From Candidatus Moraniibacteriota bacterium (GTDB taxonomy: Bacteria > Patescibacteriota > Minisyncoccia > Moranbacterales > UBA1568): a stretch of DNA of 64,000 bases. How positions within the stretch are numbered: the first letter of the stretch is position 1; each line of letters starts with the position of its first letter. Both the position numbers and the translations under genes were made by a program. Where the stretch lies: positions 12,108 to 76,107 of the forward strand of contig JAUSGT010000002.1 of assembly GCA_030648835.1 (NCBI GenBank), written 5' to 3'. The notes beneath the pieces were generated by a model. The model was not told the DNA's origin and did no database searches. It saw only the letters and a program-made list of their open reading frames with translations. Shown in pieces: positions 1 to 64,000 of this stretch.

Positions 1-118
1 AGAATAATAACCGCAGCCAAGACTCTTCCTACCGGGAGATCCGTTCCTATAGTCGGATTCAAGGCAAACTGAAAAGGGAGGAGAAACAGAAAAATAAGCA
101 GTGCTTTTTCGAGCATAC

Positions 119-937
119 TCATACTTGAATCTTACGGAAAAAAAAGTGGAGAAACTTCAAAGCATTATTTTCCCATGTCGGCCGATGTTTCTCAAAATAC
201 TTCTTTTGAGAATCGTAAAAATGTTTTTTTTGAAGCTGTCGGGAGATTTGGCTCTTGCCGCCAAGATGGATAAGCGGGAACTGCGGGCAAGAGATCACCG
301 AGAACCCCAGCCGGCGTACAACCTTACACAAGTCTGCATCTTCAAAGTAGAGAAAAAACCGCTCATCAAAACCTCCAATTTCCGCGAACAAGGCCGCGCG
401 AACAAAAAGCGCGCCGCCACTGACCCAGTCTGAAGAAAAAGATTTCTGATTCTGGTAAGCCGCTCGCCGTACAGGCAAAAAATTATTAAGAGAAAGACTG
501 ATGAAACTCGGCTCTTCCCCAACACTCCAGGCTTCCGGTCGTCTCTTCGTATCAAAGAGCGCCATACCCAAAACGCCCACCTGGCGGTTTTCGCCAAAAA
601 CAGCGGCAATCTTCCGAAGGTAGGTACCTTCCCACAACACATCCGGATTGATGAACCCGAGAATCGCTCCTCTGGCCCGCCTGGCGCCAAGATTACACCC
701 ACAACCAAAACCGGTATTCTCGGAACTTTCTATCAAGAGAAACGGGAACGCCCGCTGCAAATTTTGTAGCGCGATCCTTTCCGAAGAATCGTTATTCACC
801 ACGATGACCTCAAAAAAATCGTCTGCTAACTCAAACGAAAAAAGGCTTTTCAGAGCCCCTGTGAGGTACCGAGCGCTCCGATAATTGACGAAAATAAGGG
901 AAACGGAGGGATTAGCGTTCATGAAAGTAATCCTCAT
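119..937 (-). CDS. Family 2 glycosyltransferase (GT2)
   Basis: N-terminus SLIFVNYRSARYL...VIVVNNDSSE is the GT2 nucleotide-sugar binding fold, with a DAD-like FEDADLCKV motif. Start at the internal Met (MRITF/MNANP) is chosen to avoid overlap with the next GT2. Confidence 0.7.
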   Translation of the reverse strand: MRITFMNANPSVSLIFVNYRSARYLTGALKSLFSFELADDFFEVIVVNNDSSERIALQNLQRAFPFLLIESSENTGFGCGCNLGARRARGAILGFINPDVLWEGTYLRKIAAVFGENRQVGVLGMALFDTKRRPEAWSVGEEPSFISLSLNNFLPVRRAAYQNQKSFSSDWVSGGALFVRAALFAEIGGFDERFFLYFEDADLCKVVRRLGFSVISCPQFPLIHLGGKSQISRQLQKKHFYDSQKKYFEKHRPTWENNALKFLHFFFRKIQV

Positions 938-1778
938 AAGCCCGCCTTGTCTCCAGAACATCAGAAGTTTTCTTCCACAGGAGATCAAAGCGATTTTTTA
1001 CTCTCCGTATTGTAACATACGCAAAGAAATATGGTCGCAAAAGAAAAGAAGCATATTTTTTAAAAAAAAGCAGCCCCGAATACACCAAAAAATAGGTTTT
1101 CTCCGAACGCAGTCGGCTCTCTTCGCTGTGCCACACTGATGCCCGAGGGGCGACGAGACAAGCAAATCCGGCCTGGGCAGCGCGCAGAGAATAGTCCGCG
1201 TCTTCGTAATACAGAAAAAAGCGCTCGTCCAAGAATCCGATAGCCTCAATCAGCTCTTTTTTTATCAGAAGCGCGCAACCGGTGAGAAATTCGCTCCGGT
1301 AACTTTCCGAGGAAGATTCTTCCCGACTCGGCCGGCTGTGAATCGCTCGCATCCGAAAAAAATCTATCTTCCCCTTGGCAAACCAGGGCTGGGCGCTTTC
1401 TTTTTCATAGATTACCGGGCTGAGGAGTCCGGCTTCAGGATGTTTTTGCGCTTCAGTAATAAGTTTTGTGAGAGCGACCGGATCCGTTTCCGTATCATAA
1501 TTGACAAGCCAGCACCACTCTGCGCCCCGCGCGAGCGCCAAACGTATCCCAATATTCATTCCCTTGGCAAAACCTTCATTCTTTGTATTACGGGCAAAGG
1601 TATGTTGCGGGGACATTCGCTCCGCTGTGAGCAATGAGTCGTCGGAAGAGCAATTATCAACAATGATAATTTCCCGATTAGAATATTCGAGCCCGTCCAA
1701 AGATTTCAGGCAAGCCGGGAGACAATTTTCACCATTGTAATTCAAAACAATGATGCCCACTTTTGGAATAGCAGCCAT
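912..1778 (-). CDS. Family 2 glycosyltransferase (GT2)
   Basis: GIIVLNYNGENCL...IIIVDNCSSDDS and YYEDADYSLR are GT2_2 hallmarks. It sits in an operon with the other GT2 and the flippase. Confidence 0.75.
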   Translation of the reverse strand: MAAIPKVGIIVLNYNGENCLPACLKSLDGLEYSNREIIIVDNCSSDDSLLTAERMSPQHTFARNTKNEGFAKGMNIGIRLALARGAEWCWLVNYDTETDPVALTKLITEAQKHPEAGLLSPVIYEKESAQPWFAKGKIDFFRMRAIHSRPSREESSSESYRSEFLTGCALLIKKELIEAIGFLDERFFLYYEDADYSLRAAQAGFACLVAPRASVWHSEESRLRSEKTYFLVYSGLLFFKKYASFLLRPYFFAYVTIRRVKNRFDLLWKKTSDVLETRRAYEDYFHER

Positions 1779-1816
1779 ATGGTTGAAAGAAGAGAAATGG
1801 AGGGGGATTCGACGTG

Positions 1817-3286
1817 CTAAGGTACCATCGTTTCCATTCGCTCAACCTCGGAAAGGGGAGCGACGCCATTCTCTTTTTGGAAAAGGCTGATGAGTTCTTC
1901 CGGGCTGATAGCTTTTGTAAGCCAGAGCATCCCCAAATAGACCAGGACTCCCACTCCTCCCGCGGCCAAAAAGGAATAGGGTTCAAGAAAAAAAAGTACC
2001 CCGCTCATAACCACCCCCGAAAGAAGAATCCTCCCGGTGTTTTCAAAGACGGGAACATAATGAATATGTTTGTAAACAAGGAAGCTGGTGAGAATGACCA
2101 CCAACATCTCGGTCAGGAGCGAAATGCTTGCCGCCCCCATATACGAAAAGCGCGGGATGAGAACAACGTTGAGAGCCAGGTTGAAGATAGCCGCGAAAAA
2201 AAGCGTCTGCATCAATTTCTTTTGGGCATTCCCCACAATAAGCAACATATTGAAATAATTCCCGAAAAATATAAACCCCAGAGCAAAGATGAGAATCCGC
2301 AGTACCGGGGCAGATTCCGGAAAACCGCTGCCGCTCACAATGCGGATGATATCATCGGAGAGAAACCATGTCCCGGCCACAATCGGCACCACGATAATAA
2401 TAAAAACCTTGAATGTTTTGTTGGCGATTTCTTCAAAGCGACCCCTCTCCGTAAAAATAAATCGTGAAAGAAGAGGGAGAATAAGCCCTGCCAACATCGC
2501 AGGGAAAAAAATGAGGTTCTCCATAATCTTGTAGGCGACGTTGTAGATGCCGACCTCTGCATTCGACTGCAAGACCGAAAGAAGAATGGTGTCCATCTTA
2601 AAATAGGTAAAGGTAATGATGGCCGTTGCCCCCATAGGCAACGACTCGCGGAGAAATCCTTTCCAATAAACAAAGTCAATGCGCGGAGAAAACCGTACGT
2701 AGCGCCGGGAGAGATAAAGAACAACTAGCGCGTTGAAAGAAAGCGAGGCGAGGAGTGTCGAAGCGATGGCGAGAAACCCCCAATCCGCTCTCACAATAAG
2801 AATCACCAACCCCACCTGAAAGAGCTTCCCTAAAAATTCCACCAGAGCGACCTTGTCCATCGCAAGACGTTTCTGGAAAATGCCGTTGAGCAAAAGCGAC
2901 GTTGTGGAAAAAAGAATCGCACCCGCCGCGATAAAAATGCCTATTTTCAGTTCGGGGGAGTAATGAAAAAACATTACCAGAAGCGGTGAGAGGAGAAAAA
3001 CAACAAAGGATGTCATCAGCCGGAGAGAAAAAACTCGGCTGAGAATCCGGCCCTCATCGGCTCCTTCACGAGAGATCTCCCGCACCGTCACGGAGCTCAA
3101 CCCAAGATCGGCTAAAGCCGAAAAAAAGGCAAAGAAGGCGAGGACCGTCGAATAGGCGCCAAACCCTTCTTGTCCCAAGTACCCGGTAATCAGACGGATA
3201 GAAAGCAAGGAAAGTGCCACCGTAGAAAACACTTTCAGAAAAGAATTGAAAATCACGTTGTAAGCGATTTTGCGCGCGAGGGCCAT
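1817..3286 (-). CDS. Polysaccharide biosynthesis protein, MOP/Wzx-type flippase
   Basis: 489 aa with about 12-14 predicted TM helices. The N-terminus KIAYNVIFNSFLKVFSTVALSLLSIRLITGYLGQEGFGAYS is typical of the Wzx/polysaccharide-biosynthesis family. It is adjacent to two GT2 genes. Confidence 0.7.
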   Translation of the reverse strand: MALARKIAYNVIFNSFLKVFSTVALSLLSIRLITGYLGQEGFGAYSTVLAFFAFFSALADLGLSSVTVREISREGADEGRILSRVFSLRLMTSFVVFLLSPLLVMFFHYSPELKIGIFIAAGAILFSTTSLLLNGIFQKRLAMDKVALVEFLGKLFQVGLVILIVRADWGFLAIASTLLASLSFNALVVLYLSRRYVRFSPRIDFVYWKGFLRESLPMGATAIITFTYFKMDTILLSVLQSNAEVGIYNVAYKIMENLIFFPAMLAGLILPLLSRFIFTERGRFEEIANKTFKVFIIIVVPIVAGTWFLSDDIIRIVSGSGFPESAPVLRILIFALGFIFFGNYFNMLLIVGNAQKKLMQTLFFAAIFNLALNVVLIPRFSYMGAASISLLTEMLVVILTSFLVYKHIHYVPVFENTGRILLSGVVMSGVLFFLEPYSFLAAGGVGVLVYLGMLWLTKAISPEELISLFQKENGVAPLSEVERMETMVP

Positions 3287-3309
3287 AGGATTTTGTTTTA
3301 CAAGCTTGC

Positions 3310-3801
3310 TCAGGCAACCTCTAGAGGCTCGCTCTCTGGCTTTGGGCTGACCATAATTTTTCTTTCATCCCCCTGACCGACACTCTCCGTCATTATCTTC
3401 GGGTTTTCGAAAAGAAAAGAGTGAATGATCTTGCGTTCATAGGGGAGCATCGGCCGCAGAGCCACGGAAATATTGTCTCGCAATGCCTCTTCCGCCGCTT
3501 TCCCGGCTTCTTTTTCCAAAAGAGTCTTCTTCTCGGAAAAATAATCGTTCACGTCCACAATAACATTGAGTCTCTCTTCTGTTTTTTTGCGAAGCATCAC
3601 CCGAACGAGGTGTTGGACGGCGGCAAGATTCGCGCCATACTGCCCAATCAAAAAATTCTGGTCCCGCTCCACGCGCGCCTTGCAGAAGAATGCCCCCAAA
3701 GTCCCCTCTTGAGGAACCACCTCGACTACTGCCTCAAATCCAAGCTTTTGCAAAAGCCCCAGAACGGTTTCTTCAATAATTTCTTGATGCGTTTTTGACA
3801 T
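3310..3801 (-). CDS. jag: Jag/KhpB-type RNA-binding protein (KH + R3H domains)
   Basis: It has a C-terminal R3H-like segment, the usual Jag size, and the conserved position downstream of yidC in the rnpA-yidC-jag cluster. Confidence 0.7.
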   Translation of the reverse strand: MSKTHQEIIEETVLGLLQKLGFEAVVEVVPQEGTLGAFFCKARVERDQNFLIGQYGANLAAVQHLVRVMLRKKTEERLNVIVDVNDYFSEKKTLLEKEAGKAAEEALRDNISVALRPMLPYERKIIHSFLFENPKIMTESVGQGDERKIMVSPKPESEPLEVA

Positions 3802-3811
3802 ACACTCTTTC

Positions 3812-4540
3812 TTACACTTTCGGCTTAAAAATAATCCGCTGTTGAAAAATCATAAACAGTGTCGAGAAGAACCAATACAACGCCAGGGCAGCCGGGAAAG
3901 TAGCTCCAATAAAAAGCGTCAATCCGGGGCCGAGATAGAGCATTTGCTTATTCATTATAGCGGTAAAGTCCGGCTCTGTAGAGGCCCCTCCCTTCGGTTT
4001 TGGTATATTATTTTGGCTCTGAAAAAGCATTTTCGTCTGATAATACTGGGCGGCGGCGGAAAGGATGGCAAGTATGTAGTTTGGCTTCGTCAGATCCATA
4101 ATCCGCAAAAAGAAGTGATTTATTGCTCCTGGGTCAGGAATAAAAGCGTATAAATCGCTTGGATTAACCACAAATCCGGCCTCCGAGATGTTGATAATCA
4201 CCCGGTAGATGGCAATAAGAAAAAAAAGCTGAATAATAAGCGGCAAACAACCGGAAAATGGGTTGGTTTTGTTCACCTTGTAAAATTCCATGATGGCTTT
4301 TGTCTGCTGCTCCTTGTTGTTCTTATACTTCTCTTGCAACTCCTTGATTTTCGGCTGCAGCTCCTGCATTTTCTTTTGCGACTCAATCTGCTTTTTGGAA
4401 AGGGGTACCAGAAGGAACTTCAAAACAAGCGTCGTGAGAATAACTGCTATGCCAAAGTCATGCCCGGGGATAACATTATAAAAAAATATCAGGGCATTGT
4501 AGAGCGGCTGGTAGATAAAAATATCAAAAATATGGAGCAT
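3812..4540 (-). CDS. yidC: Membrane protein insertase YidC (short form)
   Basis: 242 aa. Hydrophobic core motifs (LTTLVLKFLLVPLSKKQIESQKKMQELQPKIKELQEKY, then NPFSGCLPLIIQLFFLIAIY) match the YidC/Oxa1 60 kDa_IMP domain. It is directly downstream of rnpA. Confidence 0.85.
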   Translation of the reverse strand: MLHIFDIFIYQPLYNALIFFYNVIPGHDFGIAVILTTLVLKFLLVPLSKKQIESQKKMQELQPKIKELQEKYKNNKEQQTKAIMEFYKVNKTNPFSGCLPLIIQLFFLIAIYRVIINISEAGFVVNPSDLYAFIPDPGAINHFFLRIMDLTKPNYILAILSAAAQYYQTKMLFQSQNNIPKPKGGASTEPDFTAIMNKQMLYLGPGLTLFIGATFPAALALYWFFSTLFMIFQQRIIFKPKV

Positions 4541-4549
4541 AAGACTGAA

Positions 4550-4888
4550 TTATTTTGCTTTTTTTAAACTTTGGAAAAGGTTCCCCGTTATCTGCCGCGC
4601 TCCCTCAATTCCTAATTTTTTTGGCTTTCTTACGGTAAAAAACACGATATCCCCGCCTTTCGGCCACTCCTCCCTCAGTTGAAAAAATGCTTCGGAGAGG
4701 ACGCGACGCAGACGATTTCGGTCAACCGCCAGAGGGACGTGCTTCTTACTGAAAGAAAACCCCAACCGGATGCCCGGTTTATCCGGCAAATACCGGCAGC
4801 CGATCTCGCTAAAAAAAAGAGGCTTACCGAAGCGAAAGACTCTCTCAAAATCCTCTTTTTTTCGCAAACGAAAGCCTTTTTTTAACAT
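4550..4888 (-). CDS. rnpA: Ribonuclease P protein component
   Basis: 112 aa basic protein. The RLRKKEDFERVF...LGFSFSKKHVPLAVDRNRLRR motif is the RnpA signature. It sits in the rpmH-rnpA-yidC context. Confidence 0.85.
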   Translation of the reverse strand: MLKKGFRLRKKEDFERVFRFGKPLFFSEIGCRYLPDKPGIRLGFSFSKKHVPLAVDRNRLRRVLSEAFFQLREEWPKGGDIVFFTVRKPKKLGIEGARQITGNLFQSLKKAK

Positions 4889-4891
4889 ATT

Positions 4892-5032
4892 TTACGCGAC
4901 TGTCAGCTTCTTTCTCCCCTCTCTCCGACGACGAGCGACAACCTTCTTCCCCCCGACAGTGCTCATCCGCTTCAAAAATCCATGCCGTCGCGCGCGTTTA
5001 CGGGTTTTCGGCTGATAGGTTCTCTTTGGCAT
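4892..5032 (-). CDS. rpmH: 50S ribosomal protein L34
   Basis: Not in the ORF track because it is under 60 aa. The reverse-complement translates to [46 protein letters not shown] (46 aa), a near-canonical L34, ending 4 nt upstream of the rnpA start. Confidence 0.85.
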
Positions 5033-5099
5033 ACAATAAAATTACATCTTAGATGACCGAACGTTTTTTCAGTGTACCAGAAAACTGACGAAAGTCAAT

Positions 5100-5229
5100 C
5101 ACAGGGCTGTGTTTGCGGTTATGCACCGCTTATCCACTCTTCATGCACTTGCTCTCCCTCGCTCCATTTGTTTGCTCGTGATATAATACATTTCACTGTT
5201 TTCACGATCTCCACGATAAGCACTACTCT
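5100..5229. promoter_or_regulatory. DnaA-box cluster and dnaA promoter region upstream of dnaA
   Basis: TTATCCACT at about 5130-5138 and further degenerate boxes (TTATGCACC, GCTTATCGT). An extended -10 (TGaTATAAT, 5179-5187) lies about 40 nt before the dnaA ATG. Confidence 0.5.
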
Positions 5230-6645
5230 ATGACAAACGAGGATCTCTGGAAGGCTGTACTCGGCCAAATTGAGCTTTCTATTTCCAAAGCAAATTTTAT
5301 CACCTGGTTTAAAAATACACTTATCCTGAACAACCAGGACGGAGTGGTAACCATCGGTGTCCCAAACGGATTTGCGAAAGAGTGGTTGGAAAACAAATAC
5401 AATCTGTACATTTTGCGTGCCCTAAAAAGTTTTGACGAGAGCGTCAAGACTATCCACTGTGTTATCGCGCCAGAAAGAGTGAGTAGCATAACGCCAAACG
5501 TTGATTCCCTGAAAAATGTCGACGCCGTAAAGCCGCCCGAAAACACCGGTTTTGTACGAAAAAGGCTCATTGAAAAGCCGTTTTTTACCGCAACTGGGCC
5601 ATCAACAACCACTTTTCATGAAACCAACCTCAACAACCGCTATACGTTTGAAAACTTCATTGTGGCCGAAAATAATGAACTGGCGCGAGCGGCCTGCTAT
5701 GCCGTTTCACAAAACCTGGGGATGGCGTATAACCCACTTTTCATCTATGGTGGCGTGGGGCTTGGGAAAACCCACCTTCTCCAGTCAATCGGAAATGAAG
5801 TGGCAAAAAGCTCACCGGAAAAGAGAATCAAGTATATCAATTCGGAGCGTTTTACCACGGAACTCGTTGATTCCATCAAAAATCAGAAAATCGATAAGTT
5901 CAAAGAGTACTATCAGCAAATGGATCTCCTGATTATCGATGATATCCAGTTCCTCGCCGGGCGAGAAAAGACTCAGAATGAATTCTTCCATATTTTTAAC
6001 ACTCTCTACCAAATAAACAAACAGATTGTCATATCGAGCGACCGCCCACCCAAAGCTATCCCCACGCTGGAGGAACGTCTGCGCTCCCGCTTCGAAGGAG
6101 GGATGATAGCGGACATCAGCCGCCCGAACCTCGAGACGAGAATCGCCATTTTGGAATCCAAAATCGCGGAAAAGGGCTTCATTATCGACGCCCCGGCAAT
6201 CCGCTTCATTGCGGAACACATCACCCAAAATATCCGTGAGCTCGAGGGGGCGCTCAACCGCGTTATCGCCTTTTCCGAATTCCACAAGATCTCCCCAACG
6301 CTCGAAAACACGGAGAAAATCCTTTCCCAGCTCATCGAAAACAACAAAAAAACCATCCAGGTGGAGGATGTTTTCCGTACGGTTTCGGAATTTTATGGCG
6401 TTACAAAAGAAGCCCTGGTCAAAAAAGGACGGAAAAAAGAAGTTTCCCATCCTCGTCAAGTAATGATGTTTTTCCTCCGCACGGAACTTCAAACGCCCTT
6501 CTCCGCTATCGGAGAAATTCTTGGCGGGAGAGACCATACAACCGCACTCCACGCCTTTGAAAAAATAAATACCAATAAAGAAACCCACGCGCGCCTCAAA
6601 GAGGAGCTCAGCACGCTCAAAGATCGACTCTACTACCCAGCCTAG
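5230..6645 (+). CDS. dnaA: Chromosomal replication initiator protein DnaA
   Basis: 471 aa. Walker A GVGLGKTHLLQSIGNE, an AAA+ domain, a C-terminal DnaA-box-binding domain, and the N-terminus MTNEDLWKAVLGQIELSISKANFITWF. Confidence 0.95.
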   Translation: MTNEDLWKAVLGQIELSISKANFITWFKNTLILNNQDGVVTIGVPNGFAKEWLENKYNLYILRALKSFDESVKTIHCVIAPERVSSITPNVDSLKNVDAVKPPENTGFVRKRLIEKPFFTATGPSTTTFHETNLNNRYTFENFIVAENNELARAACYAVSQNLGMAYNPLFIYGGVGLGKTHLLQSIGNEVAKSSPEKRIKYINSERFTTELVDSIKNQKIDKFKEYYQQMDLLIIDDIQFLAGREKTQNEFFHIFNTLYQINKQIVISSDRPPKAIPTLEERLRSRFEGGMIADISRPNLETRIAILESKIAEKGFIIDAPAIRFIAEHITQNIRELEGALNRVIAFSEFHKISPTLENTEKILSQLIENNKKTIQVEDVFRTVSEFYGVTKEALVKKGRKKEVSHPRQVMMFFLRTELQTPFSAIGEILGGRDHTTALHAFEKINTNKETHARLKEELSTLKDRLYYPA

Positions 6646-6909
6646 AGAAATTCAGTGGATAAGGCTGTATAACCCCCATAACCCCCGTGTATTTTTTTTG
6701 TATAGGTTCCGCGCTTCGGTGAATAAAAACAACCTCTATAAAAATTTCCCAGAGTTATCCTTACTATTACAAATATTCACCCGCATTCCATCCTAATTAT
6801 CACTCCAAAAAACCCATAGATAAAACAAATAGTCCACTTATCCAGATAGTCACAACACTAATCATAATAATAAATTTATATATATAATTAAGAGAATATT
6901 ATAACTTCT
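6646..6909. promoter_or_regulatory. Candidate oriC (dnaA-dnaN intergenic region: DnaA boxes plus AT-rich unwinding element)
   Basis: GTGGATAAG (6655-6663, reverse orientation), TTATCCTTA (6755-6763), TTATCCAGA (6838-6846). Then an extremely AT-rich tract ATAATAATAAATTTATATATATAATTAAGAGAATATTATAA at 6860-6905, immediately before dnaN. Confidence 0.6.
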
Positions 6910-8061
6910 ATGAAACTTATCTGCACCCAAGAAAATCTAAGTCGAGCAATTTCTTGTCTGGAAAGAATCGCCGGGAGACAATCCGCTTTACCGATCCTTA
7001 GTAATTTTCTTTTGGAAACAGAGAAAGGAAGATTGAAAATATCGGCAACAAATTTGGAAATAGGAGGAATTATTTATATTGGGGCAAAAATAGAAAAAGA
7101 AGGGAAGGTTGCCATTCCAGGGAAAGTGCTCTGTAACTTTATTTATAACCTACCCGCGGGGGACGTATTACAGCTGGAGAGTGATAAAGAAGGCTTAAAA
7201 ATAGAGAGCGCGGCATACCAAGTGAAGATAAAAGGAGTGGACGGAAAAGATTTTCCCATCATCCCCCAGTATAAAGAAGAATACCCCTATTCTTTCCCGG
7301 CCCAAAAATTAAAAACCGCCCTTTCCCGGCTTCTGTTTTGTGTGAGTTTGAACAACGCTCGCTTGGAGTTGACGGGCGTTCATGTATTTTTTTATAAAGA
7401 CCAGATCCATTTGGCGGCAACGGACAGTTTTCGTCTTGCCGAGGAAATTATCCTTGTTGCCGGAGGAGGAGAAAGCCAAAGCGACTTTCTTTCCAAAAAT
7501 CAAAGCCTCATTATTCCCGGGAATACCCTTCAGGAGATTATCCGCGTGATTACTCCCGAAAGCCAGGAGGTGAAAATCGCTCTCAAGGAGAACCAGATAT
7601 TTTTTGAGATAGACGGAGTACAAATAATCTCCCGCAGTATCAACGGGAAATACCCGGATTATAAACAAATTATCCCGAAGGAATTTGTACTTTCTGTGAT
7701 ATTGGAGAAAGAGGTTTTCCAAAGGGCGGTAAAAATCGCGAGCGGGTTCTCTTCTTACAACTCCGGTGAGATAGCCCTCACGTTCCAATCAGGAGAAAAA
7801 CAATGCGTAGTTTCTTCACAGTCGGCTGAGACCGGTGAGAACAAAACCACCTTGCCGATAGAAGTGCAAAAGGCCGGACCCACGTTGACGATCATTTTCA
7901 ACCCCCGGTATGTTTTAGAGGGAATAAATGCCCTGCCGGGAGAAAAGATCCTTTTTCTTGCCAACAACAGCTCTAGCCCGGCGGCGCTTCGGGCGTACAC
8001 CGAAGAGAGTGGTACTCTCGCGGGGGACTACCTCTATATTATGATGCCGATACGGAAGTAA
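6910..8061 (+). CDS. dnaN: DNA polymerase III beta subunit (sliding clamp)
   Basis: 383 aa with a three-domain beta-clamp pattern. N-terminus MKLICTQENLSRAISCLERIAGRQSALPILSNFLLE. Located immediately after dnaA. Confidence 0.9.
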   Translation: MKLICTQENLSRAISCLERIAGRQSALPILSNFLLETEKGRLKISATNLEIGGIIYIGAKIEKEGKVAIPGKVLCNFIYNLPAGDVLQLESDKEGLKIESAAYQVKIKGVDGKDFPIIPQYKEEYPYSFPAQKLKTALSRLLFCVSLNNARLELTGVHVFFYKDQIHLAATDSFRLAEEIILVAGGGESQSDFLSKNQSLIIPGNTLQEIIRVITPESQEVKIALKENQIFFEIDGVQIISRSINGKYPDYKQIIPKEFVLSVILEKEVFQRAVKIASGFSSYNSGEIALTFQSGEKQCVVSSQSAETGENKTTLPIEVQKAGPTLTIIFNPRYVLEGINALPGEKILFLANNSSSPAALRAYTEESGTLAGDYLYIMMPIRK

Positions 8062-8322
8062 TTGTTAAAAATAATCAATAATTAACGGGAAACAACATTG
8101 TTTACATGTACCAAAGGCGAGTGAGTATTTTAAGTAATACGCACTTGGGAGGAGATGCGGGATCCAGAGGGTGGTGTTTCTTCTACAAACAGGTTTCTTG
8201 GCAGGTACCCTGGATCCTCGGGTCAAGCCCGAGGATGACAAGAGAAAAGGAATTCTCTGTTAGAAAACAAAAAACTATAAACAACGCTCTAGTATCTAAC
8301 TGTTATTTGTCGACTGACAGCT

Positions 8323-8613
8323 ATGAGGACGCTCAAGGAACTCCTTCCGAGGAAACAGCTCACCATACCGAAAGAAATTGATGAGAAAACCATATTTCAC
8401 ATTGCCAAACAGGTTTTGATCGAGGAATACGGCGCGCGTGGTGGAGAAAATATCATTCCCAGTTATTACAAGAACAAGAAACTTTTTTTGTCTCCCAGAA
8501 GCTCCCTGTGGAGCAGCGAAGCGTATCTGATGCGCGAACACCTGGTCTCACGCATCAACGCCATTCTCGGCAGCGAAGCAGTGAAGGAAATAAAAATCGC
8601 TCAGCAGATGTGA
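8323..8613 (+). CDS. DUF721 / DciA-like small protein
   Basis: 96 aa. The C-terminal segment LSPRSSLWSSEAYLMREHLVSRINAILGSEAVKEIKI resembles the DUF721 family, which is usually found next to dnaA/dnaN/recF. Confidence 0.5.
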   Translation: MRTLKELLPRKQLTIPKEIDEKTIFHIAKQVLIEEYGARGGENIIPSYYKNKKLFLSPRSSLWSSEAYLMREHLVSRINAILGSEAVKEIKIAQQM

Positions 8614-8665
8614 AACAACAAAAATAAAAGCCCCGCTCGAGCGGGGCTGTGTCTCTCGGTTTCTT

Positions 8666-11188
8666 TTAGGGGGAGGTGACGGTCATGGTTTTGCTGTCGC
8701 TAGATTTGTTCCCATTTTTGTCTTTTACTTCAACCTCTACTGTGAGCGTAGTGGGGCTCGCAGGAGTAGTGTATGTTACAGAAGATGAGGATCCTACAGA
8801 AGAGCCATTGACGGAGTACGTAATGGAATCTACTCCGTAGGGAGCGTCTACGCTTGAGTTGAATGTTACTGACGAGTTCACCGTAGCACTTCCCGGGATG
8901 GAAAGGGATACATCCGGCTGGAATTTTTTAAAATCGCTCTCTTTGCAGGAATCGGTCGGCGGGGCATCGGAAACGGTCCCTTTCTGTTTCTTGTACCAAT
9001 CTGAAACCCCGTTCTCCCAATTTTTGAATTGCGAGTCACGGTCCGGTTTGTCGGGGATTGGTCCGCGCGGATTATCACGGGACACATAGAAGAGGATGTC
9101 ATGGGAGCTCACAAAATCTTTTTTGTCCATTTCACCGTCAGGACAGTATTTATTGGCGAGACAGTAATTGCCTTTATCGCCGGGAATACCGCACACCTTG
9201 AGGTTTTCTTTTTGTTCCAGCTTTCCTGCGAGCATAGGTTTGTTCGTTTTTCCTTCTCCGTCGCCGATTTCATTGTTTGGGTCATACTTGGGGAATTCCT
9301 CGATAGCATAGTTGGCGAGAGCCTTATCGAGAAAGGCGCGCCAAATCGGAGCCGCCACGTTGACGCCATCGGCTCCCTCGGTCATAGGCGAGTTGTCGTT
9401 GTTTCCTGCCCAGACGCCGACAGCCAGCGAGGGAGTGTACCCAATGGTCCAACCGTCACGAAATTCGTTGGTGGTACCGGTTTTTGCAGCTACAGAACGT
9501 TTGTCGAAGCGCAGGGGAGAGTTGTCCCCAAATACCCAAGCCCGGTTGTTATTGTTGGAGAGAATGGAATCCAACATTGCCACATATTTCTCATCGACTA
9601 CGCGTTCCCCAGCGTCTGGTTTGAATTCCTCCACAATAGCTCCCTTGGGGTCTTCAATGCGCAGGATGGCTGTTTCCTTGTGTCTGATTCCTCCGGTGGC
9701 CAGGGTACCGTAGGCACTGACGTGATCGATAAGCTTGACTTCGCCTCCACCCAAGACGAGCGAGAGCCCGAGTTTGCTTGGGTCATTCAACCCCGCGATA
9801 CCGAGATTTTTTGCCATTTGGATGGCATCATTTACCCCAACCAGGTAGAGGGTTTTGACGGCGGGGACATTCAGTGATCCGCCCAGTGTCTTCATCATAG
9901 GCAGCGGACCATGGAACTTCCCGTCGTAATTGTTTGGCTCGTAGCTTTTTCCTTCCGCGGTTTCAAACTGCGTTTTGGTATCATACAGAATAGTTTCCGG
10001 AAGATAGCCTTTGGTGAAGGCGGTGAGATACACGTACGGTTTGAAAGACGACCCCGGTTGGCGGTCACGCGTGGTTACGTTCACGTTGCCGTCGATAGAG
10101 GTATCGAAGTAATCTTTGGAACCTACCATAGAAAGAACCTGCCCCGTTCTCGGATCCAGAGCGATGAGCGCCGCGTTGGAAGCCTTCCATTTTTTGTTTT
10201 TTTCGGCGCCTTCGCGCACCGCTTGCTCGGCAATCTGCTGCTTGTCCCAATCCAGGGTAGTGATGACTTTATACCCGCCTTGTTCCACGACCTGGTCGCC
10301 GTACTTTTGTTGGAGATAATCTTTGATAAACATGACGAAATGTGGCGCGGCGATCACGTCTTTTTGCGGCTGAAGTTTGTTGAGTGTCGGAGTATCAATC
10401 GCTTCCTGCGCCTGTTCTTCCGTAATATATCCGAGGCGCGCCATTGTTTTGAGGGCGAAAGCTTTGCGTCCGATGAGCGCGTCGCGGTGGGAGCCATACG
10501 GGGAATAGTAAGCGGTCGCCTGAGGGAGGGCGGCGATTACGGCCGCTTCATCGAGCGTGAGTTCTCGCGCCGACTTACCAAAAAAAGTCTGGGCAGCGGC
10601 TTCAACGCCGTAGGCATTTGACCCATAGGGGATCTCATTTAAGTACATTGCCAGAATCTCATCTTTGGAAAACTTTGTTTCCATTTCCAGTGAGAGAATA
10701 ACCTCCTTCACTTTTCTGATCAGCGTTTTTTCGTTGGTGAGGAGGGAATTTTTGACGAATTGTTGGGTGATGGTCGAACCTCCTTGGGCTTTCCCGAGAC
10801 TGACAACGTCTTTCATGAGCGAGCGGATAATAGAGGTGAGCTTGATGCCATAGTGATTGTAGAAGTCCTGATCTTCAAGGCTGATAGTAGCGTATTTGAT
10901 AACGTCCGGCATATCGGAAAACGCAATGATGGTACGTTTTTCTTCGCCGTGTACCTCATAGAGCAGGTGGGTACCGGTACGGTCGTAGATTTTGGTTGAT
11001 TCCGGGATGACGCGGTTATTCACGCTCCCGGGCGAGGGGAGATCTTTGGCAATATAGGCGAAAGTACCGAGCGCCAGGAGCCCCGCTAAAACGAAAAGAA
11101 AGAGCACGGTTTTCCAAAAGATTGACCAAGCGTGGTTTTTTGGCTTTATTTCGCCAGGAATGGTGCGTCTTTTACGAAAAAATGACAT
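8666..11188 (-). CDS. Class A penicillin-binding protein (bifunctional transglycosylase/transpeptidase) with C-terminal S/T-rich extension
   Basis: GT51 motifs (EDQDFYNHYGI, GGSTITQQFVKN) followed by a transpeptidase domain. N-terminal TM anchor. The start is set at the internal Met MSFFRKRR. The C-terminal roughly 100 aa are Ser/Thr/Val-rich and look beta-sandwich-like. Confidence 0.85.
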   Translation of the reverse strand: MSFFRKRRTIPGEIKPKNHAWSIFWKTVLFLFVLAGLLALGTFAYIAKDLPSPGSVNNRVIPESTKIYDRTGTHLLYEVHGEEKRTIIAFSDMPDVIKYATISLEDQDFYNHYGIKLTSIIRSLMKDVVSLGKAQGGSTITQQFVKNSLLTNEKTLIRKVKEVILSLEMETKFSKDEILAMYLNEIPYGSNAYGVEAAAQTFFGKSARELTLDEAAVIAALPQATAYYSPYGSHRDALIGRKAFALKTMARLGYITEEQAQEAIDTPTLNKLQPQKDVIAAPHFVMFIKDYLQQKYGDQVVEQGGYKVITTLDWDKQQIAEQAVREGAEKNKKWKASNAALIALDPRTGQVLSMVGSKDYFDTSIDGNVNVTTRDRQPGSSFKPYVYLTAFTKGYLPETILYDTKTQFETAEGKSYEPNNYDGKFHGPLPMMKTLGGSLNVPAVKTLYLVGVNDAIQMAKNLGIAGLNDPSKLGLSLVLGGGEVKLIDHVSAYGTLATGGIRHKETAILRIEDPKGAIVEEFKPDAGERVVDEKYVAMLDSILSNNNNRAWVFGDNSPLRFDKRSVAAKTGTTNEFRDGWTIGYTPSLAVGVWAGNNDNSPMTEGADGVNVAAPIWRAFLDKALANYAIEEFPKYDPNNEIGDGEGKTNKPMLAGKLEQKENLKVCGIPGDKGNYCLANKYCPDGEMDKKDFVSSHDILFYVSRDNPRGPIPDKPDRDSQFKNWENGVSDWYKKQKGTVSDAPPTDSCKESDFKKFQPDVSLSIPGSATVNSSVTFNSSVDAPYGVDSITYSVNGSSVGSSSSVTYTTPASPTTLTVEVEVKDKNGNKSSDSKTMTVTSP

Positions 11189-11302
11189 ACGAAGTGTGTA
11201 AGCGGTGTCTTCATTTATACCATAAAAAAGGAGCGGAGAGAAGCTTCGAAACCCTTCATCGCTTTGAGCCTGTGCCATACTTACCGAGTCGGCTAGTTCT
11301 TC

Positions 11303-12262
11303 TTATGAGAGCGTGGCAAGTTTGTTTTTAAACACACGCAGAAGAGATCGATGCATTTTCATCATAGAAGGTTTTTCTTCGGGGGTGAAATAAAGTCCGG
11401 GCATGGAGTTAAGTTCGACTACCCAGGGCCTTTTGCTCTTGTCAAACATGAGGTCGATAGTGTAGATTTTTGGGTGGAATGATTTAAAAATATTTTGAGC
11501 CCATTTCACTATAGGGAGGACTGATTTGGGGACGCTATTTTTTGGTATAACGGTCAGGCTACCGCCTTGGGCGAAATTAGCAAGATAGCTGCCCGTCTTT
11601 GGCTCACGGATATAAGTGTAGACAATCGTATCATTGACAAAGACCAGCCGCAGGTCGTGCATGCCACTTTTTATGCCCGGAACACCGCAAGAGGAATCTA
11701 TGAACTCCTGGAGAATATGCTCTCCTCGGAATGATATCTTTGAGGTATTTTTTTTAGGGAAAACCTGAACGCCTTTGCCGCCACTTTCACAAATTGGTTT
11801 GAGGACAGCTAGGGGGGTGCCTACTTTTTTCGCAGCCACCTGAAGTTCTGCATGACTCCTGACGATATAATTTTCTTTGCTCCATTGCGGGAAAAGAAGT
11901 CCGGTTACGAATTTATCATCAATGATGCGCGTGAAGATGCGATCATTGATGAATGCATAGCGCTCGGCCATCAATTCTTTTTTGTAATAGACTTCCTCAC
12001 GGCCTTTGGTCTTGTCATAGATAAGGTCCGGTTTTATATCAGAAACACGTTCCCACTTACTGGTCTTGCCGCTGAAAATCCAAGCATGCTTAAAAATATG
12101 TTTTTCGTAGTCATACCATTCATACGAGGCGCGGTACATCTGGATTCCATTTTTCTTACACAGACTATAGAGTAGCTCGTAAGAATATTGGTAATCTTTA
12201 TTATCGAACGGCCGGCTTTTCTCCCAGCGGCTTCTGCCAAAAAGAATCATTACCTTTTTCAT
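11303..12262 (-). CDS. ATP-grasp domain ligase (unassigned subfamily)
   Basis: VLKPICESGGKGVQVF is the phosphate-binding loop. DLRLVFVND and PWVVELNSMPG give the E-x-N Mg-binding motif. Together these are typical of ATP-grasp amidoligases. Confidence 0.65.
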   Translation of the reverse strand: MKKVMILFGRSRWEKSRPFDNKDYQYSYELLYSLCKKNGIQMYRASYEWYDYEKHIFKHAWIFSGKTSKWERVSDIKPDLIYDKTKGREEVYYKKELMAERYAFINDRIFTRIIDDKFVTGLLFPQWSKENYIVRSHAELQVAAKKVGTPLAVLKPICESGGKGVQVFPKKNTSKISFRGEHILQEFIDSSCGVPGIKSGMHDLRLVFVNDTIVYTYIREPKTGSYLANFAQGGSLTVIPKNSVPKSVLPIVKWAQNIFKSFHPKIYTIDLMFDKSKRPWVVELNSMPGLYFTPEEKPSMMKMHRSLLRVFKNKLATLS

Positions 12263-12273
12263 ACCGGTTGAAG

Positions 12274-13800
12274 TTATTTATTGACATCGATAAGGAACTT
12301 TCGCAGATTTTTTCGCCCGACAATAACCGGATACTCGAGGTGTGCGCGATCTATGACAGAGACTCTCGCGGGGATAGAGAGGGTATCCATAACAAGCTCA
12401 ATGTGAACCACGGGACGGTAGGAGGCCCCGTGAGAAGATTGTACGGAGGTGGTGTCGGCAAGATCGGGGACGGAAGAAAAAAGCAGTTCGCGTTCGGCTT
12501 TTGTGAGTTCTTGCATAATATCACGACCAGCTACCTTTTCATCAAAAATGCGAAGTGTTTCTGCAAATCCCAGCTCTTTCGCAAGTTCGGTATCGATAGC
12601 CGTCGAATCGGCACCAGTGTCGATTTTGGCTTCCACCTCGATTTCTTTGCCATCTTTGCCGATGAGCTTCACTTTCTCGATGGTGCCGATGACGCGTTTG
12701 CCGGAGAGTTCCTCGATTTCTTCCTCGATTTCACCGCCGAAAAGATTCATTCCAACCCGCATCCCGCGTTCGGTGGTCTTGACTTGGAGACCTTTGACAC
12801 GATTGAGCCGGCTTTTCAGCCCGGAAAAATTTGCCAGTTGGATGGAGAGCCCCGGACGGGCATTGAGTTCGAGAATGACCGGGCCGCGCTCGCGGTCGAT
12901 GGCGATATCGGCGCCGAGAAAACCGAGATGCGAAATGGCTTGGGCGTCGATGGCCATACGGAGAACATCTTTCCAGTAAGGAATCTTGATGCCAGAAAGG
13001 ATGAGCCGCGTGTTGGGCACGTATTCGATGATATGACCTTTGCCGAGAATGGCCGTGGTGGTCGTCCCGGTGGCAAGGTCGATACCGACGCCGATAGCCC
13101 CTTGTTGCAGATTGGCCTTGCCATCAGAGTGTTTGGTCGGGAGACGGAGCATGGCCATTATCGGAATGCGGTTGTAAATGATGACGCGGATATCCGGGAT
13201 GCCTTTGTAGGCGTAAGGTTTGAAAAGTTTCAAGAGTTTTAGACGCTCTTCAAAAAAAGCGATATCAGGGATATTGGAAAGAGAAAATGATCCGTCGAGA
13301 ATGTTGCGGATGTGGTTTTTCAGATCATCAACGGTGACTATGGAGCCGTCAGCCTTGACCCAGTTTTCACTGAAAGGATTTGTCTCATTTTCTCCTATGG
13401 GTTTTTCTGGTGTATTTGTTGAGTCGCTTGGTGTCGTTTTCGTCGCCGGAAGAGGCGTGGCGCTTGGGCTCGAATGAGCATTCAGGGGTGAGGACTGAGG
13501 GGCGGTAGATTTTTTCCGTCCATAGACAACGAGAATTCCTTCGCCACCGAAACCGCGGTTTGGTTTCAAAGCGAAACTATTGGGGAGCGTGGAGAAGTCG
13601 AACTTTTCCAATTCCTCGTGGTTTTCGATCTTCGCGATAAGCGCCGGGACACCGAGATTATTTTTTTTCAGGGTACGCTTGCAGAGGAGTTTGCTATCGG
13701 CAATCTCCATCCCACGTTTGCGGTTGGAAGGGCGGATGTAATCGAGGTTTCTCGCATTCATACCGAGAAGCCCCTGGCTTTTTTTGAAAAAATCGAACAT
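12274..13800 (-). CDS. RimK-like ATP-grasp ligase fused to a C-terminal retropepsin-like (Zn_protease/COG4067-type) domain
   Basis: N-terminal MNARNLDYIRPSNRKRGMEIADSKLL...ALKPNRGFGGEGILVV...ILELNARPGLS has RimK-related ATP-grasp motifs. A low-complexity S/T/P linker follows. The C-terminal 150 aa carry EAKIDTGADSTAID, the D-T-G-A aspartyl-protease motif. The start is reassigned to the Met at 13800, so the gene does not overlap the upstream gene. Confidence 0.65.
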   Translation of the reverse strand: MFDFFKKSQGLLGMNARNLDYIRPSNRKRGMEIADSKLLCKRTLKKNNLGVPALIAKIENHEELEKFDFSTLPNSFALKPNRGFGGEGILVVYGRKKSTAPQSSPLNAHSSPSATPLPATKTTPSDSTNTPEKPIGENETNPFSENWVKADGSIVTVDDLKNHIRNILDGSFSLSNIPDIAFFEERLKLLKLFKPYAYKGIPDIRVIIYNRIPIMAMLRLPTKHSDGKANLQQGAIGVGIDLATGTTTTAILGKGHIIEYVPNTRLILSGIKIPYWKDVLRMAIDAQAISHLGFLGADIAIDRERGPVILELNARPGLSIQLANFSGLKSRLNRVKGLQVKTTERGMRVGMNLFGGEIEEEIEELSGKRVIGTIEKVKLIGKDGKEIEVEAKIDTGADSTAIDTELAKELGFAETLRIFDEKVAGRDIMQELTKAERELLFSSVPDLADTTSVQSSHGASYRPVVHIELVMDTLSIPARVSVIDRAHLEYPVIVGRKNLRKFLIDVNK

Positions 13801-13867
13801 ACATTGGAATTTGGAATCTAGAATCTCGTATTTAGCTGAATACCAAGTACAAAATATCAAATACCAA

Positions 13868-14524
13868 TTATAAATAGCGAGCGATTTTGCGAAAACGGAA
13901 ATATTCCGTGACGCGCAGCCCCGTCCATTTCCCGAGGGAGAAATTGATGAGGAAAGTGAAGAGAATAATCCAGGGGAAGCGGAGAATGAGCGTGGTAAGG
14001 GCGTTCCAGCTGATGAGATAATAGCCAATAACGGAGATGAGAAGTGTTTCTGCCGCCAGAATGAAAGCGATGTGGCTGCCCTTCTCAATTTGCGTTGCGA
14101 CGAATTTTTCCGCCAGCGTAATCATGATGAGCAAGGGGAAAATACTCACCGCGGCCAGACCGGTACGCTGGTACATGCCACCGATGACGAGAATGATGAG
14201 AATAGCGAGAGAGATGATGGAGAGGGTGATAGCGACGCGCGGCAGATAGAGCAGGCGGAACCTCTTGAGGGCGAAGCGGACGATCATACCGACAACAATG
14301 ACGCCGACAAAGATAGCGATGCCGTATTTCACGCCATTCGGATCAAATGCCAAGAGGGCGAAGGTGATGATTGACGGCGTGTAGATGCCGAAGGCCTTGA
14401 TACCGATGACTTGGCGGAAGAAGGCTACCAGTGTCGCGATGACGGGAAGCATGAGGAGGAGGAGCACCGTCTGTATCGGAACGCCTTGCTCGACAAAAAA
14501 CGTGATGAGGGGATGATATTCCAT
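13868..14524 (-). CDS. Multi-pass integral membrane protein (6-7 TM), first gene of the ATP-grasp operon
   Basis: 218 aa, highly hydrophobic with about 6-7 predicted helices. It is 67 nt upstream of the RimK-like fusion on the same strand. Confidence 0.5.
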   Translation of the reverse strand: MEYHPLITFFVEQGVPIQTVLLLLMLPVIATLVAFFRQVIGIKAFGIYTPSIITFALLAFDPNGVKYGIAIFVGVIVVGMIVRFALKRFRLLYLPRVAITLSIISLAILIILVIGGMYQRTGLAAVSIFPLLIMITLAEKFVATQIEKGSHIAFILAAETLLISVIGYYLISWNALTTLILRFPWIILFTFLINFSLGKWTGLRVTEYFRFRKIARYL

Positions 14525-14640
14525 AAGTTATGTTATAAATTCTAATATCGAACCTCTAATTTCTAAACAAATCACAAACGACAAACCTTAAACCGCCCAT
14601 TTCTTGATTTGTGATTTCGAATTTGTCTATTGTTTCAAAT

Positions 14641-15138
14641 TTAGTCTTTCGAATTTCGAATTTTATCCATACGGCGGCGGCTGGCATGGCAGAGCGCCAG
14701 CGCCAGCGCATCCGCTACATCGTCCGGCCTGGGGATGGCGGAGAGTTTGAGGAGCGCCTTCACCATCAATTGTACCTGGGATTTGTCTGCTCGCCCATAA
14801 TTCGTCAAGGCCTGTTTCACTTCGAGCGGAGTGTAACCGGAAACTTTAACACATAAATTTTCTAAAGTCAAGAGGATAGCGCCCCGCGCTTGAGCGACGG
14901 AAATGACCGTTTTCTGGTTCTTGAAGAAGAAAAGTTCTTCCACGGCGGCTTCCTCTGGCCGGTATTTTTTGATGATGCCAGAGAGATCTCTGGAAATTTC
15001 CAAGAGCCGTTCGGAAAGCGGCAAATCTTTGGATGTACTGATGTGCCCGAAAGCCATGACAGCATTCTTGCTTCCCTCTACTTCTATGACGCCCCAGCCG
15101 ACCGTTGCGGTGCCGGGATCGATTCCTAAAATACGCAT
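14641..15138 (-). CDS. ruvC: Holliday junction resolvase RuvC
   Basis: MRILGIDPGTATVGWGVIE contains the catalytic Asp. The fold is RNase H-like and the size is 165 aa. Confidence 0.9.
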   Translation of the reverse strand: MRILGIDPGTATVGWGVIEVEGSKNAVMAFGHISTSKDLPLSERLLEISRDLSGIIKKYRPEEAAVEELFFFKNQKTVISVAQARGAILLTLENLCVKVSGYTPLEVKQALTNYGRADKSQVQLMVKALLKLSAIPRPDDVADALALALCHASRRRMDKIRNSKD

Positions 15139-15142
15139 AGAT

Positions 15143-15925
15143 TTACGATTTACGATTTTGGATTTTAGTATGAGCCATAGTCCAGAACACTTTGAAAAGC
15201 TCGCGCTGATTTCTGGCTAAGAGAGGATCATGAATTTCTACCAAGTAATGCGGGCGGTTACGAGTCTGCCCCATGATGACATAATCGCCGATAATCCAGA
15301 AACTGGAATCAAAATTATTTTCCGCTGGCAGAATTTTATATTGGCGCTCGGGATATTTCTTCCGCATCTTTTCTTCAATCATAGCTTCATTGGTGAAAAA
15401 ACGCACCTTTTGATTTCGCGGACCATGTTTCCACAACCAATCGACATACTTGCTGTAGCTTTCGGTAAACGTGTGATCATGGTAGCCCCACCAGGTATTG
15501 TCGCGCTGCAGACCGCTCTTGGCCCACAGCGGATACTGTTTATACAAATAATCATTCAGATCAGCTTCTTCGACGAATTTGATTTTCGGGACGGAGTAAG
15601 TTGCTTGAGAGGGGAGGGCGGCGAGATCCTTGCTCATTTTTTTTGCAAGAACCAGCCGTTTTTTTAAGAGCGTTTCTTCTTTGGCAAACATCTGTTCGAG
15701 AGCCGCGGGCTTTTCGGCATAGAGGTAAGCAACTTTAGCCCCCAGATCTTCAGAAATCAAACCCAACCCATCGAGTTTGCGGGAAATGCTATAGACGGTC
15801 GTCCGGTTGATGCTCGTTTCTTTGGCCACACGGGCAGGAGCGATTTTTCCGGCACGCAAAACTGCGAGATAGACTTCCCGTTCGTTTTCATTCAGTCCCA
15901 GTTGAGCGAACTCTTTTTCCAGCAT
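15143..15925 (-). CDS. TrmB-family transcriptional regulator
   Basis: N-terminal wHTH LGLNENEREVYLAVLRAGKIAPARVAKETSINRTTVYSISRKLDGLGLI is typical of TrmB. Confidence 0.65.
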   Translation of the reverse strand: MLEKEFAQLGLNENEREVYLAVLRAGKIAPARVAKETSINRTTVYSISRKLDGLGLISEDLGAKVAYLYAEKPAALEQMFAKEETLLKKRLVLAKKMSKDLAALPSQATYSVPKIKFVEEADLNDYLYKQYPLWAKSGLQRDNTWWGYHDHTFTESYSKYVDWLWKHGPRNQKVRFFTNEAMIEEKMRKKYPERQYKILPAENNFDSSFWIIGDYVIMGQTRNRPHYLVEIHDPLLARNQRELFKVFWTMAHTKIQNRKS

Positions 15926-16118
15926 AGACAGTTATGGCTCTAGTATACCTGTTGTTGGCAAATAGTCAACAAAAGTACATAATATAGCGTAAATAAGCTG
16001 ATTTAAGAACTATAAATAGTTGACAAAAAACCAACAATACTATAGACTCTCTTGTTACTTAACAACTAGGGCATACTACCCAACCGATTCCCGGCGGCGT
16101 TCCGGGGTGGAGAATAAA

Positions 16119-16730
16119 ATGAGTGGACCTGCTGATGAAGTTTATAATCTGTGCATAATCGATAGCATCCTCGCCGAATGTATGGCTACGGCTAGCCACG
16201 AAATACGTCAGCAAGAAGCATCGGCGACGAAACGCGCCATCAAAGCCAGAAAAGAAATGGAAAAATATGCACAAAAACATTTTGACAAGTACGGAGAATG
16301 GCCAGGCGGCTGGGACGAAATTCACGATATGGAAGAGGCGGCGGCGGCCTTAGCCGCTCAAGCGGAACATATCGAGAATATGACTATGATTCAACAGCAA
16401 TGGTTGAATGGAGGATGGTCTTCAGAAACATGGAAGGCCGAAATTACCGACTATCTGAAGAACAATGAAAGAAAGGACGTTAAGGATAGAGATGAGTACT
16501 ATGACAACATGCAGAATAAGAGATATTGGAAAGACCGTGGTGCCACGGTAATAAAGAAAATGTTGAAATATATTGACCTTCGAGAATTTGATCTCCTAGA
16601 CGAGAAGCGGCTTGTTAAGGACTTGGCAAAGTTCGGAGAGCAACTCCGAATTAGGGCAACTCCAGATCCGAAAGGCACTTCAGCCGAAGCATGCGCCATG
16701 TTGGTACTGTTCTATCAAACTCAGCATTAG
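16119..16730 (+). CDS. Hypothetical protein (acidic, W-rich; no recognisable domain)
   Basis: ORF with the start moved to the Met preceded by GGGGTGGAGAAT. An intrinsic terminator follows it. No family recognised. Confidence 0.45.
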   Translation: MSGPADEVYNLCIIDSILAECMATASHEIRQQEASATKRAIKARKEMEKYAQKHFDKYGEWPGGWDEIHDMEEAAAALAAQAEHIENMTMIQQQWLNGGWSSETWKAEITDYLKNNERKDVKDRDEYYDNMQNKRYWKDRGATVIKKMLKYIDLREFDLLDEKRLVKDLAKFGEQLRIRATPDPKGTSAEACAMLVLFYQTQH

Positions 16731-16768
16731 TCGGTTGAGCAGCTTCTGTATTCTTGTTGGGAAATAAC

Positions 16769-16808
16769 GGAGCAGTCACAATCACGGACTGCTCCTTTTC
16801 TTTTTTTC
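16769..16808 (+). terminator. Rho-independent terminator
   Basis: GGAGCAGTC-acaatcacg-GACTGCTCC hairpin followed by TTTTCTTTTTTT. Confidence 0.7.
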
Positions 16809-16873
16809 AAAACAAAAACCGGCAGAGGGCTGCTGGTTTTAAATACTAATCGCTAAACGCTAGTAGCTAGTCG

Positions 16874-17626
16874 CTATTCAAGATTGTCCCACACCCGCTG
16901 GACGTCGGGATGATCGTTTATCTGCTCGAAGAAAGCATCGTACTGCTCGCGGGCTTTGGCGTCGAGGGCGACGGTCTGGATGGGACGATAGGAAAGCCCG
17001 GCAGATTTGACAGCGTAACCTTTTTCTTCCAGGACATCTTTCACTTTCTTCAGATTTTCGAAAGGGACGTAGAGGGCCAGGATATTTTCTTCGATATCTT
17101 CCGTATCTTCTGCCCCAGCATCGATAGCATCGAGTTCTGCGGTATCGCGGTCTTTTCCTGAATGATCGATGATGATTTCTCCGACTTGCTTGAAAAGGAA
17201 AGCTACCGAACCGATGGCGCCTATTTTCCCATTGGCTTTGGTGAAGAGGGATTTGATTTCGCTCACGGTGCGGTTGCGATTGTCGGTCGTGGTCTGGATG
17301 AGCATGGCGACATTGTCCGGCCCACCCGCCTTCGCAAGGCTACGGACGGGCAAGTACCCTTCGTAGAGAATGTCCTCGATAGTGGCACCATCCTTCAGTT
17401 CCCCGGTGCCGCGCTTGATGGCGCGATCGATATTGTCCTTGGGCATGTTGACGGTTCGCGCCTGGTCGATGGCGAGCCGGAGAGCGAAGTTCGTATCGGG
17501 ATTGCCCCCGCCGTGTTGTGCAGCCACGATAATATTGCGGCCGTATTTGGTGAATACGGCAGCGCGTTTGGCGTCATTAACGTCTTTTTGTCGATGAGTA
17601 GTAGCCCAATGAGAGTGTCCTGACAT
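16874..17626 (-). CDS. yebC: YebC/PmpR family DNA-binding regulator
   Basis: MSGHSHWATTHRQKDVNDAKRAAVFTKYGRNIIVAAQHGG is a near-consensus YebC N-terminus. 250 aa. Confidence 0.9.
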   Translation of the reverse strand: MSGHSHWATTHRQKDVNDAKRAAVFTKYGRNIIVAAQHGGGNPDTNFALRLAIDQARTVNMPKDNIDRAIKRGTGELKDGATIEDILYEGYLPVRSLAKAGGPDNVAMLIQTTTDNRNRTVSEIKSLFTKANGKIGAIGSVAFLFKQVGEIIIDHSGKDRDTAELDAIDAGAEDTEDIEENILALYVPFENLKKVKDVLEEKGYAVKSAGLSYRPIQTVALDAKAREQYDAFFEQINDHPDVQRVWDNLE

Positions 17627-17911
17627 ACTTGAAGAGGAATAGCGAATTTACCCTGTGTAATTGCTCACCATGTGAGCACCCGCGAAGCGGGATTACACTG
17701 GGTGAAGAATATAGAATAAAAAAAGCATGAAACTGAAGAAAATAGAGTATAGCGAATTTTGAAAAAGAAGCAAGCCCCGCACTAACTTTGCTTAATTTCT
17801 CTTAAATAAATACTAAGGATTACACACTCTCTTAATAACAGATAACATAAAGAACAAAAATAGTTTCTGATTGCGAAGCAAAGTTAGTGCGGGGCAAGAT
17901 TGGCCCGACGT

Positions 17912-18490
17912 TTAGATTTTCCGGTCATTGGCATCAATCGGGCATGCTTCCCGGTTTGCTAAATCACGGGAGAGCTGCATAATCGAGTCTTTGACTCGGT
18001 AGGGATCCGGAATTTGCCGAAAGACGAAGCGTTCTTTTTCTCCGGCCGTCTGTACGAAGACGTCGCCGAAGTTGAGTATAGTCGGTATGACGCCCTCGAC
18101 TGTCGTCGTGACGTCTTGGATGCGGGAAAAATCCAGCTCGCTGATTTCCCGTACGAACAACCCCTTCTGTTCGATATTGACGATACGTTCGTTGGTGATG
18201 ACCCAGACATCGAAATAGTAGTCGACCCAGAGGAGGAAACTGAAGAGCCACATAAAGATGAGGAAGGTGTTTTCAGCGAAAGCGAAAAAGCGTTCATTGG
18301 CCGCGTTGATTATTTCCGGAAAAAGGAGCGGAAGGAAGAAGAGACTTCCCAAGAGAAAAAGGGTGAATATGAAGATGATGAGAAAGTGGACCAGTATGTT
18401 GAACCAGTGCCGATGGATGACAGAAAGAATCTCTTCTTTGTCACGCTGTCCCTGAAAATGATAACGGGTGAATTTGTTTTGGTGCGGCAT
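17912..18490 (-). CDS. Membrane protein with bacterial PH (bPH_2/YdbT-like) domain
   Basis: Two N-terminal TM helices followed by a roughly 80-aa bPH-like domain (VWVITNERIVNIEQKGLFVREISELDFSRIQDV). Confidence 0.55.
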   Translation of the reverse strand: MPHQNKFTRYHFQGQRDKEEILSVIHRHWFNILVHFLIIFIFTLFLLGSLFFLPLLFPEIINAANERFFAFAENTFLIFMWLFSFLLWVDYYFDVWVITNERIVNIEQKGLFVREISELDFSRIQDVTTTVEGVIPTILNFGDVFVQTAGEKERFVFRQIPDPYRVKDSIMQLSRDLANREACPIDANDRKI

Positions 18491-18754
18491 ACCCAGCAGT
18501 GAAACTTCGATAACTTTTCTTTGATAGTTATAGAAGATCCGAGTTAATAGTATATTTTTGGTTTACGTTTGATATGTAGAGTCTTTGGGGTCTAATCGAA
18601 GTTTTCCTGCTGGGCATACCCAGTGGAACAACTTCAAATAATTAGAAACGAATAAGCTTTCAAATCACACTGCATATTTTTGTATAATATTTTTTATGAG
18701 AGAGTATACTTTTTTACTTTTGAAGTTGTGCCACTGGGCATACCCAGCTATTTA

Positions 18755-18979
18755 TTACAGATGAGAAAGGAGCGCGTCGAAAGGGAGGGAGAAAAAAAGG
18801 ATGGCGTTGGTGAAGATAAGAATGAAAAAGACGACCAAGAAAAGCGTCGCGCCGAAAAGGGCCGTGTCGCGCTTGAGGGAATAGCGGAAGATGTGGAACA
18901 CAATGAAGAGCGCCACGATGACGTAACTGAAAAAAAGAAGGGTGTAGATGAGTCCGAAAATTGATTGTGCACTCGGCAT
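18755..18979 (-). CDS. Small hydrophobic protein (2 TM), hypothetical
   Basis: 74 aa with two clear TM segments. An antisense ORF of similar size exists, so support is weak. Confidence 0.3.
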   Translation of the reverse strand: MPSAQSIFGLIYTLLFFSYVIVALFIVFHIFRYSLKRDTALFGATLFLVVFFILIFTNAILFFSLPFDALLSHL

Positions 18980-19009
18980 TTTGTTTTATGTTTCTTTGTT
19001 ATTTTGTCC

Positions 19010-19759
19010 TTACTTGCCGAATAGTTTTGTTACCCAGCCAAAAAAGTTGAAGGACTCTTCATTGTTATTAAGTGTCTCTTGAACTTTATCTTGTTGCTGT
19101 TGTATGGTCATAATTTGTTTCTTTAGAGCTTCTTTGAGGTCGCTATCCGATGTCTCATTCAAGAGACTGTCCAGTGTTTTGAGCTTACTTGTATTATTTG
19201 TTAATGTGTTTTTTAGAGTAGTTGTATCTGCATCGTTGGTACCCATCAAAAAGTTTCTTACTTTACTGTTGTTGATGTTATCAATAAGTACTTCTTGAGC
19301 GGCAACATCGGTTGCAATCTGCTTTTTAGCAGCTTTTATGTAGCCTCTCTCTTCAGTCGTTTTTTCATTTTCAGTTTTTATTTCGACATACGCGCTGTCT
19401 TTTGGGGGATCTTTCTCGGCTGTGTTTCTGATAGCGGGAGCTGTAGTTTTCGTAGCCGGAGCAGTCTTTGGCGCAGTCTCTGTGGTTGGCTTCTCTGCAG
19501 CTATTTTACCAGCCTCTTTGGCCTTTTTACAAAGTTTTTTTACCTCATCGCTCTGTGCAACTTTTCCAGGTTCACACGCATTCAAACATTTATTGATGTC
19601 ATGCTTCGGCCAACCTGGGGTACAGTATTTTTTTAGAGCCCGGTATCTCTCGTATTGCTTCACATAAGAACCTCCTATAGGAGCGGCGACTGAGGCATAA
19701 GACAAGCTGTAGTAAGAAAAAGCCCCAAGTAAAGCAAGAGAAAATGCCATTATTTTCAT
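19010..19759 (-). CDS. Secreted low-complexity/coiled-coil protein, hypothetical
   Basis: Signal peptide MKIMAFSLALLGAFSYYSLSYASVAA. K/T/A-rich central region. A C-terminal predicted coiled coil rich in N/T/L/Q. Confidence 0.5.
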   Translation of the reverse strand: MKIMAFSLALLGAFSYYSLSYASVAAPIGGSYVKQYERYRALKKYCTPGWPKHDINKCLNACEPGKVAQSDEVKKLCKKAKEAGKIAAEKPTTETAPKTAPATKTTAPAIRNTAEKDPPKDSAYVEIKTENEKTTEERGYIKAAKKQIATDVAAQEVLIDNINNSKVRNFLMGTNDADTTTLKNTLTNNTSKLKTLDSLLNETSDSDLKEALKKQIMTIQQQQDKVQETLNNNEESFNFFGWVTKLFGK

Positions 19760-19849
19760 AGTATGTATTGTCGGTGTGTCTAGTTGTTCACTGAATACCT
19801 GTTTATTTTACCACTACAATGTCAGAATCCAAAGTACATTTTCGGTTAT

Positions 19850-20866
19850 TTACAGTAATTTATCTTGATGGTCAGCCGGCATATGGATGTCGAGATGTTT
19901 GTAGCCTTCGGGAGTGACGACGCGACCGCGCGGAGTGCGCGCAAGAAATCCCAGTTGGATGAGATACGGTTCGTAGACGTCCTCGATGGTCTGAATCTCT
20001 TCTCCGGTTACGGCGGCGATGGCCTGGATGCCGGCTGGGCCACCTTTGAATTTATGAATAACCGTGGAGAGTATATGACGGTCAGTCGGCTCGAGACCGA
20101 GATGATCGATTTCGTAGAGCTCGAGGGCTTCTTTGGCGATTTCCCCGGTAATGGTGGGCCAGTTTTTCGTTTGGGCATAGTCACGCACGCGTTTCAAGAT
20201 GCGGTTGGCGACACGCGGTGTTTGCCGGCTGGATGCCGCAATTTTTTTGGCGCCTTTTTCGTCGAGACCGATATTCAGAATACCGGAAGAACGCTTTACG
20301 ATTCGCTCGATTTCTTCCGGCGTGTAAAATTCGAGGCGGTGGGTGGATCCGAAACGGTTACGGAGAGGATTGGAGAGCGAGCCGAGACGGGTAGTGGCGC
20401 CGATCAGGGTGAAGCGGGGGAGGTCGAGTTGAATAGTGCGGGCGGCCGGACCTTTGCCGATGATGATGTCGAGCTTGTAATCTTCCATGGCTGGGTAGAG
20501 GACTTCCTCAATCATTTTATTCAGGCGGTGGATTTCGTCGATGAACAAGACGTCGCCATCATCGAGATTGGTCAAGATGGAACCGAGATCGCCGACTTTT
20601 TCGATGGCCGGACCGGAAGTGATCTTGATACTGACGCCCATTTCTTTGGCGATGATGTGGGCGAGCGTCGTTTTCCCCAGGCCTGCCGGGCCGTAGAGGA
20701 GGATGTGATCAATAGACTCCTCGCGTTTTTTTGCCGCTTGAATAAAAATATCCAGATTGCGTTTGATTTTTTCTTGACCGACATACTCCGAAAAACGCTG
20801 CGGGCGGAGCGTATTATCGAAACTTTTTTCATCAATAACAGTTGGGTCGGAGGCAATTACCATCAT
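19850..20866 (-). CDS. ruvB: Holliday junction branch migration helicase RuvB
   Basis: Walker [19 protein letters not shown], an AAA+ domain, and the RuvB C-terminal winged helix. 338 aa. Confidence 0.95.
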
Positions 20867-20928
20867 AAGTATAAAGAGGCTTAATGAAGGGGAAAAGAGG
20901 GCTATTTACCCTTGTATTGTACCACGTG

Positions 20929-20957
20929 TTGACAAAAGAATAAAGCTATGCTAATAT
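20929..20957 (+). promoter_or_regulatory. Near-consensus sigma70-type promoter (TTGACA-17-TAATAT) with no downstream plus-strand gene
   Basis: TTGACA at 20929-20934, an exact 17-nt spacer, TAATAT at 20952-20957. Confidence 0.55.
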
Positions 20958-21354
20958 GCCATTTCGCTTAACAAGACATTTTGAAGCTTTTCTAAAGACT
21001 GTTTCATCTGTAGACAATTGGGGATCACTATCTTTTGTCCTCAATCGCGGAACTGTTGTCCAGATTTGGGTAGGGTGGTTTCGACTGCGCTATTCCTCGA
21101 CACTTTTCCTTTTCTCGAACTCCTATGCTCGAGAGTTGTCTACAGGTTAAACAGCCTTTGCCTTGTGAAATATCTGACAAATTAATCTTGAATGTGAACA
21201 TATCTATTACCAAACGGAGTGAGTGTAACGAAAGTTTACTTTCGTTTCCGAACGCAGTGCCGGTAAAATCGGTTCTAATACCCGTTATTATTGAAAGAAC
21301 ATCAAAGAAGATTCATATTTGGCAGATTTTTCACGAGGTTTACTTCAGCGGAAT

Positions 21355-21388
21355 AAAAAAGAGACCCTTCGTGGGTCTTTTTTGTTTG
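21355..21388. terminator. Bidirectional intrinsic terminator
   Basis: AAAAAA-GAGACCC-ttcgt-GGGTCT-TTTTTGTTT. An A-run lies upstream and a T-run downstream, so it can terminate the minus-strand pilB-fusion transcript and any plus-strand transcript from the 20929 promoter. Confidence 0.7.
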
Positions 21389-21395
21389 GGATGTT

Positions 21396-24300
21396 TTACA
21401 AATCAGTGACGCGCTTCACTTCGTCGAGCGTGGTTAACCCTTCAAGGACACAGAGGATGCCGTCTTGGAGGAGGGTGATCATTCCAAGCGCGACCGCTTT
21501 CTCCTCGATTTCACTGACGAGCGCGCCATGAGCGATGAGCTCGGAGAGTTCTTTGCCGATGAGGAGCGTTTCGGCGATGACCATCTGCCCCGTGAAACCG
21601 GTACCACTACAGGTCGTACAGCCTTTGCCATGAGAGAGTCGCATTTTTTTGGTAAGCGCATCTTTGTCTGGTAATGATGCTAAGACCTTTTTAATAATTT
21701 CCTTTTCGGCTTCAGTTGGAGGGAGAGATTCTTTGCACTTGGCACAGATTTTTCGGACCAAACGCTGAGCCATGAAAAGATTGGCGGTGTTGGCGAGGTC
21801 GTCGTTCGTCACTCCCATCGCGGTCAGGCGGGAGACGACACCCGCAGCCGAATTGGTATGGAGGGTGGAGAGGACGAGGTGCCCGGTACTGGCGGCCTGG
21901 ACGGCAATTTGCGCGGTTTTTTCGTCACGGATTTCACCGATCATCAGAATATCGGGATTCTGGCGCATAAGCGAACGGAGCGCGGTAGCGAACGTATAGC
22001 CCTCGCTCTCTTTGGTTTGGGTTTGGAGGATGCCTTGGATCTGGTATTCGATCGGATCTTCAACCGTGATTATTTTTACTTCGGGCTTATTCAGTTTGGC
22101 GAGAATACTGTAGAGGGTGGAAGTTTTTCCGGAGCCGGTCGGGCCGGTGTTCAAGATTATCCCGTGTGGTTTGCCGATAGCCGCGTAAATATTTTCCAGA
22201 TTTTGTTTGCGGATGTGGAGCGTGTCGAGGTCGAGTTTGACGACGGACTGATTGAGAAGGCGCATGACAATTGTTTCACCGAAACCGCCGAGGATGATGG
22301 AAAGACGGATATCAACGGTATCAGGCTTTTCCTCCCCGGCCTTTTCGATGGTAAGAGAAAAACGACCATCAATGGTACCGGAACGTTCACCCGATTTGAG
22401 CCCGGCCGCCAGTTTGATTTCCGCGATGAGGGTCGGGTATTCGGTAATGGGAATGCGCGCGGCCGTTTGGAGAATGCCATCGATGCGATAGCGTACGTCG
22501 ACCATGTCTCCTTGAGGTTCGATATGGATATCTCCGGCGCGCAAGAGAAGCGCCCCGGCAAAAATAGCAGGCAGGCGTAATTGGGAGTCGATCCCGGCGA
22601 TATAGCCGGCAAATTTTTTGAGTGAAGTGGTTTCTTTTTTTGTTTTTGTGAAAAGGATTTCGGTAATGTGGGTGGAGCGGGAAAGTTCGCTCGGCATCAA
22701 CTCGGCATAGATATTTTGGAGAGATTCTGTCTGATCGGCGACGCGCCAGACTTCATCGAGCGTCGTGATGCCTTCGAGCGCTTTGAGAATTCCATCTTGG
22801 GTCATCGTGATCATCCCGTTTTCCAGCGCGGCGCGGAGAATTTCTTGCTCGTTCCCCATATTGTTGACGATCTTTATGATTTCTTCCGTCATGGTGAGCA
22901 CTTCAAATATGCCGATGCGGCCATGATAACCGGTGAAATTGCATTTTGCGCACCCGACCGCCTTGAAGAGAGAATCCACTTTTTTGGGGAGCGAAATTTT
23001 GGCTTTGGGAGAAATGATGGTGATGAGTTTCAGGATAGAATCAATGGTTTCCCGAGCCGGCGCGTAGGAAGCTTTACAGTCTGGGCAGAGGATGCGCACC
23101 AAGCGCTGTCCGATGAGAGCGTTCAGCGAGGCGGTGATGAGATCCGGCTTGACGCCGAGCTCCATAAAGCGCGGGATGGCGGCAGCGGCGCTGTTGGTGT
23201 GGAGGGTGGAAAATACGAGGTGTCCGGTAAGCGCGGCATTGACGGTGATGTCGGCGGTTTCCTCGTCGCGAATTTCCCCAACAAGAATCATATCGGGATC
23301 CTGGCGGACGATAGCGCGGAGCGCGGTGGCGAAGGTATAATCCTTGTTTTTGGAGATTTCCGTCTGCACGATGCCGGGCAGGGTGTATTCGATCGGGTCT
23401 TCGACAGTGATGACTTTTGTATCCGGCTGGTTGACGTGGTTCAAGAGTGTGTAGAGTGTCGTGGTTTTTCCGGAGCCGGTTGGACCGGTATTCAAGATGA
23501 GACCGTTCGGTTTGGAAATTTGTTTCAAGACTTCTTCATAAGCCAGCCCACGCAGTCCAAGTTTTTCGACATCGACGATGACATCGTCACCGGAAAGGAG
23601 GCGCATATTGATGTTTTCGCCATATTTTCCCGGGATGCTCGAGACGCGGACATCGATGCGCTTCTGGTCGAGATCGACGAAGAAGTGCCCATCTTGAGCT
23701 TCTTTGCGGATATTGAGGCGCATCTTGGCGATCATTTTGATACGTGAGAGGAGGAGGTGGTAGAGCTCTTGGGGGAGATCGCCGACTTCTTGGAGCACAC
23801 CGTCGATGCGGTAGCGCAGGCGGATGGCAGATTCTTCCGGCTCGAGATGGATGTCGCTGGCTCGGAGTTTTCTGGCGCCGGCCAAAATGATTTCCATCGA
23901 ACGCGAGGTGTTGAGCTTCTGACCTTCCTTGAGTGAGATAAGCTCCCCAAAATCTTTTTCGAATTTTTCCAAGTCGCTATCGCCGAGAGAGACACGCACG
24001 AGATCGAGAGCATCGAGAAAGGTGCGCTTGGAGTAATATTCCCAGGCGTGTTTGATGGACTGTTTCGAAATGAGGTACAGCTCTATCTGCCAGCCGTGTT
24101 TCTCGGCGAGAGCTTGGATGTATTCCAGCGCCCCCTTGTTCTTTGGATCGAGAAGAGCGAAACGGGTGAGCGTACTTTTTTTGCTGAAGAGGATGACGTT
24201 CCATTTTTTGGATTCAGCTTCCGGGAGGAGCATGATATCCTCGGCGTTTAAAGGGAAAGCGTGAAGATCGATGTATGAGAAGCCGCTTTTGGCGGCCAAG

Positions 24301-24410
24301 AGCGAGGCCTGTTCTTCCATCGAAATCTCGCGCATTTTTTTCAAAATCGCTTGTGTTTTTTCTTCTTTTTGAGAAGAGGGAGTTGTATTTTGGTGAACCA
24401 CCTTTACCAT
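21396..24410 (-). CDS. Tandem-duplicated type II/IV secretion ATPase (GspE_N + two complete PilB/GspE N2-ATPase cores in one polypeptide)
   Basis: First core: Walker A LILNTGPTGSGKTTTL, an Asp box, His box TLHTNSAA, and a tetra-Cys CPDC...CAKC. Second core: Walker A IILNTGPTGSGKTSTL, VLSTLHTNSAAG, and CAKC...CTTC. An N-terminal T2SSE_N-like domain precedes them. The start is moved to MVKVVHQ (24410). Confidence 0.85.
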   Translation of the reverse strand: MVKVVHQNTTPSSQKEEKTQAILKKMREISMEEQASLLAAKSGFSYIDLHAFPLNAEDIMLLPEAESKKWNVILFSKKSTLTRFALLDPKNKGALEYIQALAEKHGWQIELYLISKQSIKHAWEYYSKRTFLDALDLVRVSLGDSDLEKFEKDFGELISLKEGQKLNTSRSMEIILAGARKLRASDIHLEPEESAIRLRYRIDGVLQEVGDLPQELYHLLLSRIKMIAKMRLNIRKEAQDGHFFVDLDQKRIDVRVSSIPGKYGENINMRLLSGDDVIVDVEKLGLRGLAYEEVLKQISKPNGLILNTGPTGSGKTTTLYTLLNHVNQPDTKVITVEDPIEYTLPGIVQTEISKNKDYTFATALRAIVRQDPDMILVGEIRDEETADITVNAALTGHLVFSTLHTNSAAAAIPRFMELGVKPDLITASLNALIGQRLVRILCPDCKASYAPARETIDSILKLITIISPKAKISLPKKVDSLFKAVGCAKCNFTGYHGRIGIFEVLTMTEEIIKIVNNMGNEQEILRAALENGMITMTQDGILKALEGITTLDEVWRVADQTESLQNIYAELMPSELSRSTHITEILFTKTKKETTSLKKFAGYIAGIDSQLRLPAIFAGALLLRAGDIHIEPQGDMVDVRYRIDGILQTAARIPITEYPTLIAEIKLAAGLKSGERSGTIDGRFSLTIEKAGEEKPDTVDIRLSIILGGFGETIVMRLLNQSVVKLDLDTLHIRKQNLENIYAAIGKPHGIILNTGPTGSGKTSTLYSILAKLNKPEVKIITVEDPIEYQIQGILQTQTKESEGYTFATALRSLMRQNPDILMIGEIRDEKTAQIAVQAASTGHLVLSTLHTNSAAGVVSRLTAMGVTNDDLANTANLFMAQRLVRKICAKCKESLPPTEAEKEIIKKVLASLPDKDALTKKMRLSHGKGCTTCSGTGFTGQMVIAETLLIGKELSELIAHGALVSEIEEKAVALGMITLLQDGILCVLEGLTTLDEVKRVTDL

Positions 24411-24524
24411 ACCATTTGTTTTTTTGTTTGTGCCCCCATTGTACCTCAAAATGAGGTGCTTCGGCAAAAGAAAAACCCAGCTCAAGTAACTGGGTGAACA
24501 GAAACATTGAAAAGGAGGAACTCT

Positions 24525-25680
24525 CTATGCTTTCTCCGGAGGAGCGGAGATGTTTTGAAGGCGACCGAGGATCACGCGCTCCGCTTCATCGAGACTTCCG
24601 GCAGGGAGAGCAAAAGAAATCATATCGCCATGAATGGCGCCTTCTTTGAAACGCTCGGCAAAAAAAGCCAGGGCTTCACCGGAATGGGCCTTGACGATAC
24701 CGCGGACGAGACCATTGGTTTCCGGGTGGAGAATCATGAAGAGGTGAGCCGAGGAATAGTTGCTTTTGATTTTTTCCAAGACCTGTGGCAAGTCAATAAC
24801 TGTGGCGCGCGCCTGGACGAGGTCTTCGATCGTGACGAAAGCCCAGATGAGTTTCAGATTTTCGTTCCACTTGACCCCCGCCATCACGCGACCCCAGAGC
24901 TTGAGGAGGTGCAGGGGCTGATTTTTATAGAGCGCGCGGACTATTTTCTGCTGATCAGCGCCTTTATCCATCAAATGGGAGGCCAACTGAAGGGCTTTCG
25001 GGGTGGTATTCTTTTTTTGAAAGCTTTCCGTGGCGGAAATGATACCGGCGAGCAGACACTCGCAGAGCGCTTCCGTGAAGAGGCTCGGAGTGGCCTTCTC
25101 GAGGATCTCGGCGAGAATTTCCGCGTTTGAAGAGGCGGTGATGTCGACGAGATTTACTTGGCCAAAAAGTTCGTTCTCCGGATGATTGTCGATATTGACG
25201 ATGGGTATTTCATAGAAGATGTCCGGGTTGTCTTCGTAAATTTTCCCCAACGATTCTTTGTCAGTGGCGCCGATGACGATGGCGAGATCGAATTTGAATT
25301 TTGCAGGAATGAAAGAAAAATCCCTAGGGTCAATGGATCCGTTTTCCGGCGTGAGATAGACGCGTACTTCTTCCGCGGCGGTTTCTGTCCGTACGTTGAG
25401 GATTTTGTTGCGTGTGGTATTGAAAGAAAGGACGAAATCTCGAGCCCCAGCGATGGAGGCAAGAATATTTTCCGGCTGAACAAGAAAAGCCAACGCCTCT
25501 TTATCGGTGGTAATGTGCTCGCCGGCGAGTGTCACAGATTTACCGGTGTTTTTGAGAAAAAGAGCCAAAGCGTACGCGCTTGCCACAGCGTCTCGGCTGG
25601 GATAGGAGGGGAGGAGAATCAGCGGAGTGGCGGTTTTTTTCAAGAGGTCTTGAAATTGTTGGGCGGGGGTAAGGGACATA
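24525..25680 (-). CDS. DHH/DHHA1-family phosphoesterase (NrnA-like)
   Basis: Domain order and length match NrnA-type DHH proteins, with a C-terminal DHHA1-like GG motif region. The start is taken at MSLTPAQQ. The first ORF-track codon appears to be a non-ATG start. Confidence 0.6.
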
Positions 25681-25856
25681 CGGGCGCAAAGTATAAAGTG
25701 AAAAGTTTGAAAGTTGAAGTCGGAAACAATCTGATGCGATAACAGGCGGATAGTCAAAAATAGCAGAGAAGAGCCAAAGCGTCAACCCCGGCAAAAAAAC
25801 AAGTAGTGGAGGGAGCTCTCGTCAGAAAGAATATTTTGCGATAGGATAGGAGCGCT

Positions 25857-26291
25857 ATGACGGAGACACTTATTACAACCGGGGCGGAAGAGACGCGTAG
25901 CTTTGGAAAAAAGCTGGCGCGAGAAATCATGCCGGGAGCGCTCATATGCCTCAAGGGGGATTTGGGTACGGGGAAAACAACTTTTGCGCAAGGATTTTTG
26001 GAAGGACTTGGCGCCGCTCGCCCTTATGTCAGCCCGACATTTGTCATTATGAAACAGTACGATTTGCCGCAAGCGAAAAATGGCATCAAGCGCGTCTACC
26101 ACGCGGACGCGTATCGCGTGGAAACGAAAGATTTCGTTAGCCTGGGTTTTTCCGAGTGGTGCACGGATACAGAGGGGGTCGTCATTCTCGAATGGCCCGA
26201 GCGCGTCGAAAAACTTATTCCGAAAAATGCTGTGTGGATTACTTTCACGGCGAAGAGTGAAAATGAAAGAGAATTGAAAATTGAAAACTAA
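25857..26291 (+). CDS. tsaE: tRNA threonylcarbamoyladenosine biosynthesis protein TsaE
   Basis: LKGDLGTGKTTFAQGFLEGLG P-loop. 144 aa. YjeE family. Confidence 0.8.
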   Translation: MTETLITTGAEETRSFGKKLAREIMPGALICLKGDLGTGKTTFAQGFLEGLGAARPYVSPTFVIMKQYDLPQAKNGIKRVYHADAYRVETKDFVSLGFSEWCTDTEGVVILEWPERVEKLIPKNAVWITFTAKSENERELKIEN

Positions 26292-26358
26292 TGTAACTGT
26301 TTCAATCCCACGATGGAGTGTATTTTGTTCCTTTTCTCCTGTAGCGTATACTTACTCT

Positions 26359-28977
26359 ATGACCCAAAAGAAAGCCAAAACTCTCGTTTTGCTCGATGGA
26401 AACGCGCTGATTCACCGGGCCTATCATGCTTTGCCGCCCTTGACGACCAAGGAGGGGGAGCTGGTAAATGCCGCGTATGGATTTACGTTGACGCTCCTCT
26501 CGGTTCTCGAAAAATTCAAACCGGAGTATATCGCGGCGTCGTTTGATCTGGCGGGGCCGACGTTTCGTGATGAGATGTACAAAGACTACAAAGCGACGCG
26601 CGTGAAAGGGCCGGATGATCTGTACGCGCAGATTCCGCGCGTGAAAGAAATAGTGAGAGCGTTTAATATCCCCATTTTTGAAAAAGAAGGCTATGAAGCG
26701 GATGATTGTGTGGGGACGCTGGCACGCCAAGCGGAAAAAAAGAATGTGGAAGTGATTATCGTGACGGGGGATAATGATGTTTTGCAGCTTGTGACACCGG
26801 TGGTAAAAGTGTTTACCTTGCGCAAAGGAATCAAAGACACCGTACTCTACGACGAAAAGGAAGTAGAGAAAAAATATGGATTCAAGCCCGTTCAGATCCC
26901 GGATTACAAAGGCTTGGCCGGGGATGCTTCGGACAATATCCCCGGGGTGACGGGCATCGGCGGGAAAACCGCGACCACGCTCCTCCAATCATTTGGAACA
27001 TTGGAAAATATCTATGCCCATCTGGCGGAAGTAAAAGAGTCCGTGCGGAAAAAATTGGAGACAGATAAAAAAAACGCGTTTCTTTCCAAAGAATTGGGGG
27101 CGATCGATACTACTGTGCCGATGACGCTCGATCTTTTGGCGTGTGTCAGCCGAGATTTTGATCGAGTGGCGGTGGTGAAACTTTTTCAGGAACTGGGATT
27201 TTATAGTTTGCTAAAGAGACTGCCAGGGGCTGAGAAAGAATCAAAAAACGACCCTTCGACTGCGCTCAGGGCGGGGCAGAGTAAAAACAAGCCCCGGAAA
27301 ATTGTTACGAAAGAAGAACTGGAAAAGTTTTTGGGGAAGGCGAGAGAGGTGGCGGTGTATGTGAAACAATCGGAAGGGACGCTTTTTGGCACAGGTATAG
27401 AAAGCATACACATAGCCGTCGCGAAAGAAAGTGAGGCGATCGTTGTTTGGAGCGAACAAACAAAAAAGTGGCTCAAAGAATTTTTGGAAGATGAAAAAAG
27501 AAAAAAGGTCGTTTATGACGGCAAAGCGCTTTTGCATATTTTCAAAAAAGAGCGCATCGATATGCGGGGGATTGCCTTCGATGTTTTGATTGCGGCCTAT
27601 CTTCTCAATTCCGGCGGGAACGTGGAGTTCGAGTATCTCTTGCTAGAAGAATGTGGCGAGGAGGAAATGACTCTGCCGGCAGAGAAACTGCTTTTTCTGC
27701 GTGAGGCATATGAGAAGAAGCTCGATCTAGTGAGCAAGACTCAGGAGAAAGGAAAAACCTTGCGGCGGGTCTTCGAAAATATCGAAATGCCGCTTCTTTT
27801 GGTCTTGTATGAAGTGGAAGAGAACGGCATCCGTCTCAACACGAAAAAATTCCGTGCGCTGTCCGACGAATTGGCGAAAGAATTGGTAACGCTCGAAAAA
27901 GATATTTACAAGTTTTCCGGTCGTGAGTTCAATATCAATTCACCCAAGCAGTTGTCCGAGGTACTTTTTCAGGATCTAAAAATTCCCACGCAAAATATCA
28001 AAAAAACCAAGACGGGGATTTCGACGGCGTCGGCAGAACTGCAAAAGCTGCAAGCCTATCCGATCGTCGCGAAAATCGAGAGTTATCGCGAGTTGTTCAA
28101 ACTGAAAACCACCTATCTCGACGCTCTTCCGGCGTTGGTTGACGGAGCTTCGCGTCTTCACACGACGTTCAATCAAGCAGTGGCCGCTACGGGGAGACTT
28201 TCTTCATCCGATCCCAACCTGCAGAATATCCCGGCCCGTAGTACATGGGGGGAGCGCATTCGGGGGGCTTTCGAAGCAGAAAAAGGATATGTGTTCGTCG
28301 GTGCCGATTATTCTCAGATTGAACTTCGGGTGATGGCGCATTTGAGCGGAGATAAAGCTTTAGTAGAGGCTTTCGAGCGGAGTGAAGACGTCCACTCTAC
28401 GACTGCGGCGGTAGTGTACAAGGTCAAACAAGAAGAGGTGACAGCCGCTATGCGCCAGCAGGCAAAAGTATTTAACTTTGGCATTATGTATGGCATGGGA
28501 GCATATGGTCTGGCACAGGCGGCAGAGATAGATCAGAAAGAAGCCGCTCAATTTATTGCCACTTACTTCAAAAAGTTTTCCAAAGTGGCGCTCTTTCTGG
28601 AGATTATGAAGAAGAGCGCTCGGACGCATGGCTTTGTGGAAACAGAACTTGGTCGGCGACGGTACACCCCGGAAATTACCAGCACCAACGTACAAGTCGC
28701 CCGCGCGGCGGAACGGATGGCGACCAATATGCCTATCCAAGGAATGGCGGCGGATATTATGAAGCTCTCGATGCTCTCTGCCGAGAAACTGGTGAAAGAA
28801 TATGGAGATGATGCGCGAATGGTACTTCAGATTCACGACGAACTTATTTTCGAAGTCAAAGAAACAAGCGCCAGGGAATTCGCGGCAGAAATAAAAAAAG
28901 TTATGGAGCACGCCTACCCGCTTCGTGTCCCGCTCACAGTCGAGGTAATGATCGGCAAAAACTGGGGAGAAATCTGA
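26359..28977 (+). CDS. polA: DNA polymerase I
   Basis: 5' nuclease domain (LVLLDGNALIHRAYHAL). C-terminal pol A motifs (DYSQIELRVMAHLS, QIHDELIFEV). The start is moved to MTQKKAKT. Confidence 0.9.
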   Translation: MTQKKAKTLVLLDGNALIHRAYHALPPLTTKEGELVNAAYGFTLTLLSVLEKFKPEYIAASFDLAGPTFRDEMYKDYKATRVKGPDDLYAQIPRVKEIVRAFNIPIFEKEGYEADDCVGTLARQAEKKNVEVIIVTGDNDVLQLVTPVVKVFTLRKGIKDTVLYDEKEVEKKYGFKPVQIPDYKGLAGDASDNIPGVTGIGGKTATTLLQSFGTLENIYAHLAEVKESVRKKLETDKKNAFLSKELGAIDTTVPMTLDLLACVSRDFDRVAVVKLFQELGFYSLLKRLPGAEKESKNDPSTALRAGQSKNKPRKIVTKEELEKFLGKAREVAVYVKQSEGTLFGTGIESIHIAVAKESEAIVVWSEQTKKWLKEFLEDEKRKKVVYDGKALLHIFKKERIDMRGIAFDVLIAAYLLNSGGNVEFEYLLLEECGEEEMTLPAEKLLFLREAYEKKLDLVSKTQEKGKTLRRVFENIEMPLLLVLYEVEENGIRLNTKKFRALSDELAKELVTLEKDIYKFSGREFNINSPKQLSEVLFQDLKIPTQNIKKTKTGISTASAELQKLQAYPIVAKIESYRELFKLKTTYLDALPALVDGASRLHTTFNQAVAATGRLSSSDPNLQNIPARSTWGERIRGAFEAEKGYVFVGADYSQIELRVMAHLSGDKALVEAFERSEDVHSTTAAVVYKVKQEEVTAAMRQQAKVFNFGIMYGMGAYGLAQAAEIDQKEAAQFIATYFKKFSKVALFLEIMKKSARTHGFVETELGRRRYTPEITSTNVQVARAAERMATNMPIQGMAADIMKLSMLSAEKLVKEYGDDARMVLQIHDELIFEVKETSAREFAAEIKKVMEHAYPLRVPLTVEVMIGKNWGEI

Positions 28978-29059
28978 GGCAACTGTTAGCGACTAGCTTT
29001 TAGTAACTTAAAGACAAAGAAAAACCGACGTGGAGCCGGTTTTTATCGAGAAGATAGGC

Positions 29060-29389
29060 TTATTGTTGTCTATCAACTCTTAAAAGTTCTTGAGAACGTT
29101 GATAGACTGCCCTCAGTTTCTCTATGGTATCGTGGTCTTTAGGATCTTCATTCTTCTCAAGGACGTCCGCTATGTTTCGTTGAATTTCCATGAGTTCTCC
29201 CATATCCGCGCGTTTAATCTGGTCTATGGTTGCCTGAAGACTGAGTTCAGATTTTAGATCGACAGGATCCAATTTGCTAGGATCACGATGGTCGCGTTCC
29301 ACTAGTACGCGGGCTTTCCCCCATGCAGTATGAGGTATTGTGGGTTTGGGGTCTACTGGGCCTCTCGGCTGCTCTGCTTCGTTATGCAT
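29060..29389 (-). CDS. Hypothetical protein
   Basis: 109-aa ORF of acidic/charged composition. No domain recognised. Confidence 0.3.
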   Translation of the reverse strand: MHNEAEQPRGPVDPKPTIPHTAWGKARVLVERDHRDPSKLDPVDLKSELSLQATIDQIKRADMGELMEIQRNIADVLEKNEDPKDHDTIEKLRAVYQRSQELLRVDRQQ

Positions 29390-29481
29390 ATATTTGTATT
29401 AAAAAATTAAAAACGGGCTCACACCCGTTTCTTTACCTCAGTAGTATAGCAGGAAAATCCGCTAAAGTCAATGTTCGGAGT

Positions 29482-29509
29482 TTGTTCTGGGGTGAATATC
29501 CGTTATAAT
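29482..29509 (+). promoter_or_regulatory. Candidate sigma70 promoter for mutM (TTGTTC-16-TATAAT)
   Basis: TTGTTC at 29482-29487, TATAAT at 29504-29509, about 25 nt before the mutM ATG. Confidence 0.5.
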
Positions 29510-29532
29510 GAAGGACACTCAAATTATTATTT

Positions 29533-30384
29533 ATGCCGGAATTACCGGAGGTACAGACGGTCGTAACGCAACTGGGACAGAAAGTCGTCGGGAAAACCGT
29601 CAAAATTTTTTGGAGCGATTGGAAGAAAAAAATCTTTCCAACATTTGCCGTGTTCGTAAAGAAGGTAAGGGGCACCGCCATACTCGGGACGCGGCGCTTT
29701 GGCAAACATATCGTGATTGATCTCGACAATGGTTACTCAATTGTTGTTCACCTGAAGATGACCGGGCACTTTTTGGTGAAACATAAAAACAATCGTTTAT
29801 CCTCGGCATTTACGGAAGATTCGAAAAATGGCTATATCCACCACATTTTCACTTTTACTGATGGAATGACGCTGGAATTTTCCGATATGCGAAAATTCGG
29901 TTGGTTGCGGGTGGTGGGAACAGGAGAGGTGGAAACACTTCCGAGTATTGCGTCGCTCGGTATTGACGCCCTCTCTCCCAAACTGACCCAAAAACATTTT
30001 CACGGGCTGCTTTCGGAAAAAATGAAGCGCCCCATCGGTGTAGTATTGCTTGAACAAAATTTGATTGCCGGTATCGGCAACATCTATCGGAGCGAAGCCT
30101 TGTTCCTTGCGGGAGTGCTCCCGACGCGTCACATCGAAACGTTGACGAAGAACGAATGGCTGAAAGTTCTGCCCGCCATCAAAAAAGTTTTGCGTACGGC
30201 GGTGCGGCTGCGCGGTACGAGTGATGGAGACTTCCGTGATACCGACGGTTTGGAGGGGCGTTTCCAGAAAACGCTCCATGTGTACGGGCGAACAGGGGAA
30301 CCGTGTAAGAAATGTGGTACAATGATACTGCGTAAGAAAATCAGGCAACGGAGTATTTTTTTCTGCCAGAAGTGTCAGAGATAG
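29533..30384 (+). CDS. mutM: Formamidopyrimidine-DNA glycosylase (Fpg/MutM)
   Basis: N-terminal MPELPEV (catalytic Pro2/Glu3). An H2TH region. A C-terminal zinc finger CKKCGTMILRKKIRQRSIFFCQKCQ. Confidence 0.9.
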   Translation: MPELPEVQTVVTQLGQKVVGKTVKIFWSDWKKKIFPTFAVFVKKVRGTAILGTRRFGKHIVIDLDNGYSIVVHLKMTGHFLVKHKNNRLSSAFTEDSKNGYIHHIFTFTDGMTLEFSDMRKFGWLRVVGTGEVETLPSIASLGIDALSPKLTQKHFHGLLSEKMKRPIGVVLLEQNLIAGIGNIYRSEALFLAGVLPTRHIETLTKNEWLKVLPAIKKVLRTAVRLRGTSDGDFRDTDGLEGRFQKTLHVYGRTGEPCKKCGTMILRKKIRQRSIFFCQKCQR

Positions 30385-30415
30385 TATCCGGCCAAATAAT
30401 AAATACCAACAACAT

Positions 30416-31519
30416 ATGGAAAGCCGTCAAAAAATCGTGATATTTCTTGTCGCCATCGCAATTGTGGGCATCGCAAGTTATGTCTTGTTCGGAAAAAGGG
30501 AAATGCGCAAGCCTATCGAGCTCAATAACAAGAATCAATCCCTGAATGTTTCGACCGGACCCGCCAATTCAGGAGATGTCAGCCCGATTTCCGGATTGCC
30601 CTGTGCCGATTGGAATCGTCGGCCCGTTGCCGTGATGCAGCCTGCTGATGTACCGGCCAGGCCCGCGGCGGGGTTTTCGGACGCGGATATGGTGGTGGAA
30701 ATGCCGGTCATCACGGCTTCGGTGACGCGCCTCATGGCAGTCTACGTCTGCGGAAATCCGGATGACGTCGGATCGATGCGCAGTTCCCGCCATGATTTTA
30801 TTTCTTTGGCCAAAGGTTTGGATGCGATTTATGTTTCTTGGGGTGGGTCGCATTTTGCCAAGGAGAAGCTGAATGAGGGAGTGATAGACAATATGAATTG
30901 CAATAATGACGGGGGAAAATCCGCGGCCCAGTATTGTTACCGCAAAGAAGTTGGCAAAGACGGCATCGTTCGCGGGGTTGACACCGGGTATGCCAAGTTT
31001 GCCAAACTGCTCGAAGGGGCGAAAGATTTTGGCTATCGTTTGGAAAATAAGTTTTCCGGTTACAAGCATGCTCCGGAAGTAGCACTCGAGAATCGGCCCA
31101 AGGGTGGACATTTGAGAGTGGCGTTTGCCGGACCGTTTGCGGCTGAATATGATTATGATCGCGACACCAATAGCTATCTCCGCACCTGGGGCAATGTTCC
31201 TGATATCGATCGTAACAATAAAAAACGCAATGCTCCGAAGAATGTCATCGTGCTTATGGCACAGTCCGAGCAGATTGAAGGCCAATACAACAACGTGCAA
31301 CTCGGTGACCCGTGGTACGATACGACCGATAGTGGTGACGCGTTTTACTATATGAATGGGGAACAGAAGCGCGGTACGTGGAAGAAGGATAAGTCCGATA
31401 TCCAAAGCAAACTCAACTTTTTTGACGAATCCGGCAATGAAGTGACGTTCGTCCCGGGACAAATGTGGGTGGAAGTTTTGGAACCGGGGCAGACACTTCG
31501 GTGGGAACCCGTGAATTAG
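30416..31519 (+). CDS. DUF3048 domain protein (YerB-like), membrane-anchored
   Basis: N-terminal TM. ARPAAGFSDADMVVEMPVITASVTRLMAVYV matches the conserved DUF3048 N-domain motif. Confidence 0.7.
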   Translation: MESRQKIVIFLVAIAIVGIASYVLFGKREMRKPIELNNKNQSLNVSTGPANSGDVSPISGLPCADWNRRPVAVMQPADVPARPAAGFSDADMVVEMPVITASVTRLMAVYVCGNPDDVGSMRSSRHDFISLAKGLDAIYVSWGGSHFAKEKLNEGVIDNMNCNNDGGKSAAQYCYRKEVGKDGIVRGVDTGYAKFAKLLEGAKDFGYRLENKFSGYKHAPEVALENRPKGGHLRVAFAGPFAAEYDYDRDTNSYLRTWGNVPDIDRNNKKRNAPKNVIVLMAQSEQIEGQYNNVQLGDPWYDTTDSGDAFYYMNGEQKRGTWKKDKSDIQSKLNFFDESGNEVTFVPGQMWVEVLEPGQTLRWEPVN

Positions 31520-31552
31520 CTGGTAGCTTTTTAGCTAATTAGCTTCTTAAGG

Positions 31553-31582
31553 AAAAAAACAGACCAAGTGTCTGTTTTTTGT
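31553..31582 (+). terminator. Rho-independent terminator
   Basis: AAAAAAA-CAGAC-caagt-GTCTG-TTTTTTG. Confidence 0.7.
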
Positions 31583-31637
31583 TATACTGAGTTTATCTTT
31601 CCTAATAAGCTACAAGCCACTACCTACAAACTATTAT

Positions 31638-32603
31638 ATGATTTTTTTCCTTCATGGTGAAGACGGTTTTCGGGTGAATGAACGCCGGAGCGTTTTCCAG
31701 AAAACTTTTGCCAAAAAACACCCCCAAGCGGAGTTTTTTATCTTTGATTTTGAGGATCAAGGAACACCTGATGATGTGAAGCGAAGTTTGGCAGCCTGTG
31801 AAGAGGGGCTTTTTACAACCAAAAAAATGGTGACGTTTCTTCACCCTTTTGTGTTGGGGGAAACTCAAGAAAAACTCCTCCTCAATTTTCTGGAGTGCTT
31901 CGTAAAAAAAACGAATGCGGGAGTAGCGCTTCTTTTCATCAATCCGGGGAAAATAAAAAAGACTCATCCGCTTACTCAATTTCTCGTGAAGCATGCGGAC
32001 AAGGTAGAAATGATCGAGAAGTTGGAAACAAAGAATATTGATTCTTACATCAAGCGTGAGTTGGCAGCGATCGATGAGAAAGCCAGCTTTTCCCGTGAAG
32101 CTCTGCAAGTATTTATATCGTCACTCGGTACGGCGACAGAACGTATTCGGACAGAACTGGAGAAACTGGTCACGTTCAAGCCGGGGGGCGTATTTGAGAC
32201 AGAAGATGTTCGGTTGCTTGTAGGCTCCTCTCCGGAGAGCATCATTTTTGAGGCGCTCGACGCACTCGGTCGTGGGGATAAAAAACGAGCGTTGCTTCTT
32301 TTCCATCGTGAAGTATCCGGAGTGGGTGGTGCGTATCCGCTTCTCTCGATGTGTGCCTGGCAGGCACGACGCTTGCTCCGGGTGAGAGAAATATTTGACA
32401 GAGGAGTGAGGCGCGCAGGAGATATCGCATCGGAAACCAAACTCCCGCCATTCGTGGTACAAAAAATGCTTGGCACAATCAATAACTTTCCGCTCAGCCG
32501 GATCAAAAGAGGACTTTCGCTTCTGTCCGAATTCGACACACAATTGAAAACCGGCGGTATGGATCCTCTCGTGGCACTGGATTTGTTTATCTGGAAATTC
32601 TAG
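31638..32603 (+). CDS. holA: DNA polymerase III delta subunit
   Basis: MIFFLHGEDGFRVNERRSVFQ is a typical HolA N-terminus (the LYGEE...-type motif). 321 aa. Confidence 0.8.
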   Translation: MIFFLHGEDGFRVNERRSVFQKTFAKKHPQAEFFIFDFEDQGTPDDVKRSLAACEEGLFTTKKMVTFLHPFVLGETQEKLLLNFLECFVKKTNAGVALLFINPGKIKKTHPLTQFLVKHADKVEMIEKLETKNIDSYIKRELAAIDEKASFSREALQVFISSLGTATERIRTELEKLVTFKPGGVFETEDVRLLVGSSPESIIFEALDALGRGDKKRALLLFHREVSGVGGAYPLLSMCAWQARRLLRVREIFDRGVRRAGDIASETKLPPFVVQKMLGTINNFPLSRIKRGLSLLSEFDTQLKTGGMDPLVALDLFIWKF

Positions 32604-32709
32604 AAAGGTATTTCGTATCAGGTATCACGTATCAGGTGTAGAAGAAACAAAAAACCAGCGTTCAGCTGGTTTTTGCATGATACGTAATACGATATACATG
32701 ATACATTTT

Positions 32710-33432
32710 TCACTCGATGCTGTTCCATGCCATTTCGAAAAGTGAGCGGTAGGTTTTGACCACATCTTCGCTTTCGATGACAACGGCCATCAGCTCATTC
32801 TTGTAGGAGAAGATGGCGATCTTGTTGCCATAAATGGCATTGTCTGAAGGTAGCTCGAAATTTTCCGGGGCCGTTTTGATTTGATACGTCTCACTTTCAT
32901 ACTGTTTGCGGAAGCTTCTTGATACGGGATCATCCATTTGGATTTCTCGTACTGAGGTATTCCTCTCCGCAGCCCTGGCGATGTGTTTATGGATGCTTTT
33001 CATCAGGTTTTCGGGAATGGATCCGATAGAAGCCACAAACCAAATTTCTTTTTCAGCAAAAATTTCATTATAGAGTTCATTTATTTCCCGCTCTCCCTGA
33101 TAGAAGCGCACTTTGGGTTTTTCGGCTTTGGAATTATAGAGAGCGAGGATCTCTGGCATAGCGATGTGGATTTCTTCATTTTGCTCTTTGCGAGCGGCGA
33201 GCAGAATCTCCGGTGACTTGGCCGTGTAGAGGGTTTTGGATTTTTTGGGCATCTCGGTGAGTAGCCCCTTCTGGCGTAGCTCCTGGAGTATTACATAGGT
33301 AGTGGGTCGCTTGACACCGGATTTCTTGGAAATGGTCGGCGCGGAGCTTGTCCCCAGTTCCAAAAGGGCCAGGTATATACTGGCTTGTTTTTCGTTCAAT
33401 CCAAAATATTGCAAAGTCTCTCTGGTATCCAT
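32710..33432 (-). CDS. TrmB-family transcriptional regulator
   Basis: N-terminal wHTH QYFGLNEKQASIYLALLELGTSSAPTISKKSGVKRPTTYVILQELRQKGLL. Paralogous to the regulator at 15143-15925. Confidence 0.65.
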   Translation of the reverse strand: MDTRETLQYFGLNEKQASIYLALLELGTSSAPTISKKSGVKRPTTYVILQELRQKGLLTEMPKKSKTLYTAKSPEILLAARKEQNEEIHIAMPEILALYNSKAEKPKVRFYQGEREINELYNEIFAEKEIWFVASIGSIPENLMKSIHKHIARAAERNTSVREIQMDDPVSRSFRKQYESETYQIKTAPENFELPSDNAIYGNKIAIFSYKNELMAVVIESEDVVKTYRSLFEMAWNSIE

Positions 33433-33629
33433 ATTTCACAGTATACATCCTTCTTTCTAAAATGTCAATACTTTTGACTACATAATATAATTATAACTTA
33501 AATAAGCCATAATATGCTAATTTAAATGTATATTAATATTGACTAAACGGCAATTTTCATGTATATTAAGGAGTTACCAAGATACACAGCAGGTAACACC
33601 ATTCCTTAACAACCGTAGAGGAGAGAACC

Positions 33630-34187
33630 ATGAATAAATTCGGATGGATTCTGGTACTGGCATTGCTCGCTTGCCCGGCTATCGCTGGGGAAACAAGCTT
33701 CTGGATTGAGCCGCAGGTCGTGTACAACAAAGAAAAAAGCCTCTCGCGTATCGACGCCGGGTTGAGCGGGAACATTGCCGAGTCCATTGGCTACTTTGCC
33801 TTTGGTCAAGCGCTCTCCAATGGTTACAGCCAGCTCTATGGCGGACCGAATTGGAAGCCGCTTTCATGGCTCGAAGTGGGAGTGGGGGTCGGAGCGGAAA
33901 GTGTGAAGCCTTCACTTCGCAGGAGTGCCTACTTCCTGGCTACCGAGGGAAAGGTCTCTGCCCTCGGCATCTACGAGAACGGGGGATCGGGCCGATTTCG
34001 TAAATTGGTTGCTACATACCAAATTACGGAATCGCTGAAGCTCGGAGTGATGAGCGAAACCTATCTTGGCTTTGGTCCGAGAGTGGAATACGCGGTCACC
34101 AAAAGCATCAGCCTGTGGGGTGCGGTTCTTCGGGATCATGAAAGCCAAACCACCAACGCTGTTTTCGCCACTACTATTAATTTTTAG
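33630..34187 (+). CDS. Secreted beta-barrel (OMP-like) protein, hypothetical
   Basis: Signal peptide MNKFGWILVLALLACPAIAG. About 8 amphipathic beta-strand segments with alternating hydrophobic residues. C-terminal ...AVFATTINF ends in Phe. Confidence 0.5.
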   Translation: MNKFGWILVLALLACPAIAGETSFWIEPQVVYNKEKSLSRIDAGLSGNIAESIGYFAFGQALSNGYSQLYGGPNWKPLSWLEVGVGVGAESVKPSLRRSAYFLATEGKVSALGIYENGGSGRFRKLVATYQITESLKLGVMSETYLGFGPRVEYAVTKSISLWGAVLRDHESQTTNAVFATTINF

Positions 34188-34215
34188 TAGTGGCAGTTTT
34201 TTTCAAGGAGAAATT

Positions 34216-34902
34216 ATGATGAAGCCATTGACGTATCAAGATTATCTTGACGGGACGAAACAGGTTCTTGAAGAAAGCAAAAAAGAAAAAGTACCATACA
34301 GTGTAGAAGTGTTGGGGAAAGAATTTGTAGTCTACCCTGATGTCTTCTCGCCCAAATATTTCCACGATACGGAAATATTTGCATCTCATTTGCCGATTAC
34401 GTCCGGTCAATCGTTTCTCGAAATCGGACCAGGAACAGGGGTCATTTCTATTGTTGCCGTCTACAAGGGCGCAGAGCGAGTGGTAGCCATCGACATTAAT
34501 CCTCAGGCTGTTGCCAACACACAAGCCAATATCGAGGCGCATCATCTCGAGGAGAGAGTTTCAGTAAGGTTTGGCAATCTGTACAGCGCGCTTGAGGAAG
34601 GTGAGAAGTTTGATACCATTTTTTGGAACGTACCATTTGGTCTCGTTTCAGAGAGCGGACTATCGGATCTGGAGAAATCCATATACGATTCTGGCTATCA
34701 GTCTATCGAGCGTTTTGTCATCGAAGCAAAGAGGCATATGAATTCGCCAGGGAGGCTGCTCATTGGTTTCAGTTCTACGCTTGGCCGATTGGACCTCGTG
34801 CAAAAATTTTGTATTGAAGCAGGGATGACACTCAAATTACTTCATGAAGAAGAATCCGAAGAAGTTCACCCAGTAAAATTTGAGCTCTTCGAAGCTAGGT
34901 AG
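34216..34902 (+). CDS. Class I SAM-dependent methyltransferase (HemK/PrmC-like, N-V-P-F motif)
   Basis: RBS AAGGAG precedes the start. LEIGPGTGVISIV SAM motif I. FWNVPFG resembles the NPPY/DPPF motif of N5-glutamine/N6-adenine methyltransferases. Confidence 0.6.
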   Translation: MMKPLTYQDYLDGTKQVLEESKKEKVPYSVEVLGKEFVVYPDVFSPKYFHDTEIFASHLPITSGQSFLEIGPGTGVISIVAVYKGAERVVAIDINPQAVANTQANIEAHHLEERVSVRFGNLYSALEEGEKFDTIFWNVPFGLVSESGLSDLEKSIYDSGYQSIERFVIEAKRHMNSPGRLLIGFSSTLGRLDLVQKFCIEAGMTLKLLHEEESEEVHPVKFELFEAR

Positions 34903-34944
34903 CAAAAACCCGCTGATGTATCATCGTCAGCGGGCATTTTTTTG
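34902..34944. terminator. Bidirectional intrinsic terminator between convergent genes
   Basis: AAAAA-CCCGCTGATG-tatcat-CGTCAGCGGG-CATTTTTTTG. Confidence 0.7.
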
Positions 34945-34952
34945 AAATAAGA

Positions 34953-35225
34953 CTATTTCTTCGCAACTGCGTTCTTGACGAGGGCGTTCAAGCGAGATTT
35001 CTTGCGGGCGGCGGTGTTTTTCTTGATGATTTTTTTCTGAGTGGCCTTGTCGAGAGACTTTACGGCAGTTTTCAACCATTCTTGTGCCTCTTTCACATTA
35101 CCGGCTGTGACGGCCTCGCGGGTTTTCTTGATAGCGCTTTTGATGACACCGGTGACGACTTTGTTGCGCAGAGTGTTCTTGGCGGTGACGCGCATGTATT
35201 TTTTGGCGGCTTTTTTGATGGGCAT
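34953..35225 (-). CDS. rpsT: 30S ribosomal protein S20
   Basis: MPIKKAAKKYMRVTAKNTLRNKVVTGVIKSAIKK. 90 aa, basic. Canonical S20. Confidence 0.9.
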   Translation of the reverse strand: MPIKKAAKKYMRVTAKNTLRNKVVTGVIKSAIKKTREAVTAGNVKEAQEWLKTAVKSLDKATQKKIIKKNTAARKKSRLNALVKNAVAKK

Positions 35226-35373
35226 AGCAAATAAATTTCAAAGTATAAATTACAAATTTCAAAAGGGGAAACAAAAGACCAGAACCTATCCTTTCTATCA
35301 TACCGACGGGATTTTGGCAAGAGTGTGCCCTAAGTGCTATCCTATGAGAGAGATTCTTGATTCTTCATTACCT

Positions 35374-35946
35374 ATGATTGCTCAACTTGAAGGAAAAATT
35401 GCGGGAATGCGGGGGAATGCGGTCATTCTCCAGGTCGGAGGTATCGGGTACCTTGTGTTTGTTTCTTCCTACACTCTGGGGAAGGTGGCTTCGCAGGAGC
35501 AAGTGTTTCTCCATATCCATACGCATGTGCGCGAGGACCAGTTTTCTCTCTACGGCTTCCTCAATGAAGAAGAATTGACTATGTTTGAATTGCTCATTTC
35601 TATTTCCGGTATCGGACCGAAGATGGCGCTTTCAATTCTTTCCATTGCTGATGTCAATACCATTCGCACCGCTATCGTGAACAAAGACCCGAGTATTCTG
35701 ACGCGCGTCTCCGGTGTAGGCAAGAAGACGGCCGAACGGGTCATCGTGGAGTTGCAAAACAAAGTGGATGCGGTCGGCGTCGAAGATCAAGCAAGCGCAC
35801 TCCGTGGTCAGGATACTATCGAAGCGCTGACGTCCATGGGGTACTCGATTACCGAAGCGCGCGAGGCGCTCAAGCTGGTGCCGGCCGAAGTGACCGATGT
35901 GAGCAAGCGCATTCGCCAGGCGCTGAAGAATCTCGGAAAGAAGTGA
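35374..35946 (+). CDS. ruvA: Holliday junction DNA helicase RuvA
   Basis: MIAQLEGKIAG...VGGIGYLVF OB-fold domain. HhH motifs ISGIGPKMALSIL...VSGVGKKTAERV. The start is chosen at MIAQLEG; an alternative ATG lies at 35344. Confidence 0.85.
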   Translation: MIAQLEGKIAGMRGNAVILQVGGIGYLVFVSSYTLGKVASQEQVFLHIHTHVREDQFSLYGFLNEEELTMFELLISISGIGPKMALSILSIADVNTIRTAIVNKDPSILTRVSGVGKKTAERVIVELQNKVDAVGVEDQASALRGQDTIEALTSMGYSITEAREALKLVPAEVTDVSKRIRQALKNLGKK

Positions 35947-35987
35947 TGAGTTCTCTACGAATTACGAATTAAATACGAATATTACGA

Positions 35988-37070
35988 ATGAAGGAAACAG
36001 AATTTTTACAATCAGAAGAGTGGCTAAAGTTTCAGGAGGCGACCGGGAAAGAGACTGTCAGGCTTTCTTCGGACGGTTTTTCGGCGAATGGGATTTTATA
36101 TATGCTTCCGATGGTGGGGAAGTATTTGTATGTGCCGAGAGGCCCCATTGCTGGTATCAAATATCAAGTATCAGGTATCGGGTATGGAATGGAGAGGCTG
36201 ATTGAAGAGTCAAAAAAAAGAAGAGCCAATTGGATACGGATAGAGCCGGAGACGGAAGAAATGTTGGAGGAAATAAAGAAAGAATTAGAGACCCTTCGAC
36301 CCCTTCGACAGGCTCAGGGTCGCCCTGAAGAATTTGAAGGGCGACAAGCTCAGGGTGACAACCTCTCGGTTGTCAAAGCGCCACACGATATGCAACCACG
36401 GGAAACTTTTGTAATGGATATTACGCCTGGTCTTGAGACGTTACTTGCTCAAATGAAGCCCAAGACACGCTACAATATCGGTTTGGCGGAAAAGCGTGGC
36501 GTGAAGGTGTTTGCGACGCGTGAGGAAAAATACAAGCAGGCGTTTCTCGACCTTATTACTGCTACGGCAAATCGAAAGGAAATCACGCCGCATCCGCGGG
36601 CTTATTATGAGAAGTTTTTTACAGATCTGCCGGAGGAGACGTGTCAGCTTTTTGTCGCGGAATATGACGGAAAAGTTTTAGCGGCTAACCTTTTAATCAC
36701 TTACGGAACGCGCGCGACGTATCTGCATGGCGGATCGGGGAACGAGTATCGAGATGTTATGGCGCCTTATTTGCTCCAGTGGAAGCAGATACAGTACGCG
36801 AAAGAACGCGGCTGTACGGAATATGATTTTGGAGGCATTAAGACAGTTAACAATCAACAATCAACAGACAACGGGAAGCAAAAAACAAGGGGAAAGAACA
36901 GTTGGGAAGGAATTACACGGTTTAAGACGGGGTTTGCACCAGGGACGCAACCGACAGTGTTTCCGGGAACGTATGATATCGTTCTCAATCAATCAAAGTA
37001 CGCGCTCTATAATCGTTTGCGATTATTTAAAGAAAACTTTCTCTTGATGAAAAAATTTTTCAAGGTGTAA
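35988..37070 (+). CDS. FemAB-family peptidoglycan peptide-branch aminoacyltransferase
   Basis: YLHGGSGNEYRDVMAPYLLQWKQIQYAKERGCTEYDFGGI matches the FemAB/GNAT C-lobe. An unusual QAQGRPEEFEGRQAQG insertion is present. Confidence 0.75.
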   Translation: MKETEFLQSEEWLKFQEATGKETVRLSSDGFSANGILYMLPMVGKYLYVPRGPIAGIKYQVSGIGYGMERLIEESKKRRANWIRIEPETEEMLEEIKKELETLRPLRQAQGRPEEFEGRQAQGDNLSVVKAPHDMQPRETFVMDITPGLETLLAQMKPKTRYNIGLAEKRGVKVFATREEKYKQAFLDLITATANRKEITPHPRAYYEKFFTDLPEETCQLFVAEYDGKVLAANLLITYGTRATYLHGGSGNEYRDVMAPYLLQWKQIQYAKERGCTEYDFGGIKTVNNQQSTDNGKQKTRGKNSWEGITRFKTGFAPGTQPTVFPGTYDIVLNQSKYALYNRLRLFKENFLLMKKFFKV

Positions 37071-37093
37071 ATAGCAGCGCCAAAGTTTTTACT

Positions 37094-38362
37094 ATGCTTC
37101 ATAGACTCAAACAATTTATTCCTCAGTCATTCAAAAATATCTTCCATTTGTGTGAGGCGATTTTGGGAAATATACTTTATGGATTTCCCGCCAAGAAATT
37201 GACCATTATCGGCGTGACGGGGACGAACGGCAAAACGACTACGACGCAATTTATCGCGCGTATCCTGGAATTTGCCGGTAAGAGGGTAGCGGTAGCCTCC
37301 ACTATCAACTTCAAAATTGCCGGAGAGGAAATCGTCAATACTTCAAAACTGACCACGCTTTCTCGTTTGAGGCTCCAGAAGTTTTTACGCCAGGCGGCGG
37401 ATGCCGGTTGTACGCACGCGGTGCTTGAAATTTCTTCACACGCGCTCGATCAGAGTCGGATATGGGGGATCCCCTGCGGTATCGCGGTGATGACCAACGT
37501 GACGCGCGAACACCTCGACTATCATCAGACGATGGCAGAATATCGGCGCGCCAAGCAGAGGCTGTTCCTCAAGGCCCTTCGGGCAGTCATCAGTCTCGAT
37601 ATGCAGGAACCGGAATATTTTCATCCCGACACCAAGAAACCAGTCATCTTTTACAGTATCAAGAATCAGAATGCGCACTTGCTCGCCCAAAATATCGAGT
37701 TGGATTTCAAGGGCACGGAGTTTACGGTGGAGGGAGTCCGTTTTCATCTGCATATTCCGGGATTCTTCAATATCGAGAATGCCATGGCCTCTCTCGGAGT
37801 AGCGCAATTGCTCGGTATCGATTTCGCGGTGGCCAAAGAGGCGCTGGAGAGTGTCATGAGCGTGCCGGGGAGGATGGAACTGGTACCCAATGTCATCAAT
37901 GCCGACATTATCATCGACTACGCCGTGACACCGGACGCCTTTGAAAAAGTGTATGCCTCGATCCTACCGCTCAAGATTCCCGGGACCAAGATTATCCACG
38001 TGTTCGGAGCCTGCGGCGAACGCGATCGGGGGAAGCGTCCACTGATGGGCGAAATCGCATCCTCGTATGCCGATATTGTTGTTCTGACCAATGAGGATCC
38101 TTTCTATGAAAATTCGGAGCGGATCATCGACGACATCGAAAAGGGCGTGACGAAGAAAAAAGACAAAGACTATTTTCGCATTTTTGATCGTCGGGAGGCG
38201 ATACATAAAGCCCTTTCATTGGCGGAAATCGGCGATATTGTCCTCATAACCGGCAAAGGCGCCGAAACATCGATGGCTATCGGCAACAAGCGCCTCTCGT
38301 GGAGTGAACGAGCGGTCGTTGAAGAGGAACTGGCCAAGCTGACTTCAGCAATCCAGAGTTGA
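37094..38362 (+). CDS. Mur ligase family protein (MurE/MurT-like, lacks N-terminal domain)
   Basis: LTIIGVTGTNGKTTTTQFI P-loop. Mur_ligase_M and Mur_ligase_C regions. 422 aa. Confidence 0.75.
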   Translation: MLHRLKQFIPQSFKNIFHLCEAILGNILYGFPAKKLTIIGVTGTNGKTTTTQFIARILEFAGKRVAVASTINFKIAGEEIVNTSKLTTLSRLRLQKFLRQAADAGCTHAVLEISSHALDQSRIWGIPCGIAVMTNVTREHLDYHQTMAEYRRAKQRLFLKALRAVISLDMQEPEYFHPDTKKPVIFYSIKNQNAHLLAQNIELDFKGTEFTVEGVRFHLHIPGFFNIENAMASLGVAQLLGIDFAVAKEALESVMSVPGRMELVPNVINADIIIDYAVTPDAFEKVYASILPLKIPGTKIIHVFGACGERDRGKRPLMGEIASSYADIVVLTNEDPFYENSERIIDDIEKGVTKKKDKDYFRIFDRREAIHKALSLAEIGDIVLITGKGAETSMAIGNKRLSWSERAVVEEELAKLTSAIQS

Positions 38363-38477
38363 CTTTCCTGTGATATTTTTATAGAATGTTCCTTCTGGTC
38401 CTTTCCCAATTTTGCTGTCCGAAAGCGATTTGATTTTTTCATTTTCCTCATTACGAGGCAACCGCTAGGAGAAAACG

Positions 38478-39401
38478 ATGAACCAACCGAATGTGAATAA
38501 ATCAGTAGTGAGTAATGCCGTTGCAGCTGTTTTCGAAACCAATCTCACCAGTCTCAAGTTTCTGCATCGCGGCAAGGTGCGCGATATCTACGCCGTCGGC
38601 GATGATAAGCTGCTCGTCGTACAGACCGACCGATTGTCCGCGTTCGACGTGATACTGCCGGATCCGGTTCCGGGCAAGGGCGAAGTACTGACCAAGCTGT
38701 CGTATTTCTGGTTTCGCAAACTCGAGCACATCGTGACGAATCACCTCACGGGCATTGACCCTTTCGATGTCGTTACCAATTGGAAAGAACGAGCCCAGAT
38801 AGCTGGCCGTTCGATGGTGGTGCGCAAATTCTGCCCATTGATGATTGAAGCGGTGGTGCGCGGCTATATCATCGGCTCGGGCTGGAAGGATTATCAGAAA
38901 ACGGGCATGGTTTGCGGGATCAAGTTGCCCACCGGGCTGAAAGAAGCGGAAAAGCTGCCGGATGTGATTTTTACACCGGCTACCAAAGCCCCGGCGGGCC
39001 AGCACGATGAGAATATCTCCTACGACGAAGCGGAAAAAATCGTTGGTGCCGAGCTTGCTGCGGAAATCCGCGCGGTCTCAATCCAGCTCTATACTGAAGC
39101 GGCCGCATACGCGCTAACCAAAGGCATTATCATTGCCGACACCAAGTTCGAGTTCGGCACGGATGAGTATGGCTTACTCTGCTTGATCGATGAAATCTTG
39201 ACGCCGGACTCCTCGCGTTTCTGGCCGGTTGATCAGTACCAAGTTGGCATGAGCCCACCGTCGTTCGACAAGCAGTTCGTGCGCGATTGGCTGGAAACAC
39301 AGCCGTGGGACAAAAAGCATCCCGCGCCCAACTTGCCGCCTGACGTCCTCGCCAAGACTACGGCGAAGTATCAGGAAGCGCTCACGCGGTTGACTGGCTG
39401 A
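38478..39401 (+). CDS. purC: Phosphoribosylaminoimidazole-succinocarboxamide synthase (SAICAR synthetase)
   Basis: [43 protein letters not shown]. Long-form PurC, 307 aa. Confidence 0.9.
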
Positions 39402-39430
39402 CCGCTCCACGTCGTTGCAACGCAACAAAA

Positions 39431-39470
39431 CCCCTGCCGGGATTCCTGGCAGGGGAGTTTTTTTATTTAT
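39431..39470. terminator. Bidirectional intrinsic terminator (purC / PAP2 convergent)
   Basis: CCCCTGCC-gggattcct-GGCAGGGG-AGTTTTTTTATTTATTTTT. Confidence 0.7.
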
Positions 39471-39488
39471 TTTTGAAAGACGAAAAAT

Positions 39489-39935
39489 TTATGCGAAAAG
39501 ATAAATAAGAATCAGTGTGAGAAAGAATCCAACGAGCGCTCCGCCGACGACTTCGCTCACACGATGACCGACCCGCTCTTTCAGGCGAGGGAACTTGCTT
39601 TCATCGATTTCTCCCTTGAGTTGGTCAACCAGCATATTGAGGTAGCGTCCCTGGTCGCCCAAGTACATCCGGATACGAGCGGCATCGTCGATGACCAGAA
39701 AGGAGAGCACTGCCGAGAGAGCAAAGGCAGCCGAATAGACTCCTTCGTAATACCCCATCGTGACCAGAAGCGAGATGACGAGAGCGGTATGGGCGCTCGG
39801 CATATGCCCGTGCGTGAAAGCATACTCCACACTCCAGCCATGTTTGATGGAGTAGAGAATAAATTTGATAATTTGGGTAATGATACCGACCGTGATCGGG
39901 ATAAGAAACACGAGGTAGGGCTGGAGAAAATCCAT
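39489..39935 (-). CDS. Divergent PAP2 family membrane protein (DUF212/YuiD-like)
   Basis: 148 aa with 3-4 TM helices. HGHMPSAHTA... resembles the acid-phosphatase/vanadium-haloperoxidase-related DUF212 motif. Confidence 0.6.
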   Translation of the reverse strand: MDFLQPYLVFLIPITVGIITQIIKFILYSIKHGWSVEYAFTHGHMPSAHTALVISLLVTMGYYEGVYSAAFALSAVLSFLVIDDAARIRMYLGDQGRYLNMLVDQLKGEIDESKFPRLKERVGHRVSEVVGGALVGFFLTLILIYLFA

Positions 39936-40111
39936 AAGATTAAAAGTTCTTAAAGTTTACCCTGTGAAATAATCCGCTTCGGCGGATTCCTGCAAAGCAG
40001 GATTTCACTGGGTGAATTATACCACCTTTTTCCTTTTCTGCCGGGGGCGGGCTTTTTCCCGGGGAATTTGCTATACTAGGGGACAAGTAATCAATAATAA
40101 ACAAGAAACAT

Positions 40112-40663
40112 ATGGGTTTAACTACCATTGTCCTCATTGTTGTCGGGGTGTTCGTAATTTATATAATTGCCATCTTCAACGGGTTGGTGCAATTGCGCAA
40201 TCGCGTTTCGGAAGCTTGGAGCGATATCGATGTGCAGCTCAAGCGTCGTTATGATCTCATCCCAAATCTCATCAATACGATAAAGGGATATGCGGCTCAT
40301 GAAACCGGTGTTTTCGAAAAAGTGACTGCCGCTCGCTCGGCCGCTATGCAGGCTGGTACGCCCGCCGGCAAAGCAGAAGCGGAAAATATGCTTTCGGGAG
40401 CGTTGAAATCACTGTTTGCCGTTTCTGAAGCCTATCCCGATCTCAAGGCCAACCAGAATTTTCTCGAACTCCAGCGTGAACTTTCCGATACGGAAAACAA
40501 GATTCAGGCCGCGCGCCGTTTCTACAACGGCAACGTGCTCGAGCTGAACAACAAGATTGATATGTTCCCGTCGAACATCATCGCGGGGATGTTTTCTTTC
40601 GCCAAGCGCGAGTTTTTTGAAGTAGCCGACGGAGAGAAAGAACCGGTGAAGGTAGAGTTCTAA
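40112..40663 (+). CDS. lemA: LemA family protein
   Basis: N-terminal TM. QLRNRVSEAWSDIDVQLKRRYDLIPNLINTIKGYAAHE is the LemA signature. Confidence 0.85.
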   Translation: MGLTTIVLIVVGVFVIYIIAIFNGLVQLRNRVSEAWSDIDVQLKRRYDLIPNLINTIKGYAAHETGVFEKVTAARSAAMQAGTPAGKAEAENMLSGALKSLFAVSEAYPDLKANQNFLELQRELSDTENKIQAARRFYNGNVLELNNKIDMFPSNIIAGMFSFAKREFFEVADGEKEPVKVEF

Positions 40664-40674
40664 ATGACAGAGCT

Positions 40675-42681
40675 ATGTCGTTTGCCGTGAAACAGTTTTT
40701 CCGAAAACAAAAAGTCCAAGTTTTGCTTGGGCTTTTGTTTACAGCGTTCTTTTTTAGTATTTCTCAAGTATCCGCTCAAGTCGCGCGGAATTACTCATAC
40801 GATGCGATAGATTACACTATACACGTCAATCAGGATACAACTGTCGATGTCACAGAAACCCAGACATATAATTTTATTGGTGAATACCATCAGGGTTGGC
40901 GCAATATTCCCAAAAAAGGGATTGATGATTTGACGGATGTTTCTGTCGTTGACAAGACAATAGGGAGATCGCTCACTTACTCCGCAACGCGTTTGGTAAA
41001 AACAGACCCCGCTAGTTGGGGTAAGTACACAACTTTTTTCGAGAATGGAGAATACATTATCGAGTGGTATTACAATGCCAGGGATACTACGAATACTTGG
41101 AAATTACGTTACAGACTTCATGGTGCTATTGGTTTTTACAAAGATCACGACGAATTGTATTGGAATTTATTTACGGCCTATCAGGTGCCTATTGGCAAAA
41201 TAGATGTTGATGTCATCTTGCCGAATATAGTTTCTGCCGATGATTTGAAAGAAACGCTCTATGTGAATAACTTGGTGCGAGGAAATCATAGCGCAACGCA
41301 CTCTGACGGGAACTTTCATTTTTTTGCCAATGATATTTTACCTGGTGGTATAGTAACCATCGCTCCCGGTTGGCCCAAGGGAATTGTGAATCAGGGTGCG
41401 TACTGGAGGTACTGGCTTGGAAAGTATTGGGGTTATGTCGGGGCTATTGCAATTGCTTTGGTGACAATTGTCACACTTATTTTGCGTTGGTATGTGACCG
41501 AGAGATATCATGCCGGACGCGGGCTAGTGATCCCAGAATACGAACCGCCGAAAAATCTGCCTCCGGCCATGGCGGATATTTTGGTTCATGAGAACCTCTC
41601 TTCCAAGGCTTGGGCGGCGACAGTGATTGATTTGGCTATTCGTGGCAACATTAAGATCGAAGAAAAAAAGAAGGGGAAGATTGAAATATTTTTTTCCGTT
41701 TTGGTTCAAGCCGTCCTGTGGATTTCATTGGGGGTTATGACCATCGTGGTTCTTCCATCTTTTTTCCAGGAAGATCCTTCATGGGAATCTCGTTTACTCC
41801 TGTCTCTTGTCACGCTAGTGATTTTTTCCCGGCCGTTACTATCGTTCTGGGGTGTACTTTCAGGGGAAACACCACCGAGTAGCTTTCTTTCTAGGACAGA
41901 CTATGTTTTGACAGAAATGAGTGATACCGCCAAAGGGGCCAGACCTCTTCAAGATTATGAAAAGGAGTTTCTCGGTATTATTTTTGGTTATTCCGGGCGG
42001 TTTGATACAAAAGATATGCGGAGTAATCCTACACAGGGTCAGGCACTATTCAAGGGTCTCCAGAAGCTTAAAAAAAATTTAGAAAAGGAAATAGCACAAG
42101 ATACGAATGCTTACGAAGTTGGATTCCGAGCATGGCGGATTTCAAAAATTGTTCTGGCAGTAACTGGCGGATTTATTATTTGGGGACTATTTGTTTTAGC
42201 TTCATTATCGAATTATCCACTCATAATTTTCTCAGTGGTAGCTGGTTATTGTCTTCTCGCTCTGATTCTTTTCTTTTGTTATAATCCGCGCCTCAATAAG
42301 CAAGGACAAATTCTCCGTGAAGAGTGGCTGGGGTTCAAGCTCTATCTCGAAACAGCCGAGAAAAATCGGATGCAGAATCTGACTCCGGAAATATTTGAGA
42401 AGTACCTCCCCTACGCCATTATTTTCGGGGTGGAGAAGAAATGGGGAAAAGCCTTTGAAAATATTTCTATGCCGCAACCGGCTTGGTATAGTGGAGCATC
42501 GATGGGAGTGGGGTCATCATTGCCCATGTCCTCCGGAGGGTTTTCCGCTTCTGCTTTCTCGTCCTCTTTCAGCTCTTCTTTTTCTTCTGCTTTTTCAAGC
42601 GCCGGTGGTGGCGGCGGAGCTTCAGGCGGTGGTGGGGGTGCTGGTGGCGGCGGTGGAGGAGGCGGCGGTGGAGCGAGCTAA
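40675..42681 (+). CDS. DUF2207 domain membrane protein (LemA partner) with Gly-rich C-terminal tail
   Basis: Signal/TM followed by a DUF2207 beta-rich ectodomain, multiple TMs, and a C-terminal (G)n tail GGGGGASGGGGGAGGGGGGGGGGAS. Canonical lemA-DUF2207 gene pair. Confidence 0.8.
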   Translation: MSFAVKQFFRKQKVQVLLGLLFTAFFFSISQVSAQVARNYSYDAIDYTIHVNQDTTVDVTETQTYNFIGEYHQGWRNIPKKGIDDLTDVSVVDKTIGRSLTYSATRLVKTDPASWGKYTTFFENGEYIIEWYYNARDTTNTWKLRYRLHGAIGFYKDHDELYWNLFTAYQVPIGKIDVDVILPNIVSADDLKETLYVNNLVRGNHSATHSDGNFHFFANDILPGGIVTIAPGWPKGIVNQGAYWRYWLGKYWGYVGAIAIALVTIVTLILRWYVTERYHAGRGLVIPEYEPPKNLPPAMADILVHENLSSKAWAATVIDLAIRGNIKIEEKKKGKIEIFFSVLVQAVLWISLGVMTIVVLPSFFQEDPSWESRLLLSLVTLVIFSRPLLSFWGVLSGETPPSSFLSRTDYVLTEMSDTAKGARPLQDYEKEFLGIIFGYSGRFDTKDMRSNPTQGQALFKGLQKLKKNLEKEIAQDTNAYEVGFRAWRISKIVLAVTGGFIIWGLFVLASLSNYPLIIFSVVAGYCLLALILFFCYNPRLNKQGQILREEWLGFKLYLETAEKNRMQNLTPEIFEKYLPYAIIFGVEKKWGKAFENISMPQPAWYSGASMGVGSSLPMSSGGFSASAFSSSFSSSFSSAFSSAGGGGGASGGGGGAGGGGGGGGGGAS

Positions 42682-42774
42682 ATCATCTCAAAGCGGGTTG
42701 CGCCCCGCTTTTCCGTTTCTTTGCTTTAAGATAAGATTGCAGTACAATGGGCGAACAGACATAACAACAAACAC

Positions 42775-43677
42775 ATGGCCACTCTCTACAATGAGCATGA
42801 CAAGAATATTCGATTGACGTGGGTGTACATCACGCTTTTTTTGGTATTTGTCATCGGGGTGGGGTATGTGTTCGCGGGAGCGATGCAGTCGAGCGCGATT
42901 CTCTATGTGGCGGTGATTTTTTCCGTGGTGACGAGTTTCGTATCGTATTGGTGGAGCGACAAAATCGTCCTTTCGATGAGCGGCGCGAAGCTGGTGAATT
43001 TTGAAGACAACAAAGAGCTGTACCGTGTCATAGAAAACCTCGCCATTACCGCGGGATTGCCGACACCAAAAATTTATACGATCGAAGATACCGCGCTCAA
43101 CGCCTTTGCTACGGGGCGTGATCCACAGCATGGCGTGATCTGCTTCACCACCGGCATTTTGCAGACGCTTGATCGCACAGAACTGGAAGGGGTGGCGGCA
43201 CACGAACTTTCGCATATCGGCAATCGCGACACGCTCCTCTCGACGGTGGTGGTGATTTTGGTCGGATTCGTGGCGCTTCTGGCGGACTGGTTCCGCCACT
43301 GGGCCTGGTTCGGAGGCAATCGGGATAGCGACAACAAGAATCAATTGCAGGTGATTTTGATGATTGTGGCGCTCATCCTTTCTATTTTGGCACCCATCGC
43401 CGCGTTGCTTATGCAGCTGGCCATCTCTCGCAAGCGCGAATTCTTGGCTGACGCGTCGGGAGCGCTTCTGACACGCTATCCGGAAGGGCTCGCTAATGCG
43501 CTCCAAAAAATTTCCGCCGACACCGAACCGCTGGAAGCCGCCAATCGCGCTACGGCGTCGCTCTATATCGCCAACCCGTTCAAGGGGAAAAAAGTCGCCA
43601 AACTGTTTATGACTCACCCGCCGATTGAAGAGAGAATAGCGGCGCTCCGAGGAATGGAGGTAAAGGAAAATACCTAA
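42775..43677 (+). CDS. htpX: M48-family zinc metalloprotease HtpX
   Basis: HEXXH in GVAAHELSHIGNRD. Four TM segments. 300 aa. Confidence 0.85.
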   Translation: MATLYNEHDKNIRLTWVYITLFLVFVIGVGYVFAGAMQSSAILYVAVIFSVVTSFVSYWWSDKIVLSMSGAKLVNFEDNKELYRVIENLAITAGLPTPKIYTIEDTALNAFATGRDPQHGVICFTTGILQTLDRTELEGVAAHELSHIGNRDTLLSTVVVILVGFVALLADWFRHWAWFGGNRDSDNKNQLQVILMIVALILSILAPIAALLMQLAISRKREFLADASGALLTRYPEGLANALQKISADTEPLEAANRATASLYIANPFKGKKVAKLFMTHPPIEERIAALRGMEVKENT

Positions 43678-43753
43678 TTACTAATTCCTAATTTCTAATA
43701 AAATTTAGAGATGAGGATTTTTATTAGGTATTAGATATTAGGCATTAGAAATT

Positions 43754-44230
43754 ATGACACCCTCTCCTTATCAGGATTTTGTTCGTAAAGCCAAAGAGCG
43801 TTTTGCGGCAAGGCAAAAAATCAAGGCCTCCGGAACAGGGGTATACCAGTTTACCCGGCACGCAGAGTACAAGATGCAGCAGTATGGCCTTTCCGGACAA
43901 CGGGTGCGGAGCGTCATTCGCCACCCCAAGCGGCGTGAAGAGGGGATCGTGCCGAAAACTGTCGCCGTGATGCAACCCACCTCCGTCAAGACTTTGGCGG
44001 GCAAGCCGGTTTGGAAACAGGAAATATGGGTATTATTTCAAATCAAAAATTCAAGTCAAAACGAAAAATTAGAAAAATTCAAAACCCCGCTATCTTTTGG
44101 TGGTAGCCAGCTAAAAATAATAAGTGCCTGGCGGTATCCGGGAGTCAGTCCCAAGCGCAACCCGATTCCGGAAGAGATTTTGCGTGAGTTGGAAGAGGGG
44201 AGTGTTATAGAAACAGAGGAAGCTATTTGA
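43754..44230 (+). CDS. Hypothetical protein
   Basis: 158 aa, basic N-terminal half. An intrinsic terminator lies downstream. No family recognised. Confidence 0.4.
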   Translation: MTPSPYQDFVRKAKERFAARQKIKASGTGVYQFTRHAEYKMQQYGLSGQRVRSVIRHPKRREEGIVPKTVAVMQPTSVKTLAGKPVWKQEIWVLFQIKNSSQNEKLEKFKTPLSFGGSQLKIISAWRYPGVSPKRNPIPEEILRELEEGSVIETEEAI

Positions 44231-44331
44231 CAGCCCATAAAAAGGGTGAAAATAAGCACTTTTTGTGATGGCGCGGCACTTTTTCCGTAAAAGTTAGCTG
44301 TTGTAAGCTTCTCATTGTCAGTTCTGAGAAT

Positions 44332-44356
44332 CCCCCGATGTGCCGGGGTTTTTTGC
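44332..44356 (+). terminator. Rho-independent terminator
   Basis: CCCCG-atgtgc-CGGGG-TTTTTTG. Confidence 0.6.
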
Positions 44357-44409
44357 TAGCACAAATTCAATAAAAATGCTTCAAATAAGCCATTATTAGT
44401 GGAATACTA

Positions 44410-44438
44410 TTGACATTTCTCGGTTTTTGGTGTATCAT
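44410..44438 (+). promoter_or_regulatory. Sigma70-type promoter (TTGACA-17-TATCAT) for the secreted R/G/Y-rich protein gene
   Basis: TTGACA at 44410-44415 and TATCAT at 44433-44438. RBS AGGAGGG precedes the ATG at 44511. Confidence 0.55.
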
Positions 44439-44510
44439 CGGGGCATAGAAGTTGGTTTTACAATTTATTAAAAACCCGTATTTCCGGTATCACAACCTCA
44501 GGAGGGCATC

Positions 44511-44945
44511 ATGAAGTACATCAATCTGATTTTGGCAGCTTTACTGGCAATGGCCGCGGGCACGGTGGCAGCTGATCGCGGTGGGCATCGTGGCGATCAT
44601 TATCGCGGTGTCGATCGTGGTTATCACCGTGGTGCGCCAGCTGTGCGTTACGTCGATCGCGGCTACTATCGTAGCTCGCCGCGCGTCTATCGCCCCGGTT
44701 ATGGTCATGGCTACTGGGACTCATTTGGGTTCTGGGTAACGACGGCAGCGGTTGTAATCGGATCGGCGGTAGTGATTGATGCAGTAGTCAACCGCTCACC
44801 GGTAGTCTCCGCACCTCGCGCCTGCTACAAGCGGCAACCGATGAACGACCCGAGTGATGGTCAGCCCCTCTACGACCAGAACGGCCAACCGCTGACACAA
44901 CTCGTGTCGGCCCAGTGCCCCGTGCAGGTAGTGCGGCAGTACTAA
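44511..44945 (+). CDS. Secreted Arg/Gly/Tyr-repeat protein, hypothetical
   Basis: Signal peptide MKYINLILAALLAMAAGTVAA. Repeats DRGGHRGDHYRGVDRGYHRG...YRPGYGHGY. One predicted C-terminal TM and two Cys. Confidence 0.5.
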   Translation: MKYINLILAALLAMAAGTVAADRGGHRGDHYRGVDRGYHRGAPAVRYVDRGYYRSSPRVYRPGYGHGYWDSFGFWVTTAAVVIGSAVVIDAVVNRSPVVSAPRACYKRQPMNDPSDGQPLYDQNGQPLTQLVSAQCPVQVVRQY

Positions 44946-45130
44946 ACGGCAGGCAATGCGGCAACGACCAAGACGAAACGACTGAGAGGTTCTCAAAAGG
45001 ATGCATAATCCTCGAGAATCTCCAGTCGTTTTTCAATTGTCTAAAAAATTTATTGATCGATACGACTTTTCCCTACAAGTATTTTCTGAGGTATAATGAG
45101 AAAGCCAGTGAAGCTGAAAGCCATAAGCTA

Positions 45131-46573
45131 ATGAAGCTAAAAAATATGAAACAAACAAAAATTGTCGCGACGATCGGACCGGCGTCGGAATCCAAAGTCA
45201 TCTTGCGAAAAATGATCGAAGCGGGGATGAATGTTGTGCGCCTCAATTTTTCCCACGGTGAACACCCGTGGCACAAGAGCGTCATCAATCGGGTGCGGGA
45301 ACTTTCGGAAGAACTGCATACACCGATCGGTATTCTTGCCGATCTGCAGGGACCACGTATCCGCACGGAAGTAAAGGAAGACATTACAGTGAAGAAAGGC
45401 ACGCGTGTTTGTGTGAGCGATATCGCGCAAAGAGAGAATCTGCCCAAATCCAAAGACAAGACCATCCTCCTCGATATGGCGGGAATCATTTCCGGTGTGA
45501 AAGTGGGTCACGCCATTCTCATCGAAGACGGAACCGTAGAGCTAACCGTGGCAGAGGTGGGAGAAAACTTTGTCGTCGCTGTTTCCAAAAATGCCGGCAC
45601 TATCAAGAATCGCAAAGGTGTCATTCTTCCTGACTCGCATCTTGTCTTGAACATTCTTTCCGAAAAAGACAGAAAAGATTTGCACTTTATCGTGGATGAA
45701 GGAGTGGATTTTGTGGGGGTTTCTTTTGTGGGATCGGCACAAGATATTGCTTCCGTGCGTGAAGCGATGAAAGAAATGTCGTCAGGAAGAACGTCTTTGC
45801 CAAAAATCGTCTCAAAAATAGAACGGAAAGAAGCCATCAAAAATCTTGTCGCGATTGTCAAAGCCAGTGACGTGGTGATGGCGGCGCGCGGTGATCTCGG
45901 GGTCGAGATGCCGGAGAGCGAAGTGACGATTTTGCAGAAACATATCATCGCGGAGAGCCTGCGCTCGGCCAAACCGGTGATTGTGGCGACGCAGATGCTC
46001 CAAAGTATGACGGAAAACCCGCGGCCGACCCGGGCTGAAGTTTCGGATGTGTCCAACGCCGTGATTGACCACGCCGACGCGGTGATGCTTTCGGAAGAAT
46101 CGGCAGCCGGCAAGTACCCGGTGGAAACAGTGGCAATGATGGCGGAAATTGTGGAGAAAACGGAAGAGTCGCCATTTGACGATTTATTTCAAGAGCTTGA
46201 TCTCAATTTCAGGAGTGAAACTGCGGCGATGCTCAGGAGCGTGTATCATTTGGCACAAAGTTATGAAGCCAAAGCCATACTTCTTTTTTCAGCCAGTGGT
46301 CATACGGCGCGACTTCTTTCACATTTTCGTCCGGAAAGAAAATTATTGGTAGCCACCAATAACCGGAAGACATACAATGAGCTCTCGGTCGTGTGGGGGA
46401 TTGACCCATACCTTTTTGAGGGCAACGATTCTCTCGATGCGTCTATTGAACACTTGATCAAAGAAGCAAAAAAAGACGGGAAACTCCGGGCTGGCGATCA
46501 AGCAGTGGTCTTCGAGGGGCAAACTCCGGGCCAAGATATGATGAAGCTTGTGGGAATCAGGAAAATCCGATAA
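45131..46573 (+). CDS. pyk: Pyruvate kinase
   Basis: KTKIVATIGPAS...NVVRLNFSHGEHPWH...ADLQGPRIR are canonical PK motifs. The start is at MKLKNMKQTK; an alternative ATG lies at 45146. Confidence 0.9.
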   Translation: MKLKNMKQTKIVATIGPASESKVILRKMIEAGMNVVRLNFSHGEHPWHKSVINRVRELSEELHTPIGILADLQGPRIRTEVKEDITVKKGTRVCVSDIAQRENLPKSKDKTILLDMAGIISGVKVGHAILIEDGTVELTVAEVGENFVVAVSKNAGTIKNRKGVILPDSHLVLNILSEKDRKDLHFIVDEGVDFVGVSFVGSAQDIASVREAMKEMSSGRTSLPKIVSKIERKEAIKNLVAIVKASDVVMAARGDLGVEMPESEVTILQKHIIAESLRSAKPVIVATQMLQSMTENPRPTRAEVSDVSNAVIDHADAVMLSEESAAGKYPVETVAMMAEIVEKTEESPFDDLFQELDLNFRSETAAMLRSVYHLAQSYEAKAILLFSASGHTARLLSHFRPERKLLVATNNRKTYNELSVVWGIDPYLFEGNDSLDASIEHLIKEAKKDGKLRAGDQAVVFEGQTPGQDMMKLVGIRKIR

Positions 46574-46682
46574 GGAATCCGTAAAGTCTATCAAGTTTGT
46601 AAAGTTTAAAGTCTACCGAAGGTGAGACTGGATTTCTTTCGGTTTTTGTTGTAGGTTGTCTGTTGGGGTTATTAATAAGAAT

Positions 46683-46767
46683 TGGAAAGGTGGCCGAGTG
46701 GTTGAAGGTACTCGCTTGGAAAGCGAGCATACCGAAAGGTATCGAGGGTTCGAATCCCTCCCTTTCC
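46683..46767 (+). tRNA. tRNA-Ser (anticodon GGA)
   Basis: GGAAAGG acceptor. D-arm GCCGAGTGGTTGAAGG. Anticodon loop TTGGAAA. Long variable arm CATACCGAAAGGTATC. T-arm GAGGGTTCGAATCCCTC. CCA is not encoded. Confidence 0.85.
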
Positions 46768-46950
46768 GCAGTGAATCCCTGCCTACCGGCAGGCAGGTCT
46801 CCGTCTCCGCTTTGTGCGGGAGGAAGCGATCAATTTGGGTAAAAAACAGAGGGGAGCGGACGCTTGCCTCTTTTTTTGTTCTTGATTGTGGCTAACCTAT
46901 TCCGAGTGCTATACTGTCCCTATGTTTGTTATTTTTTTAACGAAAAAAAT

Positions 46951-47394
46951 ATGAGAATCGTGAATCATGTCATAAAACTGACAACCTCGACCACACTGGA
47001 TTTTATTGATATCACCGAGAAAATCCAGAAGAAAATAAAAGCTTCCAAGATAAAAAACGGTATCATCAACATCCAGAGCCTGCATACCACCATGGCGGTC
47101 ATCGTGAACGAGGCCGAGCCACTGCTCATTATGGATATGAAGAAGCTTTTGGAAAAACTGGCGCCGCGCACGTACAAGTATATGCATGACAATTTCAAGA
47201 TTCGCACGGTCAATATGGGGCCCGACGAGAAGGCCAACGGCCACGCTCATAACAAAGCCCTCCACCTGCCGACCTCCACGATGCTCAATGTAATGAAAAG
47301 TACCCTGCAGCTGGGTACCTGGCAGAGAGTCTTCGCCATAGAATTGGATTGTCCGCGGCCGAGAAAGATCGCTCTGCAGATTATCGGGGAGTAA
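46951..47394 (+). CDS. YjbQ/UPF0047 family protein
   Basis: GIINIQSLHTTMAVIVNE...LQLGTWQRVFAIELD matches the UPF0047 conserved core. The start is moved to MRIVNH. Confidence 0.7.
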   Translation: MRIVNHVIKLTTSTTLDFIDITEKIQKKIKASKIKNGIINIQSLHTTMAVIVNEAEPLLIMDMKKLLEKLAPRTYKYMHDNFKIRTVNMGPDEKANGHAHNKALHLPTSTMLNVMKSTLQLGTWQRVFAIELDCPRPRKIALQIIGE

Positions 47395-47441
47395 ATCGAC
47401 TTTACTTTTTTTAAGGTCTATACTGGTGATGTTATCCGCCC

Positions 47442-48074
47442 ATGCTTGCCATAACCGATCCGATTTTTCTTCTCAAATTTGCCATCGTCGGAATACTTTT
47501 CGGAAGTATCTTTTTTTATGCGTTGTGGTCTTTGATCGCACGGCGCTGGCTCTCGGTCAATTTGTATGATCTCTTCGTATACATGACAGTGGGGTTCATG
47601 GTAGCCGTGTATACGGAACCGATTCATGATTACGTGTATCGTTATTTCTTTGGAGAGTTTCTCTGGACATATCAGGTCTGGCCTATTTTTTCCGGCGCCA
47701 GTTCCGGCTTAGCTTTTATTATGTGGCCATTTTACGGGTATCATCTGTATTTTTTCACTCAAACGCTTCACGGGTATGGGGTCCATCTCCCGACCTGGCT
47801 GAAGGGGAGTATTCCAGCGCTCGATGGCGTGCCTTTCGATATAGCAGTGAACGGCGCCACGCTTTTCTTCTTCAATATTATTTTTTTCTACTATCCGCGT
47901 CCGGAATTGTGGCATCTCTCTTCCTGGTGGGTGATGCCGTTCTACTTCGTGAGCGGGATGATATACGCTTATGTGCTCCGCCATCTGCTGGCAAGGAAAA
48001 AACAGTGGCATATCCCGCTTGTATGTTACGGACTGGGTTTACTCGGGATACTCATCGGGGACTTCTTTTTTTAG
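47442..48074 (+). CDS. Integral membrane protein, hypothetical (aromatic-rich, about 6 TM)
   Basis: 210 aa, hydrophobic, W/Y/F-rich. Confidence 0.45.
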   Translation: MLAITDPIFLLKFAIVGILFGSIFFYALWSLIARRWLSVNLYDLFVYMTVGFMVAVYTEPIHDYVYRYFFGEFLWTYQVWPIFSGASSGLAFIMWPFYGYHLYFFTQTLHGYGVHLPTWLKGSIPALDGVPFDIAVNGATLFFFNIIFFYYPRPELWHLSSWWVMPFYFVSGMIYAYVLRHLLARKKQWHIPLVCYGLGLLGILIGDFFF

Positions 48075-48165
48075 CTCTTGATTGAAGCTGAGCGGAGGAG
48101 TAGAGTGGGATGACAAACTGAGCGTACAGATTCTAAAAGATTAGGAGTAAAAATATTTTGAGTCA

Positions 48166-48750
48166 ATGAGTATGAAAAGAATATTTATTGTTCATGGGTG
48201 GGCCGGGTATCCTGAGGAAGGGTGGTTTCCGTGGCTGAAAAAAGAGCTGGAAACTAGGGGCTTCATAGTGGTAGTGCCGCAGCTACCCGATCCAGAGAAC
48301 CCAAGAATAGAGGGGTGGGTTGCCCAGCTTGCTGAAACGGTCGGCGTGCCGGATAAAGATTGCTTCTTTGTTGGTCACAGCATAGGCTGCCCAACCATTG
48401 CTCATTACTTAGAATCTCTCCCGGATGGAGTCACCGTAGGTGGAGCGGTATTTGTAGCCGGTTTTTTCAGAAAATTAACCAACCTTGAAGGCGATGCCGC
48501 TACACAGGAAACGGCCAAGCTATGGTTGGAGGCGCCGCTTGATTTGGAAAAAGTGAAGTCGCACCTTGCAAAAAGTGTGGCAATTTTTTCCGATAATGAT
48601 CCCTATGTCCCGCTTGATAATCAGGATGACTTTTGTGATAAACTCGGGTCGGAGATTATTGTCGAACACAAGCAGGGGCATTTCAGCGGAAGTACCGGGA
48701 CGACCGCATTGCCGATCGCGCTGGAATCAGTTTTGAAAATTGTCGCTTAA
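48166..48750 (+). CDS. Alpha/beta hydrolase, YdeN/RBBP9-like serine hydrolase
   Basis: IFIVHGWAGYPEEGWFPWL...FVGHSIGC nucleophile elbow GHSxG. 194 aa. Confidence 0.6.
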   Translation: MSMKRIFIVHGWAGYPEEGWFPWLKKELETRGFIVVVPQLPDPENPRIEGWVAQLAETVGVPDKDCFFVGHSIGCPTIAHYLESLPDGVTVGGAVFVAGFFRKLTNLEGDAATQETAKLWLEAPLDLEKVKSHLAKSVAIFSDNDPYVPLDNQDDFCDKLGSEIIVEHKQGHFSGSTGTTALPIALESVLKIVA

Positions 48751-48765
48751 AGACCGAAGAGAAAT

Positions 48766-49773
48766 ATGAACGGAACACATACTTGGAAATTTTTTACTAC
48801 ATCCGAAATGGCATGGGAGGGGATGCTCGAGTCGTGCCGCAAAGCGCAAGAGACTATCGATCTGGAACAATACATTTTTAGCGGAAGTGACATTATCGGC
48901 CGAGCATTTGTGGATCTGCTTTTGGCCAAGGCCAAAGAGGGGGTTGTCGTTCGTTTGCTCCTTGATGCCGCAGGAAGCTTCGGTTTCTATCGCGGAGGGC
49001 TCTGCCGAGAACTCAAAGCGGGAGGGATCAGAGTTGCGTTTCATCAGGGTATCGTAGCGCCAGCCGTAAAAAAGCTGTTCCCTCTTGCATTGCGGGACCA
49101 CCGGAAACTTCTTGTCGTAGATAAAACGGAAGCGCATATCGGTGGCGTGATCATCGCTGAGCGGGCCCGTTTGTGGCGCGATACGGCTGTTTCCTTGCGC
49201 GGGGAAGTAGTGGGTGAATTAGCCAGATCCTTCGAGACCGTCTGGCAGCGCTCTCGCAAAATGGGGCCTGTCGGGCGCGTTCTTTCCAAGAATGAGGATT
49301 CGGAATTTTCTATCGCCGGCAATTCTTTTCATCTTTATGATAAGCATCTCTATCGCTCTTTCCTCCGGCATATTACGGCGGCCAAAAAATATATTTATAT
49401 CACGAGCGCCTATTTTTCTCCCAACGGAGAGTTTCGTCGCGCTCTCGTCTACGCGCATAAAAAAGGTGTGGATGTACGTATTCTCCTTCCGAAAAAGTCA
49501 GATATTCTGTTAGCCGATCTTTTAGCTACGCTGTATTTCAAAAGACTGCTTCGTCAGGGGATTCGTATTTTTTTGTATACCCCAAAAGTCCTGCATGCCA
49601 AATCCATCGTCATAGACGACGCCTGGGCTTCCGTGGGCAGCTGCAATTTCGATTGGCTCTCTTTCTGGATAAACTATGAGTTGAATGTGATGAGTACGAA
49701 TACCAGCTTCGCATCGGAGCTGCGCGATCTTTTTTTGCTCGACCTTAAAGAGAGTGAAGAAATGTTTTTGTAA
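48766..49773 (+). CDS. Phospholipase D-family protein (two HKD motifs; cardiolipin synthase-like)
   Basis: HKD motifs DHRKLLVVD and LHAKSIVIDDAWASVGSCNFD. Confidence 0.75.
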   Translation: MNGTHTWKFFTTSEMAWEGMLESCRKAQETIDLEQYIFSGSDIIGRAFVDLLLAKAKEGVVVRLLLDAAGSFGFYRGGLCRELKAGGIRVAFHQGIVAPAVKKLFPLALRDHRKLLVVDKTEAHIGGVIIAERARLWRDTAVSLRGEVVGELARSFETVWQRSRKMGPVGRVLSKNEDSEFSIAGNSFHLYDKHLYRSFLRHITAAKKYIYITSAYFSPNGEFRRALVYAHKKGVDVRILLPKKSDILLADLLATLYFKRLLRQGIRIFLYTPKVLHAKSIVIDDAWASVGSCNFDWLSFWINYELNVMSTNTSFASELRDLFLLDLKESEEMFL

Positions 49774-49787
49774 AGTACCATAATAAT

Positions 49788-50537
49788 ATGCAAACTGTTT
49801 TACATCGAGCCAATGAGCGAGGATATGCGAAGCATGGCTGGCTCACTACCCATCACTCTTTTAGTTTTGCTAATTATTACAATCCCGAGATGATGGGTTT
49901 TGGCGCGCTCAGGGTGTTGAATGACGACACGATCGCGGCGGGGCAAGGGTTCGGCCGGCATTCTCACCAGGATATGGAGATTATTACCATCCCTCTTTCA
50001 GGGGCGCTGGCTCACGAGGACAGTCTGGGGAATAAAGCGGTGATTCAGACGGGGGAGGTGCAGGTAATGAGCGCTGGCCTTGGCGTGGAGCATGCGGAAT
50101 TCAATGCTTCACGGACGGAAGACGTGAGTTTACTCCAGATCTGGATTCTGACGCGGCACGTGGGGGTTGCTCCGCGTTATGCTCAGAAATTTTTTGATCA
50201 AACTGTTTTTAAAAATAAACTTTCTCTTGTCGTTGGTCCGGAAGAAAGTGAAAAAGATGGGGCGCTTTTCATCCATCAAGACGCTTTTCTTTCTTTGGGA
50301 TGTTTTGATACTGACGCAACTATAGAATATGGCCTCCAAAGTTGGGGGAATGGCGTCTATTTTTTTGTTATTGATGGTGAAGTGGCAGTGGCGGATACAG
50401 TCTTGGGGAAAAGAGATGCTCTGGGAGTGTGGGACACCGAAAAAGTCTTATTACAAGCCAAAAGTAGCGCTTTTATTCTCGCCATTGAGGTTCCCATGAT
50501 GGAGCTTTTTGAGAAAGGCGGTATACTAAATTTGTAA
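49788..50537 (+). CDS. Pirin family protein
   Basis: Cupin metal-binding His residues in FSFANYYNPEMMGFGALRVLNDD...GFGRHSHQDMEIITIPLSG. Confidence 0.85.
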   Translation: MQTVLHRANERGYAKHGWLTTHHSFSFANYYNPEMMGFGALRVLNDDTIAAGQGFGRHSHQDMEIITIPLSGALAHEDSLGNKAVIQTGEVQVMSAGLGVEHAEFNASRTEDVSLLQIWILTRHVGVAPRYAQKFFDQTVFKNKLSLVVGPEESEKDGALFIHQDAFLSLGCFDTDATIEYGLQSWGNGVYFFVIDGEVAVADTVLGKRDALGVWDTEKVLLQAKSSAFILAIEVPMMELFEKGGILNL

Positions 50538-50541
50538 GTAT

Positions 50542-50919
50542 GTGAATGTAATGCCTATGGCTTTTGAATCACTTCCCGCTCAAAACGGATCGGCATCGTG
50601 GGGGTACCTCTCGGGTTTTATGAATTTTATTCGGACGCAGGGAGTAGTGGGATTGGCCGTCGGTTTTCTTTTGGGAGGCGCCGTATCAAAAGTAGTCACC
50701 GCTCTCATCACCGATATTGTGAATCCGCTCGTCGGACTTCTCTTCGTCCACGCCGAGAGTCTCAAGGATGCGACGTTTCAAATCGGAAACTCAAAGATTA
50801 TGTGGGGGGATTTTGTGAGCGCGCTTCTCGACTTCGTCATCGTTGCGGCGATAGTATATTTCGGAATCAAAGGGATTGGTCTCGAGAATCTCGATAAGAA
50901 AAAGGGAGAAGAAAAGTAA
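50542..50919 (+). CDS. mscL: Large-conductance mechanosensitive channel
   Basis: FIRTQGVVGLAVGFLLGGAVSKVVTALITDIVNPLVG matches MscL TM1. 125 aa. Confidence 0.8.
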   Translation: MNVMPMAFESLPAQNGSASWGYLSGFMNFIRTQGVVGLAVGFLLGGAVSKVVTALITDIVNPLVGLLFVHAESLKDATFQIGNSKIMWGDFVSALLDFVIVAAIVYFGIKGIGLENLDKKKGEEK

Positions 50920-50942
50920 ATATTTAAATCAAGATTACAGTT

Positions 50943-52082
50943 ATGGCAAAAGATTACGCCAAGATTGCGCTGGCTACTCACAAAAAATTGCGGGGGAAAA
51001 TTACGATACAACCGAAAGCCACGGTGGCGACCAAGGATGATTTGAGCACCTTCTACACGCCGGGGGTGGGAGCGGTATCGTCATATGTTGCGAAACACAA
51101 GGAGCAGATGCGCGAATACACGATGAAGGGGAATGTGGTGGCGGTCGTGTCGGATGGATCGGCCGTTTTGGGACTCGGCAATATCGGTCCGGAAGGGGCG
51201 TTGCCGGTGATGGAAGGAAAATGTATGCTGTTCAAAGCGTTAGCGGGCGTGGATGCCTTTCCTCTCGTTCTCGATACTCAGGATACGGAACAGATTATCG
51301 CGACGGTCAAAAATATCGCGCCGGTGTTCGGCGGTATCAACTTGGAAGATATAGCGGCGCCACGCTGTTTCGAAATCGAAAGAAGGTTGCAAGAAGAACT
51401 GGATATCCCCGTGATACATGATGATCAGCATGGAACAGCTATGGTGGTGCTTTCCGGAATTATCAACGCTTTCCGAGTGGTGAAGAAGAATTTGAAAAAG
51501 GCCACGATTGTTGTCGCCGGTGCGGGAGCGGCCGGTCAGGCTATCGCGGATATGCTGCTCCTTTTTGGTGTGGGGGACATCGTTTTGGTCGACAGCAAAG
51601 GAATTATCAGCAGGCAGCGCACTGACTTGGATGAATATAAAAAGAAACTTTTGCAGCGGACGAATAAACAGGGATTGCACGGGGATTTACAGGTGGCGCT
51701 TGCCGGTGCTGATGCGTTTATCGGCGTATCCAAGGGCAATACCGTGACAACCGCTCATATAAAAAGTATGGCGCCGCGCGCCATCGTGTTTGCCCTCGCC
51801 AATCCTTTGCCGGAAATTATGCCGGATATCGCCAGAAAAGCCGGGGCGATGGTAGTGGCCACCGGGCGATCGGACTTTGCCAATCAAGTCAATAATTCGC
51901 TCGGTTTCCCCGGTATTTTCCGTGGGGCGCTCGACCACCATGTGCGAAAAATTACTGACGTGATGCTTCTCAGGGGGGCGAAAAATTTAGCGGCGTTGGT
52001 GAAGGAACCGACGGCGCAGTCGATTATGCCGGATACTTTTGATAAGAGAGTCGTCAAGGCGGTAGCCCGCGCCATCAAATAG
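50943..52082 (+). CDS. NAD(P)-dependent malic enzyme (short form)
   Basis: YTPGVGAVS...VVSDGSAVLGLGNIGPEGALPVMEGKCMLFK...VAGAGAAGQAIAD are malic-enzyme N-domain and NAD-domain motifs. Confidence 0.85.
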   Translation: MAKDYAKIALATHKKLRGKITIQPKATVATKDDLSTFYTPGVGAVSSYVAKHKEQMREYTMKGNVVAVVSDGSAVLGLGNIGPEGALPVMEGKCMLFKALAGVDAFPLVLDTQDTEQIIATVKNIAPVFGGINLEDIAAPRCFEIERRLQEELDIPVIHDDQHGTAMVVLSGIINAFRVVKKNLKKATIVVAGAGAAGQAIADMLLLFGVGDIVLVDSKGIISRQRTDLDEYKKKLLQRTNKQGLHGDLQVALAGADAFIGVSKGNTVTTAHIKSMAPRAIVFALANPLPEIMPDIARKAGAMVVATGRSDFANQVNNSLGFPGIFRGALDHHVRKITDVMLLRGAKNLAALVKEPTAQSIMPDTFDKRVVKAVARAIK

Positions 52083-52120
52083 GGGATGGTATAATAAGAT
52101 TATATAAAACAAAAATTATT

Positions 52121-52750
52121 ATGCAGGAAACACAGGCGGAAGATGGAGGGGAACAAAAATTACCACTCTCAGGAAAGGAGAAGAACTCTCAAACGTCTGA
52201 TGTCCCACGTAGTTCTTCACGTGAGCCATTGTGGGGAGCGATTCTGTTCGCCGGTATGTTGCTTTTTGTTATTGTGAGCGTCTTTGGTGTCGGGTGGATA
52301 GCCTATACGAAGTGGCAGAGTGAGCGTATAGCCAAGAGTCATCCTTCCATAACGGTGTTATCGGAACAATCGAAGCAGGAAAAGAATGTCGCTCCTGTGG
52401 AGCCGGCGAAGACAACGGACAGCGAAAAAGCGGGGGAGCCGGCGATAAATGACAGCATGGCGGCGGTCAAGAAATTAGAAATTACTGTTTTGAATGGTGG
52501 CGGTGCCAAAGGAAGTGCCGGGGTATTGGCTGATTTTTTGAAAAAAGAGGGATACAGCAAGACAGATTCAGGGAACACCGTTAAAGATTATGAGGGGGTT
52601 GTCATTTACTATGCCGCTCAATTGGAAAAAGAAGCTTTGGGAGTGAAAGGAAGTGTCGTCAAAAAATATCCGCAGGCGAAAATTCTTCCGGCAGATGCGA
52701 AAAACAAAGAAACAGCGGTTTCTCAAGTAACCATCATTCTCGGAAAGTGA
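52121..52750 (+). CDS. LytR_C (cell-envelope-related attenuator C-terminal) domain protein, membrane-anchored
   Basis: One TM. The C-terminal region ITVLNGGGAKGSAGVLADFLKKEGY is the LytR_C pattern. Confidence 0.6.
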   Translation: MQETQAEDGGEQKLPLSGKEKNSQTSDVPRSSSREPLWGAILFAGMLLFVIVSVFGVGWIAYTKWQSERIAKSHPSITVLSEQSKQEKNVAPVEPAKTTDSEKAGEPAINDSMAAVKKLEITVLNGGGAKGSAGVLADFLKKEGYSKTDSGNTVKDYEGVVIYYAAQLEKEALGVKGSVVKKYPQAKILPADAKNKETAVSQVTIILGK

Positions 52751-52779
52751 GACGGCGATTTTTCAGTTTCAGAGATTTC

Positions 52780-52806
52780 TCCCGCTTTCTGCGGGATTTG
52801 CTTTTT
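52780..52806 (+). terminator. Rho-independent terminator
   Basis: TCCCGC-tttct-GCGGGA-TTTGCTTTTT. Confidence 0.65.
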
Positions 52807-52862
52807 AGCGCCATTTAGCGCTACCATTCATCCTGTGAAATAGTTATAAAGCTTCGGTCAAT

Positions 52863-54695
52863 ATGTCAGACGGAACTACCGATGAAATCAAGGCGCGGCT
52901 GAATATCGTGGAGTTTATCGGTTCGTATGTTCGGTTGGAAAAGTCGGGTGCGCACTATAAAGCGTGTTGTCCGTTCCACCAGGAGCGCACGCCGTCTTTT
53001 ATGGTGAATGAGGAGAAGGCGATGTGGCACTGTTTTGGCTGTGGCAAGGGTGGGGATGTGTTCGCTTTTGTAATGGAAATGGAAGGTTTGGAATTCCGTG
53101 AAGCGCTCAAGATGCTGGCAGACAGGGCCGGGGTAGAGTTGCCGCAGTACAGAGGCGAAGAAAAAAACAAGGAAACCAAGGATCGCATCTTTGATCTTTT
53201 GGAACTGGCAACGAAATTTTATGAAAAACAATTGGCCGGCGGAGTCGGCGAAGAAAAAATTGTGAGCTATCTCGTCGGTCGAGGCCTCTCTTTGGAAAGT
53301 ATCCAAAAATTTCGTCTGGGATACGCGCCGGATGGGTGGCGACATCTTTTGGATTTCCTCGTGGGGAGGGGGTTTAAGCCGGAGGAAATCGAAACCGCCG
53401 GCCTTATTATCCGCAAATCGAAAGAAGGAGATCCTGATTCAAGATTCAAGATTCAAGATTCTAGTTTCTATGATCGTTTTCGTGATCGTATTATGTTTCC
53501 CATTTTTGATATTCTTGGGCGGGTGATCGGGTATTCGGCACGGGTGGCGCCGGGTGGGGATGAATCGCAAGCGAAATATATCAATACGCCAGAAACGCCG
53601 CTCTATCACAAGAGTCGAGCACTCTATGGATTGTTTCATGGCAAGCAAGCGATGAAGCAGGCGGGGGTGACGGTCATCGTTGAAGGGAATACGGATGTCA
53701 TCGCAATGCATCAGGCGGGGATCGAAAATACCGTGGCGGTGTCTGGCACGGCGCTTACGGAAGAGCAGCTCATGCTTATCAAACGTTATGGAAGCGAGGT
53801 ACGTTTGTTTTTCGATATGGATGGCGCCGGGCAGAAAGCGGCTCGCAAGAGCGCGGAACTGGCTTTGGAAAAGGAGCTTTTGGTTTCGGTGATCGCGCTC
53901 CCGTTTGGTAAAGACGCGGCCGAGATGGGCAAGGAAGACCCGGAAAAACTGCGCGAAGCGGTAGCCCGTTTTGTTCCGGCTCTCAAGTATTTTTTGGAAG
54001 CCAGTCTGGCAAAATACGACTCGCGTAGCTCAGAGGGCAAGCGTAAAATAGTGGACGAATATACCGAGCTTCTTCTGTTTGTGAAGAATCCGATTGAGAG
54101 GGCGCACTGGATCAAAGAGTTGGCCCGGGAAATAAAAATGGAAGAAAAACTCGTTATGAGTGTAGTACAGACAGCGATCCAGGGGAGAGAACGGCGCGAG
54201 CGCTATGATGCACCGGCCGGAGAGAAGGCTCGGAGCAACTCTTTCGGCAAACGCTCTGAACTTTTACGCGAAGAATTGACGGGGATGATGTATGCCGACC
54301 GGGTAGTCAGGGAGACTCTTCTCAAGCTTCTTGCCGATGACGATACCAAAGCATTTTTGGAAAAACACCCGCTTCATTTTTTTCTGGTACAGGCGGGGGA
54401 GCGAGAGCCACTGACGCTTATCGAAGATCCTCTTTTGAAAAGTGAAGCGATGAGGCTCTCTTTTCGGATTTTGGAACTGCCGGATTTCATCGGTGTGACA
54501 GATGAAGAGCGGACCGGGAAGATGCTCGAGGTAGCCAAGAAATATCTGGAAGATCTCAAAGGAGAAATCATGAGACGTGAGAAACTTATTGCTTTGGAAC
54601 AAGCGCTAGGAGAGGCGCGGGAGAAAAAAGACAAAGAGTTGGAGAAAAAACTTCTCAAGGAGTTCGCGGAAATTTCTTTGGACAAGTCTCAGTAA
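52863..54695 (+). CDS. dnaG: DNA primase
   Basis: Zinc ribbon CPFHQERTPSFMVNEEKAMWHCFGCGKGGD and a TOPRIM domain. 610 aa. Precedes rpoD. Confidence 0.9.
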   Translation: MSDGTTDEIKARLNIVEFIGSYVRLEKSGAHYKACCPFHQERTPSFMVNEEKAMWHCFGCGKGGDVFAFVMEMEGLEFREALKMLADRAGVELPQYRGEEKNKETKDRIFDLLELATKFYEKQLAGGVGEEKIVSYLVGRGLSLESIQKFRLGYAPDGWRHLLDFLVGRGFKPEEIETAGLIIRKSKEGDPDSRFKIQDSSFYDRFRDRIMFPIFDILGRVIGYSARVAPGGDESQAKYINTPETPLYHKSRALYGLFHGKQAMKQAGVTVIVEGNTDVIAMHQAGIENTVAVSGTALTEEQLMLIKRYGSEVRLFFDMDGAGQKAARKSAELALEKELLVSVIALPFGKDAAEMGKEDPEKLREAVARFVPALKYFLEASLAKYDSRSSEGKRKIVDEYTELLLFVKNPIERAHWIKELAREIKMEEKLVMSVVQTAIQGRERRERYDAPAGEKARSNSFGKRSELLREELTGMMYADRVVRETLLKLLADDDTKAFLEKHPLHFFLVQAGEREPLTLIEDPLLKSEAMRLSFRILELPDFIGVTDEERTGKMLEVAKKYLEDLKGEIMRREKLIALEQALGEAREKKDKELEKKLLKEFAEISLDKSQ

Positions 54696-54749
54696 AGTTG
54701 CTAGGATACGGTATTCGAATTTTTATCTCTTTTATTACTCTGTCACATT

Positions 54750-56132
54750 ATGGCTAAGAAAATGAAAAAGGTTGTCAAAAAGGCAAAAAAATCTTTGAAG
54801 AGACGCGTGAAAAAAAACGCCCGCAAACGCGCTCACAAAAGAGCCGGTAAAAAACAGCGAAGGGTGATTCAAAAACGACAGACGAAGAAGAGAGGGAGAG
54901 TGTCCGCGAAACAATCGAAAAAGAAATCTCATATCAAAAAATCAAAAGCTGGTAAGAAGCAGCGTGCCAAGCTTGCGAAAAAGAAATCTTTCAGCAAGAA
55001 AGAGCGATCGGAGAAGAAACAGAGCGCTTTGGTGGAACTTTTGGCGCGTGGCAAGCAGCGGGGATTTGTGACGGAAGATGAAATTATCCATATCCTTCCG
55101 GATGTGGAGATGGACCTCGATAACTTGGAACATCTCTATGAGCAGTTGGAAAATTCCGGTATCCGTATCGTCGGGTCGGAGGAAATGCTCAAACTCGATA
55201 TCCACAAAGTAGGGGAAGAGTTTGGCAAGAAAAGCAAAGGCAAAGGAAAAACCAAAGCGGCACCGAAGGCCAAAGACAAAATGATGGATCTCGGCGAAGA
55301 GAGTACCTCGGATCTCGTGCAAATGTATCTCAAGGAAATCGGCCGGGTGGCGCTTTTGAACGGCGAAGAAGAAGTCCGGCTCGCCAAGCTCATAGAGAAA
55401 GGCGATCTGGCGGCAAAACAGCGGCTGACCGAAGCCAACCTGCGTCTCGTGGTATCCATCGCCAAGAAATATGTCGGCCGCTCGCACAATCTTTCTCTCC
55501 TTGATCTCATTCAGGAGGGGAATATCGGATTGTTTCGGGCCGTTGAGAAATTCGATTATCGCAAAGGGTACAAATTTTCCACGTATGCGACCTGGTGGAT
55601 CCGTCAGGCCATCACTCGCGCGCTGGCCGATCAGTCGCGCACTATCCGTATTCCGGTGCATATGGTGGAAACCATCAACAAGTACGCGCAGATCACGCGT
55701 CGTTTGGTGCAGGAATTGGGTCGCGAGCCGCTGGCGGAAGAAATTGCCGCGGAAATGAATCTGGAAGTGGACAAAATCCGCCATATCCAGAAAATTTCTC
55801 AGGAAACCGTGTCGCTCGAAACATCGGTCGGTGACAACGAAGACGACAGCGTACTTGGGGATTTCATTGAAGATACGGAAACGGTGATGCCGCATCAGGC
55901 CGCTTCGCGCAAGTTACTTAAAACACATATCTCGGACATTTTGAACGAACTCACTCCGCGGGAACAAAAAATTCTGCGTATCCGTTTCGGATTGGAAGAC
56001 GGCGTGACGCATACCCTCGAAGAGGTGGGACAGGAATTCGGTGTGACACGCGAGCGTATCCGCCAGATCGAGGCCAAGGCGTTGGAGAAAATTCGCGAGC
56101 ACGAAAGTCTGAAAAAACTCCGGGACTATTGA
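54750..56132 (+). CDS. rpoD: RNA polymerase sigma-70 factor RpoD with about 100-aa polybasic N-terminal extension
   Basis: Regions 1.2-4 are present ([33 protein letters not shown]). The first 100 aa are K/R-rich ([36 protein letters not shown]...). Confidence 0.9.
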
Positions 56133-56175
56133 GAGCGTATCAAATATTTTGTATCTGGAATTTGACAAAGAAAAA

Positions 56176-56200
56176 AGAGGGGGAGACCCCTCTTTTTTTG
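56176..56200. terminator. Intrinsic terminator after rpoD
   Basis: AAAAAAG-AGAGGGG-gaga-CCCCTCT-TTTTTTG. Confidence 0.7.
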
Positions 56201-56240
56201 TATACATAATACATGATACGCGCTACCAAATACCGTATTA

Positions 56241-57662
56241 TCAGGTAATCCTGAAATTCTTGAACTGCCAGGGATCGCTTTCATCAAGGTCTTCGGGCAG
56301 GGGATGATTGCGGTTTTCGAGCGGTGTCCAGTCGCTGTACTCGCCCATGACTTTTCCCAAGTAAGGTTTGGCAATGCGGAGGATTTCGTCGAAAGGCATC
56401 TCATCCGGTTCGATGACGCCACGGCGCGGATTCTTGATGGCCCAGATGACACCGGAGAGAACCCCGGCTGTTACCTGGAGCGCCGTCGCGCTGTTGTGGG
56501 GAGTGAGTCGGCGGGCCTCTTCTACGGAAAGGCGCGAGCCGTACCAATAGGCGCCTTTTTCGTGCCCCATGAGGAGGACGCCAAGCTCATCGATGCCGGA
56601 AACAATCTCATCGGTGACGACGCGTTTGTTCTTTTGGAGTTCGAAATTTTTTCCGATAAATTCATGAACGGAAAGCACCGTATCATCGCTCGGATGATAC
56701 GCGTAGTGGACAGTGGGGCGATAGGTGGGGGTTTTGGTATCACCGATGGTGAAATAATCAGCCAAGGAAATCGATTCACCGTGAGTAATGAGAAAAGCGG
56801 TTTGTGAACCGGCGAGCGGTGTCCAACTGCGGACCTCTGTAGCTGCTCCCGGACGTCCCAAAAATATGGCGGCTGTACATCCGAAATCAAAGCGCTTGCC
56901 ATCCGGGGGAAAATGTTTCTCGTGGCTGCCCCACCCCAGTTCGGCCGGTTGTGATCCTTCACCGACAAAACCATCGACTGACCAGGTGTTGACGAATTCG
57001 CCGAGATGTTTACGCGGGTTGCAGATCTGCGTGTCGCGTTCGGCGATGTGAATGGTTTTGATATGGAGGTCGCACGCGAGTTTGGCCCACTGCGCGCGAT
57101 CTTGCGGGACATTCGTGAATTGCCCGGTATCTTTGGCGATATGGATGAGCGCTTTTTTTACGAAATGTGAAACGAGGCCGGGGTTGGCGCCGTGAGTGAG
57201 GACAGCTGTCGGCGCTGTGGTACCATATTTTTTGCGCAGAACCAGAGCGTCTTCACGCAGAGCATAGTTGGTGCGTTTGGCTTCGGGGATGGATGTATCC
57301 GTATAGCCGCCCTCCCATGGTTCGATGACGGTATCGAGGTAGAGAACATCGTTTTCCGCGCAGAAAGAAATCAGATCGACCGTCGAGACATCGACGGAAA
57401 GATTGAGAAGAAAGTCTCCGGGCTTGAGATGTGATTTGAGAATTTCTTGATAATTGTTTTGTTTGAGCGGTTTGATGATGAAGGTCACTCCGTATTCCTC
57501 GGCAATTTCTTTGCCGCGCTTATCGGCGGTGACGATAGTGATGCACTCTTTCGGAATATCGATATGGCGGAGAATAAGTGGCAAAACTCCTTGGCCGATG
57601 GAGCCAAAGCCGATGATGAGAATATTGTGGGGGAAGGAGATTTTTTTTGGAGGTTGGGGCAT
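56241..57662 (-). CDS. Homospermidine synthase-like / saccharopine dehydrogenase-family NAD-binding enzyme
   Basis: N-terminal Rossmann NILIIGFGSIGQGVLPLILRHI. About 470 aa. Overall similarity to the bacterial homospermidine synthase family is judged from memory. Confidence 0.5.
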   Translation of the reverse strand: MPQPPKKISFPHNILIIGFGSIGQGVLPLILRHIDIPKECITIVTADKRGKEIAEEYGVTFIIKPLKQNNYQEILKSHLKPGDFLLNLSVDVSTVDLISFCAENDVLYLDTVIEPWEGGYTDTSIPEAKRTNYALREDALVLRKKYGTTAPTAVLTHGANPGLVSHFVKKALIHIAKDTGQFTNVPQDRAQWAKLACDLHIKTIHIAERDTQICNPRKHLGEFVNTWSVDGFVGEGSQPAELGWGSHEKHFPPDGKRFDFGCTAAIFLGRPGAATEVRSWTPLAGSQTAFLITHGESISLADYFTIGDTKTPTYRPTVHYAYHPSDDTVLSVHEFIGKNFELQKNKRVVTDEIVSGIDELGVLLMGHEKGAYWYGSRLSVEEARRLTPHNSATALQVTAGVLSGVIWAIKNPRRGVIEPDEMPFDEILRIAKPYLGKVMGEYSDWTPLENRNHPLPEDLDESDPWQFKNFRIT

Positions 57663-57874
57663 TATCTGTAGACAAGTATACTGATGAAAAAAAGGAAAAA
57701 CGAAAAAATAATCAACACATGTAGAGAATTATAATATTTTTAGACTTCAGTGTAAACCCCTTTTGGTTATGTCCATATACATATGGCAGTGAAATAAGGA
57801 CGCTATTTGTCTTTTGATTTTTTTGTGCTACGGTGTGAACATCACAAACAGTTCTTTTCAGGGAGGGCTCTGCC

Positions 57875-58459
57875 ATGCCAATCATTGTTTTCTCTCGGGG
57901 TAAGGGGATAATCGTCGACAGCGCTCTTGGCAAAAAAGAGGCGCTGCGGGATAACCCGCAATTTCCCTGCCCATCGGTCATTCGGGCTCGCCAGCGTCTC
58001 ATCACGCTTGACTACTGGTCGTTTGATGGGGCAGTTCATCGGGGGCAGATGGTTCTTGACCGGAGGATTGCTCTTGATGTAGAGGCGATTTTTGAGGGGC
58101 TTCTGCAAGGGCGATTTCCTCTGGCGAAAGTTATTCCTATTACTTTCTACGGTTTCGATGATATTCTCTCGATGCGAGACAACAACTCGAGCGGGTTTAA
58201 TTATCGGAAGAAAAGCAATAGGGACGAACTGTCCCTACATGCTCTCGGACAAGCTCTCGATATCAATCCATGGCAGAACCCGTACATAAAGGGTGATTAT
58301 GTTGCACCCGAGGGGGCGCGATATGATCCGCGAGCGCGAGGGACACTCACCAAAGATTCGCTTCCGGTGCAGCTCTTCAAAGCCAGAGGGTTCATCTGGG
58401 GTGGCGACTGGGTGGAATGCAAAGATTACCAGCATTTTGAGAAGCCTTTCCCCGTATGA
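57875..58459 (+). CDS. Peptidase M15 family (D-Ala-D-Ala carboxypeptidase/VanY-like) zinc peptidase
   Basis: Zn ligands in SLHALGQALDINP and KDYQHFE (H-x6-D ... H). Confidence 0.6.
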   Translation: MPIIVFSRGKGIIVDSALGKKEALRDNPQFPCPSVIRARQRLITLDYWSFDGAVHRGQMVLDRRIALDVEAIFEGLLQGRFPLAKVIPITFYGFDDILSMRDNNSSGFNYRKKSNRDELSLHALGQALDINPWQNPYIKGDYVAPEGARYDPRARGTLTKDSLPVQLFKARGFIWGGDWVECKDYQHFEKPFPV

Positions 58460-58546
58460 GGCAGCCGTGTATCACCGGTTGCCCTTTTCTTTTTTTTCAT
58501 TTAGAATACTGACGTCGCCAAGTAGGCGATTTATAATAGAAAATAT

Positions 58547-58621
58547 TCCGCGGTAGCTCAGCGGTAGAGCGAGGGACTGTTAATCCCCAGGTCACAGGTT
58601 CGAATCCTGTCCGCGGAGCCA
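58547..58621 (+). tRNA. tRNA-Asn (anticodon GTT), CCA encoded
   Basis: TCCGCGG acceptor. GCTCAGCGGTAGAGC D-arm. Anticodon loop CTGTTAA. T-arm ACAGGTTCGAATCCTGT. CCGCGGA-G-CCA. Confidence 0.85.
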
Positions 58622-60190
58622 CATGGGATTTGCGTCGCCGAAAGCGACGCTTTTCTGTTTTCTGGAGCGGTTTTTCAGAGGTTCGAATGTGCCTAAATTT
58701 TCTTCTTTTGAATTTGAGACAAGAATCAGTGGTAAAAGCGCGGAATCCGCATCAATGCTGATGTTTTTGTCTTTTAGGAGGAGGTTCGAACCTAGGGCGG
58801 ATAAAATAACCTTTCTGGCATGCTGACCTCGCTCGGTGAATGATTCTTGGGCGTCACTGGCGAACCGAAGAATATTATCAGCGGTCTGAAGCCAGCTGTC
58901 GACTCGGTTGTCGGTATCGTTCAGAAGTTCGTGCAACTTTGATTTTTCCTGATTGACCGTTGATTTCTTGCGTGTAAATTCTTCCTCGCTGATTTCACCG
59001 GCCGAGCGCATGTCGATAAGTGCGTCGAGCTTGTGGACGCAGGCTTCATAATTTTTCTGTTGGTTGGCAAGGATGGCGTTTCGATCATCGGCTTCGCGTC
59101 CGTTTTCATTTTGAAGCCATTTCATCGCCCAGTCGTGAAATTCCTGAGGCGGCCGAACACGCGCTAATGTGCTGGTGACCTGTCTTTCCAATTCTTTCAC
59201 CTCGATGCATTTCTGACCGCACGGTCCTTTTTGTTTGGTGCAGTGGTAATAAGTATAATAATGGACATTGCCATTCTTATTTCTTTTTGTTTTATTTTCG
59301 GCCGTGATCATAGCACCACATTCGCCGCAACGAATCATACCAGTATAGGCGAAGGTGTGTGTTTCGGGTTTCGGTTTGCTGCCTCGGCCGAGAAGTGCCT
59401 GGACGCGATCGTATTCTTCTCTGGTGATCATCGGTTCGTGTTTGCCTTTGTGCCAATTTCCGCTGCCTTGCGGCCACTCGAACCAGCCGTAGTAAAAAGG
59501 ATTATAAAGCACTCGATAGAATCCGCTGCGCGCCAGCTTTTTGAAGCCCCATTGATTGACGGCAATCTCATGGACTCGCGGTGCCGTGTATGTGCCGCTT
59601 AAAACCATATCAAACATTTTGCGAATAATTGGAAACATTTTCGAGTCCTTGCGGATCGTCTTGAATCCTTTTTGTTTATCCGGCGTATTCAAATATCCGG
59701 TCGGCGCCGGGCCGGGATGCCAACCGAGTTCGACTTTGCGTCTGAGGCCGCGTTTCACATCGATGCCTTTGTTATCATTTTCCAATTTCGCCTGGCTACA
59801 CAAAAGATTCAGCAGGAATTTATCATTGGGCGTATTTTTGAATGCTTGCCCGGGAGTTTGTATTTGGAGCAGCTTATTTTGATCCATGAGATAAACCAGA
59901 TAGCCGGTATCCATCGAATTTCTTGAAAGACGATTTGGATGCCAAGTTAAAATTCCATTGGCTTCGCCTTTCTCGATGCGGCGCATCATTTCATTGAAAA
60001 TTTTTCTGCCTGGCGCCTTGGCCGAGTAGGATTCTTCAAGCAAGTTCACGATTTGAACCTTTTCGCGTTTGGCCAGTGTTTCCAATTCGCTCTTTTGCGA
60101 ATCAATGGAAAGCACTTGGCGGTCTTCCTGCTCCGACGATTTTCGAGCGTAGAGAAAATATTTGAGTTTTGGTTGCGCTTCCTGATTCAT
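58592..60190 (-). CDS. Large serine recombinase (integrase)
   Basis: N-terminal resolvase domain YARKSSEQEDRQVLSIDSQ with the catalytic Ser. Recombinase domain. Zinc ribbon CGECG...HYYTYYHCTKQKGPCGQKC. Coiled-coil. The ORF reads through the tRNA terminator hairpin and ends inside the tRNA-Asn 3' half: ...MWLRGQDSNL is the antisense of the tRNA T-arm. The start is moved to MNQEAQPKLKYFLYARKS. Confidence 0.85.
   Translation of the reverse strand: MNQEAQPKLKYFLYARKSSEQEDRQVLSIDSQKSELETLAKREKVQIVNLLEESYSAKAPGRKIFNEMMRRIEKGEANGILTWHPNRLSRNSMDTGYLVYLMDQNKLLQIQTPGQAFKNTPNDKFLLNLLCSQAKLENDNKGIDVKRGLRRKVELGWHPGPAPTGYLNTPDKQKGFKTIRKDSKMFPIIRKMFDMVLSGTYTAPRVHEIAVNQWGFKKLARSGFYRVLYNPFYYGWFEWPQGSGNWHKGKHEPMITREEYDRVQALLGRGSKPKPETHTFAYTGMIRCGECGAMITAENKTKRNKNGNVHYYTYYHCTKQKGPCGQKCIEVKELERQVTSTLARVRPPQEFHDWAMKWLQNENGREADDRNAILANQQKNYEACVHKLDALIDMRSAGEISEEEFTRKKSTVNQEKSKLHELLNDTDNRVDSWLQTADNILRFASDAQESFTERGQHARKVILSALGSNLLLKDKNISIDADSALLPLILVSNSKEENLGTFEPLKNRSRKQKSVAFGDANPMWLRGQDSNL
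58632..58663 (+). terminator. Rho-independent terminator after tRNA-Asn
   Basis: GCGTCGC-cgaaa-GCGACGC-TTTTCTGTTTTCT. Confidence 0.7.
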
Positions 60191-60191
60191 A

Positions 60192-60944
60192 TTATTTTTT
60201 AAAAAGCGGCAGCGAATTTTCGTATTGCAATAAATTTCCGCTGTTTGAGATGAATATTCGAATGGTCGGGTATTTCGGTTCGGCTTCGAGCTCGGCTGGT
60301 GTTTTATACTCCTTATCCTCATAGAGCCATTCCCAGCGATCATTCTCATTGTCTTTGGAGACTGGTTGTGCTGTGAAGTTATCTTTTATCGAAGAATACA
60401 TTTTTGGCAGGGCATGTTCGAGATATCTCTCGCTGATAGTTTTAATTTGTTCAGTGCTTATCGGTGGGGAGAACAGTGCACTGCGCGAGTCATCGCAAGT
60501 TGCTTGGCCTTTCGGATAAACCAATCCAACATTGACCATCTCATGCGTTTTAGGAAATACTTCGAATCGGTAGACTTCGCAGCTATCGGATACGAATTTG
60601 GTTGATTCATAAATGTTCACAGTTCTTTGCCATTCTTGTGGAGTGGTTATGTGACTGCCACCGCCTCCGGGAAGCGGTTCGCTTGATCCGACCGTGAAAT
60701 TTGACGGCGCTTGCGAGCTTATAAAAATTACCGGATAATTTTCATCGCCCATAAAATTGGCAATAGTTTGCTCGTCTTGTTGCAAGTCTTTCTGGGTTGG
60801 AGTTTGCCGTTTTTGTGTTTGCTCTTGGGCTCCGAAATTGCCCGAAAGCGGTGCCTTCTTTGCTCGGAGGTTATAAACCCCGACAATCGCCACCATAGCT
60901 GTTACGGCTGAAATTATGGCGATAGATTTTGTGTTTTTTGTCAT
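60192..60944 (-). CDS. Hypothetical membrane-anchored protein (island cargo)
   Basis: N-terminal TM IAIISAVTAMVAIVGVY, then a roughly 220-aa extracytoplasmic domain with no recognised family. Confidence 0.4.
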   Translation of the reverse strand: MTKNTKSIAIISAVTAMVAIVGVYNLRAKKAPLSGNFGAQEQTQKRQTPTQKDLQQDEQTIANFMGDENYPVIFISSQAPSNFTVGSSEPLPGGGGSHITTPQEWQRTVNIYESTKFVSDSCEVYRFEVFPKTHEMVNVGLVYPKGQATCDDSRSALFSPPISTEQIKTISERYLEHALPKMYSSIKDNFTAQPVSKDNENDRWEWLYEDKEYKTPAELEAEPKYPTIRIFISNSGNLLQYENSLPLFKK

Positions 60945-61233
60945 AGTTTTTTTGTTAATTATTAGTTATCGACCCAAGCATAACATGCGCCCAAGGCTGA
61001 AAGAAGTCAAATGCCAAAATTGCTGTTGTTTAAAGGTTTTTTAGGAGTAGTTGCCTTGAAATCCGATGAAGTTTCAATGAAGAGTTGATGAAGTGTTTTC
61101 TCTGAAATCTACCCCAGTTTCACCCAAGCTTTACCCCAACCTCTATTCGGTATAATTTTTTGACGGCCGCGCCGTCTTTATTTAAGACTAGTCTTGATAA
61201 TTTTTCTTATTAAAGTACTTCTTATTATAGAGT

Positions 61234-61674
61234 TCATGGTGGCCTATGGTGTGGGTTCATAGTGGACTCTGACCGGGGTTCACTATGACCCCCGGTACTT
61301 TTATACAACCGTGGGTTTATCCGATATGCGGTTCCAGGCCAGCGTCCATATTTGGCGGTGCCTTTTTTTGTTTCGATTAATTCCAGCTGCAACAATTTTT
61401 TTCTGACGCGCTTGCAAGTCGATTGGCAGAAGCCATAGGCAGCAAAGCCGCGTTCTTTTTCGCCTCGAGTCATGAATGATTTATCGGTATGCCAAAACCA
61501 GCCGTCTTTGGCGGCGTAGCGGTTGGATAGATGGCACAGCACTAGGAAGAAATCACGCTCGGCATGAGAAAGCGCATGGCGCAATTTTTCGTCATCAAGC
61601 GGTATGTGCGGCACCAAAAAGAAGTTTATATTTTTAGCGGGTGTTTTCGGGTTCGGTTGATTCATATGGTTCAC
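61234..61674 (-). CDS. Hypothetical protein with replication-initiator-type HTH (HTH_36-like)
   Basis: GFAAYGFCQSTCKRVRKKLLQLELIE resembles the wHTH of phage/plasmid replication proteins. Confidence 0.35.
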   Translation of the reverse strand: MNHMNQPNPKTPAKNINFFLVPHIPLDDEKLRHALSHAERDFFLVLCHLSNRYAAKDGWFWHTDKSFMTRGEKERGFAAYGFCQSTCKRVRKKLLQLELIETKKGTAKYGRWPGTAYRINPRLYKSTGGHSEPRSESTMNPHHRPP

Positions 61675-61942
61675 TAATTATTTTGGCTACTTTTTCACTA
61701 ATGGCAGTTTCGACTTGTCGGCCGACTGCCTGATCGATTGGATGAAAAATATTGATATTTTGATTGGTTACTTTGCGGGTTGGATAGACCAAACGGTATC
61801 CGCCATCTCTGCGGCTGAACACGGCGACCGAGCCCATCCAGAATTTGTCATCGAGCACAAACGAAACAAACCCGAGGAGGCCGTCCTTGGGTTTAACCGG
61901 ATAAAATTGAATTTCGCTAATTGAGGTTTGTTTGGTATTCAT
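61634..61942 (-). CDS. SpoVG-family protein
   Basis: IQFYPVKPKDGLLGFVSFVLDDKFWMGSVAVFSRRDGGYRLVYPTRK...IFHPIDQAVGRQVETAISEKV follows the SpoVG conserved pattern. Confidence 0.5.
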   Translation of the reverse strand: MNTKQTSISEIQFYPVKPKDGLLGFVSFVLDDKFWMGSVAVFSRRDGGYRLVYPTRKVTNQNINIFHPIDQAVGRQVETAISEKVAKIISEPYESTEPENTR

Positions 61943-62162
61943 GGTTGTTCACTACATTTTTATTGAAATCATCGATAGAGGGCTCGCCCATATAGGTGAT
62001 TTTATAAAGCTTGAAAAGATTATTGGCGCGCAAATTTGCTTCCTCATCAGAAAGTCGCACGCCGTAGCGTTTTTCATAGAGCTCGTTGAATTCTTCGATG
62101 GCTTCTTGAGATAGCATAAAAAGACTGGCCCAATTGGGACTAGTCTTTATCTGTCTACTCAA
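61917..62162 (-). CDS. Hypothetical small protein (island cargo)
   Basis: 81-aa ORF, acidic. No domain recognised. Confidence 0.25.
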   Translation of the reverse strand: MSRQIKTSPNWASLFMLSQEAIEEFNELYEKRYGVRLSDEEANLRANNLFKLYKITYMGEPSIDDFNKNVVNNHEYQTNLN

Positions 62163-62605
62163 GTTCTACTCGGATCAATGCGAGACACCTTAGCCTCGAA
62201 AGGGGAAAATAAAAAAGGGCTATAACTTCTCGCTACCAACAATGCGCCGTTCAAAAAACGACTGTTGATAACAGGAAGTCATAGCCCCGTCGCGTTTAGT
62301 TCCGAAAAATCGGAACGCCGTCAGGCAAACTTTCTGCGTTTGTATTTATATTTTAACAAATAAAATAAGGTTGTCAATGGGCGGACTGTGGATAATTTTT
62401 GGTTATCGCCACATTTCAGATATAAGACACAATTGTCATAGTTCTGAAATGCCAGGGGATCTATTTGGCACATAGCTAAAAGTGATTTAGTAAATAGACT
62501 AAGAATACCTTTATTTGAGGGAAAAAATTAGGCCTTGACTTCTCTATATCAATAGAGTAACATAGTAACATCACTTACTATATTACTTAAAAAAGGTATA
62601 AAAAC

Positions 62606-64000
62606 ATGGAAGAAATTCTTAAATATGTACAAAACCAGCTAGTTCAAGCGCCCTTCCGGCTTAAATCCTATGCTCAAGATGAGCAAGGCAAAAAATATCC
62701 GCAAAGAAATATTTATATCAAGGTTGATAAATATTTTCGGGATTTTTTGCATAACTCAAATGTTCAGGATCGCTGGATTATAATCCCAGGTCTTCGCGGT
62801 GTCGGCAAAACTACTATTCTCGCGCAGATTTTTTTAAATCACTATCAAGAAGCGGGTGATCGCAGAATGCTCTACATTTCGCTGGATGAAGTTGTAAATG
62901 TCCTTGGTTCATCATTGAAAGATGTTTTAAATGCCTATGAAAAAATAATCGGTGAAAGTTTTGAGAAGCTTACCCAGCCAGTTTTTATTTTCATTGATGA
63001 AGCGCAGTATGATCCCAAGTGGGCGTCAGTATTAAAGTCAGTATATGACCGGTCAAATAAGGTTTTTGTTGCTTGCAGTGGCTCATCGGCTGTTTCTTTG
63101 CAAACAAATCCAGATGTAATTCGCCGTTCTATTTTTCAGAAACTTTTTCCAACCAGTTTTTCTGAATTCCTGATGATTCGTGATGGCAAATTTCCGATCA
63201 AAGATCTGAAGAAAAATATAAAAGACGCGCTGTTTAATGCTGATTCCGCCAAGGACGCTTATGAAAAATTAAAAAAATATGAGCAGAGCGTAAGCAATGC
63301 TTGGTCATCCATAGATCGTCAATATGTCGATGAATATTTGAAGATCGGCACTCTGCCCTTTGCTATTCGAATGAAAGATGAAGTGCGGGTGTATCAAACA
63401 ATCACTTTGCTTTTAGATAAGGTGATTAATCAAGATGTCCAAAGTCTTGGTCGGTTTGACACTAAAACCCTCGTTTACATTAAAAGGGTATTATTTTTAC
63501 TGGCCGAGTCTGATGTGGTGAGTATTCAAAAACTTGCCGCAACACTTGAAACCACTGTAAATACAGTTTCCAATATTCTTGAAGTTTTGGAACAAGCAGA
63601 GCTGCTTATTCGTGTTATGCCTTACGGTTCTAATTCTAAGAAGGTCAGGAAGCCTTCGCGCTATCAATTTATGTCCTCGGCTATGCGCTCAGCGTTTCTT
63701 TCTGTCGCCGGCAACGAGCAAATCTTCGCCGGTCAAAAAGGTCGGCTTATGGAAGACATTGTGGCTATGACTCTGTATCGAGAGTTTGTTGCCAGCAGCC
63801 GCGGAGCGCTCAATTATGATAGCTCAAAAGCTGGCGCGGATTTTATATTAACCATCGCCGGCAAGAGCATCATTCCTATTGAAGTCGGTATGGGTGAAAA
63901 ATTGGGCACGCAAGTCCGGAACACAATGAATAAAATCGGTTCATCCAAATACGGCATAGTTATTTGCAGAAATTCACTTACTCTTTTAGAGGACGCCAAT
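62606..64000 (+). CDS. AAA+ ATPase of the COG1373 / AAA_14-DUF4143 type (partial; runs off window end)
   Basis: Absent from the ORF track because no stop occurs before position 64000. Hand translation from the ATG at 62606 is open to the window end. Walker A IIIPGLRGVGKTTIL. Walker B FIFIDEAQYDP. The C-terminal region is typical of DUF4143. Confidence 0.7.
   Translation, partial: MEEILKYVQNQLVQAPFRLKSYAQDEQGKKYPQRNIYIKVDKYFRDFLHNSNVQDRWIIIPGLRGVGKTTILAQIFLNHYQEAGDRRMLYISLDEVVNVLGSSLKDVLNAYEKIIGESFEKLTQPVFIFIDEAQYDPKWASVLKSVYDRSNKVFVACSGSSAVSLQTNPDVIRRSIFQKLFPTSFSEFLMIRDGKFPIKDLKKNIKDALFNADSAKDAYEKLKKYEQSVSNAWSSIDRQYVDEYLKIGTLPFAIRMKDEVRVYQTITLLLDKVINQDVQSLGRFDTKTLVYIKRVLFLLAESDVVSIQKLAATLETTVNTVSNILEVLEQAELLIRVMPYGSNSKKVRKPSRYQFMSSAMRSAFLSVAGNEQIFAGQKGRLMEDIVAMTLYREFVASSRGALNYDSSKAGADFILTIAGKSIIPIEVGMGEKLGTQVRNTMNKIGSSKYGIVICRNSLTLLEDAN

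Follow-up and report, generated by a model that had tools for sequence, protein, structure and literature searches.

A conserved ligase-protease fusion beside a 7TM protein gene in Candidatus Moranbacteria: a candidate relative of the Rlo and Rim poly-glutamate systems

What could a bacterium make with an amino-acid ligase and a protease joined in one polypeptide and encoded between the genes of a membrane protein and a second ligase? The question arises from three consecutive minus-strand genes in a 64,000-nt stretch of DNA (hereafter the window) from Candidatus Moranbacteria. The host is an uncultured, small-genome member of the Candidate Phyla Radiation (CPR). The original prediction described a multi-pass membrane protein, a RimK-related ATP-grasp ligase with a C-terminal D-T-G-A retropepsin-like domain, and a second, divergent ATP-grasp, and it read the set as a template-free ligase with a trimming protease at the membrane. 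We checked the open reading frames (ORFs), which lie where they had been placed, with intergenic gaps of 67 nt (7TM/fusion) and 11 nt (fusion/second ligase). Profile searches returned matches to all the families that had been proposed.

Gene order and encoded proteins

The features of the locus, in window coordinates, are as follows.

8629..8648, minus strand: intrinsic-terminator-like hairpin 3' of the PBP1A gene (consensus scan only)
8666..11278, minus strand: class A penicillin-binding protein PBP1A (Transgly and Transpeptidase domains)
11303..12262, minus strand: accessory stand-alone ATP-grasp ligase "Ca", 319 aa, divergent RimK-like (PF08443)
12274..13800, minus strand: fusion protein, 508 aa, RloC-type ATP-grasp amidoligase plus RimB/RloA-type retropepsin-like aspartic peptidase
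12277..12693, minus strand: retropepsin-like domain of the fusion, residues 370-508 (PF05618, alignment to PDB 9g58)
12700..12747, minus strand: acidic ligase/protease linker N-L-F-G-G-E-I-E-E-E-I-E-E-L-S-G, nearly invariant (alignment)
12781..13800, minus strand: ATP-grasp ligase domain of the fusion, residues 1 to ~340 (invariant K79, E184, D298, E311, N313)
13363..13512, minus strand: Pro/Ser/Thr-rich loop insertion of ~45-50 residues (97-146) in the fusion (alignment and AF2)
13868..14524, minus strand: 7TM membrane protein of the RloB/7TM_transglut family, 218 aa (PF14402)
14539..14567, minus strand: weak promoter-like site 5' of the 7TM gene (TTTAGA-17-TAGAAT, 9/12 matches)

The PBP1A gene lies 24 nt downstream of the second ligase gene on the same strand, in agreement with the predicted adjacency to a class A PBP gene. 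A consensus scan of the minus strand found no terminator-like sites between 14524 and 8648. Downstream of the 7TM gene, such a site first occurs at 8629..8648, as a strong hairpin (8 pairs, 7 of them G-C, then TTTATTTTTG). From the spacing and this consensus terminator scan only, we infer a single transcription unit, with PBP1A possibly co-transcribed with the three-gene set. Promoter-like sites in the region are, in total, not above the level of shuffled sequence, and the intergenic region that holds the site at 14539..14567 is not conserved in relatives.

The mechanical call of the fusion ORF begins further upstream, at a TTG at 14088; the 508 aa are counted from an ATG. The resulting start, MFDFF/MFEFF, is common to 33 of 37 aligned homologues, and the remaining four have N-terminal extensions. 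The best match of the fusion by far was TIGR02291 (RloC-like; E 3.3e-80, 269.5 bits), below the equivalog cut-off of 314.2, which relatives without the loop insertion also miss (290-298 bits). PF14397 ATPgrasp_ST was matched with 221.9 bits (E 1.2e-65), and the RimK model TIGR00768 scored 33.7 bits, short of its cut-off of 143.4. By fold, the nearest neighbors of the ligase domain in Foldseek are ArgX, LysX and RimK, enzymes that add amino acids to peptide C-termini (mean pLDDT of the AF2 model of the fusion, 75.6). The five ligase residues listed above are invariant across 107 two-domain fusions and 37 triple fusions (described below), and both fusion domains occur together in more than 120 homologue clusters. 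The loop insertion is particular to this genome: most homologues lack it and are typically 464 aa long, and a few have different insertions there. Loop residues 100-143 and the linker were both modeled with a pLDDT of < 50. Most linker positions are invariant in 38 homologues and the others are at least 90% conserved; the near-invariance of the linker in the 107 fusions reflects ascertainment in part, since the loci were found with the pattern LFGGEIEE.

The protease half matched PF05618 (Zn_protease/RimB-like; E 1.1e-9, 38.8 bits) as well as PDB 9g58 and 9g59. We take 9g58 to be mature Pseudomonas aeruginosa RloA, since an offset of +20 brings nine out of nine published residues into register. 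Alignment to 9g58 equates RloA K46, D48, R114 and R137 with K392, D394, R462 and R485 of the fusion. The catalytic D394-T-G-A (residues 394-397, window 12610-12621), R462 and R485 are kept in all 107 fusions; K392 is kept in 102 and is R in the other five. Mutations at R114 and R137 of RloA are those that impair poly-Glu cleavage most (PMC12239564). The RloA flap residues R92, K95, K97, R99 and K109 are not conserved in the fusion's protease domain, which scored 28-37 bits against the NCBIfam RloA models and did not reach the RloA1-3 cut-offs of 210-280. The original prediction had considered the Zn_protease/COG4067 domain to be known only computationally; this is now out of date, as RimB and RloA1-3 have been characterized (PMC11957791, PMC12239564). 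Neither the fusion nor the second ligase has a transmembrane segment (Kyte-Doolittle scan) or a signal peptide, and the fusion's protease is thus cytoplasmic.

The second ligase matched PF08443 (RimK) at E 1.1e-7 and 32.1 bits, above the gathering cut-off of 21, and scored 44.1 bits against TIGR00768, under the cut-off of 143.4. Its family profile retrieved RimK structures at E 1e-5, and 30 homologues all keep E283-L-N285 (the E-x-N Mg site), K155 and D270. The family is small (382 clusters), and every cluster comes from Moranbacteria or Parcubacteria. Other assignments were tried and rejected. As a Ddl, the second ligase scored 19.1 bits against a cut-off of 243, and the fusion gave no Ddl match at E ≤ 0.1. 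Cyanophycin synthetase models (TIGR02068, NF010623) scored 14.7 and 11 bits against window proteins, with a cut-off of 850.

The membrane protein matched PF14402 (7TM_transglut) at E 9.5e-28 and 97.8 bits (cut-off 25) and has about seven hydrophobic helices (Kyte-Doolittle scan). Its N-terminus is predicted to lie outside and its C-terminus inside; the cytoplasmic face and the tail are basic. Its match to the RloB model NF052267 (508 positions) is restricted to positions 312-505 (77.9 bits; cut-off 900), and it has no extracellular domain, i.e., it lacks the transglutaminase ectodomain. Thirty homologues, taken from a listing of 120 homologue clusters, align with 75-94% identity. A Foldseek search with its AF2 model (pLDDT 63.5) gave no hits and hence no resemblance to a transporter, so an export role for this protein is a guess.

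Conservation in related genomes

We defined related loci as the 80 best kept out of 451 matched species genomes. The gene order in these 80 best of 451 is RuvC, 7TM, fusion, a variable set and PBP1A, and its recurrence is far beyond chance. The 7TM gene is directly upstream of the fusion gene in 75 of 77 related loci, and PBP1A shares their strand in 59 of 62. Aligned with their counterparts in four relatives, the 7TM protein is 62-78% and the fusion 60-71% identical, compared with 44-62% for DnaN. The conservation of the 7TM and fusion core is on a par with that of housekeeping genes in all the related loci of reduced-genome Moranbacteria that we examined, which argues that the two-gene core is old and strongly constrained rather than simply a stress accessory. 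The original prediction holds up in its general reading of template-free ligation and trimming at the membrane: the fusion does end in a retropepsin-like domain, neither ligase is a Ddl enzyme and the genes are strongly co-conserved.

The variable set lies between the fusion and PBP1A genes and consists of 0-4 ligases plus other enzymes; the second ligase of the window is the occupant of this slot. Members of the set include stand-alone ATP-grasp and Mur-type amidoligases, glycosyltransferases, metallopeptidases and, as judged by eye, GNAT-like proteins. Among these are genes of envelope type (GT4 glycosyltransferases, YdjC and Mur-ligase-like enzymes). Relatives also carry stand-alone accessory ligases that are CphA G-domain-like (170-220 bits). 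The entire RuvC-to-DnaA block is syntenic in relatives. Adjacency to the PBP gene is found in one syntenic lineage only and is absent from a sister clade that retains the 7TM and ligase pair; because it is confined in this way, it could be mere inherited gene order.

The sister clade encodes triple fusions of ~800 aa in which ATPgrasp_ST and retropepsin-like domains are joined to a MATCAP/QEGLA domain (PF08014). Pfam names PF08014 "microtubule-associated tyrosine carboxypeptidase," and we read the domain as a putative C-terminal tail-removing peptidase. A 7TM_transglut protein, here with an extracellular PKD domain, precedes the triple fusions in about 35 of 37 loci having upstream sequence, in an unrelated gene context without PBP1A. 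Strict co-conservation of the 7TM gene with a fusion-type gene spans two distinct genomic settings. In the triple fusions, the DTG motif and the counterparts of R462 and R485 are mostly lost. Given this decayed retropepsin and the added metallopeptidase, what evolution has kept is a ligase coupled to one peptidase or another.

Candidate mechanism and alternatives

Two experimentally studied systems bear on function. Lormand et al. (mBio 2025, PMC12239564) genetically dissected the P. aeruginosa rloABC operon (protease, 7TM protein, ATP-grasp) and solved crystal structures of RloA1-3, which cleave Glu runs of at least 8. RloA acts outside the cytoplasm (periplasmic) in Pseudomonas. Deletion of rloB or rloC rescues the lethal rloA1-3 triple mutant, so RloC and RloB act upstream of the protease substrate. 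The rlo mutants show cell-shape and beta-lactam (ampicillin) phenotypes and are sensitive to hypo-osmotic conditions (PMC12239564). RimB is a characterized poly-glutamate endopeptidase (Little et al., JBC 2025, PMC11957791). It stimulates the synthesis of free poly-alpha-Glu by RimK, and this polymer is turned over when ATP regeneration stops. RimB and RimK target RpsF, at least five terminal Glu suffice for RimB, and a hybrid with RimB N-terminal to RimK (RimBK) is proteolytically active (PMC11957791).

For the Moranbacteria locus, we regard as the likeliest mechanism, with the chances about evenly poised, one in which an acidic peptide based on poly-α-glutamate is made by the ligase in the cytoplasm, trimmed by the protease and carried to the envelope by the 7TM protein. 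The cytoplasmic RloC-type ATP-grasp domain would polymerize L-glutamate or an acidic Glu-rich peptide in a template-free, ATP-driven reaction. The fused retropepsin-like domain, presumed to be active only as a homodimer, would pair two fusion chains; it would cut or trim the chain and might, like RimB, enhance ligase activity as well. The second, lineage-variable ATP-grasp might prime, cap or diversify the peptide, and the RloB-type 7TM protein, with its conserved basic face towards the cytoplasm, would take the acidic product into the membrane or through it. The proposed preference for glutamate is an extrapolation from RimK and from the residues of the protease. The Pseudomonas order of export followed by cleavage cannot apply unchanged, because the protease here is cytoplasmic and fused to the ligase. 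An envelope link through PBP1A is plausible in view of the cell-shape and beta-lactam phenotypes in Pseudomonas.

The hypervariable ligase/glycosyltransferase slot beside PBP1A may reflect a variable polymer of the CPR envelope. In a bolder form that we consider doubtful, the core and the hypervariable enzymes would constitute a hitherto unrecognized CPR pathway for a strain-variable, non-ribosomal, poly-alpha-glutamate-based and possibly glycosylated surface peptide polymer, exported by a translocase of the 7TM_transglut family and deposited with peptidoglycan by a co-transcribed PBP1A. In peptide form, such a polymer would correspond to teichoic acids or capsules, and it would be relevant to episymbiont-host contact.

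We weighed three other explanations. In reversible protein tagging, as in RimK/S6 or LysX/ArgX/LysW, the ligases would lengthen a single specific protein at its C-terminus or on a side chain and the retropepsin would strip the tail, with the 7TM protein as scaffold, regulator or the modified target itself. The nearest folds all belong to modifiers of protein C-termini, the RimB/RimK pair acts on RpsF, and the MATCAP/QEGLA domain of the sister-clade fusions would suit tail removal. However, the operon contains no candidate acceptor gene, no ORF in the 64-kb window has an acidic C-terminus, and the tail of the 7TM protein is basic rather than Glu-ended. The accessory ligases, which range from 0 to 4 and are of several types, also fit a variable product better than a single acceptor, and we judge tagging unlikely. 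A cytoplasmic buffer, in which ligase and protease set osmolyte number or an amino-acid store without export while the 7TM protein reads the state of the membrane or the osmotic conditions and adjusts the balance of the two, would explain why the opposing activities are both cytoplasmic and on one polypeptide. CPR cells lack most amino-acid biosynthesis and would be expected to benefit from such a store. The hypo-osmotic sensitivity of Rlo mutants, glutamate being an osmolyte, and the turnover of RimK-made poly-alpha-Glu are also consistent with a buffer. This leaves the variable accessory ligases unexplained, and several features point outward: the extracytoplasmic position of the Pseudomonas protease, which implies that the family's product leaves the cell there, the extracellular PKD and transglutaminase-like domains on the 7TM partners of relatives, and the glycosyltransferases in the slot. 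We therefore consider a buffer improbable.

Peptidoglycan-precursor modification draws support from the short gap to PBP1A with no terminator between, the shared strand in 59 of 62 relatives, the Mur-ligase-like genes in the slot of some relatives and the shape and ampicillin phenotypes of Rlo mutants. The ligases would append amino acids to the stem peptide or assemble a bridge, which PBP1A would then cross-link, and the result would be edited by the protease. Yet matches to Ddl and pseudomurein-ligase models hardly score (19 bits, with the cut-off at 243), the sister clade keeps the 7TM and ligase pair without the PBP gene, and synteny of the RuvC-to-DnaA block means that the linkage may be inherited. 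We know of no cross-bridge pathway in which a poly-Glu-type retropepsin or a 7TM partner has a role, and we regard this explanation as very unlikely.

Comparison with known systems

Cyanophycin synthetases and the Pgs/Cap poly-gamma-glutamate synthases also make template-free polymers with ATP-grasp and/or Mur-ligase-type enzymes. The locus has no PgsB/C/A homologues, and its protease specificity points to alpha-linked Glu. The tubulin tail code (TTL/TTLL with MATCAP/CCP) follows a like logic of template-free Glu/Tyr tails and dedicated removing peptidases. This is an analogy only, involving no tubulin and no family membership; TTL Pfam matches were weak, and the TTL match spans 33 residues.

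RimB/RimK and RimBK are closer, as they too partner or fuse a cytoplasmic retropepsin-like protease with an ATP-grasp alpha-L-glutamate ligase. The domain order is reversed, with the protease N-terminal in RimBK and C-terminal here, and the ligase is of RloC/ATPgrasp_ST type rather than RimK proper. Rim systems also have no membrane partner, and RpsF is not implicated here. The sister-clade triple fusions, which are uncharacterized and whose named members are CPR/Patescibacteria, share the ligase family (35-50% identity) and a 7TM_transglut partner directly upstream, and differ in their extra HExxH metallopeptidase domain.

The same three families cluster in the Rlo system: a PF05618-type peptidase, a 7TM_transglut protein and a TIGR02291/ATPgrasp_ST ligase. 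The locus likewise combines the three functions in one gene cluster, and it keeps the catalytic Asp, the lysine at position -2 and the R114 and R137 equivalents, although the window proteins miss all the NCBIfam Rlo cut-offs. RloA is a separate, secreted protein with a signal peptide, whereas the peptidase here is cytoplasmic and C-terminal on an RloC-type ligase. The membrane protein lacks the inactive N-terminal transglutaminase ectodomain of RloB, and one or more additional ATP-grasp ligases are present. The host comes from the CPR, outside the Proteobacteria; at its description in 2025 the Rlo system was presented as largely proteobacterial, with RloB reported to be 96% so (PMC12239564). 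The original claim that such an operon had not been studied experimentally stands for this architecture and lineage and fails for its parts, given the 2025 dissection of rloABC (PMC12239564). What is new is thus the fused architecture and the CPR lineage; the component families were already characterized. With no ectodomain, one ligase-tied protease and no paralogues seen in the locus, it offers a simpler experimental model, and this simple make-up should be useful for working out the ligase product and the role of the 7TM protein. Housekeeping-level conservation and the adjoining cell-wall synthase gene argue for a real variant of a Rlo/Rim-type system, and with middling confidence we view the locus as a minimal, fused CPR version of the Rlo/Rim pairing of ligase and poly-glutamate protease.

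Genes and encoded proteins

Three consecutive genes make up the locus, and we recovered them with the coordinates of the original prediction, separated by gaps of 67 and 11 nt.

13868-14524, minus strand: protein A, 7TM membrane protein, 218 aa
12274-13800, minus strand: protein B, ligase-protease fusion, 508 aa
13363-13512, minus strand: Pro/Ser/Thr-rich disordered insertion of ~45-50 residues in the ATP-grasp loop of protein B
12700-12747, minus strand: nearly invariant acidic linker LFGGEIEEEIEELSG at the ligase-protease junction of protein B
11303-12262, minus strand: protein C, second ATP-grasp, 319 aa

For the middle gene, the mechanical ORF reaches an upstream TTG at 14088. We take 13800 as the true start because the starts of homologues coincide at a shared MFDFF/MFEFF residue (33 of 37 aligned; the remaining four have N-terminal extensions). 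Long plus-strand ORFs antisense to the fusion gene (e.g., 12268-13242) were assumed to be mechanical by-products of ORF listing. No conserved leader upstream of the 7TM gene was found among five relatives compared, and no regulatory RNA was matched when 8000-16500 was scanned with Rfam at E ≤ 1.

HMM searches agreed with the domains originally predicted, namely 7TM_transglut, a RimK-related ATP-grasp, a retropepsin-like domain and a second ATP-grasp. Residues 1 to ~340 of the fusion match ATPgrasp_ST and TIGR02291 (“alpha-L-glutamate ligase-like”) with 221.9 and 269.5 bits, and residues 370-508 match the retropepsin-like PF05618 (Zn_protease, since renamed RimB-like) and carry the motif K-I-D-T-G-A. 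An AlphaFold2 model (mean pLDDT 75.6) has two folded domains, a low-confidence linker and a disordered loop at 100-143. The loop insertion is specific to the window's genome, and a few relatives have unrelated insertions at the same site. The nearest Foldseek neighbours of the ligase domain are ArgX, LysX and RimK, enzymes that extend peptide C-termini with amino acids. Ligase residues K79, E184, D298, E311 and N313 are invariant in 107 two-domain fusions and in 37 triple fusions from a sister clade.

Retropepsins require dimerisation for activity. The protease domain could be aligned to PDB 9g58, which we take to be mature Pseudomonas aeruginosa RloA since a +20 offset puts all nine published residues in register. 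By this alignment, K46, D48, R114 and R137 of RloA correspond to K392, D394, R462 and R485 of the fusion. DTGA, R462 and R485 are present in 107/107 two-domain fusions and K392 in 102. Among RloA mutants, those of R114 and R137 had the strongest effect on poly-Glu cleavage (PMC12239564). The flap residues of RloA are not conserved in the fusion when aligned to 9g58; the RloA paper itself terms them variable (PMC12239564). In the window's clade, selection clearly maintains an active retropepsin.

The linker pattern LFGGE-I-EEE-I-EE-LSG is nearly invariant among aligned fusions. In the 107-fusion set this invariance is partly ascertainment, LFGGEIEE having been one search pattern of the genome scan; a set of at least 120 homologue clusters was chosen independently of it. 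Self-cleavage at the linker is unlikely because its Glu runs are no longer than three residues, and cleavage needs a run of at least five for RimB (PMC11957791) or eight for RloA (PMC12239564). The linker may act as a pseudo-substrate, or else dock onto the 7TM protein at that protein's basic cytoplasmic face.

Protein C belongs to the RimK-like ATP-grasps but is divergent: it scores 32.1 bits against PF08443 and only 44.1 bits against TIGR00768, where the cut-off is 143.4. As a single sequence it had no match in the PDB at E < 0.01; its family profile matched RimK crystal structures (E 1e-5). We rejected an identity as glutathione synthetase, cyanophycin synthetase or Ddl, the last of which the original prediction had named as an example of a characterised family that would count against it, since both ligases fall below the curated cut-offs.

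Protein A consists of a 7TM_transglut domain (PF14402, E 9.5e-28) and matches the NCBIfam RloB model only in its C-terminal 7TM part, positions 312-505 of 508; it has no ectodomain. A hydropathy scan found about seven transmembrane helices in protein A and none in proteins B and C. The positive-inside rule predicts an outside N-terminus and an inside, basic C-tail. The AlphaFold2 model, built from 31 homologues, is of low confidence (pLDDT 63.5), and a Foldseek search of the PDB with it had no match below E 0.5, only spurious GPCR-like ones; the structure thus gives no hint of whether protein A is a transporter or a sensor. At the level of sequence we regard three points as established: the locus encodes two predicted cytoplasmic amidoligases, the fusion includes a predicted cytoplasmic retropepsin domain of the poly-Glu type, and the 7TM protein is its obligate partner.

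Conservation and a variable slot

The window comes from a Candidatus Moranbacteria MAG, and NCBI entries 100% identical to the three proteins lie on a 635,596-bp contig. Homologues of the fusion form more than 120 clusters with 66-81% identity and a typical length of 464 aa, and all but five of the 120 clusters listed have both precomputed Pfam domains. With each GTDB species represented by one genome, 451 genomes were found to encode a relative. The best 80 of these (59-76% identity) are all from Moranbacteria-type CPR and align over essentially the full fusion (residues 1-508, or 6-508 in two). An ORF and BLAST census showed an invariant order across the best-80 loci: RuvC, 7TM (~218 aa), fusion, a variable stretch that we call the slot, and PBP1A. 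DnaN comes next where the flank is long enough, with DciA between in loci with gene calls. Co-conservation of the genes in related genomes is strong: the 7TM gene lies directly 5' of the fusion in 75/77 loci, and PBP1A is on the same strand in 59 of 62. Identity to four relatives is 62-78% for the 7TM protein and 60-71% for the fusion (loop gap counted), compared with 56-71% for RuvC, 62-67% for PBP1A and 44-62% for DnaN. In these four relatives, the 7TM protein and the fusion are at least as conserved as the comparison genes. The conservation data exclude a chance juxtaposition of the genes.

The following features flank the block:

5230-8613: DnaA, DnaN and small DciA genes, just beyond PBP1A
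15143-15925, minus strand: TrmB-like HTH gene, between RuvC and YebC
16020-16730, plus strand: unannotated 236-aa ORF, between RuvC and YebC
21396-24485, minus strand: 1029-aa protein with two tandem T2SSE (type II/IV secretion ATPase) regions and MshEN

Because DnaA, DnaN and DciA adjoin PBP1A, the locus lies near the DnaA-DnaN region, the usual site of a replication origin; cumulative GC skew changes direction near 6-8 kb. The TrmB-like gene and the 236-aa ORF look like a local insertion, since RuvC and YebC are adjacent in relatives with gene calls. A ~1005-aa gene resembling the two-T2SSE protein occurs in one relative (L003). Many MAG records with the Moranbacteria-type block at 60-72% identity (L015, L018, L020 and others) are titled “uncultured Bdellovibrionales bacterium”; these titles look like mislabels.

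The slot of the window holds a single accessory ligase, protein C, whose type we label Ca. Slots of relatives are hypervariable and hold zero to four accessory ATP-grasps, some of them tandem-fused. At least five types can be told apart: Ca, Cb, one like the cyanophycin synthetase G domain/GshB and two that are RimK-like. Most often the slot holds the CphA-G-like ligase alone (16 loci), a RimK-like ligase with Cb (11) or Ca alone (10). Some genomes add GT4 glycosyltransferases, DUF3541, MATCAP/QEGLA metallopeptidases, Mur-ligase-like proteins or YdjC, and GNAT-like proteins were called by eye in some slots. Examples from the related loci (set L006-L085) are as follows:

L061:10402-12358, L047:11220-12434, L076:11527-12861, L052:4737-5372: slot examples
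L012:10481-12370: ~630-aa slot protein with a HEIEGH (HExxH) motif, with homologues in L056 and L083

The ~630-aa protein has no Pfam or NCBIfam match and may be a new metallopeptidase family. The slots show the pattern of a core that stays conserved beside tailoring enzymes that turn over quickly.

Triple fusions in a sister clade

Searched exhaustively, 1.84 billion representative proteins yielded 1968 relatives, and proteins of ~780-816 aa account for about 45 of the best 150. Four scanned proteins of ~800 aa consist of ATPgrasp_ST and a MATCAP/QEGLA metallopeptidase with a retropepsin-like region between, which Pfam sees in one of the four. Other relatives have an added YdjC or further ATP-grasp, and the named members are from CPR/Patescibacteria. 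Aligned to the window's fusion, the retropepsin region is present but degenerate: of the site residues, D is kept in 23/37 sequences, T in 13 and G in 8, and the equivalents of R462 and R485 are mostly Glu, with the ligase residues still unchanged. HExxH is intact in the 37-sequence alignment.

About 35 of 37 metagenome loci with enough upstream sequence have a 7TM_transglut-family gene directly before the triple fusion (example locus L091:5430-9382, from the set L086-L165). This partner is typically ~505-535 aa long, with an extracellular PKD domain in both of two scanned. The gene neighbourhood differs from that of the window's clade and includes QueA, SpoIIE, a HEAT protein, MurJ and CysS; no PBP was adjacent in the metagenome loci examined. 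The MurJ lipid II flippase gene (L091:14400-15974) is four genes from the pair of PKD-7TM protein and triple fusion, and ORFs of ~515-524 aa recur at this position in several other sister-clade loci. This nearness could be coincidence or another envelope link. Across both clades, the evolutionary constant is a 7TM protein paired with a ligase-peptidase fusion, and the active peptidase can be exchanged.

Proposed function and relation to the Rlo and Rim systems

The original computational description is reportedly that of Iyer et al. in 2009. The original prediction regarded the protease domain as a purely computational description, which is outdated, as activities of RloA and RimB have been published (PMC12239564, PMC11957791) in two 2025 papers that we reached via NCBIfam matches of the window proteins. 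RloA, RloA2 and RloA3 of P. aeruginosa are secreted retropepsin-like peptidases that cut runs of at least eight Glu; rloA is co-operonic with rloB (inactive transglutaminase plus 7TM) and rloC (cytoplasmic ATP-grasp), and the mutant lacking all three proteases, which dies under hypo-osmotic conditions, is rescued by deletion of rloB or rloC (PMC12239564). The cytoplasmic RloA homologue RimB trims poly-Glu tails and stimulates RimK to synthesise free poly-alpha-L-glutamate; in some bacteria RimB, placed N-terminally, and RimK form a hybrid that is active (PMC11957791).

We propose that the RloC-type domain would synthesise an alpha-peptide of acidic character, poly-alpha-L-glutamate being the simplest case. 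The fused protease would limit or release chains and, by analogy with RimB, may stimulate synthesis; the accessory ligase would prime or diversify the peptide, and the 7TM protein would carry the product to the envelope. Outward delivery is supported by Pseudomonas genetics, according to which both the ligase and the 7TM protein act upstream of a substrate located in the periplasm. We give this whole model, from synthesis through trimming and diversification to delivery, an even chance.

Reversible tagging of one specific protein is unlikely: the acceptor search in the 64-kb window gave two matches, both spurious antisense or short ORFs, and no real ORF there has an acidic end or a poly-Glu run. 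We consider it quite improbable that the locus maintains a cytoplasmic glutamate or poly-glutamate buffer for osmotic or storage purposes with the 7TM protein as a sensor. Modification of peptidoglycan precursors coupled to PBP1A would suit the gene order of the window, but the adjacency is limited to one syntenic lineage and is absent from the triple-fusion clade; we could not establish that the system is functionally coupled to PBP1A, and this reading is very doubtful.

The locus resembles the Rlo and Rim systems in how it would work. Compared with Rlo, the window proteins miss all NCBIfam Rlo cut-offs, the protease has no signal peptide and the 7TM protein has no transglutaminase ectodomain; compared with RimBK, the domain order is reversed and the RimK cut-off is missed. 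Since it lacks several membership features although it appears to work alike, we filed it as a variant. By its predicted domains it is a CPR system in which an “RloC-RloA” fusion is paired with an RloB-like 7TM protein stripped of its ectodomain and accompanied by accessory ligases. In the published view, the distribution of RloB is 96% proteobacterial and the operon originated as a benefit to Gammaproteobacteria (PMC12239564). This view is at odds with a core that is kept in every related Moranbacteria locus examined.

Follow-up and report, generated by a model that had tools for sequence, protein, structure and literature searches.

Palindromic selfish DNA residing in frame within genes, essential ones included, is known from the Rickettsia palindromic elements (RPE), reportedly described by Ogata et al. 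in 2000; these are said to measure 100-150 bp, to be confined to Rickettsia and relatives, and to have been described originally with no GIY-YIG parent. The known system closest to the elements analysed here, and the only one providing a biochemical precedent, is that of the Ssn nucleases and their NTS/SRM hairpin repeats. SsnA is a 94-aa single-domain GIY-YIG enzyme that binds the NTS hairpin repeat as single-stranded DNA only and cuts upstream of it (PMC11893778), and the ssnA gene is flanked by NTS repeats in an IS-like layout (Chenal et al., 2025, Nat Commun, PMC11893778).

In this work, we analysed a 64-kb stretch of DNA (the window, meaning the whole stretch) in which two copies of a short palindromic element, A and B, lie upstream of minus-strand genes (Table 1). 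Our results indicate that both copies are quite probably non-autonomous miniature members of a palindromic DNA family, MITE- or REPIN-like, whose parent form is a cassette encoding a GIY-YIG nuclease. The identity of this family and its derivation from the GIY-YIG cassette are well supported, the family is probably mobile and selfish, and we infer the mechanism of its mobilisation by analogy with described nucleases. The orientation chosen for the element is that in which its right arm reads ...CACTGGGTGAA, which corresponds to the sense of the GIY-YIG gene in full-length cassettes.

Table 1. Position of the two element copies, their parts, the neighbouring genes and the promoter-like boxes in the window.
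Feature	Position	Strand	Basis or remark
Copy A, miniature palindromic element	17647..17706	+	pattern scan, fold, covariance model
Copy A left arm (terminal inverted repeat), TTTACCCTGTGTAAT	17647..17661	+	
Copy A inner hairpin 1, TGCTCAC-CAT-GTGAGCA	17662..17678	+	homologous hairpin in metagenome copy L034
Copy A inner hairpin 2, CCCGC-GAA-GCGGG	17679..17691	+	CCNGC-RAA-GCNGG series, N covaries
Copy A right arm, ATTACACTGGGTGAA	17692..17706	+	in full-length cassettes, the last GIY-YIG codons and the stop (..-T-G-TGA)
Copy B, miniature palindromic element, 61 nt	39956..40016	+	pattern scan, fold, covariance model
Copy B left arm, TTTACCCTGTGAAAT	39956..39970	+	
Copy B inner hairpin 1, AATCCGC-TTCG-GCGGATT	39971..39988	+	homologous hairpins in L099, L032, L026
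Copy B inner hairpin 2, CCTGC-AAA-GCAGG	39989..40001	+	
Copy B right arm, ATTTCACTGGGTGAA	40002..40016	+	equals F-T-G-stop in full-length cassettes
yebC, host of copy A in its leader; outside the element proper	16874..17626	-	
DUF212 (divergent PAP2) gene, copy B in its upstream spacer; outside the element proper	39489..39935	-	
TGGTATAAT, extended -10-like box of the DUF212 gene	40016..40024	-	sequence reading only
TTCGCTATACT, promoter-like box upstream of yebC	17746..17756	-	conserved in relative L119

The sequences and coordinates given to copies A (17647-17706) and B (39956-40016) in the initial annotation proved exact on re-reading, and both copies, which had been placed close to the start of a minus-strand ORF, lie exactly 20 nt upstream of its ATG (yebC and DUF212, respectively). 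Since the two 20-nt spacers between the copies and these start codons are unrelated in sequence, the equal spacing was treated as a coincidence. As had also been reported, copy B carries the ends of copy A with a compensatory change from T-A to A-T at stem position 12, and its inner hairpins are unlike those of copy A in sequence and equivalent in structure, each copy consisting of a 15-bp stem and two hairpins. The end pattern occurs twice in the window, with 0.00 occurrences expected from shuffles of the window, and a covariance model run over the 64 kb with filters off recovered copies A and B only; the density of the element is modest, at 2 per 64 kb.

A three-way junction was predicted for either strand of both copies, with energies on the + strand of -31.8 and -31.6 kcal/mol for copies A and B (z = -7.2 and -6.5), and on the - strand of -28.5 and -27.7 kcal/mol (z = -5.2 and -5.9); either DNA strand, or an RNA copy, would be expected to fold to a compact T-shaped structure of this kind. 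Under DNA energy parameters, 55 of the 74 distinct copies collected from other genomes and metagenomes (see below) fold to a stem with exactly two hairpins, and 3-nt loops account for 78 of 121 hairpin loops, with TTT, TTC, AAA and GAA as the most common. Hairpins of the GCGAAGC type, with a 3-nt loop, are very stable. The loop sequences display no strand bias, GAA/AAA and TTC/TTT being mixed, and give no verdict on the active strand. The inner hairpins form homologous series related by compensatory changes, one including CCTGC/GCAGG, CCCGC/GCGGG, CCGGC/GCCGG and CCAGC/GCTGG, and another AATCCGC/GCGGATT and AATCCGT/ACGGATT. In the 24-sequence alignment (A2) from which the covariance model was built, 86% of the cells are paired, versus 76% in shuffles (none of 500 reaching 86%) and 33-45% with slid partners, and both-sided changes were found in 11 of 12 hairpin pairs. 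The compensatory change reported for the window holds, and the hairpin pairs of the family covary well above controls; such changes fit an RNA structure and single-stranded DNA equally.

The outer helix had been described as imperfect, of which the 15-bp stem holds, whereas the T.T mismatch at position 8 does not stand as a structural feature, given that it falls on a non-conserved position of each arm. Among the copies that were not selected by the search pattern, position 8 is paired in just 12 of 31, while no more than 9 of 74 copies have a Watson-Crick pair at stem position 3; conversely, such a pair is present in 70 of 74 copies at position 12, which the initial annotation had singled out and where three pair types occur. 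We also considered and rejected two readings of the fold, namely the mismatch as a recognised extrahelical base, as position 8 is unconstrained and, in the coding arm, coincides with the third base of a Thr codon, and a hammerhead or other ribozyme, as the junction has no unpaired core nucleotides, in agreement with Rfam.

Scanning of species-representative genomes for the exact pattern TTTACCCTGTG-N25-55-CACTGGGTGAA yielded 19 loci in at least 7 lineages, where we estimate about 2 to be expected by chance, with hosts belonging to Bacteroidota, Cloacimonadota, Bdellovibrionales, Saccharibacteria, Moranbacteria, Parcubacteria and Elusimicrobia, as well as a Gammaproteobacterium. Metagenomes, scanned with no constraint on stem position 12 or on the outermost 3 nt, contributed 85 loci, and both scans together provided 107 copies with 74 distinct cores. 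The prediction of further copies was therefore borne out, more than 100 having been found by pattern search in public collections, with constant ends and a variable interior. These elements are non-coding and measure 52-80 nt in total, with 15-bp arms, and variants among the loci have none, one or two inner hairpins, or an interior that is AT-rich and unstructured. Some copies abut in tandem, ...CACTGGGTGAA being directly followed by CCCTGTGAAAT..., and in one MAG the copies L001 and L009 share an interior that lies in opposite orientations with respect to the asymmetric arm positions (flip/flop). Viral contigs contained 0 matches to the element, and phage carriage is accordingly not supported; the one distant GIY-YIG relative among these contigs has neither the arms nor the YFTG end.

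The initial annotation had allowed that the element might prove to be a known REP/MITE family, which turned out to be right in kind, although no earlier description of this particular family was found in the searchable literature, an absence that is no proof that none exists. Full-text search for the arm sequences returned primers only, and among the literature topics covered (GIY-YIG with MITE or palindromic elements; in-frame palindromes in Patescibacteria; IVS, four-helix-bundle and GxxExxY proteins) the Ssn/NTS paper was the sole relevant one (PMC11893778).

The arms of the element also bound a full-length cassette of about 0.3 kb, where terminal inverted repeats of 15-16 bp (TTYACCCNGTGAAAT ... 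ATTTCACNGGGTRAA) surround one gene, encoding an 84-residue GIY-YIG nuclease, and no other gene was found between these arms. The examination covered seven cassettes, from several phyla (L026; L031; L106, from Marinifilum caeruleilacunae; L107, from Elusimicrobia; L108; and two in L109). Their proteins are 84 aa long with PF01541 as sole domain, and in L031 the arms enclose an ORF of about 85 codons whose product matches PF01541 with E = 1e-14; the nearest solved structures are those of the UPF0213 proteins BH0048 and EF2693, with weak E-values. In all seven cassettes, 20-25 nt separate the left arm, (T)T(Y/G)(A/G)CCCNGTGAAATA, from the ATG downstream of it, whereas the right arm, TATTTCACNGGGTRA, is part of the gene and encodes Tyr-Phe-Thr-Gly-stop (Y-F/L-T-G-stop across the seven). 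This coding role explains the variable positions of the stem, because position 8 is the third base (wobble) of the Thr codon, and the G/A at position 3 reflects the choice of stop, TGA or TAA. Furthermore, an arm subfamily with GTTAAAT/ATTTAAC corresponds to a YLTG C-terminus, with a matching change in the non-coding arm. Of the 120 best homologues, 109 have SY[FL][TIN]G in their final 30 residues, 92 of these ending exactly in SYFTG or SYLTG, and 73 are exactly 84 residues long; the GIY-YIG family comprises 943 clusters at 50% identity (E <= 1e-10).

Several loci display both forms or parts of the cassette. Intermediates shortened by internal deletion are represented by L040, of about 110 nt, and L054, of about 140 nt, in which both arms and the ...RLKSYLTG end persist. 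In L026 and L031, a complete miniature element is present 14 nt further downstream; MAG JACQWV01 holds a miniature element (L018) together with a cassette (L107); and P0094 represents read-through from a fragment of a 23S_rRNA_IVP gene into a cassette. The 64-kb window contains no GIY-YIG gene of the cassette family, and any cognate nuclease of the host organism would be encoded outside it. Descent may also have run the other way, the gene entering a palindrome that already existed instead of the miniature arising through deletion.

According to the mechanism that we propose, the cassette gene would have been replaced in the miniature form by zero to two short GC-rich hairpins, and the spread of the latter would depend on a GIY-YIG nuclease provided in trans by a full-length copy. 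The folded single strand would be the target of this nuclease, which would cut next to it, the way SsnA acts on NTS hairpins in biochemical assays. GIY-YIG nucleases form no covalent intermediate, which makes strand transfer by the enzyme alone impossible; as such a nuclease cannot join DNA, host replication or repair would be needed to finish any insertion and, in what is a speculative step, would complete it without duplication. The positions of copies A and B, 20 nt upstream of yebC and DUF212, would then be a consequence of insertion into short AT-rich spacers, and an effect on the expression of these genes, if any, a by-product.

Alternatively, the element could be a domesticated part of its hosts that is not actively mobile, offering binding or cleavage sites for a chromosomal GIY-YIG nuclease, for instance one that limits recombination of incoming ssDNA, or acting as mRNA stabiliser or terminator. 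The Ssn/NTS precedent, with the role proposed for NTS/SsnA in Neisseria, speaks for such a function, as does the preservation of structure, which indicates continuing selection or recent spread. Copies are also often very near gene boundaries, where they abut start or stop codons in either orientation. However, other insertions look parasitic. Copies sit in frame in uL3 of a Saccharibacterium (L008), where about 27 extra residues including GSPSEISQGETAESGISQGK appear upon alignment to solved uL3 chains, and in IF-2 (L035) and SMC (L037), while a GxxExxY gene (L013/L024) and one of two tandem 94-aa GIY-YIG paralogues (L019) are interrupted by the element, the intact paralogue of the latter representing the empty site. 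In addition, occupancy is patchy between close relatives, and the near-identical ends in distant phyla point to horizontal spread. We therefore consider domestication unlikely as the main explanation; it is compatible with the mobile-family reading and does not exclude it. A further in-frame case was found in a DegT/DnrJ/EryC1 aminotransferase (L056, 883-1014), where two abutting copies with unstructured interiors add about 46 residues.

The information content of the flanks drops to background just outside TTY...RAA, and these were thus taken as the element ends. No target-site duplication of any fixed length of 2-9 bp was detected, the best case being 8 of 71 copies (3 bp) with inconsistent register, and no target consensus was found other than a weak preference for AAAG in the left flank and for C or T as the first base of the right flank. 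Insertion 3' of TTAC, as in IS608, was suggested by L013 and by the comparison with L127, and was discarded since it is contradicted by the filled and empty paralogue pair of L019.

These data bear on a classical MITE, that is, a deletion derivative of an insertion sequence whose 15-bp repeats are bound as double-stranded DNA by a DDE transposase. Small size, lack of coding capacity, terminal inverted repeats, insertion polymorphism and nested or tandem copies would all suit such an origin, and symmetric changes in both arms are expected of a shared protein-binding site. Nevertheless, the copies have no duplication of fixed length, just a GIY-YIG nuclease gene and not a transposase gene lies between the arms, and selection on inner hairpins has no role in DDE transposition, which renders this explanation very unlikely. 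The absence of duplications, the selection on hairpins, the preference for 3-nt loops and the flip/flop interiors fit a single-stranded DNA intermediate.

Regarding the wider context of the copies, in Moranbacteria-like loci (L025, L040, L092 and L016/L095) the elements are embedded on both sides in runs of a short motif, GTTATAAAG / TAAAGTTATAA. L092 has two copies with near-identical flanks of more than 30 nt, so that there may be larger repeat units or a preferred landing motif.

The initial annotation viewed the two copies as a functional RNA or DNA structure in a 5' leader. Structure, covariation and the existence of further copies were upheld, whereas the notion of a yebC 5' leader element was not, given that orthologous leaders are empty and copies occur inside ORFs, beside stops and in tandem. 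In its RNA version, this view holds that the junction is a cis-regulatory structure in the yebC and DUF212 leaders controlling translation or mRNA stability, for which a strong and stable fold, covarying hairpin pairs, and the same orientation and distance to the ATG of both window copies would be suitable. Transcription of copy A is probable from the conservation in L119 of the box upstream of it: the promoter-like sequence TTCAAAATTCG(C/G)TATACTC upstream of yebC is common to the window and this relative and, if real, would place copy A inside the yebC 5' UTR. The TGGTATAAT box of the DUF212 gene is conserved in relatives as TGTTATAAT and TGGTATACT, and the insertion point of copy B is immediately next to it. 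As copy B follows a conserved -10-like box, and a conserved promoter-like box and the yebC ATG enclose copy A, both copies are probably transcribed in part, judging by the sequence. A sigma-70 consensus scan called no promoter at copy A or B, and the DUF212 box is not accompanied by a -35 box.

Yet in the closest relatives, the orthologous leaders are devoid of the element. Copy A is not found in the yebC leaders of L117-L120 (YebC 79-86% identity), and the 61 nt of copy B are lacking in the DUF212-LemA spacers of L122-L126 (LemA 93-94% identity), where the PurC-DUF212-LemA synteny and the spacer flanks are conserved. No association of the element with a gene family was detected among the loci, where copies are distributed over ORFs and 3' ends in both orientations. 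Moreover, pairing is not kept at positions 3 and 8, arm variation tracks the codon degeneracy of a protein C-terminus, and most loops measure 3 nt, none of which favours a regulatory RNA. The comparison with Rfam, which had been proposed as a check, gave no match to the element: at the gathering threshold two tRNAs pass in the whole window, and with E up to 10 nothing relevant appears in the region around copy A. On these grounds, we regard a regulatory leader RNA as highly improbable.

Other repeats were observed in the window. The 11-12-nt sequence (A)ATAGCGAATTT occurs twice, at 17639-17649, abutting the left end of copy A, and at 17749-17759, in the promoter-like box of yebC, and the pair may be a duplication or due to chance. 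Intergenic inverted repeats are located at 17774-17895, 18486-18620, 18609-18748, 20994-21159 and 23976-24113, with arms of 18-30 nt around 80-118 nt of AT-rich sequence; the first of them is a perfect 20-mer adjoining copy A, and two have GCTGGGCATACCCAGC in common. They may correspond to another class of palindromic element or to structured RNA. Finally, the hairpin AAACCCAGCTCAAGTAACTGGGTGAAC (24466-24498) ends like the right arm of the element (CTGGGTGAA), has a simple ACCCAG/CTGGGT stem, and precedes by about 30 nt a + strand ORF with a strong Shine-Dalgarno sequence.

The spacers of the DUF212-LemA region look, from sequence comparison, like hotspots for several kinds of small cassettes. 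In L127, the spot of copy B (window 39936-40111) is occupied instead by a gene for a 114-aa 23S_rRNA_IVP (four-helix-bundle) protein (L127 954-1298), bounded by inverted AAGTTCTTAAAG / CTTTAAGAACTT and GTTTATAAAG-type repeats, and in L122 a 23S_rRNA_IVP-type gene is found after LemA. L123 and L126 contain at the copy B position (1400-1425) the sequence CCTTGCAGGATC, resembling hairpin 2 of copy B (CCTGCAAAGCAGGAT), which may be the deletion remnant of an older copy or a chance likeness. At a different locus, the otherwise syntenic L109 and L110 (3000-5200) differ in the presence of small genes, two 23S_rRNA_IVP and unknowns, beside two tandem arm-flanked GIY-YIG cassettes. An integron attC-like site, or another site recognised as a folded single strand by a tyrosine recombinase, would suit the imperfect palindrome of attC-like size, its variable and sometimes branched centre, and the variation between strains of nearby small-gene cassettes, but it can practically be dismissed, considering that the ends TTYACCC ... 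GGGTRAA differ from the core sites RYYYAAC ... GTTRRRY, that copies abut or sit in ORFs instead of following cassettes at regular spacing, and that, albeit with no systematic search, no integrase was seen beside copies.

Beyond the assignment of copies A and B to a mobile palindromic family, we put forward, as a tentative idea that may well be wrong, that the cassette of about 0.3 kb constitutes an autonomous single-strand "GIY-YIG transposon" of a new mechanistic class, which would move itself and its T-shaped miniatures across phyla without target duplication, even into essential genes. If true, no smaller autonomous mobile element would be known from bacteria. An 84-residue protein, a 60-nt substrate and a cassette in cultured Marinifilum make up a concrete and cheap test system for DNA mobilisation by such nucleases, and new sequence-specific single-strand nucleases would be useful tools. 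These elements also matter for annotation, as they mimic structured RNAs, lengthen proteins (uL3, IF-2, SMC) by about 20 residues, and sit between promoters and start codons.

Regarding other known systems, the likeness to the inverted terminal repeat of AAV, with its T-shape A-B-B'-C-C'-A' and the flip/flop inversion of the interior, is purely structural, as size, sequence, host and replication context differ. With the RPEs, the element shares the tolerance of in-frame insertion. Bacterial MITEs such as Correia/NEMIS and ERIC are likewise non-coding, have terminal inverted repeats and derive from a longer gene-bearing element with identical ends, but the family described here causes no target-site duplication, its parent encodes a nuclease and its inner structure is under selection. 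The resemblance to the REP/REPIN-RAYT system includes short palindromes, doublets and mosaics, a single-copy gene for the enzyme that is bordered by repeats of its own, the absence of target duplication and a presumed single-stranded hairpin substrate. In contrast, the RAYT enzyme is an HUH tyrosine transesterase (IS200/IS605-like Y1) and not a GIY-YIG hydrolytic nuclease, the GTAG or CGTC tag of REP is present in neither arm of the element, and REP families are genome-specific, whereas the ends of the element are near-identical across phyla.

An SRM/NTS-like sequence occurs in the window itself, where TGTCATCCTCGGGCTTGACCCGAGGATCCAG (8207-8240, minus strand), between dnaN and the next gene, fits the consensus; it is the sole SRM match in the window, one of 5 in the 0.8 Mb examined, and has no GIY-YIG gene beside it.

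With respect to the Ssn/NTS system, none of the 107 element copies matches the SRM consensus HGTCWYN(0-2)YYVSBRHN(0-5)WNVSBRGN(0-2)RNCYNB on either strand. The ssn gene is flanked by complete hairpins, while the cassette gene is bracketed by the two arms of a single inverted repeat, of which the 3' one belongs to the ORF, and in L026 and L031 a complete miniature element also follows downstream; unlike NTS hairpins, dispersed copies of the element are three-way junctions of 52-80 nt. The hosts of the element (Patescibacteria, Bacteroidota, Cloacimonadota, Elusimicrobia) also differ from those of Ssn/NTS, and NTS are reported to be rarely intragenic, whereas element copies occur in frame inside genes. 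Conversely, both systems have a single-domain GIY-YIG protein of fewer than 100 residues, whose gene is bracketed by an inverted repeat that is also scattered as hairpin-forming repeats, and in both the repeats co-evolve with the nuclease gene. If this link holds, the pairing of GIY-YIG nucleases with hairpin repeats gains a new motif, a three-way junction with the repeat extending over the stop codon, and new hosts, among them Patescibacteria with their reduced genomes.

Follow-up and report, generated by a model that had tools for sequence, protein, structure and literature searches.

The 264-nt spacer between two membrane protein genes of a Candidatus Moraniibacteriota bacterium very probably arose through two tandem insertions of a non-autonomous inverted-repeat mobile element (a MITE) at the start codon of the downstream gene. 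The spacer lies in a 64,000-nt stretch of DNA that was analysed as a whole (the window); the genes and elements discussed are listed in Table 1. The product of the downstream gene (bPH) has a PF03703 domain match (E = 9.5e-10, Pfam), and 824 homologues of the protein were found, the one with 100% identity bearing the name Candidatus Moranbacteria; sample SRR13727527 yielded the same contig. Counterparts of the upstream gene (mem74) in relatives are up to 75% identical and always located between RuvB and bPH. mem74 is a real gene, whereas the 94-aa plus-strand ORF antisense to it, which the public gene call picked instead, is not. The gene order RuvB-mem74-bPH(-YebC) is kept across 80 related genome loci. 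No tRNA or tmRNA was detected near the mem74-bPH spacer in a scan.

Two tandem foldback units occupy the mem74-bPH spacer

The original prediction for this region centered on a triplicated 11-mer, GGCATACCCAG. Exact copies are indeed found at 18486-18496, 18613-18623 and 18737-18747, with a spacing of 127 and 124 nt, and nowhere else in the window; as was claimed, the first overlaps the bPH start codon, the ATG of this minus-strand ORF being at 18488-18490. When up to one mismatch was allowed, GGCATACCCAG had 5 window matches against 0.43 expected, a count reached in 0 of 100 shuffles. The 27-bp inverted repeat described around an AT-rich loop also is real, but its second arm is at 18719-18745 rather than 18718-18744, the number of mismatches is three rather than two, and the spacer is 80 nt rather than 79 nt. 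In minus-sense RNA, G-U pairing would accommodate two of these mismatches, and the same repeat can be extended to 30-nt arms (18609-18638 and 18719-18748) that are 90% complementary. Another inverted repeat built in the same way, absent from the prediction, is formed by 18486-18511 and 18595-18620 (26 nt, 85%, 83-nt loop). The arms correspond to four copies (h1 to h4) of the half-site GAAGTT-N6-CTGGG, a pattern for which, at up to one mismatch, we found 6 window matches compared to 1.0 expected, with 0 of 100 shuffles reaching 6.

The 38-bp near-palindrome at the center, between the two units, together with a promoter-like TTCAAA-18-TATAAT sequence on the plus strand (18659-18688), would be in line with transcription-factor operator palindromes ~125 bp apart (~12 helical turns) that loop the DNA around a promoter in the AT-rich spacer. 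We consider such an arrangement exceedingly unlikely, given that the half-sites pair best within a unit (h1 with h2, h3 with h4) and not across the central palindrome. The promoter-like site faces away from bPH, antisense into mem74, and such sites are no commoner in the sequence than in shuffles (3 found, 4.0 expected). The operator-like site is not conserved in relatives, and the family members described below carry target-site duplications.

In the sense of the genes (minus strand), the layout is mem74 stop-TAAATAG-CTGGG-TATG-(B, 120 bp)-TATG-(A, 123 bp)-TATG-CCGCAC... (bPH). Units A and B each have ~20-bp terminal inverted repeats (CCCAG-N6-AACTTC ... GAAGTT-N6-CTGGG), with CCCAG at the start and CTGGG at the end, and are flanked by TATG (CATA on the plus strand). 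The central TATG is the same in all three 11-mer copies and is in direct rather than inverted orientation, as predicted for a target-site duplication and not given by a pure palindrome; the 11-mer is a 4-bp target-site duplication bordered by invariant element termini, CTGGG at one end and CC(CAG) at the opposite one. The right end of unit A, AAAGAAAAGTTATCGAAGTTTCACTGCTGGG, is common to the copy in locus L150. Unit B belongs to a sister subfamily relative to unit A, and its arm type (GTGGAAC / GTGCCAC) also is present in L084, L086, L091, L101, L108 and L140. Global alignments compared with shuffles gave no significant likeness between the interiors of A, B and a third unit, C, described at the end (z < 1), and the A and B interiors are old or from different subfamilies. 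The 4-bp duplication does not explain the CTGGG that precedes the outermost TATG; this CTGGG resembles an inverted-repeat terminus and may be ancestral target context or the remnant of a lost third copy.

The evenly spaced 11-mers, each with a start codon, had also been read as iterated duplications of a translation-initiation region. In the form considered here, that of bPH would have been duplicated in tandem through slippage or unequal recombination. Each target-site duplication does copy the start codon, and the bPH 5´ coding sequence weakly matches the arm (62% over 26 nt, 11 of which are the shared motif). The mechanism nevertheless is the wrong one, with a probability that we put close to nil: the repeat consists of the 4-bp TATG target plus constant element termini, the truly duplicated target being only 4 bp. 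Beyond the 11-mer, the units are unlike bPH or mem74 coding sequence, the A and B interiors differ from each other, and the same arms are found at unrelated genes elsewhere.

Table 1. Genes, foldback units and associated sites in the window
Feature	Positions	Strand	Remarks
YebC gene	16874-17626	minus	
Unit C	17775-17894	minus	120-bp foldback of a sister family, starting 16 nt past the bPH stop
bPH gene	17912-18490	minus	bPH_2-domain membrane protein, 192 aa, intact, preceded by the insertion
Target-site duplication, copy 1	18488-18491	minus	TATG, holds the functional bPH start codon
Unit A	18492-18614	minus	123-bp foldback, arms 18492-18511 and 18595-18614, AT-rich interior
Half-site h1	18492-18508	minus	
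Half-site h2	18598-18614	plus	
Target-site duplication, copy 2	18615-18618	minus	TATG, between the units
Unit B	18619-18738	minus	120-bp foldback, arms 18619-18638 and 18719-18738, 80-nt AT-rich interior
Half-site h3	18619-18635	minus	
Half-site h4	18722-18738	plus	
Target-site duplication, copy 3	18739-18742	minus	TATG, at the ancestral bPH start position relative to the mem74 stop
CTGGG	18743-18747	minus	directly outside the outermost duplication
mem74 gene	18755-18979	minus	conserved 74-aa two-helix membrane protein, upstream of the insertion
249-aa ORF	19010-19759	minus	
RuvB gene	19850-20866	minus	
Empty TATG target	49787-49790	plus	pirin-like gene (49788-50537), at its start codon; L154 is filled at the orthologous position

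Filled and empty sites distinguish close relatives

Both mem74 and bPH could be placed in 62 of the 80 related loci, where a median of 8.5 nt separates the mem74 stop from the bPH ATG, compared to 264 nt here, and the content of the spacer is therefore an insertion. None of the 80 related bPH loci has the 11-mer, the palindrome or the half-site, ruling out a conserved regulatory site. When the flank to the left of the outer TATG was joined to that on the right of the inner TATG, the product, TAATAAATAGCTGGGTATGCCGCACC, resembled the empty junction of L025, TAAATAAATATCTCCTATGCCGACACC.

Along with the bPH junction, two other loci allowed a comparison of filled and empty sites, for a total of three. 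Locus L154 has a family member with TATG on both sides at the start of the pirin-like gene; the window is empty at this position (...AATAATATGCAAACT... at 49787), with ~82% DNA identity between the two on either side of the element. In L087, an element is found between rplC and rplD, and the L4 protein encoded there groups with the L4 of the window genome at an identity of at least 90%; the corresponding rplC-rplD junction on contig L210 of the window organism reads TAA-TATG-GCC, without the element. We also noted an element of the unit A subfamily on the mem74 start codon of L150, whose RuvB C-terminus is 93% identical to that in the window. Units A and B are the only two copies of the family in the 64-kb window and 12 kb of L210.

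The units belong to a multicopy family of CPR bacteria

We scanned metagenomes with a pattern composed of the arm ends only (CCCAG-N6-AACTTC, 75-100 nt, GAAGTT-N6-CTGGG). At least 120 stretches matched, corresponding to at least 97 unique copies of 113-134 bp after duplicate removal; the number expected by chance, only a few, is an estimate that does not draw on the actual collection size. The pattern fixes 22 arm positions, and conservation of the arms there thus is built in, but the results for duplication, start codons and orientation concern other positions. Perfect 4-bp flanking direct repeats are present in 71 of the 97 copies among the matches listed, while an offset control for the same 97 listed copies gave 0. 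Among the matches listed, TATG/CATA constitutes 54 of the 71 perfect 4-bp flanks, the others being CTTG, TAAA, GATA, TGCG, TCAT, TTGA, TTTA, CAGG, GATG, TATC and TATA, and several additional copies have 3-bp ATG/CAT flanking repeats. An 11-bp target duplication also was considered and rejected, the flanking repeat never exceeding 4 bp in the family members listed.

The interiors are highly variable between subfamilies. Within subfamilies, interiors that are 94-100% identical are found at sites with differing flanks, indicating recent movement. The family stem is 20 bp across the 67 distinct arm pairs among the matches listed, and three positions just inside AACTTC (arm positions 18-20) covary (GC/CG/AU; UA/CG/GC/AU, with 1 of 67 unpaired). 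The covariation score for the arms is 0.183, compared to 0.091 in shuffles, none of which (0 of 500) reached the observed value. A main subfamily has a fixed 3-nt internal mismatch (TAATAC vs TATATC), and its copies among the matches listed all face the same way with respect to the gene (36 to 0); both orientations occur in smaller subfamilies, those of A and B among them. Recurrent tandem units would be expected if the duplicated TATG is itself a target, and an adjacent element terminus was recognized by eye in the flanks of L085, L110 and L190, with 2 cases counted by a strict automated flank check. The hosts, according to named cluster mates, are Moranbacteria, the 'Parcubacteria group' and Vebleniibacteriota, and the family is widespread in Parcubacteria-group CPR bacteria. 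Viral contigs served as a negative control: the 17-mer left arm had 8 matches there, none with a partner arm or a TATG flank, as for chance occurrences.

Covariation that keeps the arms complementary and a target that is a specific tetranucleotide also would be compatible with single-strand mobilisation by an HUH (Y1) enzyme, with the units being a REPIN mobilised by RAYT or a palindrome-associated IS200/IS605 derivative and not a DDE-type MITE. REPINs likewise are composed of two inverted ~20-25-nt sequences ~80 nt apart. However, HUH elements insert beside their target tetranucleotide without duplicating it, and for REP/REPIN and IS200/IS605 elements this tetranucleotide is fixed and each repeat is a hairpin. 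In the family described here, the two sides carry copies of the 4-mer, whose sequence varies (CTTG, TAAA, GATA, TGCG ...), single arms are not palindromic, and 3-bp and 4-bp duplications are both present, as staggered cuts predict. The family thus falls outside the REP/REPIN and IS200/IS605 groups, and HUH mobilisation is very unlikely.

In agreement with the definition of a MITE, the elements have terminal inverted repeats and short target-site duplications, are small and non-coding, and are multicopy with presence/absence differences between relatives. Neither an autonomous element nor a transposase flanked by matching inverted repeats was found in ~1.4 Mb of locus sequence. Solo ends and arm pairs spaced 300-3500 bp, considered as an autonomous partner, were separate MITEs around host genes (a response regulator, L149), and a candidate in L200 was a large palindrome. 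An IS1380-like origin would be a possible lead, the IS family tables giving ends CC... and 4-5-bp duplications for that group. A MITE-like insertion had been among the possibilities raised in the original prediction and is borne out by the absence from orthologous loci, the terminal inverted repeats, the 4-bp target-site duplications and the at least 97 unique copies at unrelated genes. The opposite outcome foreseen there, ordinary intergenic sequence in relatives and a motif at chance frequency, did not materialize: relatives are without the sequence, and the arm pair is far above chance in the metagenomes.

Insertions are concentrated at start codons

The ATG on the gene side is the first codon of an ORF with 60 codons or more in 43 of the 48 determinable TATG-flanked copies among the matches listed. 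The genes hit at the start codon include rpmI, rnpA, dnaB, ksgA, rplD, atpA and ligA. Pfam put the true N-terminus at this ATG for L35, the RNase P protein (RnpA), DnaB, KsgA and a 2-hydroxyacid dehydrogenase, profile positions 1-4 being aligned within residues 1-6. The remaining ORFs scanned next to elements likewise encode full-length housekeeping proteins, with a first profile match further in (L4, ATP synthase alpha, NAD-dependent DNA ligase, trigger factor and transketolase). For 19 of 34 assessable copies, the element follows a co-directional ORF that ends within 60 nt, placing those copies inside operons.

A census of TATG in the window, which relies on crude ORF calls, gave 40 occurrences at start codons, 54 elsewhere in non-coding sequence and 373 in coding sequence. 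The start-codon share of the insertions is 90%, compared to ~43% expected even if all coding insertions were lost (p = 1.3e-11). In the target logo, TATG is the only strong feature, with mild enrichment of G at -3 to -1 and of C at +4 and +5. TATG also is the preferred start context of the host: T (U) is at -1 in 38 of the 57 genes, with Shine-Dalgarno-like motifs being uncommon in the window (6 of 61). Selection acting on the inserted copies, instead of targeting, could account for their surplus on start codons. Regeneration of the start codon probably explains why insertions are tolerated even in essential genes and in the interior of operons.

A model for the insertions and their predicted effects on bPH expression

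We propose that a DDE-type transposase acting in trans, whose existence we infer, would have made a 4-bp staggered cut at TATG, that is, the base before the bPH start plus ATG. Repair would then duplicate TATG, so that the bPH coding sequence keeps an intact ATG. One of the TATG copies would later have received another, related element, giving TATG-B-TATG-A-TATG. By restoring the T-ATG context, the duplication would allow the insertion to be tolerated.

For the minus-sense RNA of the spacer, two long stems are predicted (MFE -74.9 kcal/mol, z = -5.9). The bPH AUG is in the 3´ strand of the second predicted stem, where UAUG pairs with UAUG via G-U wobbles. A read-through mem74-bPH transcript thus would form two long hairpins, the second pairing the bPH AUG to the region of the duplicated AUG further upstream and, in this modeled fold, sequestering the start codon. 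Translation of bPH then would need ribosomes that open the stem, processing of the stem, or an internal promoter.

The region also has attributes of a cis-regulatory RNA evolved in place, in which alternative 1:2/3:4 and 2:3 pairings, similar to those of ermC or trp leaders, would couple bPH to translation of mem74 or of a short ORF. The four segments are mutually complementary with the bPH AUG in segment 4, the z-score given above denotes a stable fold, and the short ORFs MPSGTTSKVKKYTLS and MPSRKTSIRPQ... begin at the duplicated ATGs. Such an attenuator nevertheless is very improbable, and as the origin of the sequence a cis-regulatory RNA is largely refuted. The sequence is missing from all 62 orthologous junctions, the 80-83-nt loops are unconserved, and the same element occurs with target-site duplications at dozens of unrelated genes. 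A search of Rfam 15 gave no gathering-level match for the spacer, and at E <= 1 the only matches were generic miRNA-precursor-like hairpins scoring 20-31 bits, far below cut-offs of 89-230. The idea that the sequence originated as a regulatory hairpin controlling bPH, part of the original prediction, likewise found no support, with no conservation at the locus or in the interior and no Rfam match. The hairpins may have a secondary effect on bPH translation.

The only ORFs of the copies have 3-47 codons and share just MPS(N/G/T/S)TTS, a common part that exists because the inverted repeat dictates the sequence. Across the family, the ORFs starting at the upstream duplicated ATG have variable end points. 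A conserved leader peptide was rejected in view of this variation in length and stop position, which also argues against attenuation.

In the main subfamily, the gene-proximal right arm reads TGATATACT-GGGT-ATG, with an extended -10-like motif that faces the gene. In the window, TATACT also precedes several native ATGs by 6-10 nt. As judged from the motif, the right arm of the main subfamily plausibly contains an outward promoter, but the 4 nt between it and the ATG are fewer than is canonical. The right arms of units A and B in the window do not have the -10-like motif.

The family differs from known palindromic elements

The closest analogue is the Correia element (CREE/NEMIS) of Neisseria, a foldback MITE of ~100-155 bp with ~26-bp inverted repeats that mostly is located immediately upstream of genes and is co-transcribed with them (PMC2649163, PMC10969869). 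The mRNA hairpins are cleaved by RNase III, and some subtypes have outward promoters (PMC2649163, PMC10969869). The family described here is alike in size, inverted-repeat length and position upstream of genes, and the -10-like right arm of the main subfamily recalls the outward promoters. The elements are not Correia elements, however: the target duplication of Correia is TA, whereas here it is 4 bp and mostly TATG, and the CCCAG-N6-AACTTC arms have no similarity. We know of no report of Correia elements on start codons, where 43 of the 48 copies listed are found here, and the hosts are CPR bacteria and not Neisseria.

The MITE-like repeats of enterobacteria or pneumococci, such as ERIC/IRU, RUP and YPAL, are ~107-170 bp, imperfectly palindromic, non-coding and mostly in transcribed intergenic regions, and can change mRNA stability (PMC3184786, PMC10969869). 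They differ from our family in sequence and target, and we know of no report that any of them rebuilds a start codon; ERIC-type elements usually are at 3´ ends or between genes, in contrast to the position on the ATG here. Rickettsia palindromic elements (RPE) also are listed among small palindromic elements (PMC10969869). In-frame read-through like that of RPE was considered for our family and rejected, with frame 0 in 14 of 71 of the matches listed, nearly all of them with stop codons. RPE are inserted in frame within coding sequence and translated, and persist in or against essential genes of reduced genomes since the gene stays functional, whereas the elements here are outside the ORF and have no excess of in-frame fusions.

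The predicted sequestration of the bPH AUG is analogous to the fold-back inhibition of IS10/IS50, where a read-through transcript pairs the outer end with the start region of the transposase gene, which is thereby protected. By this analogy, an upstream inverted copy would pair with the start only in transcripts that enter from outside; the difference is that the sequestered start here would be that of a host gene. Integron attC sites have R´´/R´ core-site consensus sequences (RYYYAAC ... GTTRRRY), and our elements have CCCAG...CTGGG termini without a GTTRRRY core at the ends, distinguishing them from attC. The unconserved interior likewise sets the family apart from known Rfam RNA families. 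In a 2024 review on MITEs of prokaryotes, start codons and CPR bacteria both go unmentioned (PMC10969869). Our literature search on MITEs of CPR bacteria/Patescibacteria, start-codon MITEs and TATG targets found no description.

Implications for CPR genomes

The elements are MITE-like, and the novelty is in the start-codon targeting by a family that apparently is undescribed in CPR bacteria. To our knowledge, no MITE has been described that lands almost exclusively on start codons, as here, where that of rplD inside the S10 operon is among those hit. Going further, with somewhat less than even confidence, we suggest a previously undescribed class of CPR mobile elements for which start codons are safe harbours, the element integrating at UAUG, rebuilding the start by the 4-bp duplication and carrying a means to keep the gene expressed. 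A TGnTATACT promoter pointing outward from the main subfamily's right arm may serve this purpose, as may, alone or in addition, a 20-bp stem whose opening, bypass by shunting or cleavage (by RNase III, for example) exposes the AUG. If true, this reading would explain how essential genes and operon interiors are colonised in minimal genomes, and the elements would be natural modular regulators of translation initiation where Shine-Dalgarno sequences are largely absent.

Streamlined CPR genomes thus host an active repeat family, which provides a natural experiment on translation start in organisms with few Shine-Dalgarno sites and a marker for strain-level insertion differences. The elements also matter for annotation: they inflate intergenic spacers, create spurious short MPSxTTS ORFs and can mislead gene callers, as with the antisense ORF chosen over mem74.

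A sister element downstream of bPH

Beyond the bPH stop, the window contains unit C, whose arms, CCCCGCACTAACTTTGCTT and AAGCAAAGTTAGTGCGGGG, are fully complementary (20 of 20 with the adjacent G at 17774 and C at 17895 included). The AT-rich loop of this unit is 82 nt, and the flanks are CTTG/CTTG on the minus strand. The unit C arm pair had 0 matches in viral contigs. A near-identical arm is present in L031 with CAAA/CAAA flanks, and further CCC...GGG foldbacks with 4-5-bp flanking repeats exist.

A third foldback beside bPH and related families

The bPH_2-domain membrane protein gene (bPH) is separated from mem74, which encodes a 74-aa membrane protein, by units A and B, tandem MITE-like foldback elements. 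A third foldback has perfectly complementary arms (CCCCGCACTAACTTTGCTT / AAGCAAAGTTAGTGCGGGG), an AT-rich loop of 82 nt and CTTG/CTTG flanks, and its RNA fold gave z = -4.6. Since it lies just past the bPH stop codon, three foldbacks bracket bPH. In other CPR loci, CCC...GGG-ended foldbacks carry 4-5-bp flanking repeats (CAAA, CTTG, ATGAA, TTCCA), and the third foldback appears to be a member of these sister families. Elsewhere in the window, an inverted repeat at 43669-43753 (35-nt arms, 77% complementarity, 15-nt loop) is composed of AT-rich short repeats resembling TAATT/CTAAT.

Coordinates of features in the window and of sister-family foldbacks in other CPR loci (L-numbers)
Feature	Position	Strand	Remarks
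Third foldback	17775-17894	-	120 bp; starts 16 nt past bPH stop codon
94-aa ORF, highly charged	18680-18964 (= L001 4258-4542)	+	public gene call, matching Logan contig
249-aa ORF	19010-19759	-	between RuvB and mem74
Conserved structured element	20994-21159	-	about 165 nt; between GspE-like ATPase gene and RuvB
Sister-family foldbacks	L031:96-224; L024:938-1060; L047:2455-2539; L150:4361-4496; L104:4656-4779; L163:9114-9249; L162 (two copies)		

ORFs around mem74

The 249-aa ORF has a hydrophobic N-terminus and low-complexity sequence, and matched nothing in Pfam. A counterpart was found in none of the 80 related loci, where RuvB is followed directly by mem74; the ORF is a second lineage-specific insertion into the RuvB-mem74-bPH operon. 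The 94-aa ORF is antisense to mem74 and starts within unit B. It was rejected as a real gene because relatives conserve the minus-strand membrane protein, a comparison that shows mem74 to be the real one.

A structured element upstream of RuvB

The structured element keeps its position upstream of RuvB in at least 23 related loci. It is closed by the helix CTGTAGACAA...TTGTCTACAG, with compensatory changes in 14 of the 26 predicted pairs, and contains long invariant blocks (GTGTCGAGG, CGAAACC, GATTGAGGACAAAAGATAG, CCCCAAT). Of the two strands, the one in RuvB sense is better supported by G-U pairs. Rfam gave no match even with thresholds relaxed to E up to 1; the element may be a non-coding RNA or a leader of a kind not yet described.

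Start-codon context

Across the 57-61 crude gene calls on which the window-wide counts rest, Shine-Dalgarno-like motifs are rare (6/61 genes) and T immediately precedes the start codon in 38/57, making UAUG the usual context. TATACT or TATAAT lies 6-10 nt upstream of the ATG in several genes, suggesting that their mRNAs may be leaderless. In relatives, a CT-rich tract often precedes the bPH ATG (CCTCTTTATG, CTCCTATG).

Follow-up and report, generated by a model that had tools for sequence, protein, structure and literature searches.

The genomic window analyzed here is a 64,000-nucleotide stretch of DNA from Candidatus Moranbacteria (CPR/Patescibacteria), and the 529-bp gap that it contains between ruvB (19850-20866, minus strand) and the gene of a PilB/GspE-like ATPase (21396-24485, minus strand) is the site of a gene for a structured non-coding RNA on the plus strand, a conclusion in which we have very high confidence. 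The RNA gene is divergent from ruvB and convergent with the ATPase gene. The RuvB protein of the window shares 90% identity with RuvB of a Candidatus Moraniibacteriota metagenome-assembled genome (MAG), and its 30-odd best relatives belong without exception to the Moranbacteria/Parcubacteria. The convergent neighbor encodes a protein of 1029 aa with two tandem T2SSE (PilB/GspE-type) ATPase domains; in loci L003-L009 and L075, an apparently single-domain version of ~600 aa is found in the same place.

Transcription of the RNA would start from the rightward TTGACA-17-TAATAT promoter recognized by the initial annotation, which is indeed present on the plus strand (20929-20957, 10 of 12 consensus matches) and which is, more fully, TTGACA-17-TGcTAATAT, with a TG-extended -10 element. 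Sites resembling promoters are, in general, no more frequent in this region than in shuffled sequences (6 versus 3.8 +/- 2.0), and the credibility of this site derives from its conservation: approximately 44 of the 48 homologs for which enough upstream sequence is available have TTGACA without mismatch, the 17-nt spacer and TGnTAnnnT. The predicted start (~20964-20966, as judged from the -10 element) is followed by a variable 5' leader (20964-20995), which is poorly conserved in both length and sequence (the distance from the -10 element to the conserved core ranges from 14 to 110 nt among homologs) and which, in some homologs, includes an extra hairpin.

On the opposite strand, the sequence TGGTACAAT (20916-20924, minus strand) reads as the extended -10 element of a divergent promoter, likely that of ruvB, which would stand back-to-back with the promoter of the RNA. 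An opposite-strand TGnTAnnnT exactly 4 nt from the -35 hexamer of the RNA promoter is observed in 26 of 47 distinct homolog upstream regions, and at this position most of the remaining regions carry a -10-like hexamer that lacks the TG. With a spacing of only 4 nt, the RNA polymerase footprints at the two promoters must overlap, which probably couples the two transcripts or trades one off against the other, and the arrangement lends itself to testing how promoters are coupled in a reduced genome.

At the other end of the interval, the strong bidirectional terminator previously proposed at 21355-21388 is also real. It comprises a core hairpin (21362-21378, AGACCC-UUCGU-GGGUCU) flanked by an A-run and a T-run within an intrinsic terminator (21357-21386, plus strand) that is common to the RNA gene and the convergent ATPase gene, and its extended fold (21357-21383) is predicted on both strands (-14.9 kcal/mol on the plus strand and -10.0 kcal/mol on the minus strand). 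This terminator is homologous to one located directly 3' of the RNA in L001, L006 and L128. An intrinsic terminator lies within ~50 nt of the closing stem of the RNA (P1) in 33 of 50 homologs, as counted with a crude detector, and the distance between P1 and the terminator, 20-50 nt among relatives, is 20-45 nt in L001, L006, L128, L002 and L011.

The extent of ~420 nt originally given for the candidate is correct for the interval that promoter and terminator bracket, but not for the conserved unit, which has a core of 164 nt (20996-21159) and from which 178 bp of the bracketed interval must be discounted as an insertion. The conserved transcript unit, with its ends predicted, is ~20964-21159 plus a short trailer. 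The insertion (21161-21338) is bounded by 22-nt terminal inverted repeats (21161-21182 and 21317-21338) that are 86% complementary, and the entire element folds into a long hairpin; the corresponding site is empty in the five closest relatives examined (L001, L006, L128, L002 and L011). No second copy of the element is found within the 64-kb window, and no clear target-site duplication was identified at its ends. The element looks like a MITE, with the mobility that this implies, although the label is provisional because the element is known from one copy in the window together with one internal stretch that resembles part of another locus. This stretch (21202-21266, 65 nt) is 80% identical to L002:280-343, where it lies upstream of the GspE-like gene of another Moranbacteria genome, and has neither an Rfam match nor a conserved open reading frame (ORF); the shared segment contains the hairpin ACGAAAGU...ACUUUCGU. 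Insertion of the 178-bp inverted-repeat element between the RNA core and the terminator has lengthened the tail in the genome of the window, where the primary transcript is predicted to be ~420 nt, against ~230 nt without the element.

A query spanning 20867-21395 was compared by blastn and nhmmer with 80 RuvB-anchored loci, 33 of which contain the interval upstream of ruvB in divergent orientation, with ~20916-21156 as the conserved part. A covariance model (R1) built from 28 copies gives a full match in 33 of the RuvB-anchored loci, with one copy per locus. Part matches were obtained in L023, where the contig end cuts the RNA, and in L034, where a run of N breaks it, together with a score of 40 bits in L038; full and part matches taken together include all loci with RuvB identity of at least 68%. 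With the filters off, a 32-bit match appears at the same position in L041. Metagenome contigs were scanned with a pattern drawn only from the RNA (CTATCTTTT..CCTCG..TGYCTRC) and making no use of ruvB. True model matches were found in 18 of the 80 loci returned, and in all 18 copies ruvB is divergent and the ATPase gene convergent, as far as the contig reaches. The conservation in related genomes that had been suggested as a check is apparent in 52 homologs, from genomes and metagenomes, with a fixed gene context wherever the contig is long enough to show it. The RNA is absent from genomes in which ruvB does not adjoin this ATPase gene (L033, L035, L036 and others), and the synteny of ruvB, RNA and ATPase gene may stem from gene order being generally conserved within the clade rather than from a functional link to ruvB. 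A phage or mobile origin of the RNA was also considered and rejected: 21 pattern matches were found in viral contigs, and none of these is a model match.

The conserved core folds into a four-way junction, as defined by covariance models, RNAalifold and pair counts, and scores 165.5 bits (R1) and 162.1 bits (R2) on the plus strand. The junction is closed by the 17-bp stem P1 (20999-21017/21136-21154), supported by covariation, within which lie the P2 hairpin (21018-21044), an arm formed by P3a (21049-21052/21106-21109), P3b (21057-21060/21099-21102) and P4 (21068-21096), and the P5 hairpin (21113-21134), with P2, P4 and P5 likewise supported by covariation and P3a and P3b by per-sequence duplex predictions that covary. 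The P2 loop carries an invariant 9-nt sequence (CUAUCUUUU, within 21026-21036), and a conserved bulge, CAGAUUU, is seen in the alignment between P3b and P4 (21061-21067); this bulge is 7-9 nt long across homologs and its AGA is invariant. CCUCGA after P4 and the P5 loop (YCYUA) complete the set of conserved unpaired elements. The signature that we propose for the family consists of the inner part of P1 (UGYAGRCAA/UUGYCURCA), the P2 loop sequence, CCUCGA after P4 and the P5 hairpin, and the window core contains all of these motifs in addition to the R1 and R2 matches.

From a plain MAFFT alignment, RNAalifold returns the long closing stem and two hairpins, with compensatory changes in 22 of 36 pairs. 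When P5 is added to the structure scored on this structure-blind alignment, 94.8% of the cells in 44 pairs are paired, compared with ~44% when the pairing is slid, and 29 of the 44 pairs show double changes, a result matched in 0 of 500 shuffles. An alignment of 47 sequences fitted to R2, and consequently leaning towards the model, gives 54 pairs with 92.5% of cells paired (43-49% when slid) and double changes at 39 pairs. P3a and P3b are the weakest of the helices (73% and 80% paired, respectively, in the fitted alignment and 63% and 70% in the MAFFT alignment), and the changes within them include GGGAAC/GUUCCU to GGCGUC/GACGCU, GGUUGC/GCAACU, GGUAGC/GCUACU and GGGAGC/GCUCUC in P3a, and UGUC/GACA to UGCC/GGCA or UAUC/GAUA in P3b. 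Single-sequence energy minimization also recovers the P1-P5 helices (-58 kcal/mol, z = -4.7 on the plus strand). Among homologs, P4 is capped by either a UNCG or a GNRA tetraloop, and an extra tetraloop-capped stem is inserted in P3 in several lineages; both features typify RNAs that rely on their three-dimensional fold to function.

The GA dinucleotides near the P3b/P4 bulge had suggested a K-turn. Covariation led to the rejection of this motif: the GA of CCUCGA changes as part of Watson-Crick pairs, with GACA/UGUC replaced by GGCA/UGCC or GAUA/UAUC.

Large inserts, of ~50 to 130 nt, are also seen at a variable site in P3 in some homologs (L028:3503-3794, L017:3396-3658 and L014:3647-3866). 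In L028, 18-nt inverted repeats (CCCGCACUAAUUUUGCAC and GUGCAAAAUUAGUGCGGG) border the insert, which may represent a long additional stem or else a further inverted-repeat element at a permissive site. The regions of the gene that can be disrupted are revealed by the inserts in the 3' trailer (window) and possibly in the variable stem (L028).

The strand of the RNA is fixed by its G·U pairs, which are near-invariant in P2 (44 of 46 sequences) and P4 (44 of 46 sequences), occur as near-invariant tandem pairs in the P3a-P3b-P4 arm and as further U·G pairs elsewhere, and which would become A·C on the opposite strand; the R1 score is correspondingly 30.6 bits on the minus strand, versus 165.5 bits on the plus strand. 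These observations bear on whether the conserved structure might be cis-regulatory, either as the 5' leader of ruvB on the minus strand or as a riboswitch-type attenuator on the plus strand. The RNA always adjoins ruvB, and the single-sequence fold of the minus strand (-50 kcal/mol, z = -4.2) is better than that of shuffled sequences. However, the conserved ruvB -10 element (20916-20924) lies between ruvB and the RNA gene, so that the ruvB leader starts downstream of the RNA gene and the RNA is therefore not part of it. A plus-strand attenuator fares no better, as the 3' end of the convergent gene lies beyond the terminator, leaving nothing to regulate, while a 17-bp P1 separated from the terminator by 20-50 variable nt is unlike a switching helix. 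We regard a cis-regulatory role, in either form, as barely conceivable.

The protein-coding content of the interval leads to a similar judgment. The ORFs that had been dismissed as not credible do exist, namely one of 64 aa (20956-21150), which starts inside the -10 box, and one of 94 aa (21125-21409), which crosses both the insertion and the terminator and is unmatched in relatives. Their dismissal stands, but the argument then made from the lack of a ribosome-binding site does not, as just 6 of the 49 long ORFs of the window carry a Shine-Dalgarno-like motif at most 20 nt from the start, which suggests that the host may use Shine-Dalgarno-independent initiation. ORF leaders in the window are A/U- or pyrimidine-rich. 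The 64-aa and 94-aa ORFs are instead rejected because of frame-breaking indels, the lack of 3-nt periodicity and the strong covariation. In support of a small protein gene, one plus-strand frame is free of stop codons across the core in many homologs, with runs of ~54 codons, and the window itself has the 64-aa and 55-aa ORFs; few stop codons are, however, expected in such pyrimidine-rich sequence in any case. The open frame differs even between close relatives (+1 in the window versus +2 in L001, with a 1-nt indel between them), column variability has no 3-nt periodicity (p = 0.62-0.97), indels of +1, +11-18, +50 and >100 nt in P3 break every frame, and the start of the 64-aa ORF falls in the -10 box. 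A protein product is accordingly about as improbable as the cis-regulatory role.

The window and 14 relatives were scanned against Rfam 15 at the gathering score, at which no family matches the RNA, and the scan was extended to E<=10 for 20700-21600 and for two relatives (L009 and L026). At this relaxed threshold, the weak matches are scattered over ncr1015, ctRNA_p42d, Phe_leader and snoRNAs, with no family common between sequences, and the families singled out for checking (RNaseP_bact_a/b, 6S, tmRNA and SRP) give no match. The exclusion by eye of type A RNase P RNA and of tmRNA is hereby upheld, Rfam giving no match and ARAGORN finding no tmRNA (an RNA whose two ends form a tRNA-like domain and which contains a tag reading frame) but just two tRNAs in the window, both elsewhere. 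The suggested alternative, a very divergent housekeeping RNA, is not supported, given the lack of matches at E<=10 and an incompatible topology.

There are features that make such a reading attractive: the RNA occurs once in each genome sampled from the clade, its promoter is strong and near-consensus, and a long stem closes its 5' and 3' ends, as in stable RNAs. The candidates to be considered would be an RNase P, 6S, SRP or tmRNA so divergent that it escapes the standard models. In RNase P RNA, CR-I/CR-V-type motifs (GAAAGUCC and ACAGAA..GGCUUA) form the long-range P4 helix, located between the P3 hairpin and the 3' strand of P2. No blocks resembling them are conserved in our alignment, there is no P4-type long-range pairing, and just 2-4 variable nt separate P5 from the 3' strand of P1. 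The 164-nt core is also small for this role, being less than half the size of RNase P RNA. The RNase P RNAs of CPR bacteria are known to be divergent (Lui et al. 2021, PMC8172020), and likenesses to the present RNA include a layout in which the closing stem precedes a hairpin and additional helices, tetraloop-capped variable helices, and an origin in CPR genomes where standard models underperform. These divergent forms, however, retain the RNase P helices and are still recovered with RF00010 at lowered thresholds (PMC8172020), whereas the present RNA gives no signal with RF00010 or RF00011, has no P4 pseudoknot and lacks CR-I/CR-V sequences.

The present RNA resembles 6S RNA (RF00013) in that both are ~200 nt long and single-copy with an abundant-type promoter and a long closing stem, and it would likewise act in trans and be a candidate decoy for a nucleic acid or protein. 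RF00013 gives no match at E<=10, however, and in place of a central bubble between two long irregular helices, with a terminal stem made by pairing of the 5' and 3' halves, the RNA has independently folding interior helices, with P3 nested within P1 together with the local hairpins P2, P4 and P5. Helix 8 of SRP RNA has a GNRA tetraloop and conserved symmetric and asymmetric internal loops. The sole long hairpin of the present RNA, P4, is unlike it in that UNCG and GNRA caps are interchangeable and tandem G·U pairs are present, and no SRP model matches at E<=10. The covariation-supported local hairpins exclude both the rod of 6S RNA with its central bubble and the single hairpin of SRP RNA. Given this topology, the absence of matches at E<=10 in the window and two relatives, and the failure to reach the gathering score in 14 loci, we consider a divergent form of one of these universal RNAs highly improbable.

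The findings favor, instead, an independent gene, present in single copy, that encodes a structured small RNA of an undescribed family restricted to Moranbacteria and close CPR relatives and acting in trans through its fold, an assignment that we make with good confidence. The uncharacterised small RNA between its own promoter and terminator envisaged by the initial annotation is in this sense supported, by 52 homologs, by covariation at 39 of 54 pairs, by a strand assignment from G·U pairs, by the conserved promoter and by terminators in relatives. The gene is organized as a near-consensus sigma-70-type promoter followed by a variable leader of ~30 nt, the 164-nt four-way-junction core and the terminator, and its product is proposed to act in trans as a folded particle. 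Within this particle, the P2 loop and the P3/P4 bulge would dock through an AUCU:AGAU contact, building a compact core; both sides of this candidate contact are nearly invariant, and its fourth pair is A·C in ~40% of sequences.

Several orphan bacterial RNAs provide a general precedent for such a gene. The raiA motif, ROOL, GOLLD and OLE RNAs are encoded by stand-alone genes with their own promoter and terminator and have multi-stem junctions supported by covariation. They also share with the present RNA a lineage-restricted distribution and invariant nucleotides in loops or bulges. Nevertheless, none of them matches it in sequence or structure in Rfam 15, OLE, GOLLD and ROOL are larger, and the present RNA differs from raiA-type orphans in its occurrence in CPR bacteria and its strictly fixed position adjoining ruvB.

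As to the mode of action, binding of a protein (as an RNP) or of a small ligand is favored because of the long P1, the modular stems, the tandem G·U pairs and the invariant loop and bulge, and, provided that the RNA is real, we put the chance of this at about even. A base-pairing mode is, on the same proviso, considerably less likely, and its specific form as a trans-acting antisense RNA, in which the exposed P5 loop CUCCUAUG or the P2 loop CUAUCUUUU would pair with purine-rich mRNA, appears somewhat less likely still. Both loops are single-stranded, that of P2 being invariant and that of P5 pyrimidine-rich and exposed, CUCCU is complementary to the Shine-Dalgarno core, and no cis target accompanies the RNA, whose gene carries a promoter and a terminator of its own. 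In these respects (its own promoter, a Rho-independent terminator and exposed pyrimidine-rich loops) it resembles RsaE/RoxS, the seed-pairing small RNAs of Gram-positive bacteria. Against this, a four-way junction, modular tetraloop-capped stems and conserved tandem G·U pairs are atypical of seed-pairing RNAs, the conserved, tertiary-type architecture being much more elaborate than that of RsaE/RoxS; conservation of the P5 loop is just moderate, no conserved target complementarity was found, and the host is largely devoid of Shine-Dalgarno sequences.

We consider it improbable, although less so than a divergent form of a universal housekeeping RNA, that the RNA is the subunit or decoy of a lineage-specific housekeeping particle tied to its fixed neighbors, or represents a new, CPR-confined class of ribozyme or RNP. 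This view has some standing because of the clade-wide, single-copy occurrence of the RNA, its near-consensus promoter, which overlaps that of ruvB at a fixed distance of 4 nt, and its elaborate conserved fold. In the particle version, the four-way junction would act as a nucleic-acid mimic engaging the RuvAB branch-migration machinery or the DNA-uptake/pilus apparatus, by analogy with 6S RNA, which mimics an open promoter.

A considerable part of bacterial diversity belongs to the CPR/Patescibacteria, which have genomes of ~1 Mb with few known regulators, and, to our knowledge, almost nothing is known of their non-coding RNAs; a search of full-text literature found no description of an RNA such as this one in CPR bacteria. 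The RNA would be among the few lineage-specific structured RNAs defined in the CPR, and it offers metatranscriptomics, structure probing and the identification of binding partners a concrete object of study, while its covariance model can improve the annotation of Moranbacteria genomes.

A single striking complementarity to the RNA was found within the window. The 10-mer UUGUCUACAG occupies positions -13 to -4 relative to the ATG of a homospermidine synthase gene (56241-57662, minus strand), the match being an exact copy of the 3'-strand 10-mer of P1, TTGTCTACAG, located before the start of this gene (57666-57675, minus strand). The corresponding mRNA was rejected as a target, and the match attributed to chance, as the 10-mer is absent at orthologs of 88%, 79%, 73% and 68% identity; its pairing partner would, moreover, be a strand buried in P1. 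The homospermidine synthase is identical to a protein assigned to Candidatus Moranbacteria. Its Moranbacteria orthologs extend down to ~68% identity only, and its nearest named homologs, at 62-66%, are mostly from Proteobacteria with one from Acidobacteriota; there are hints in these sequence relationships that the gene may have been acquired horizontally.
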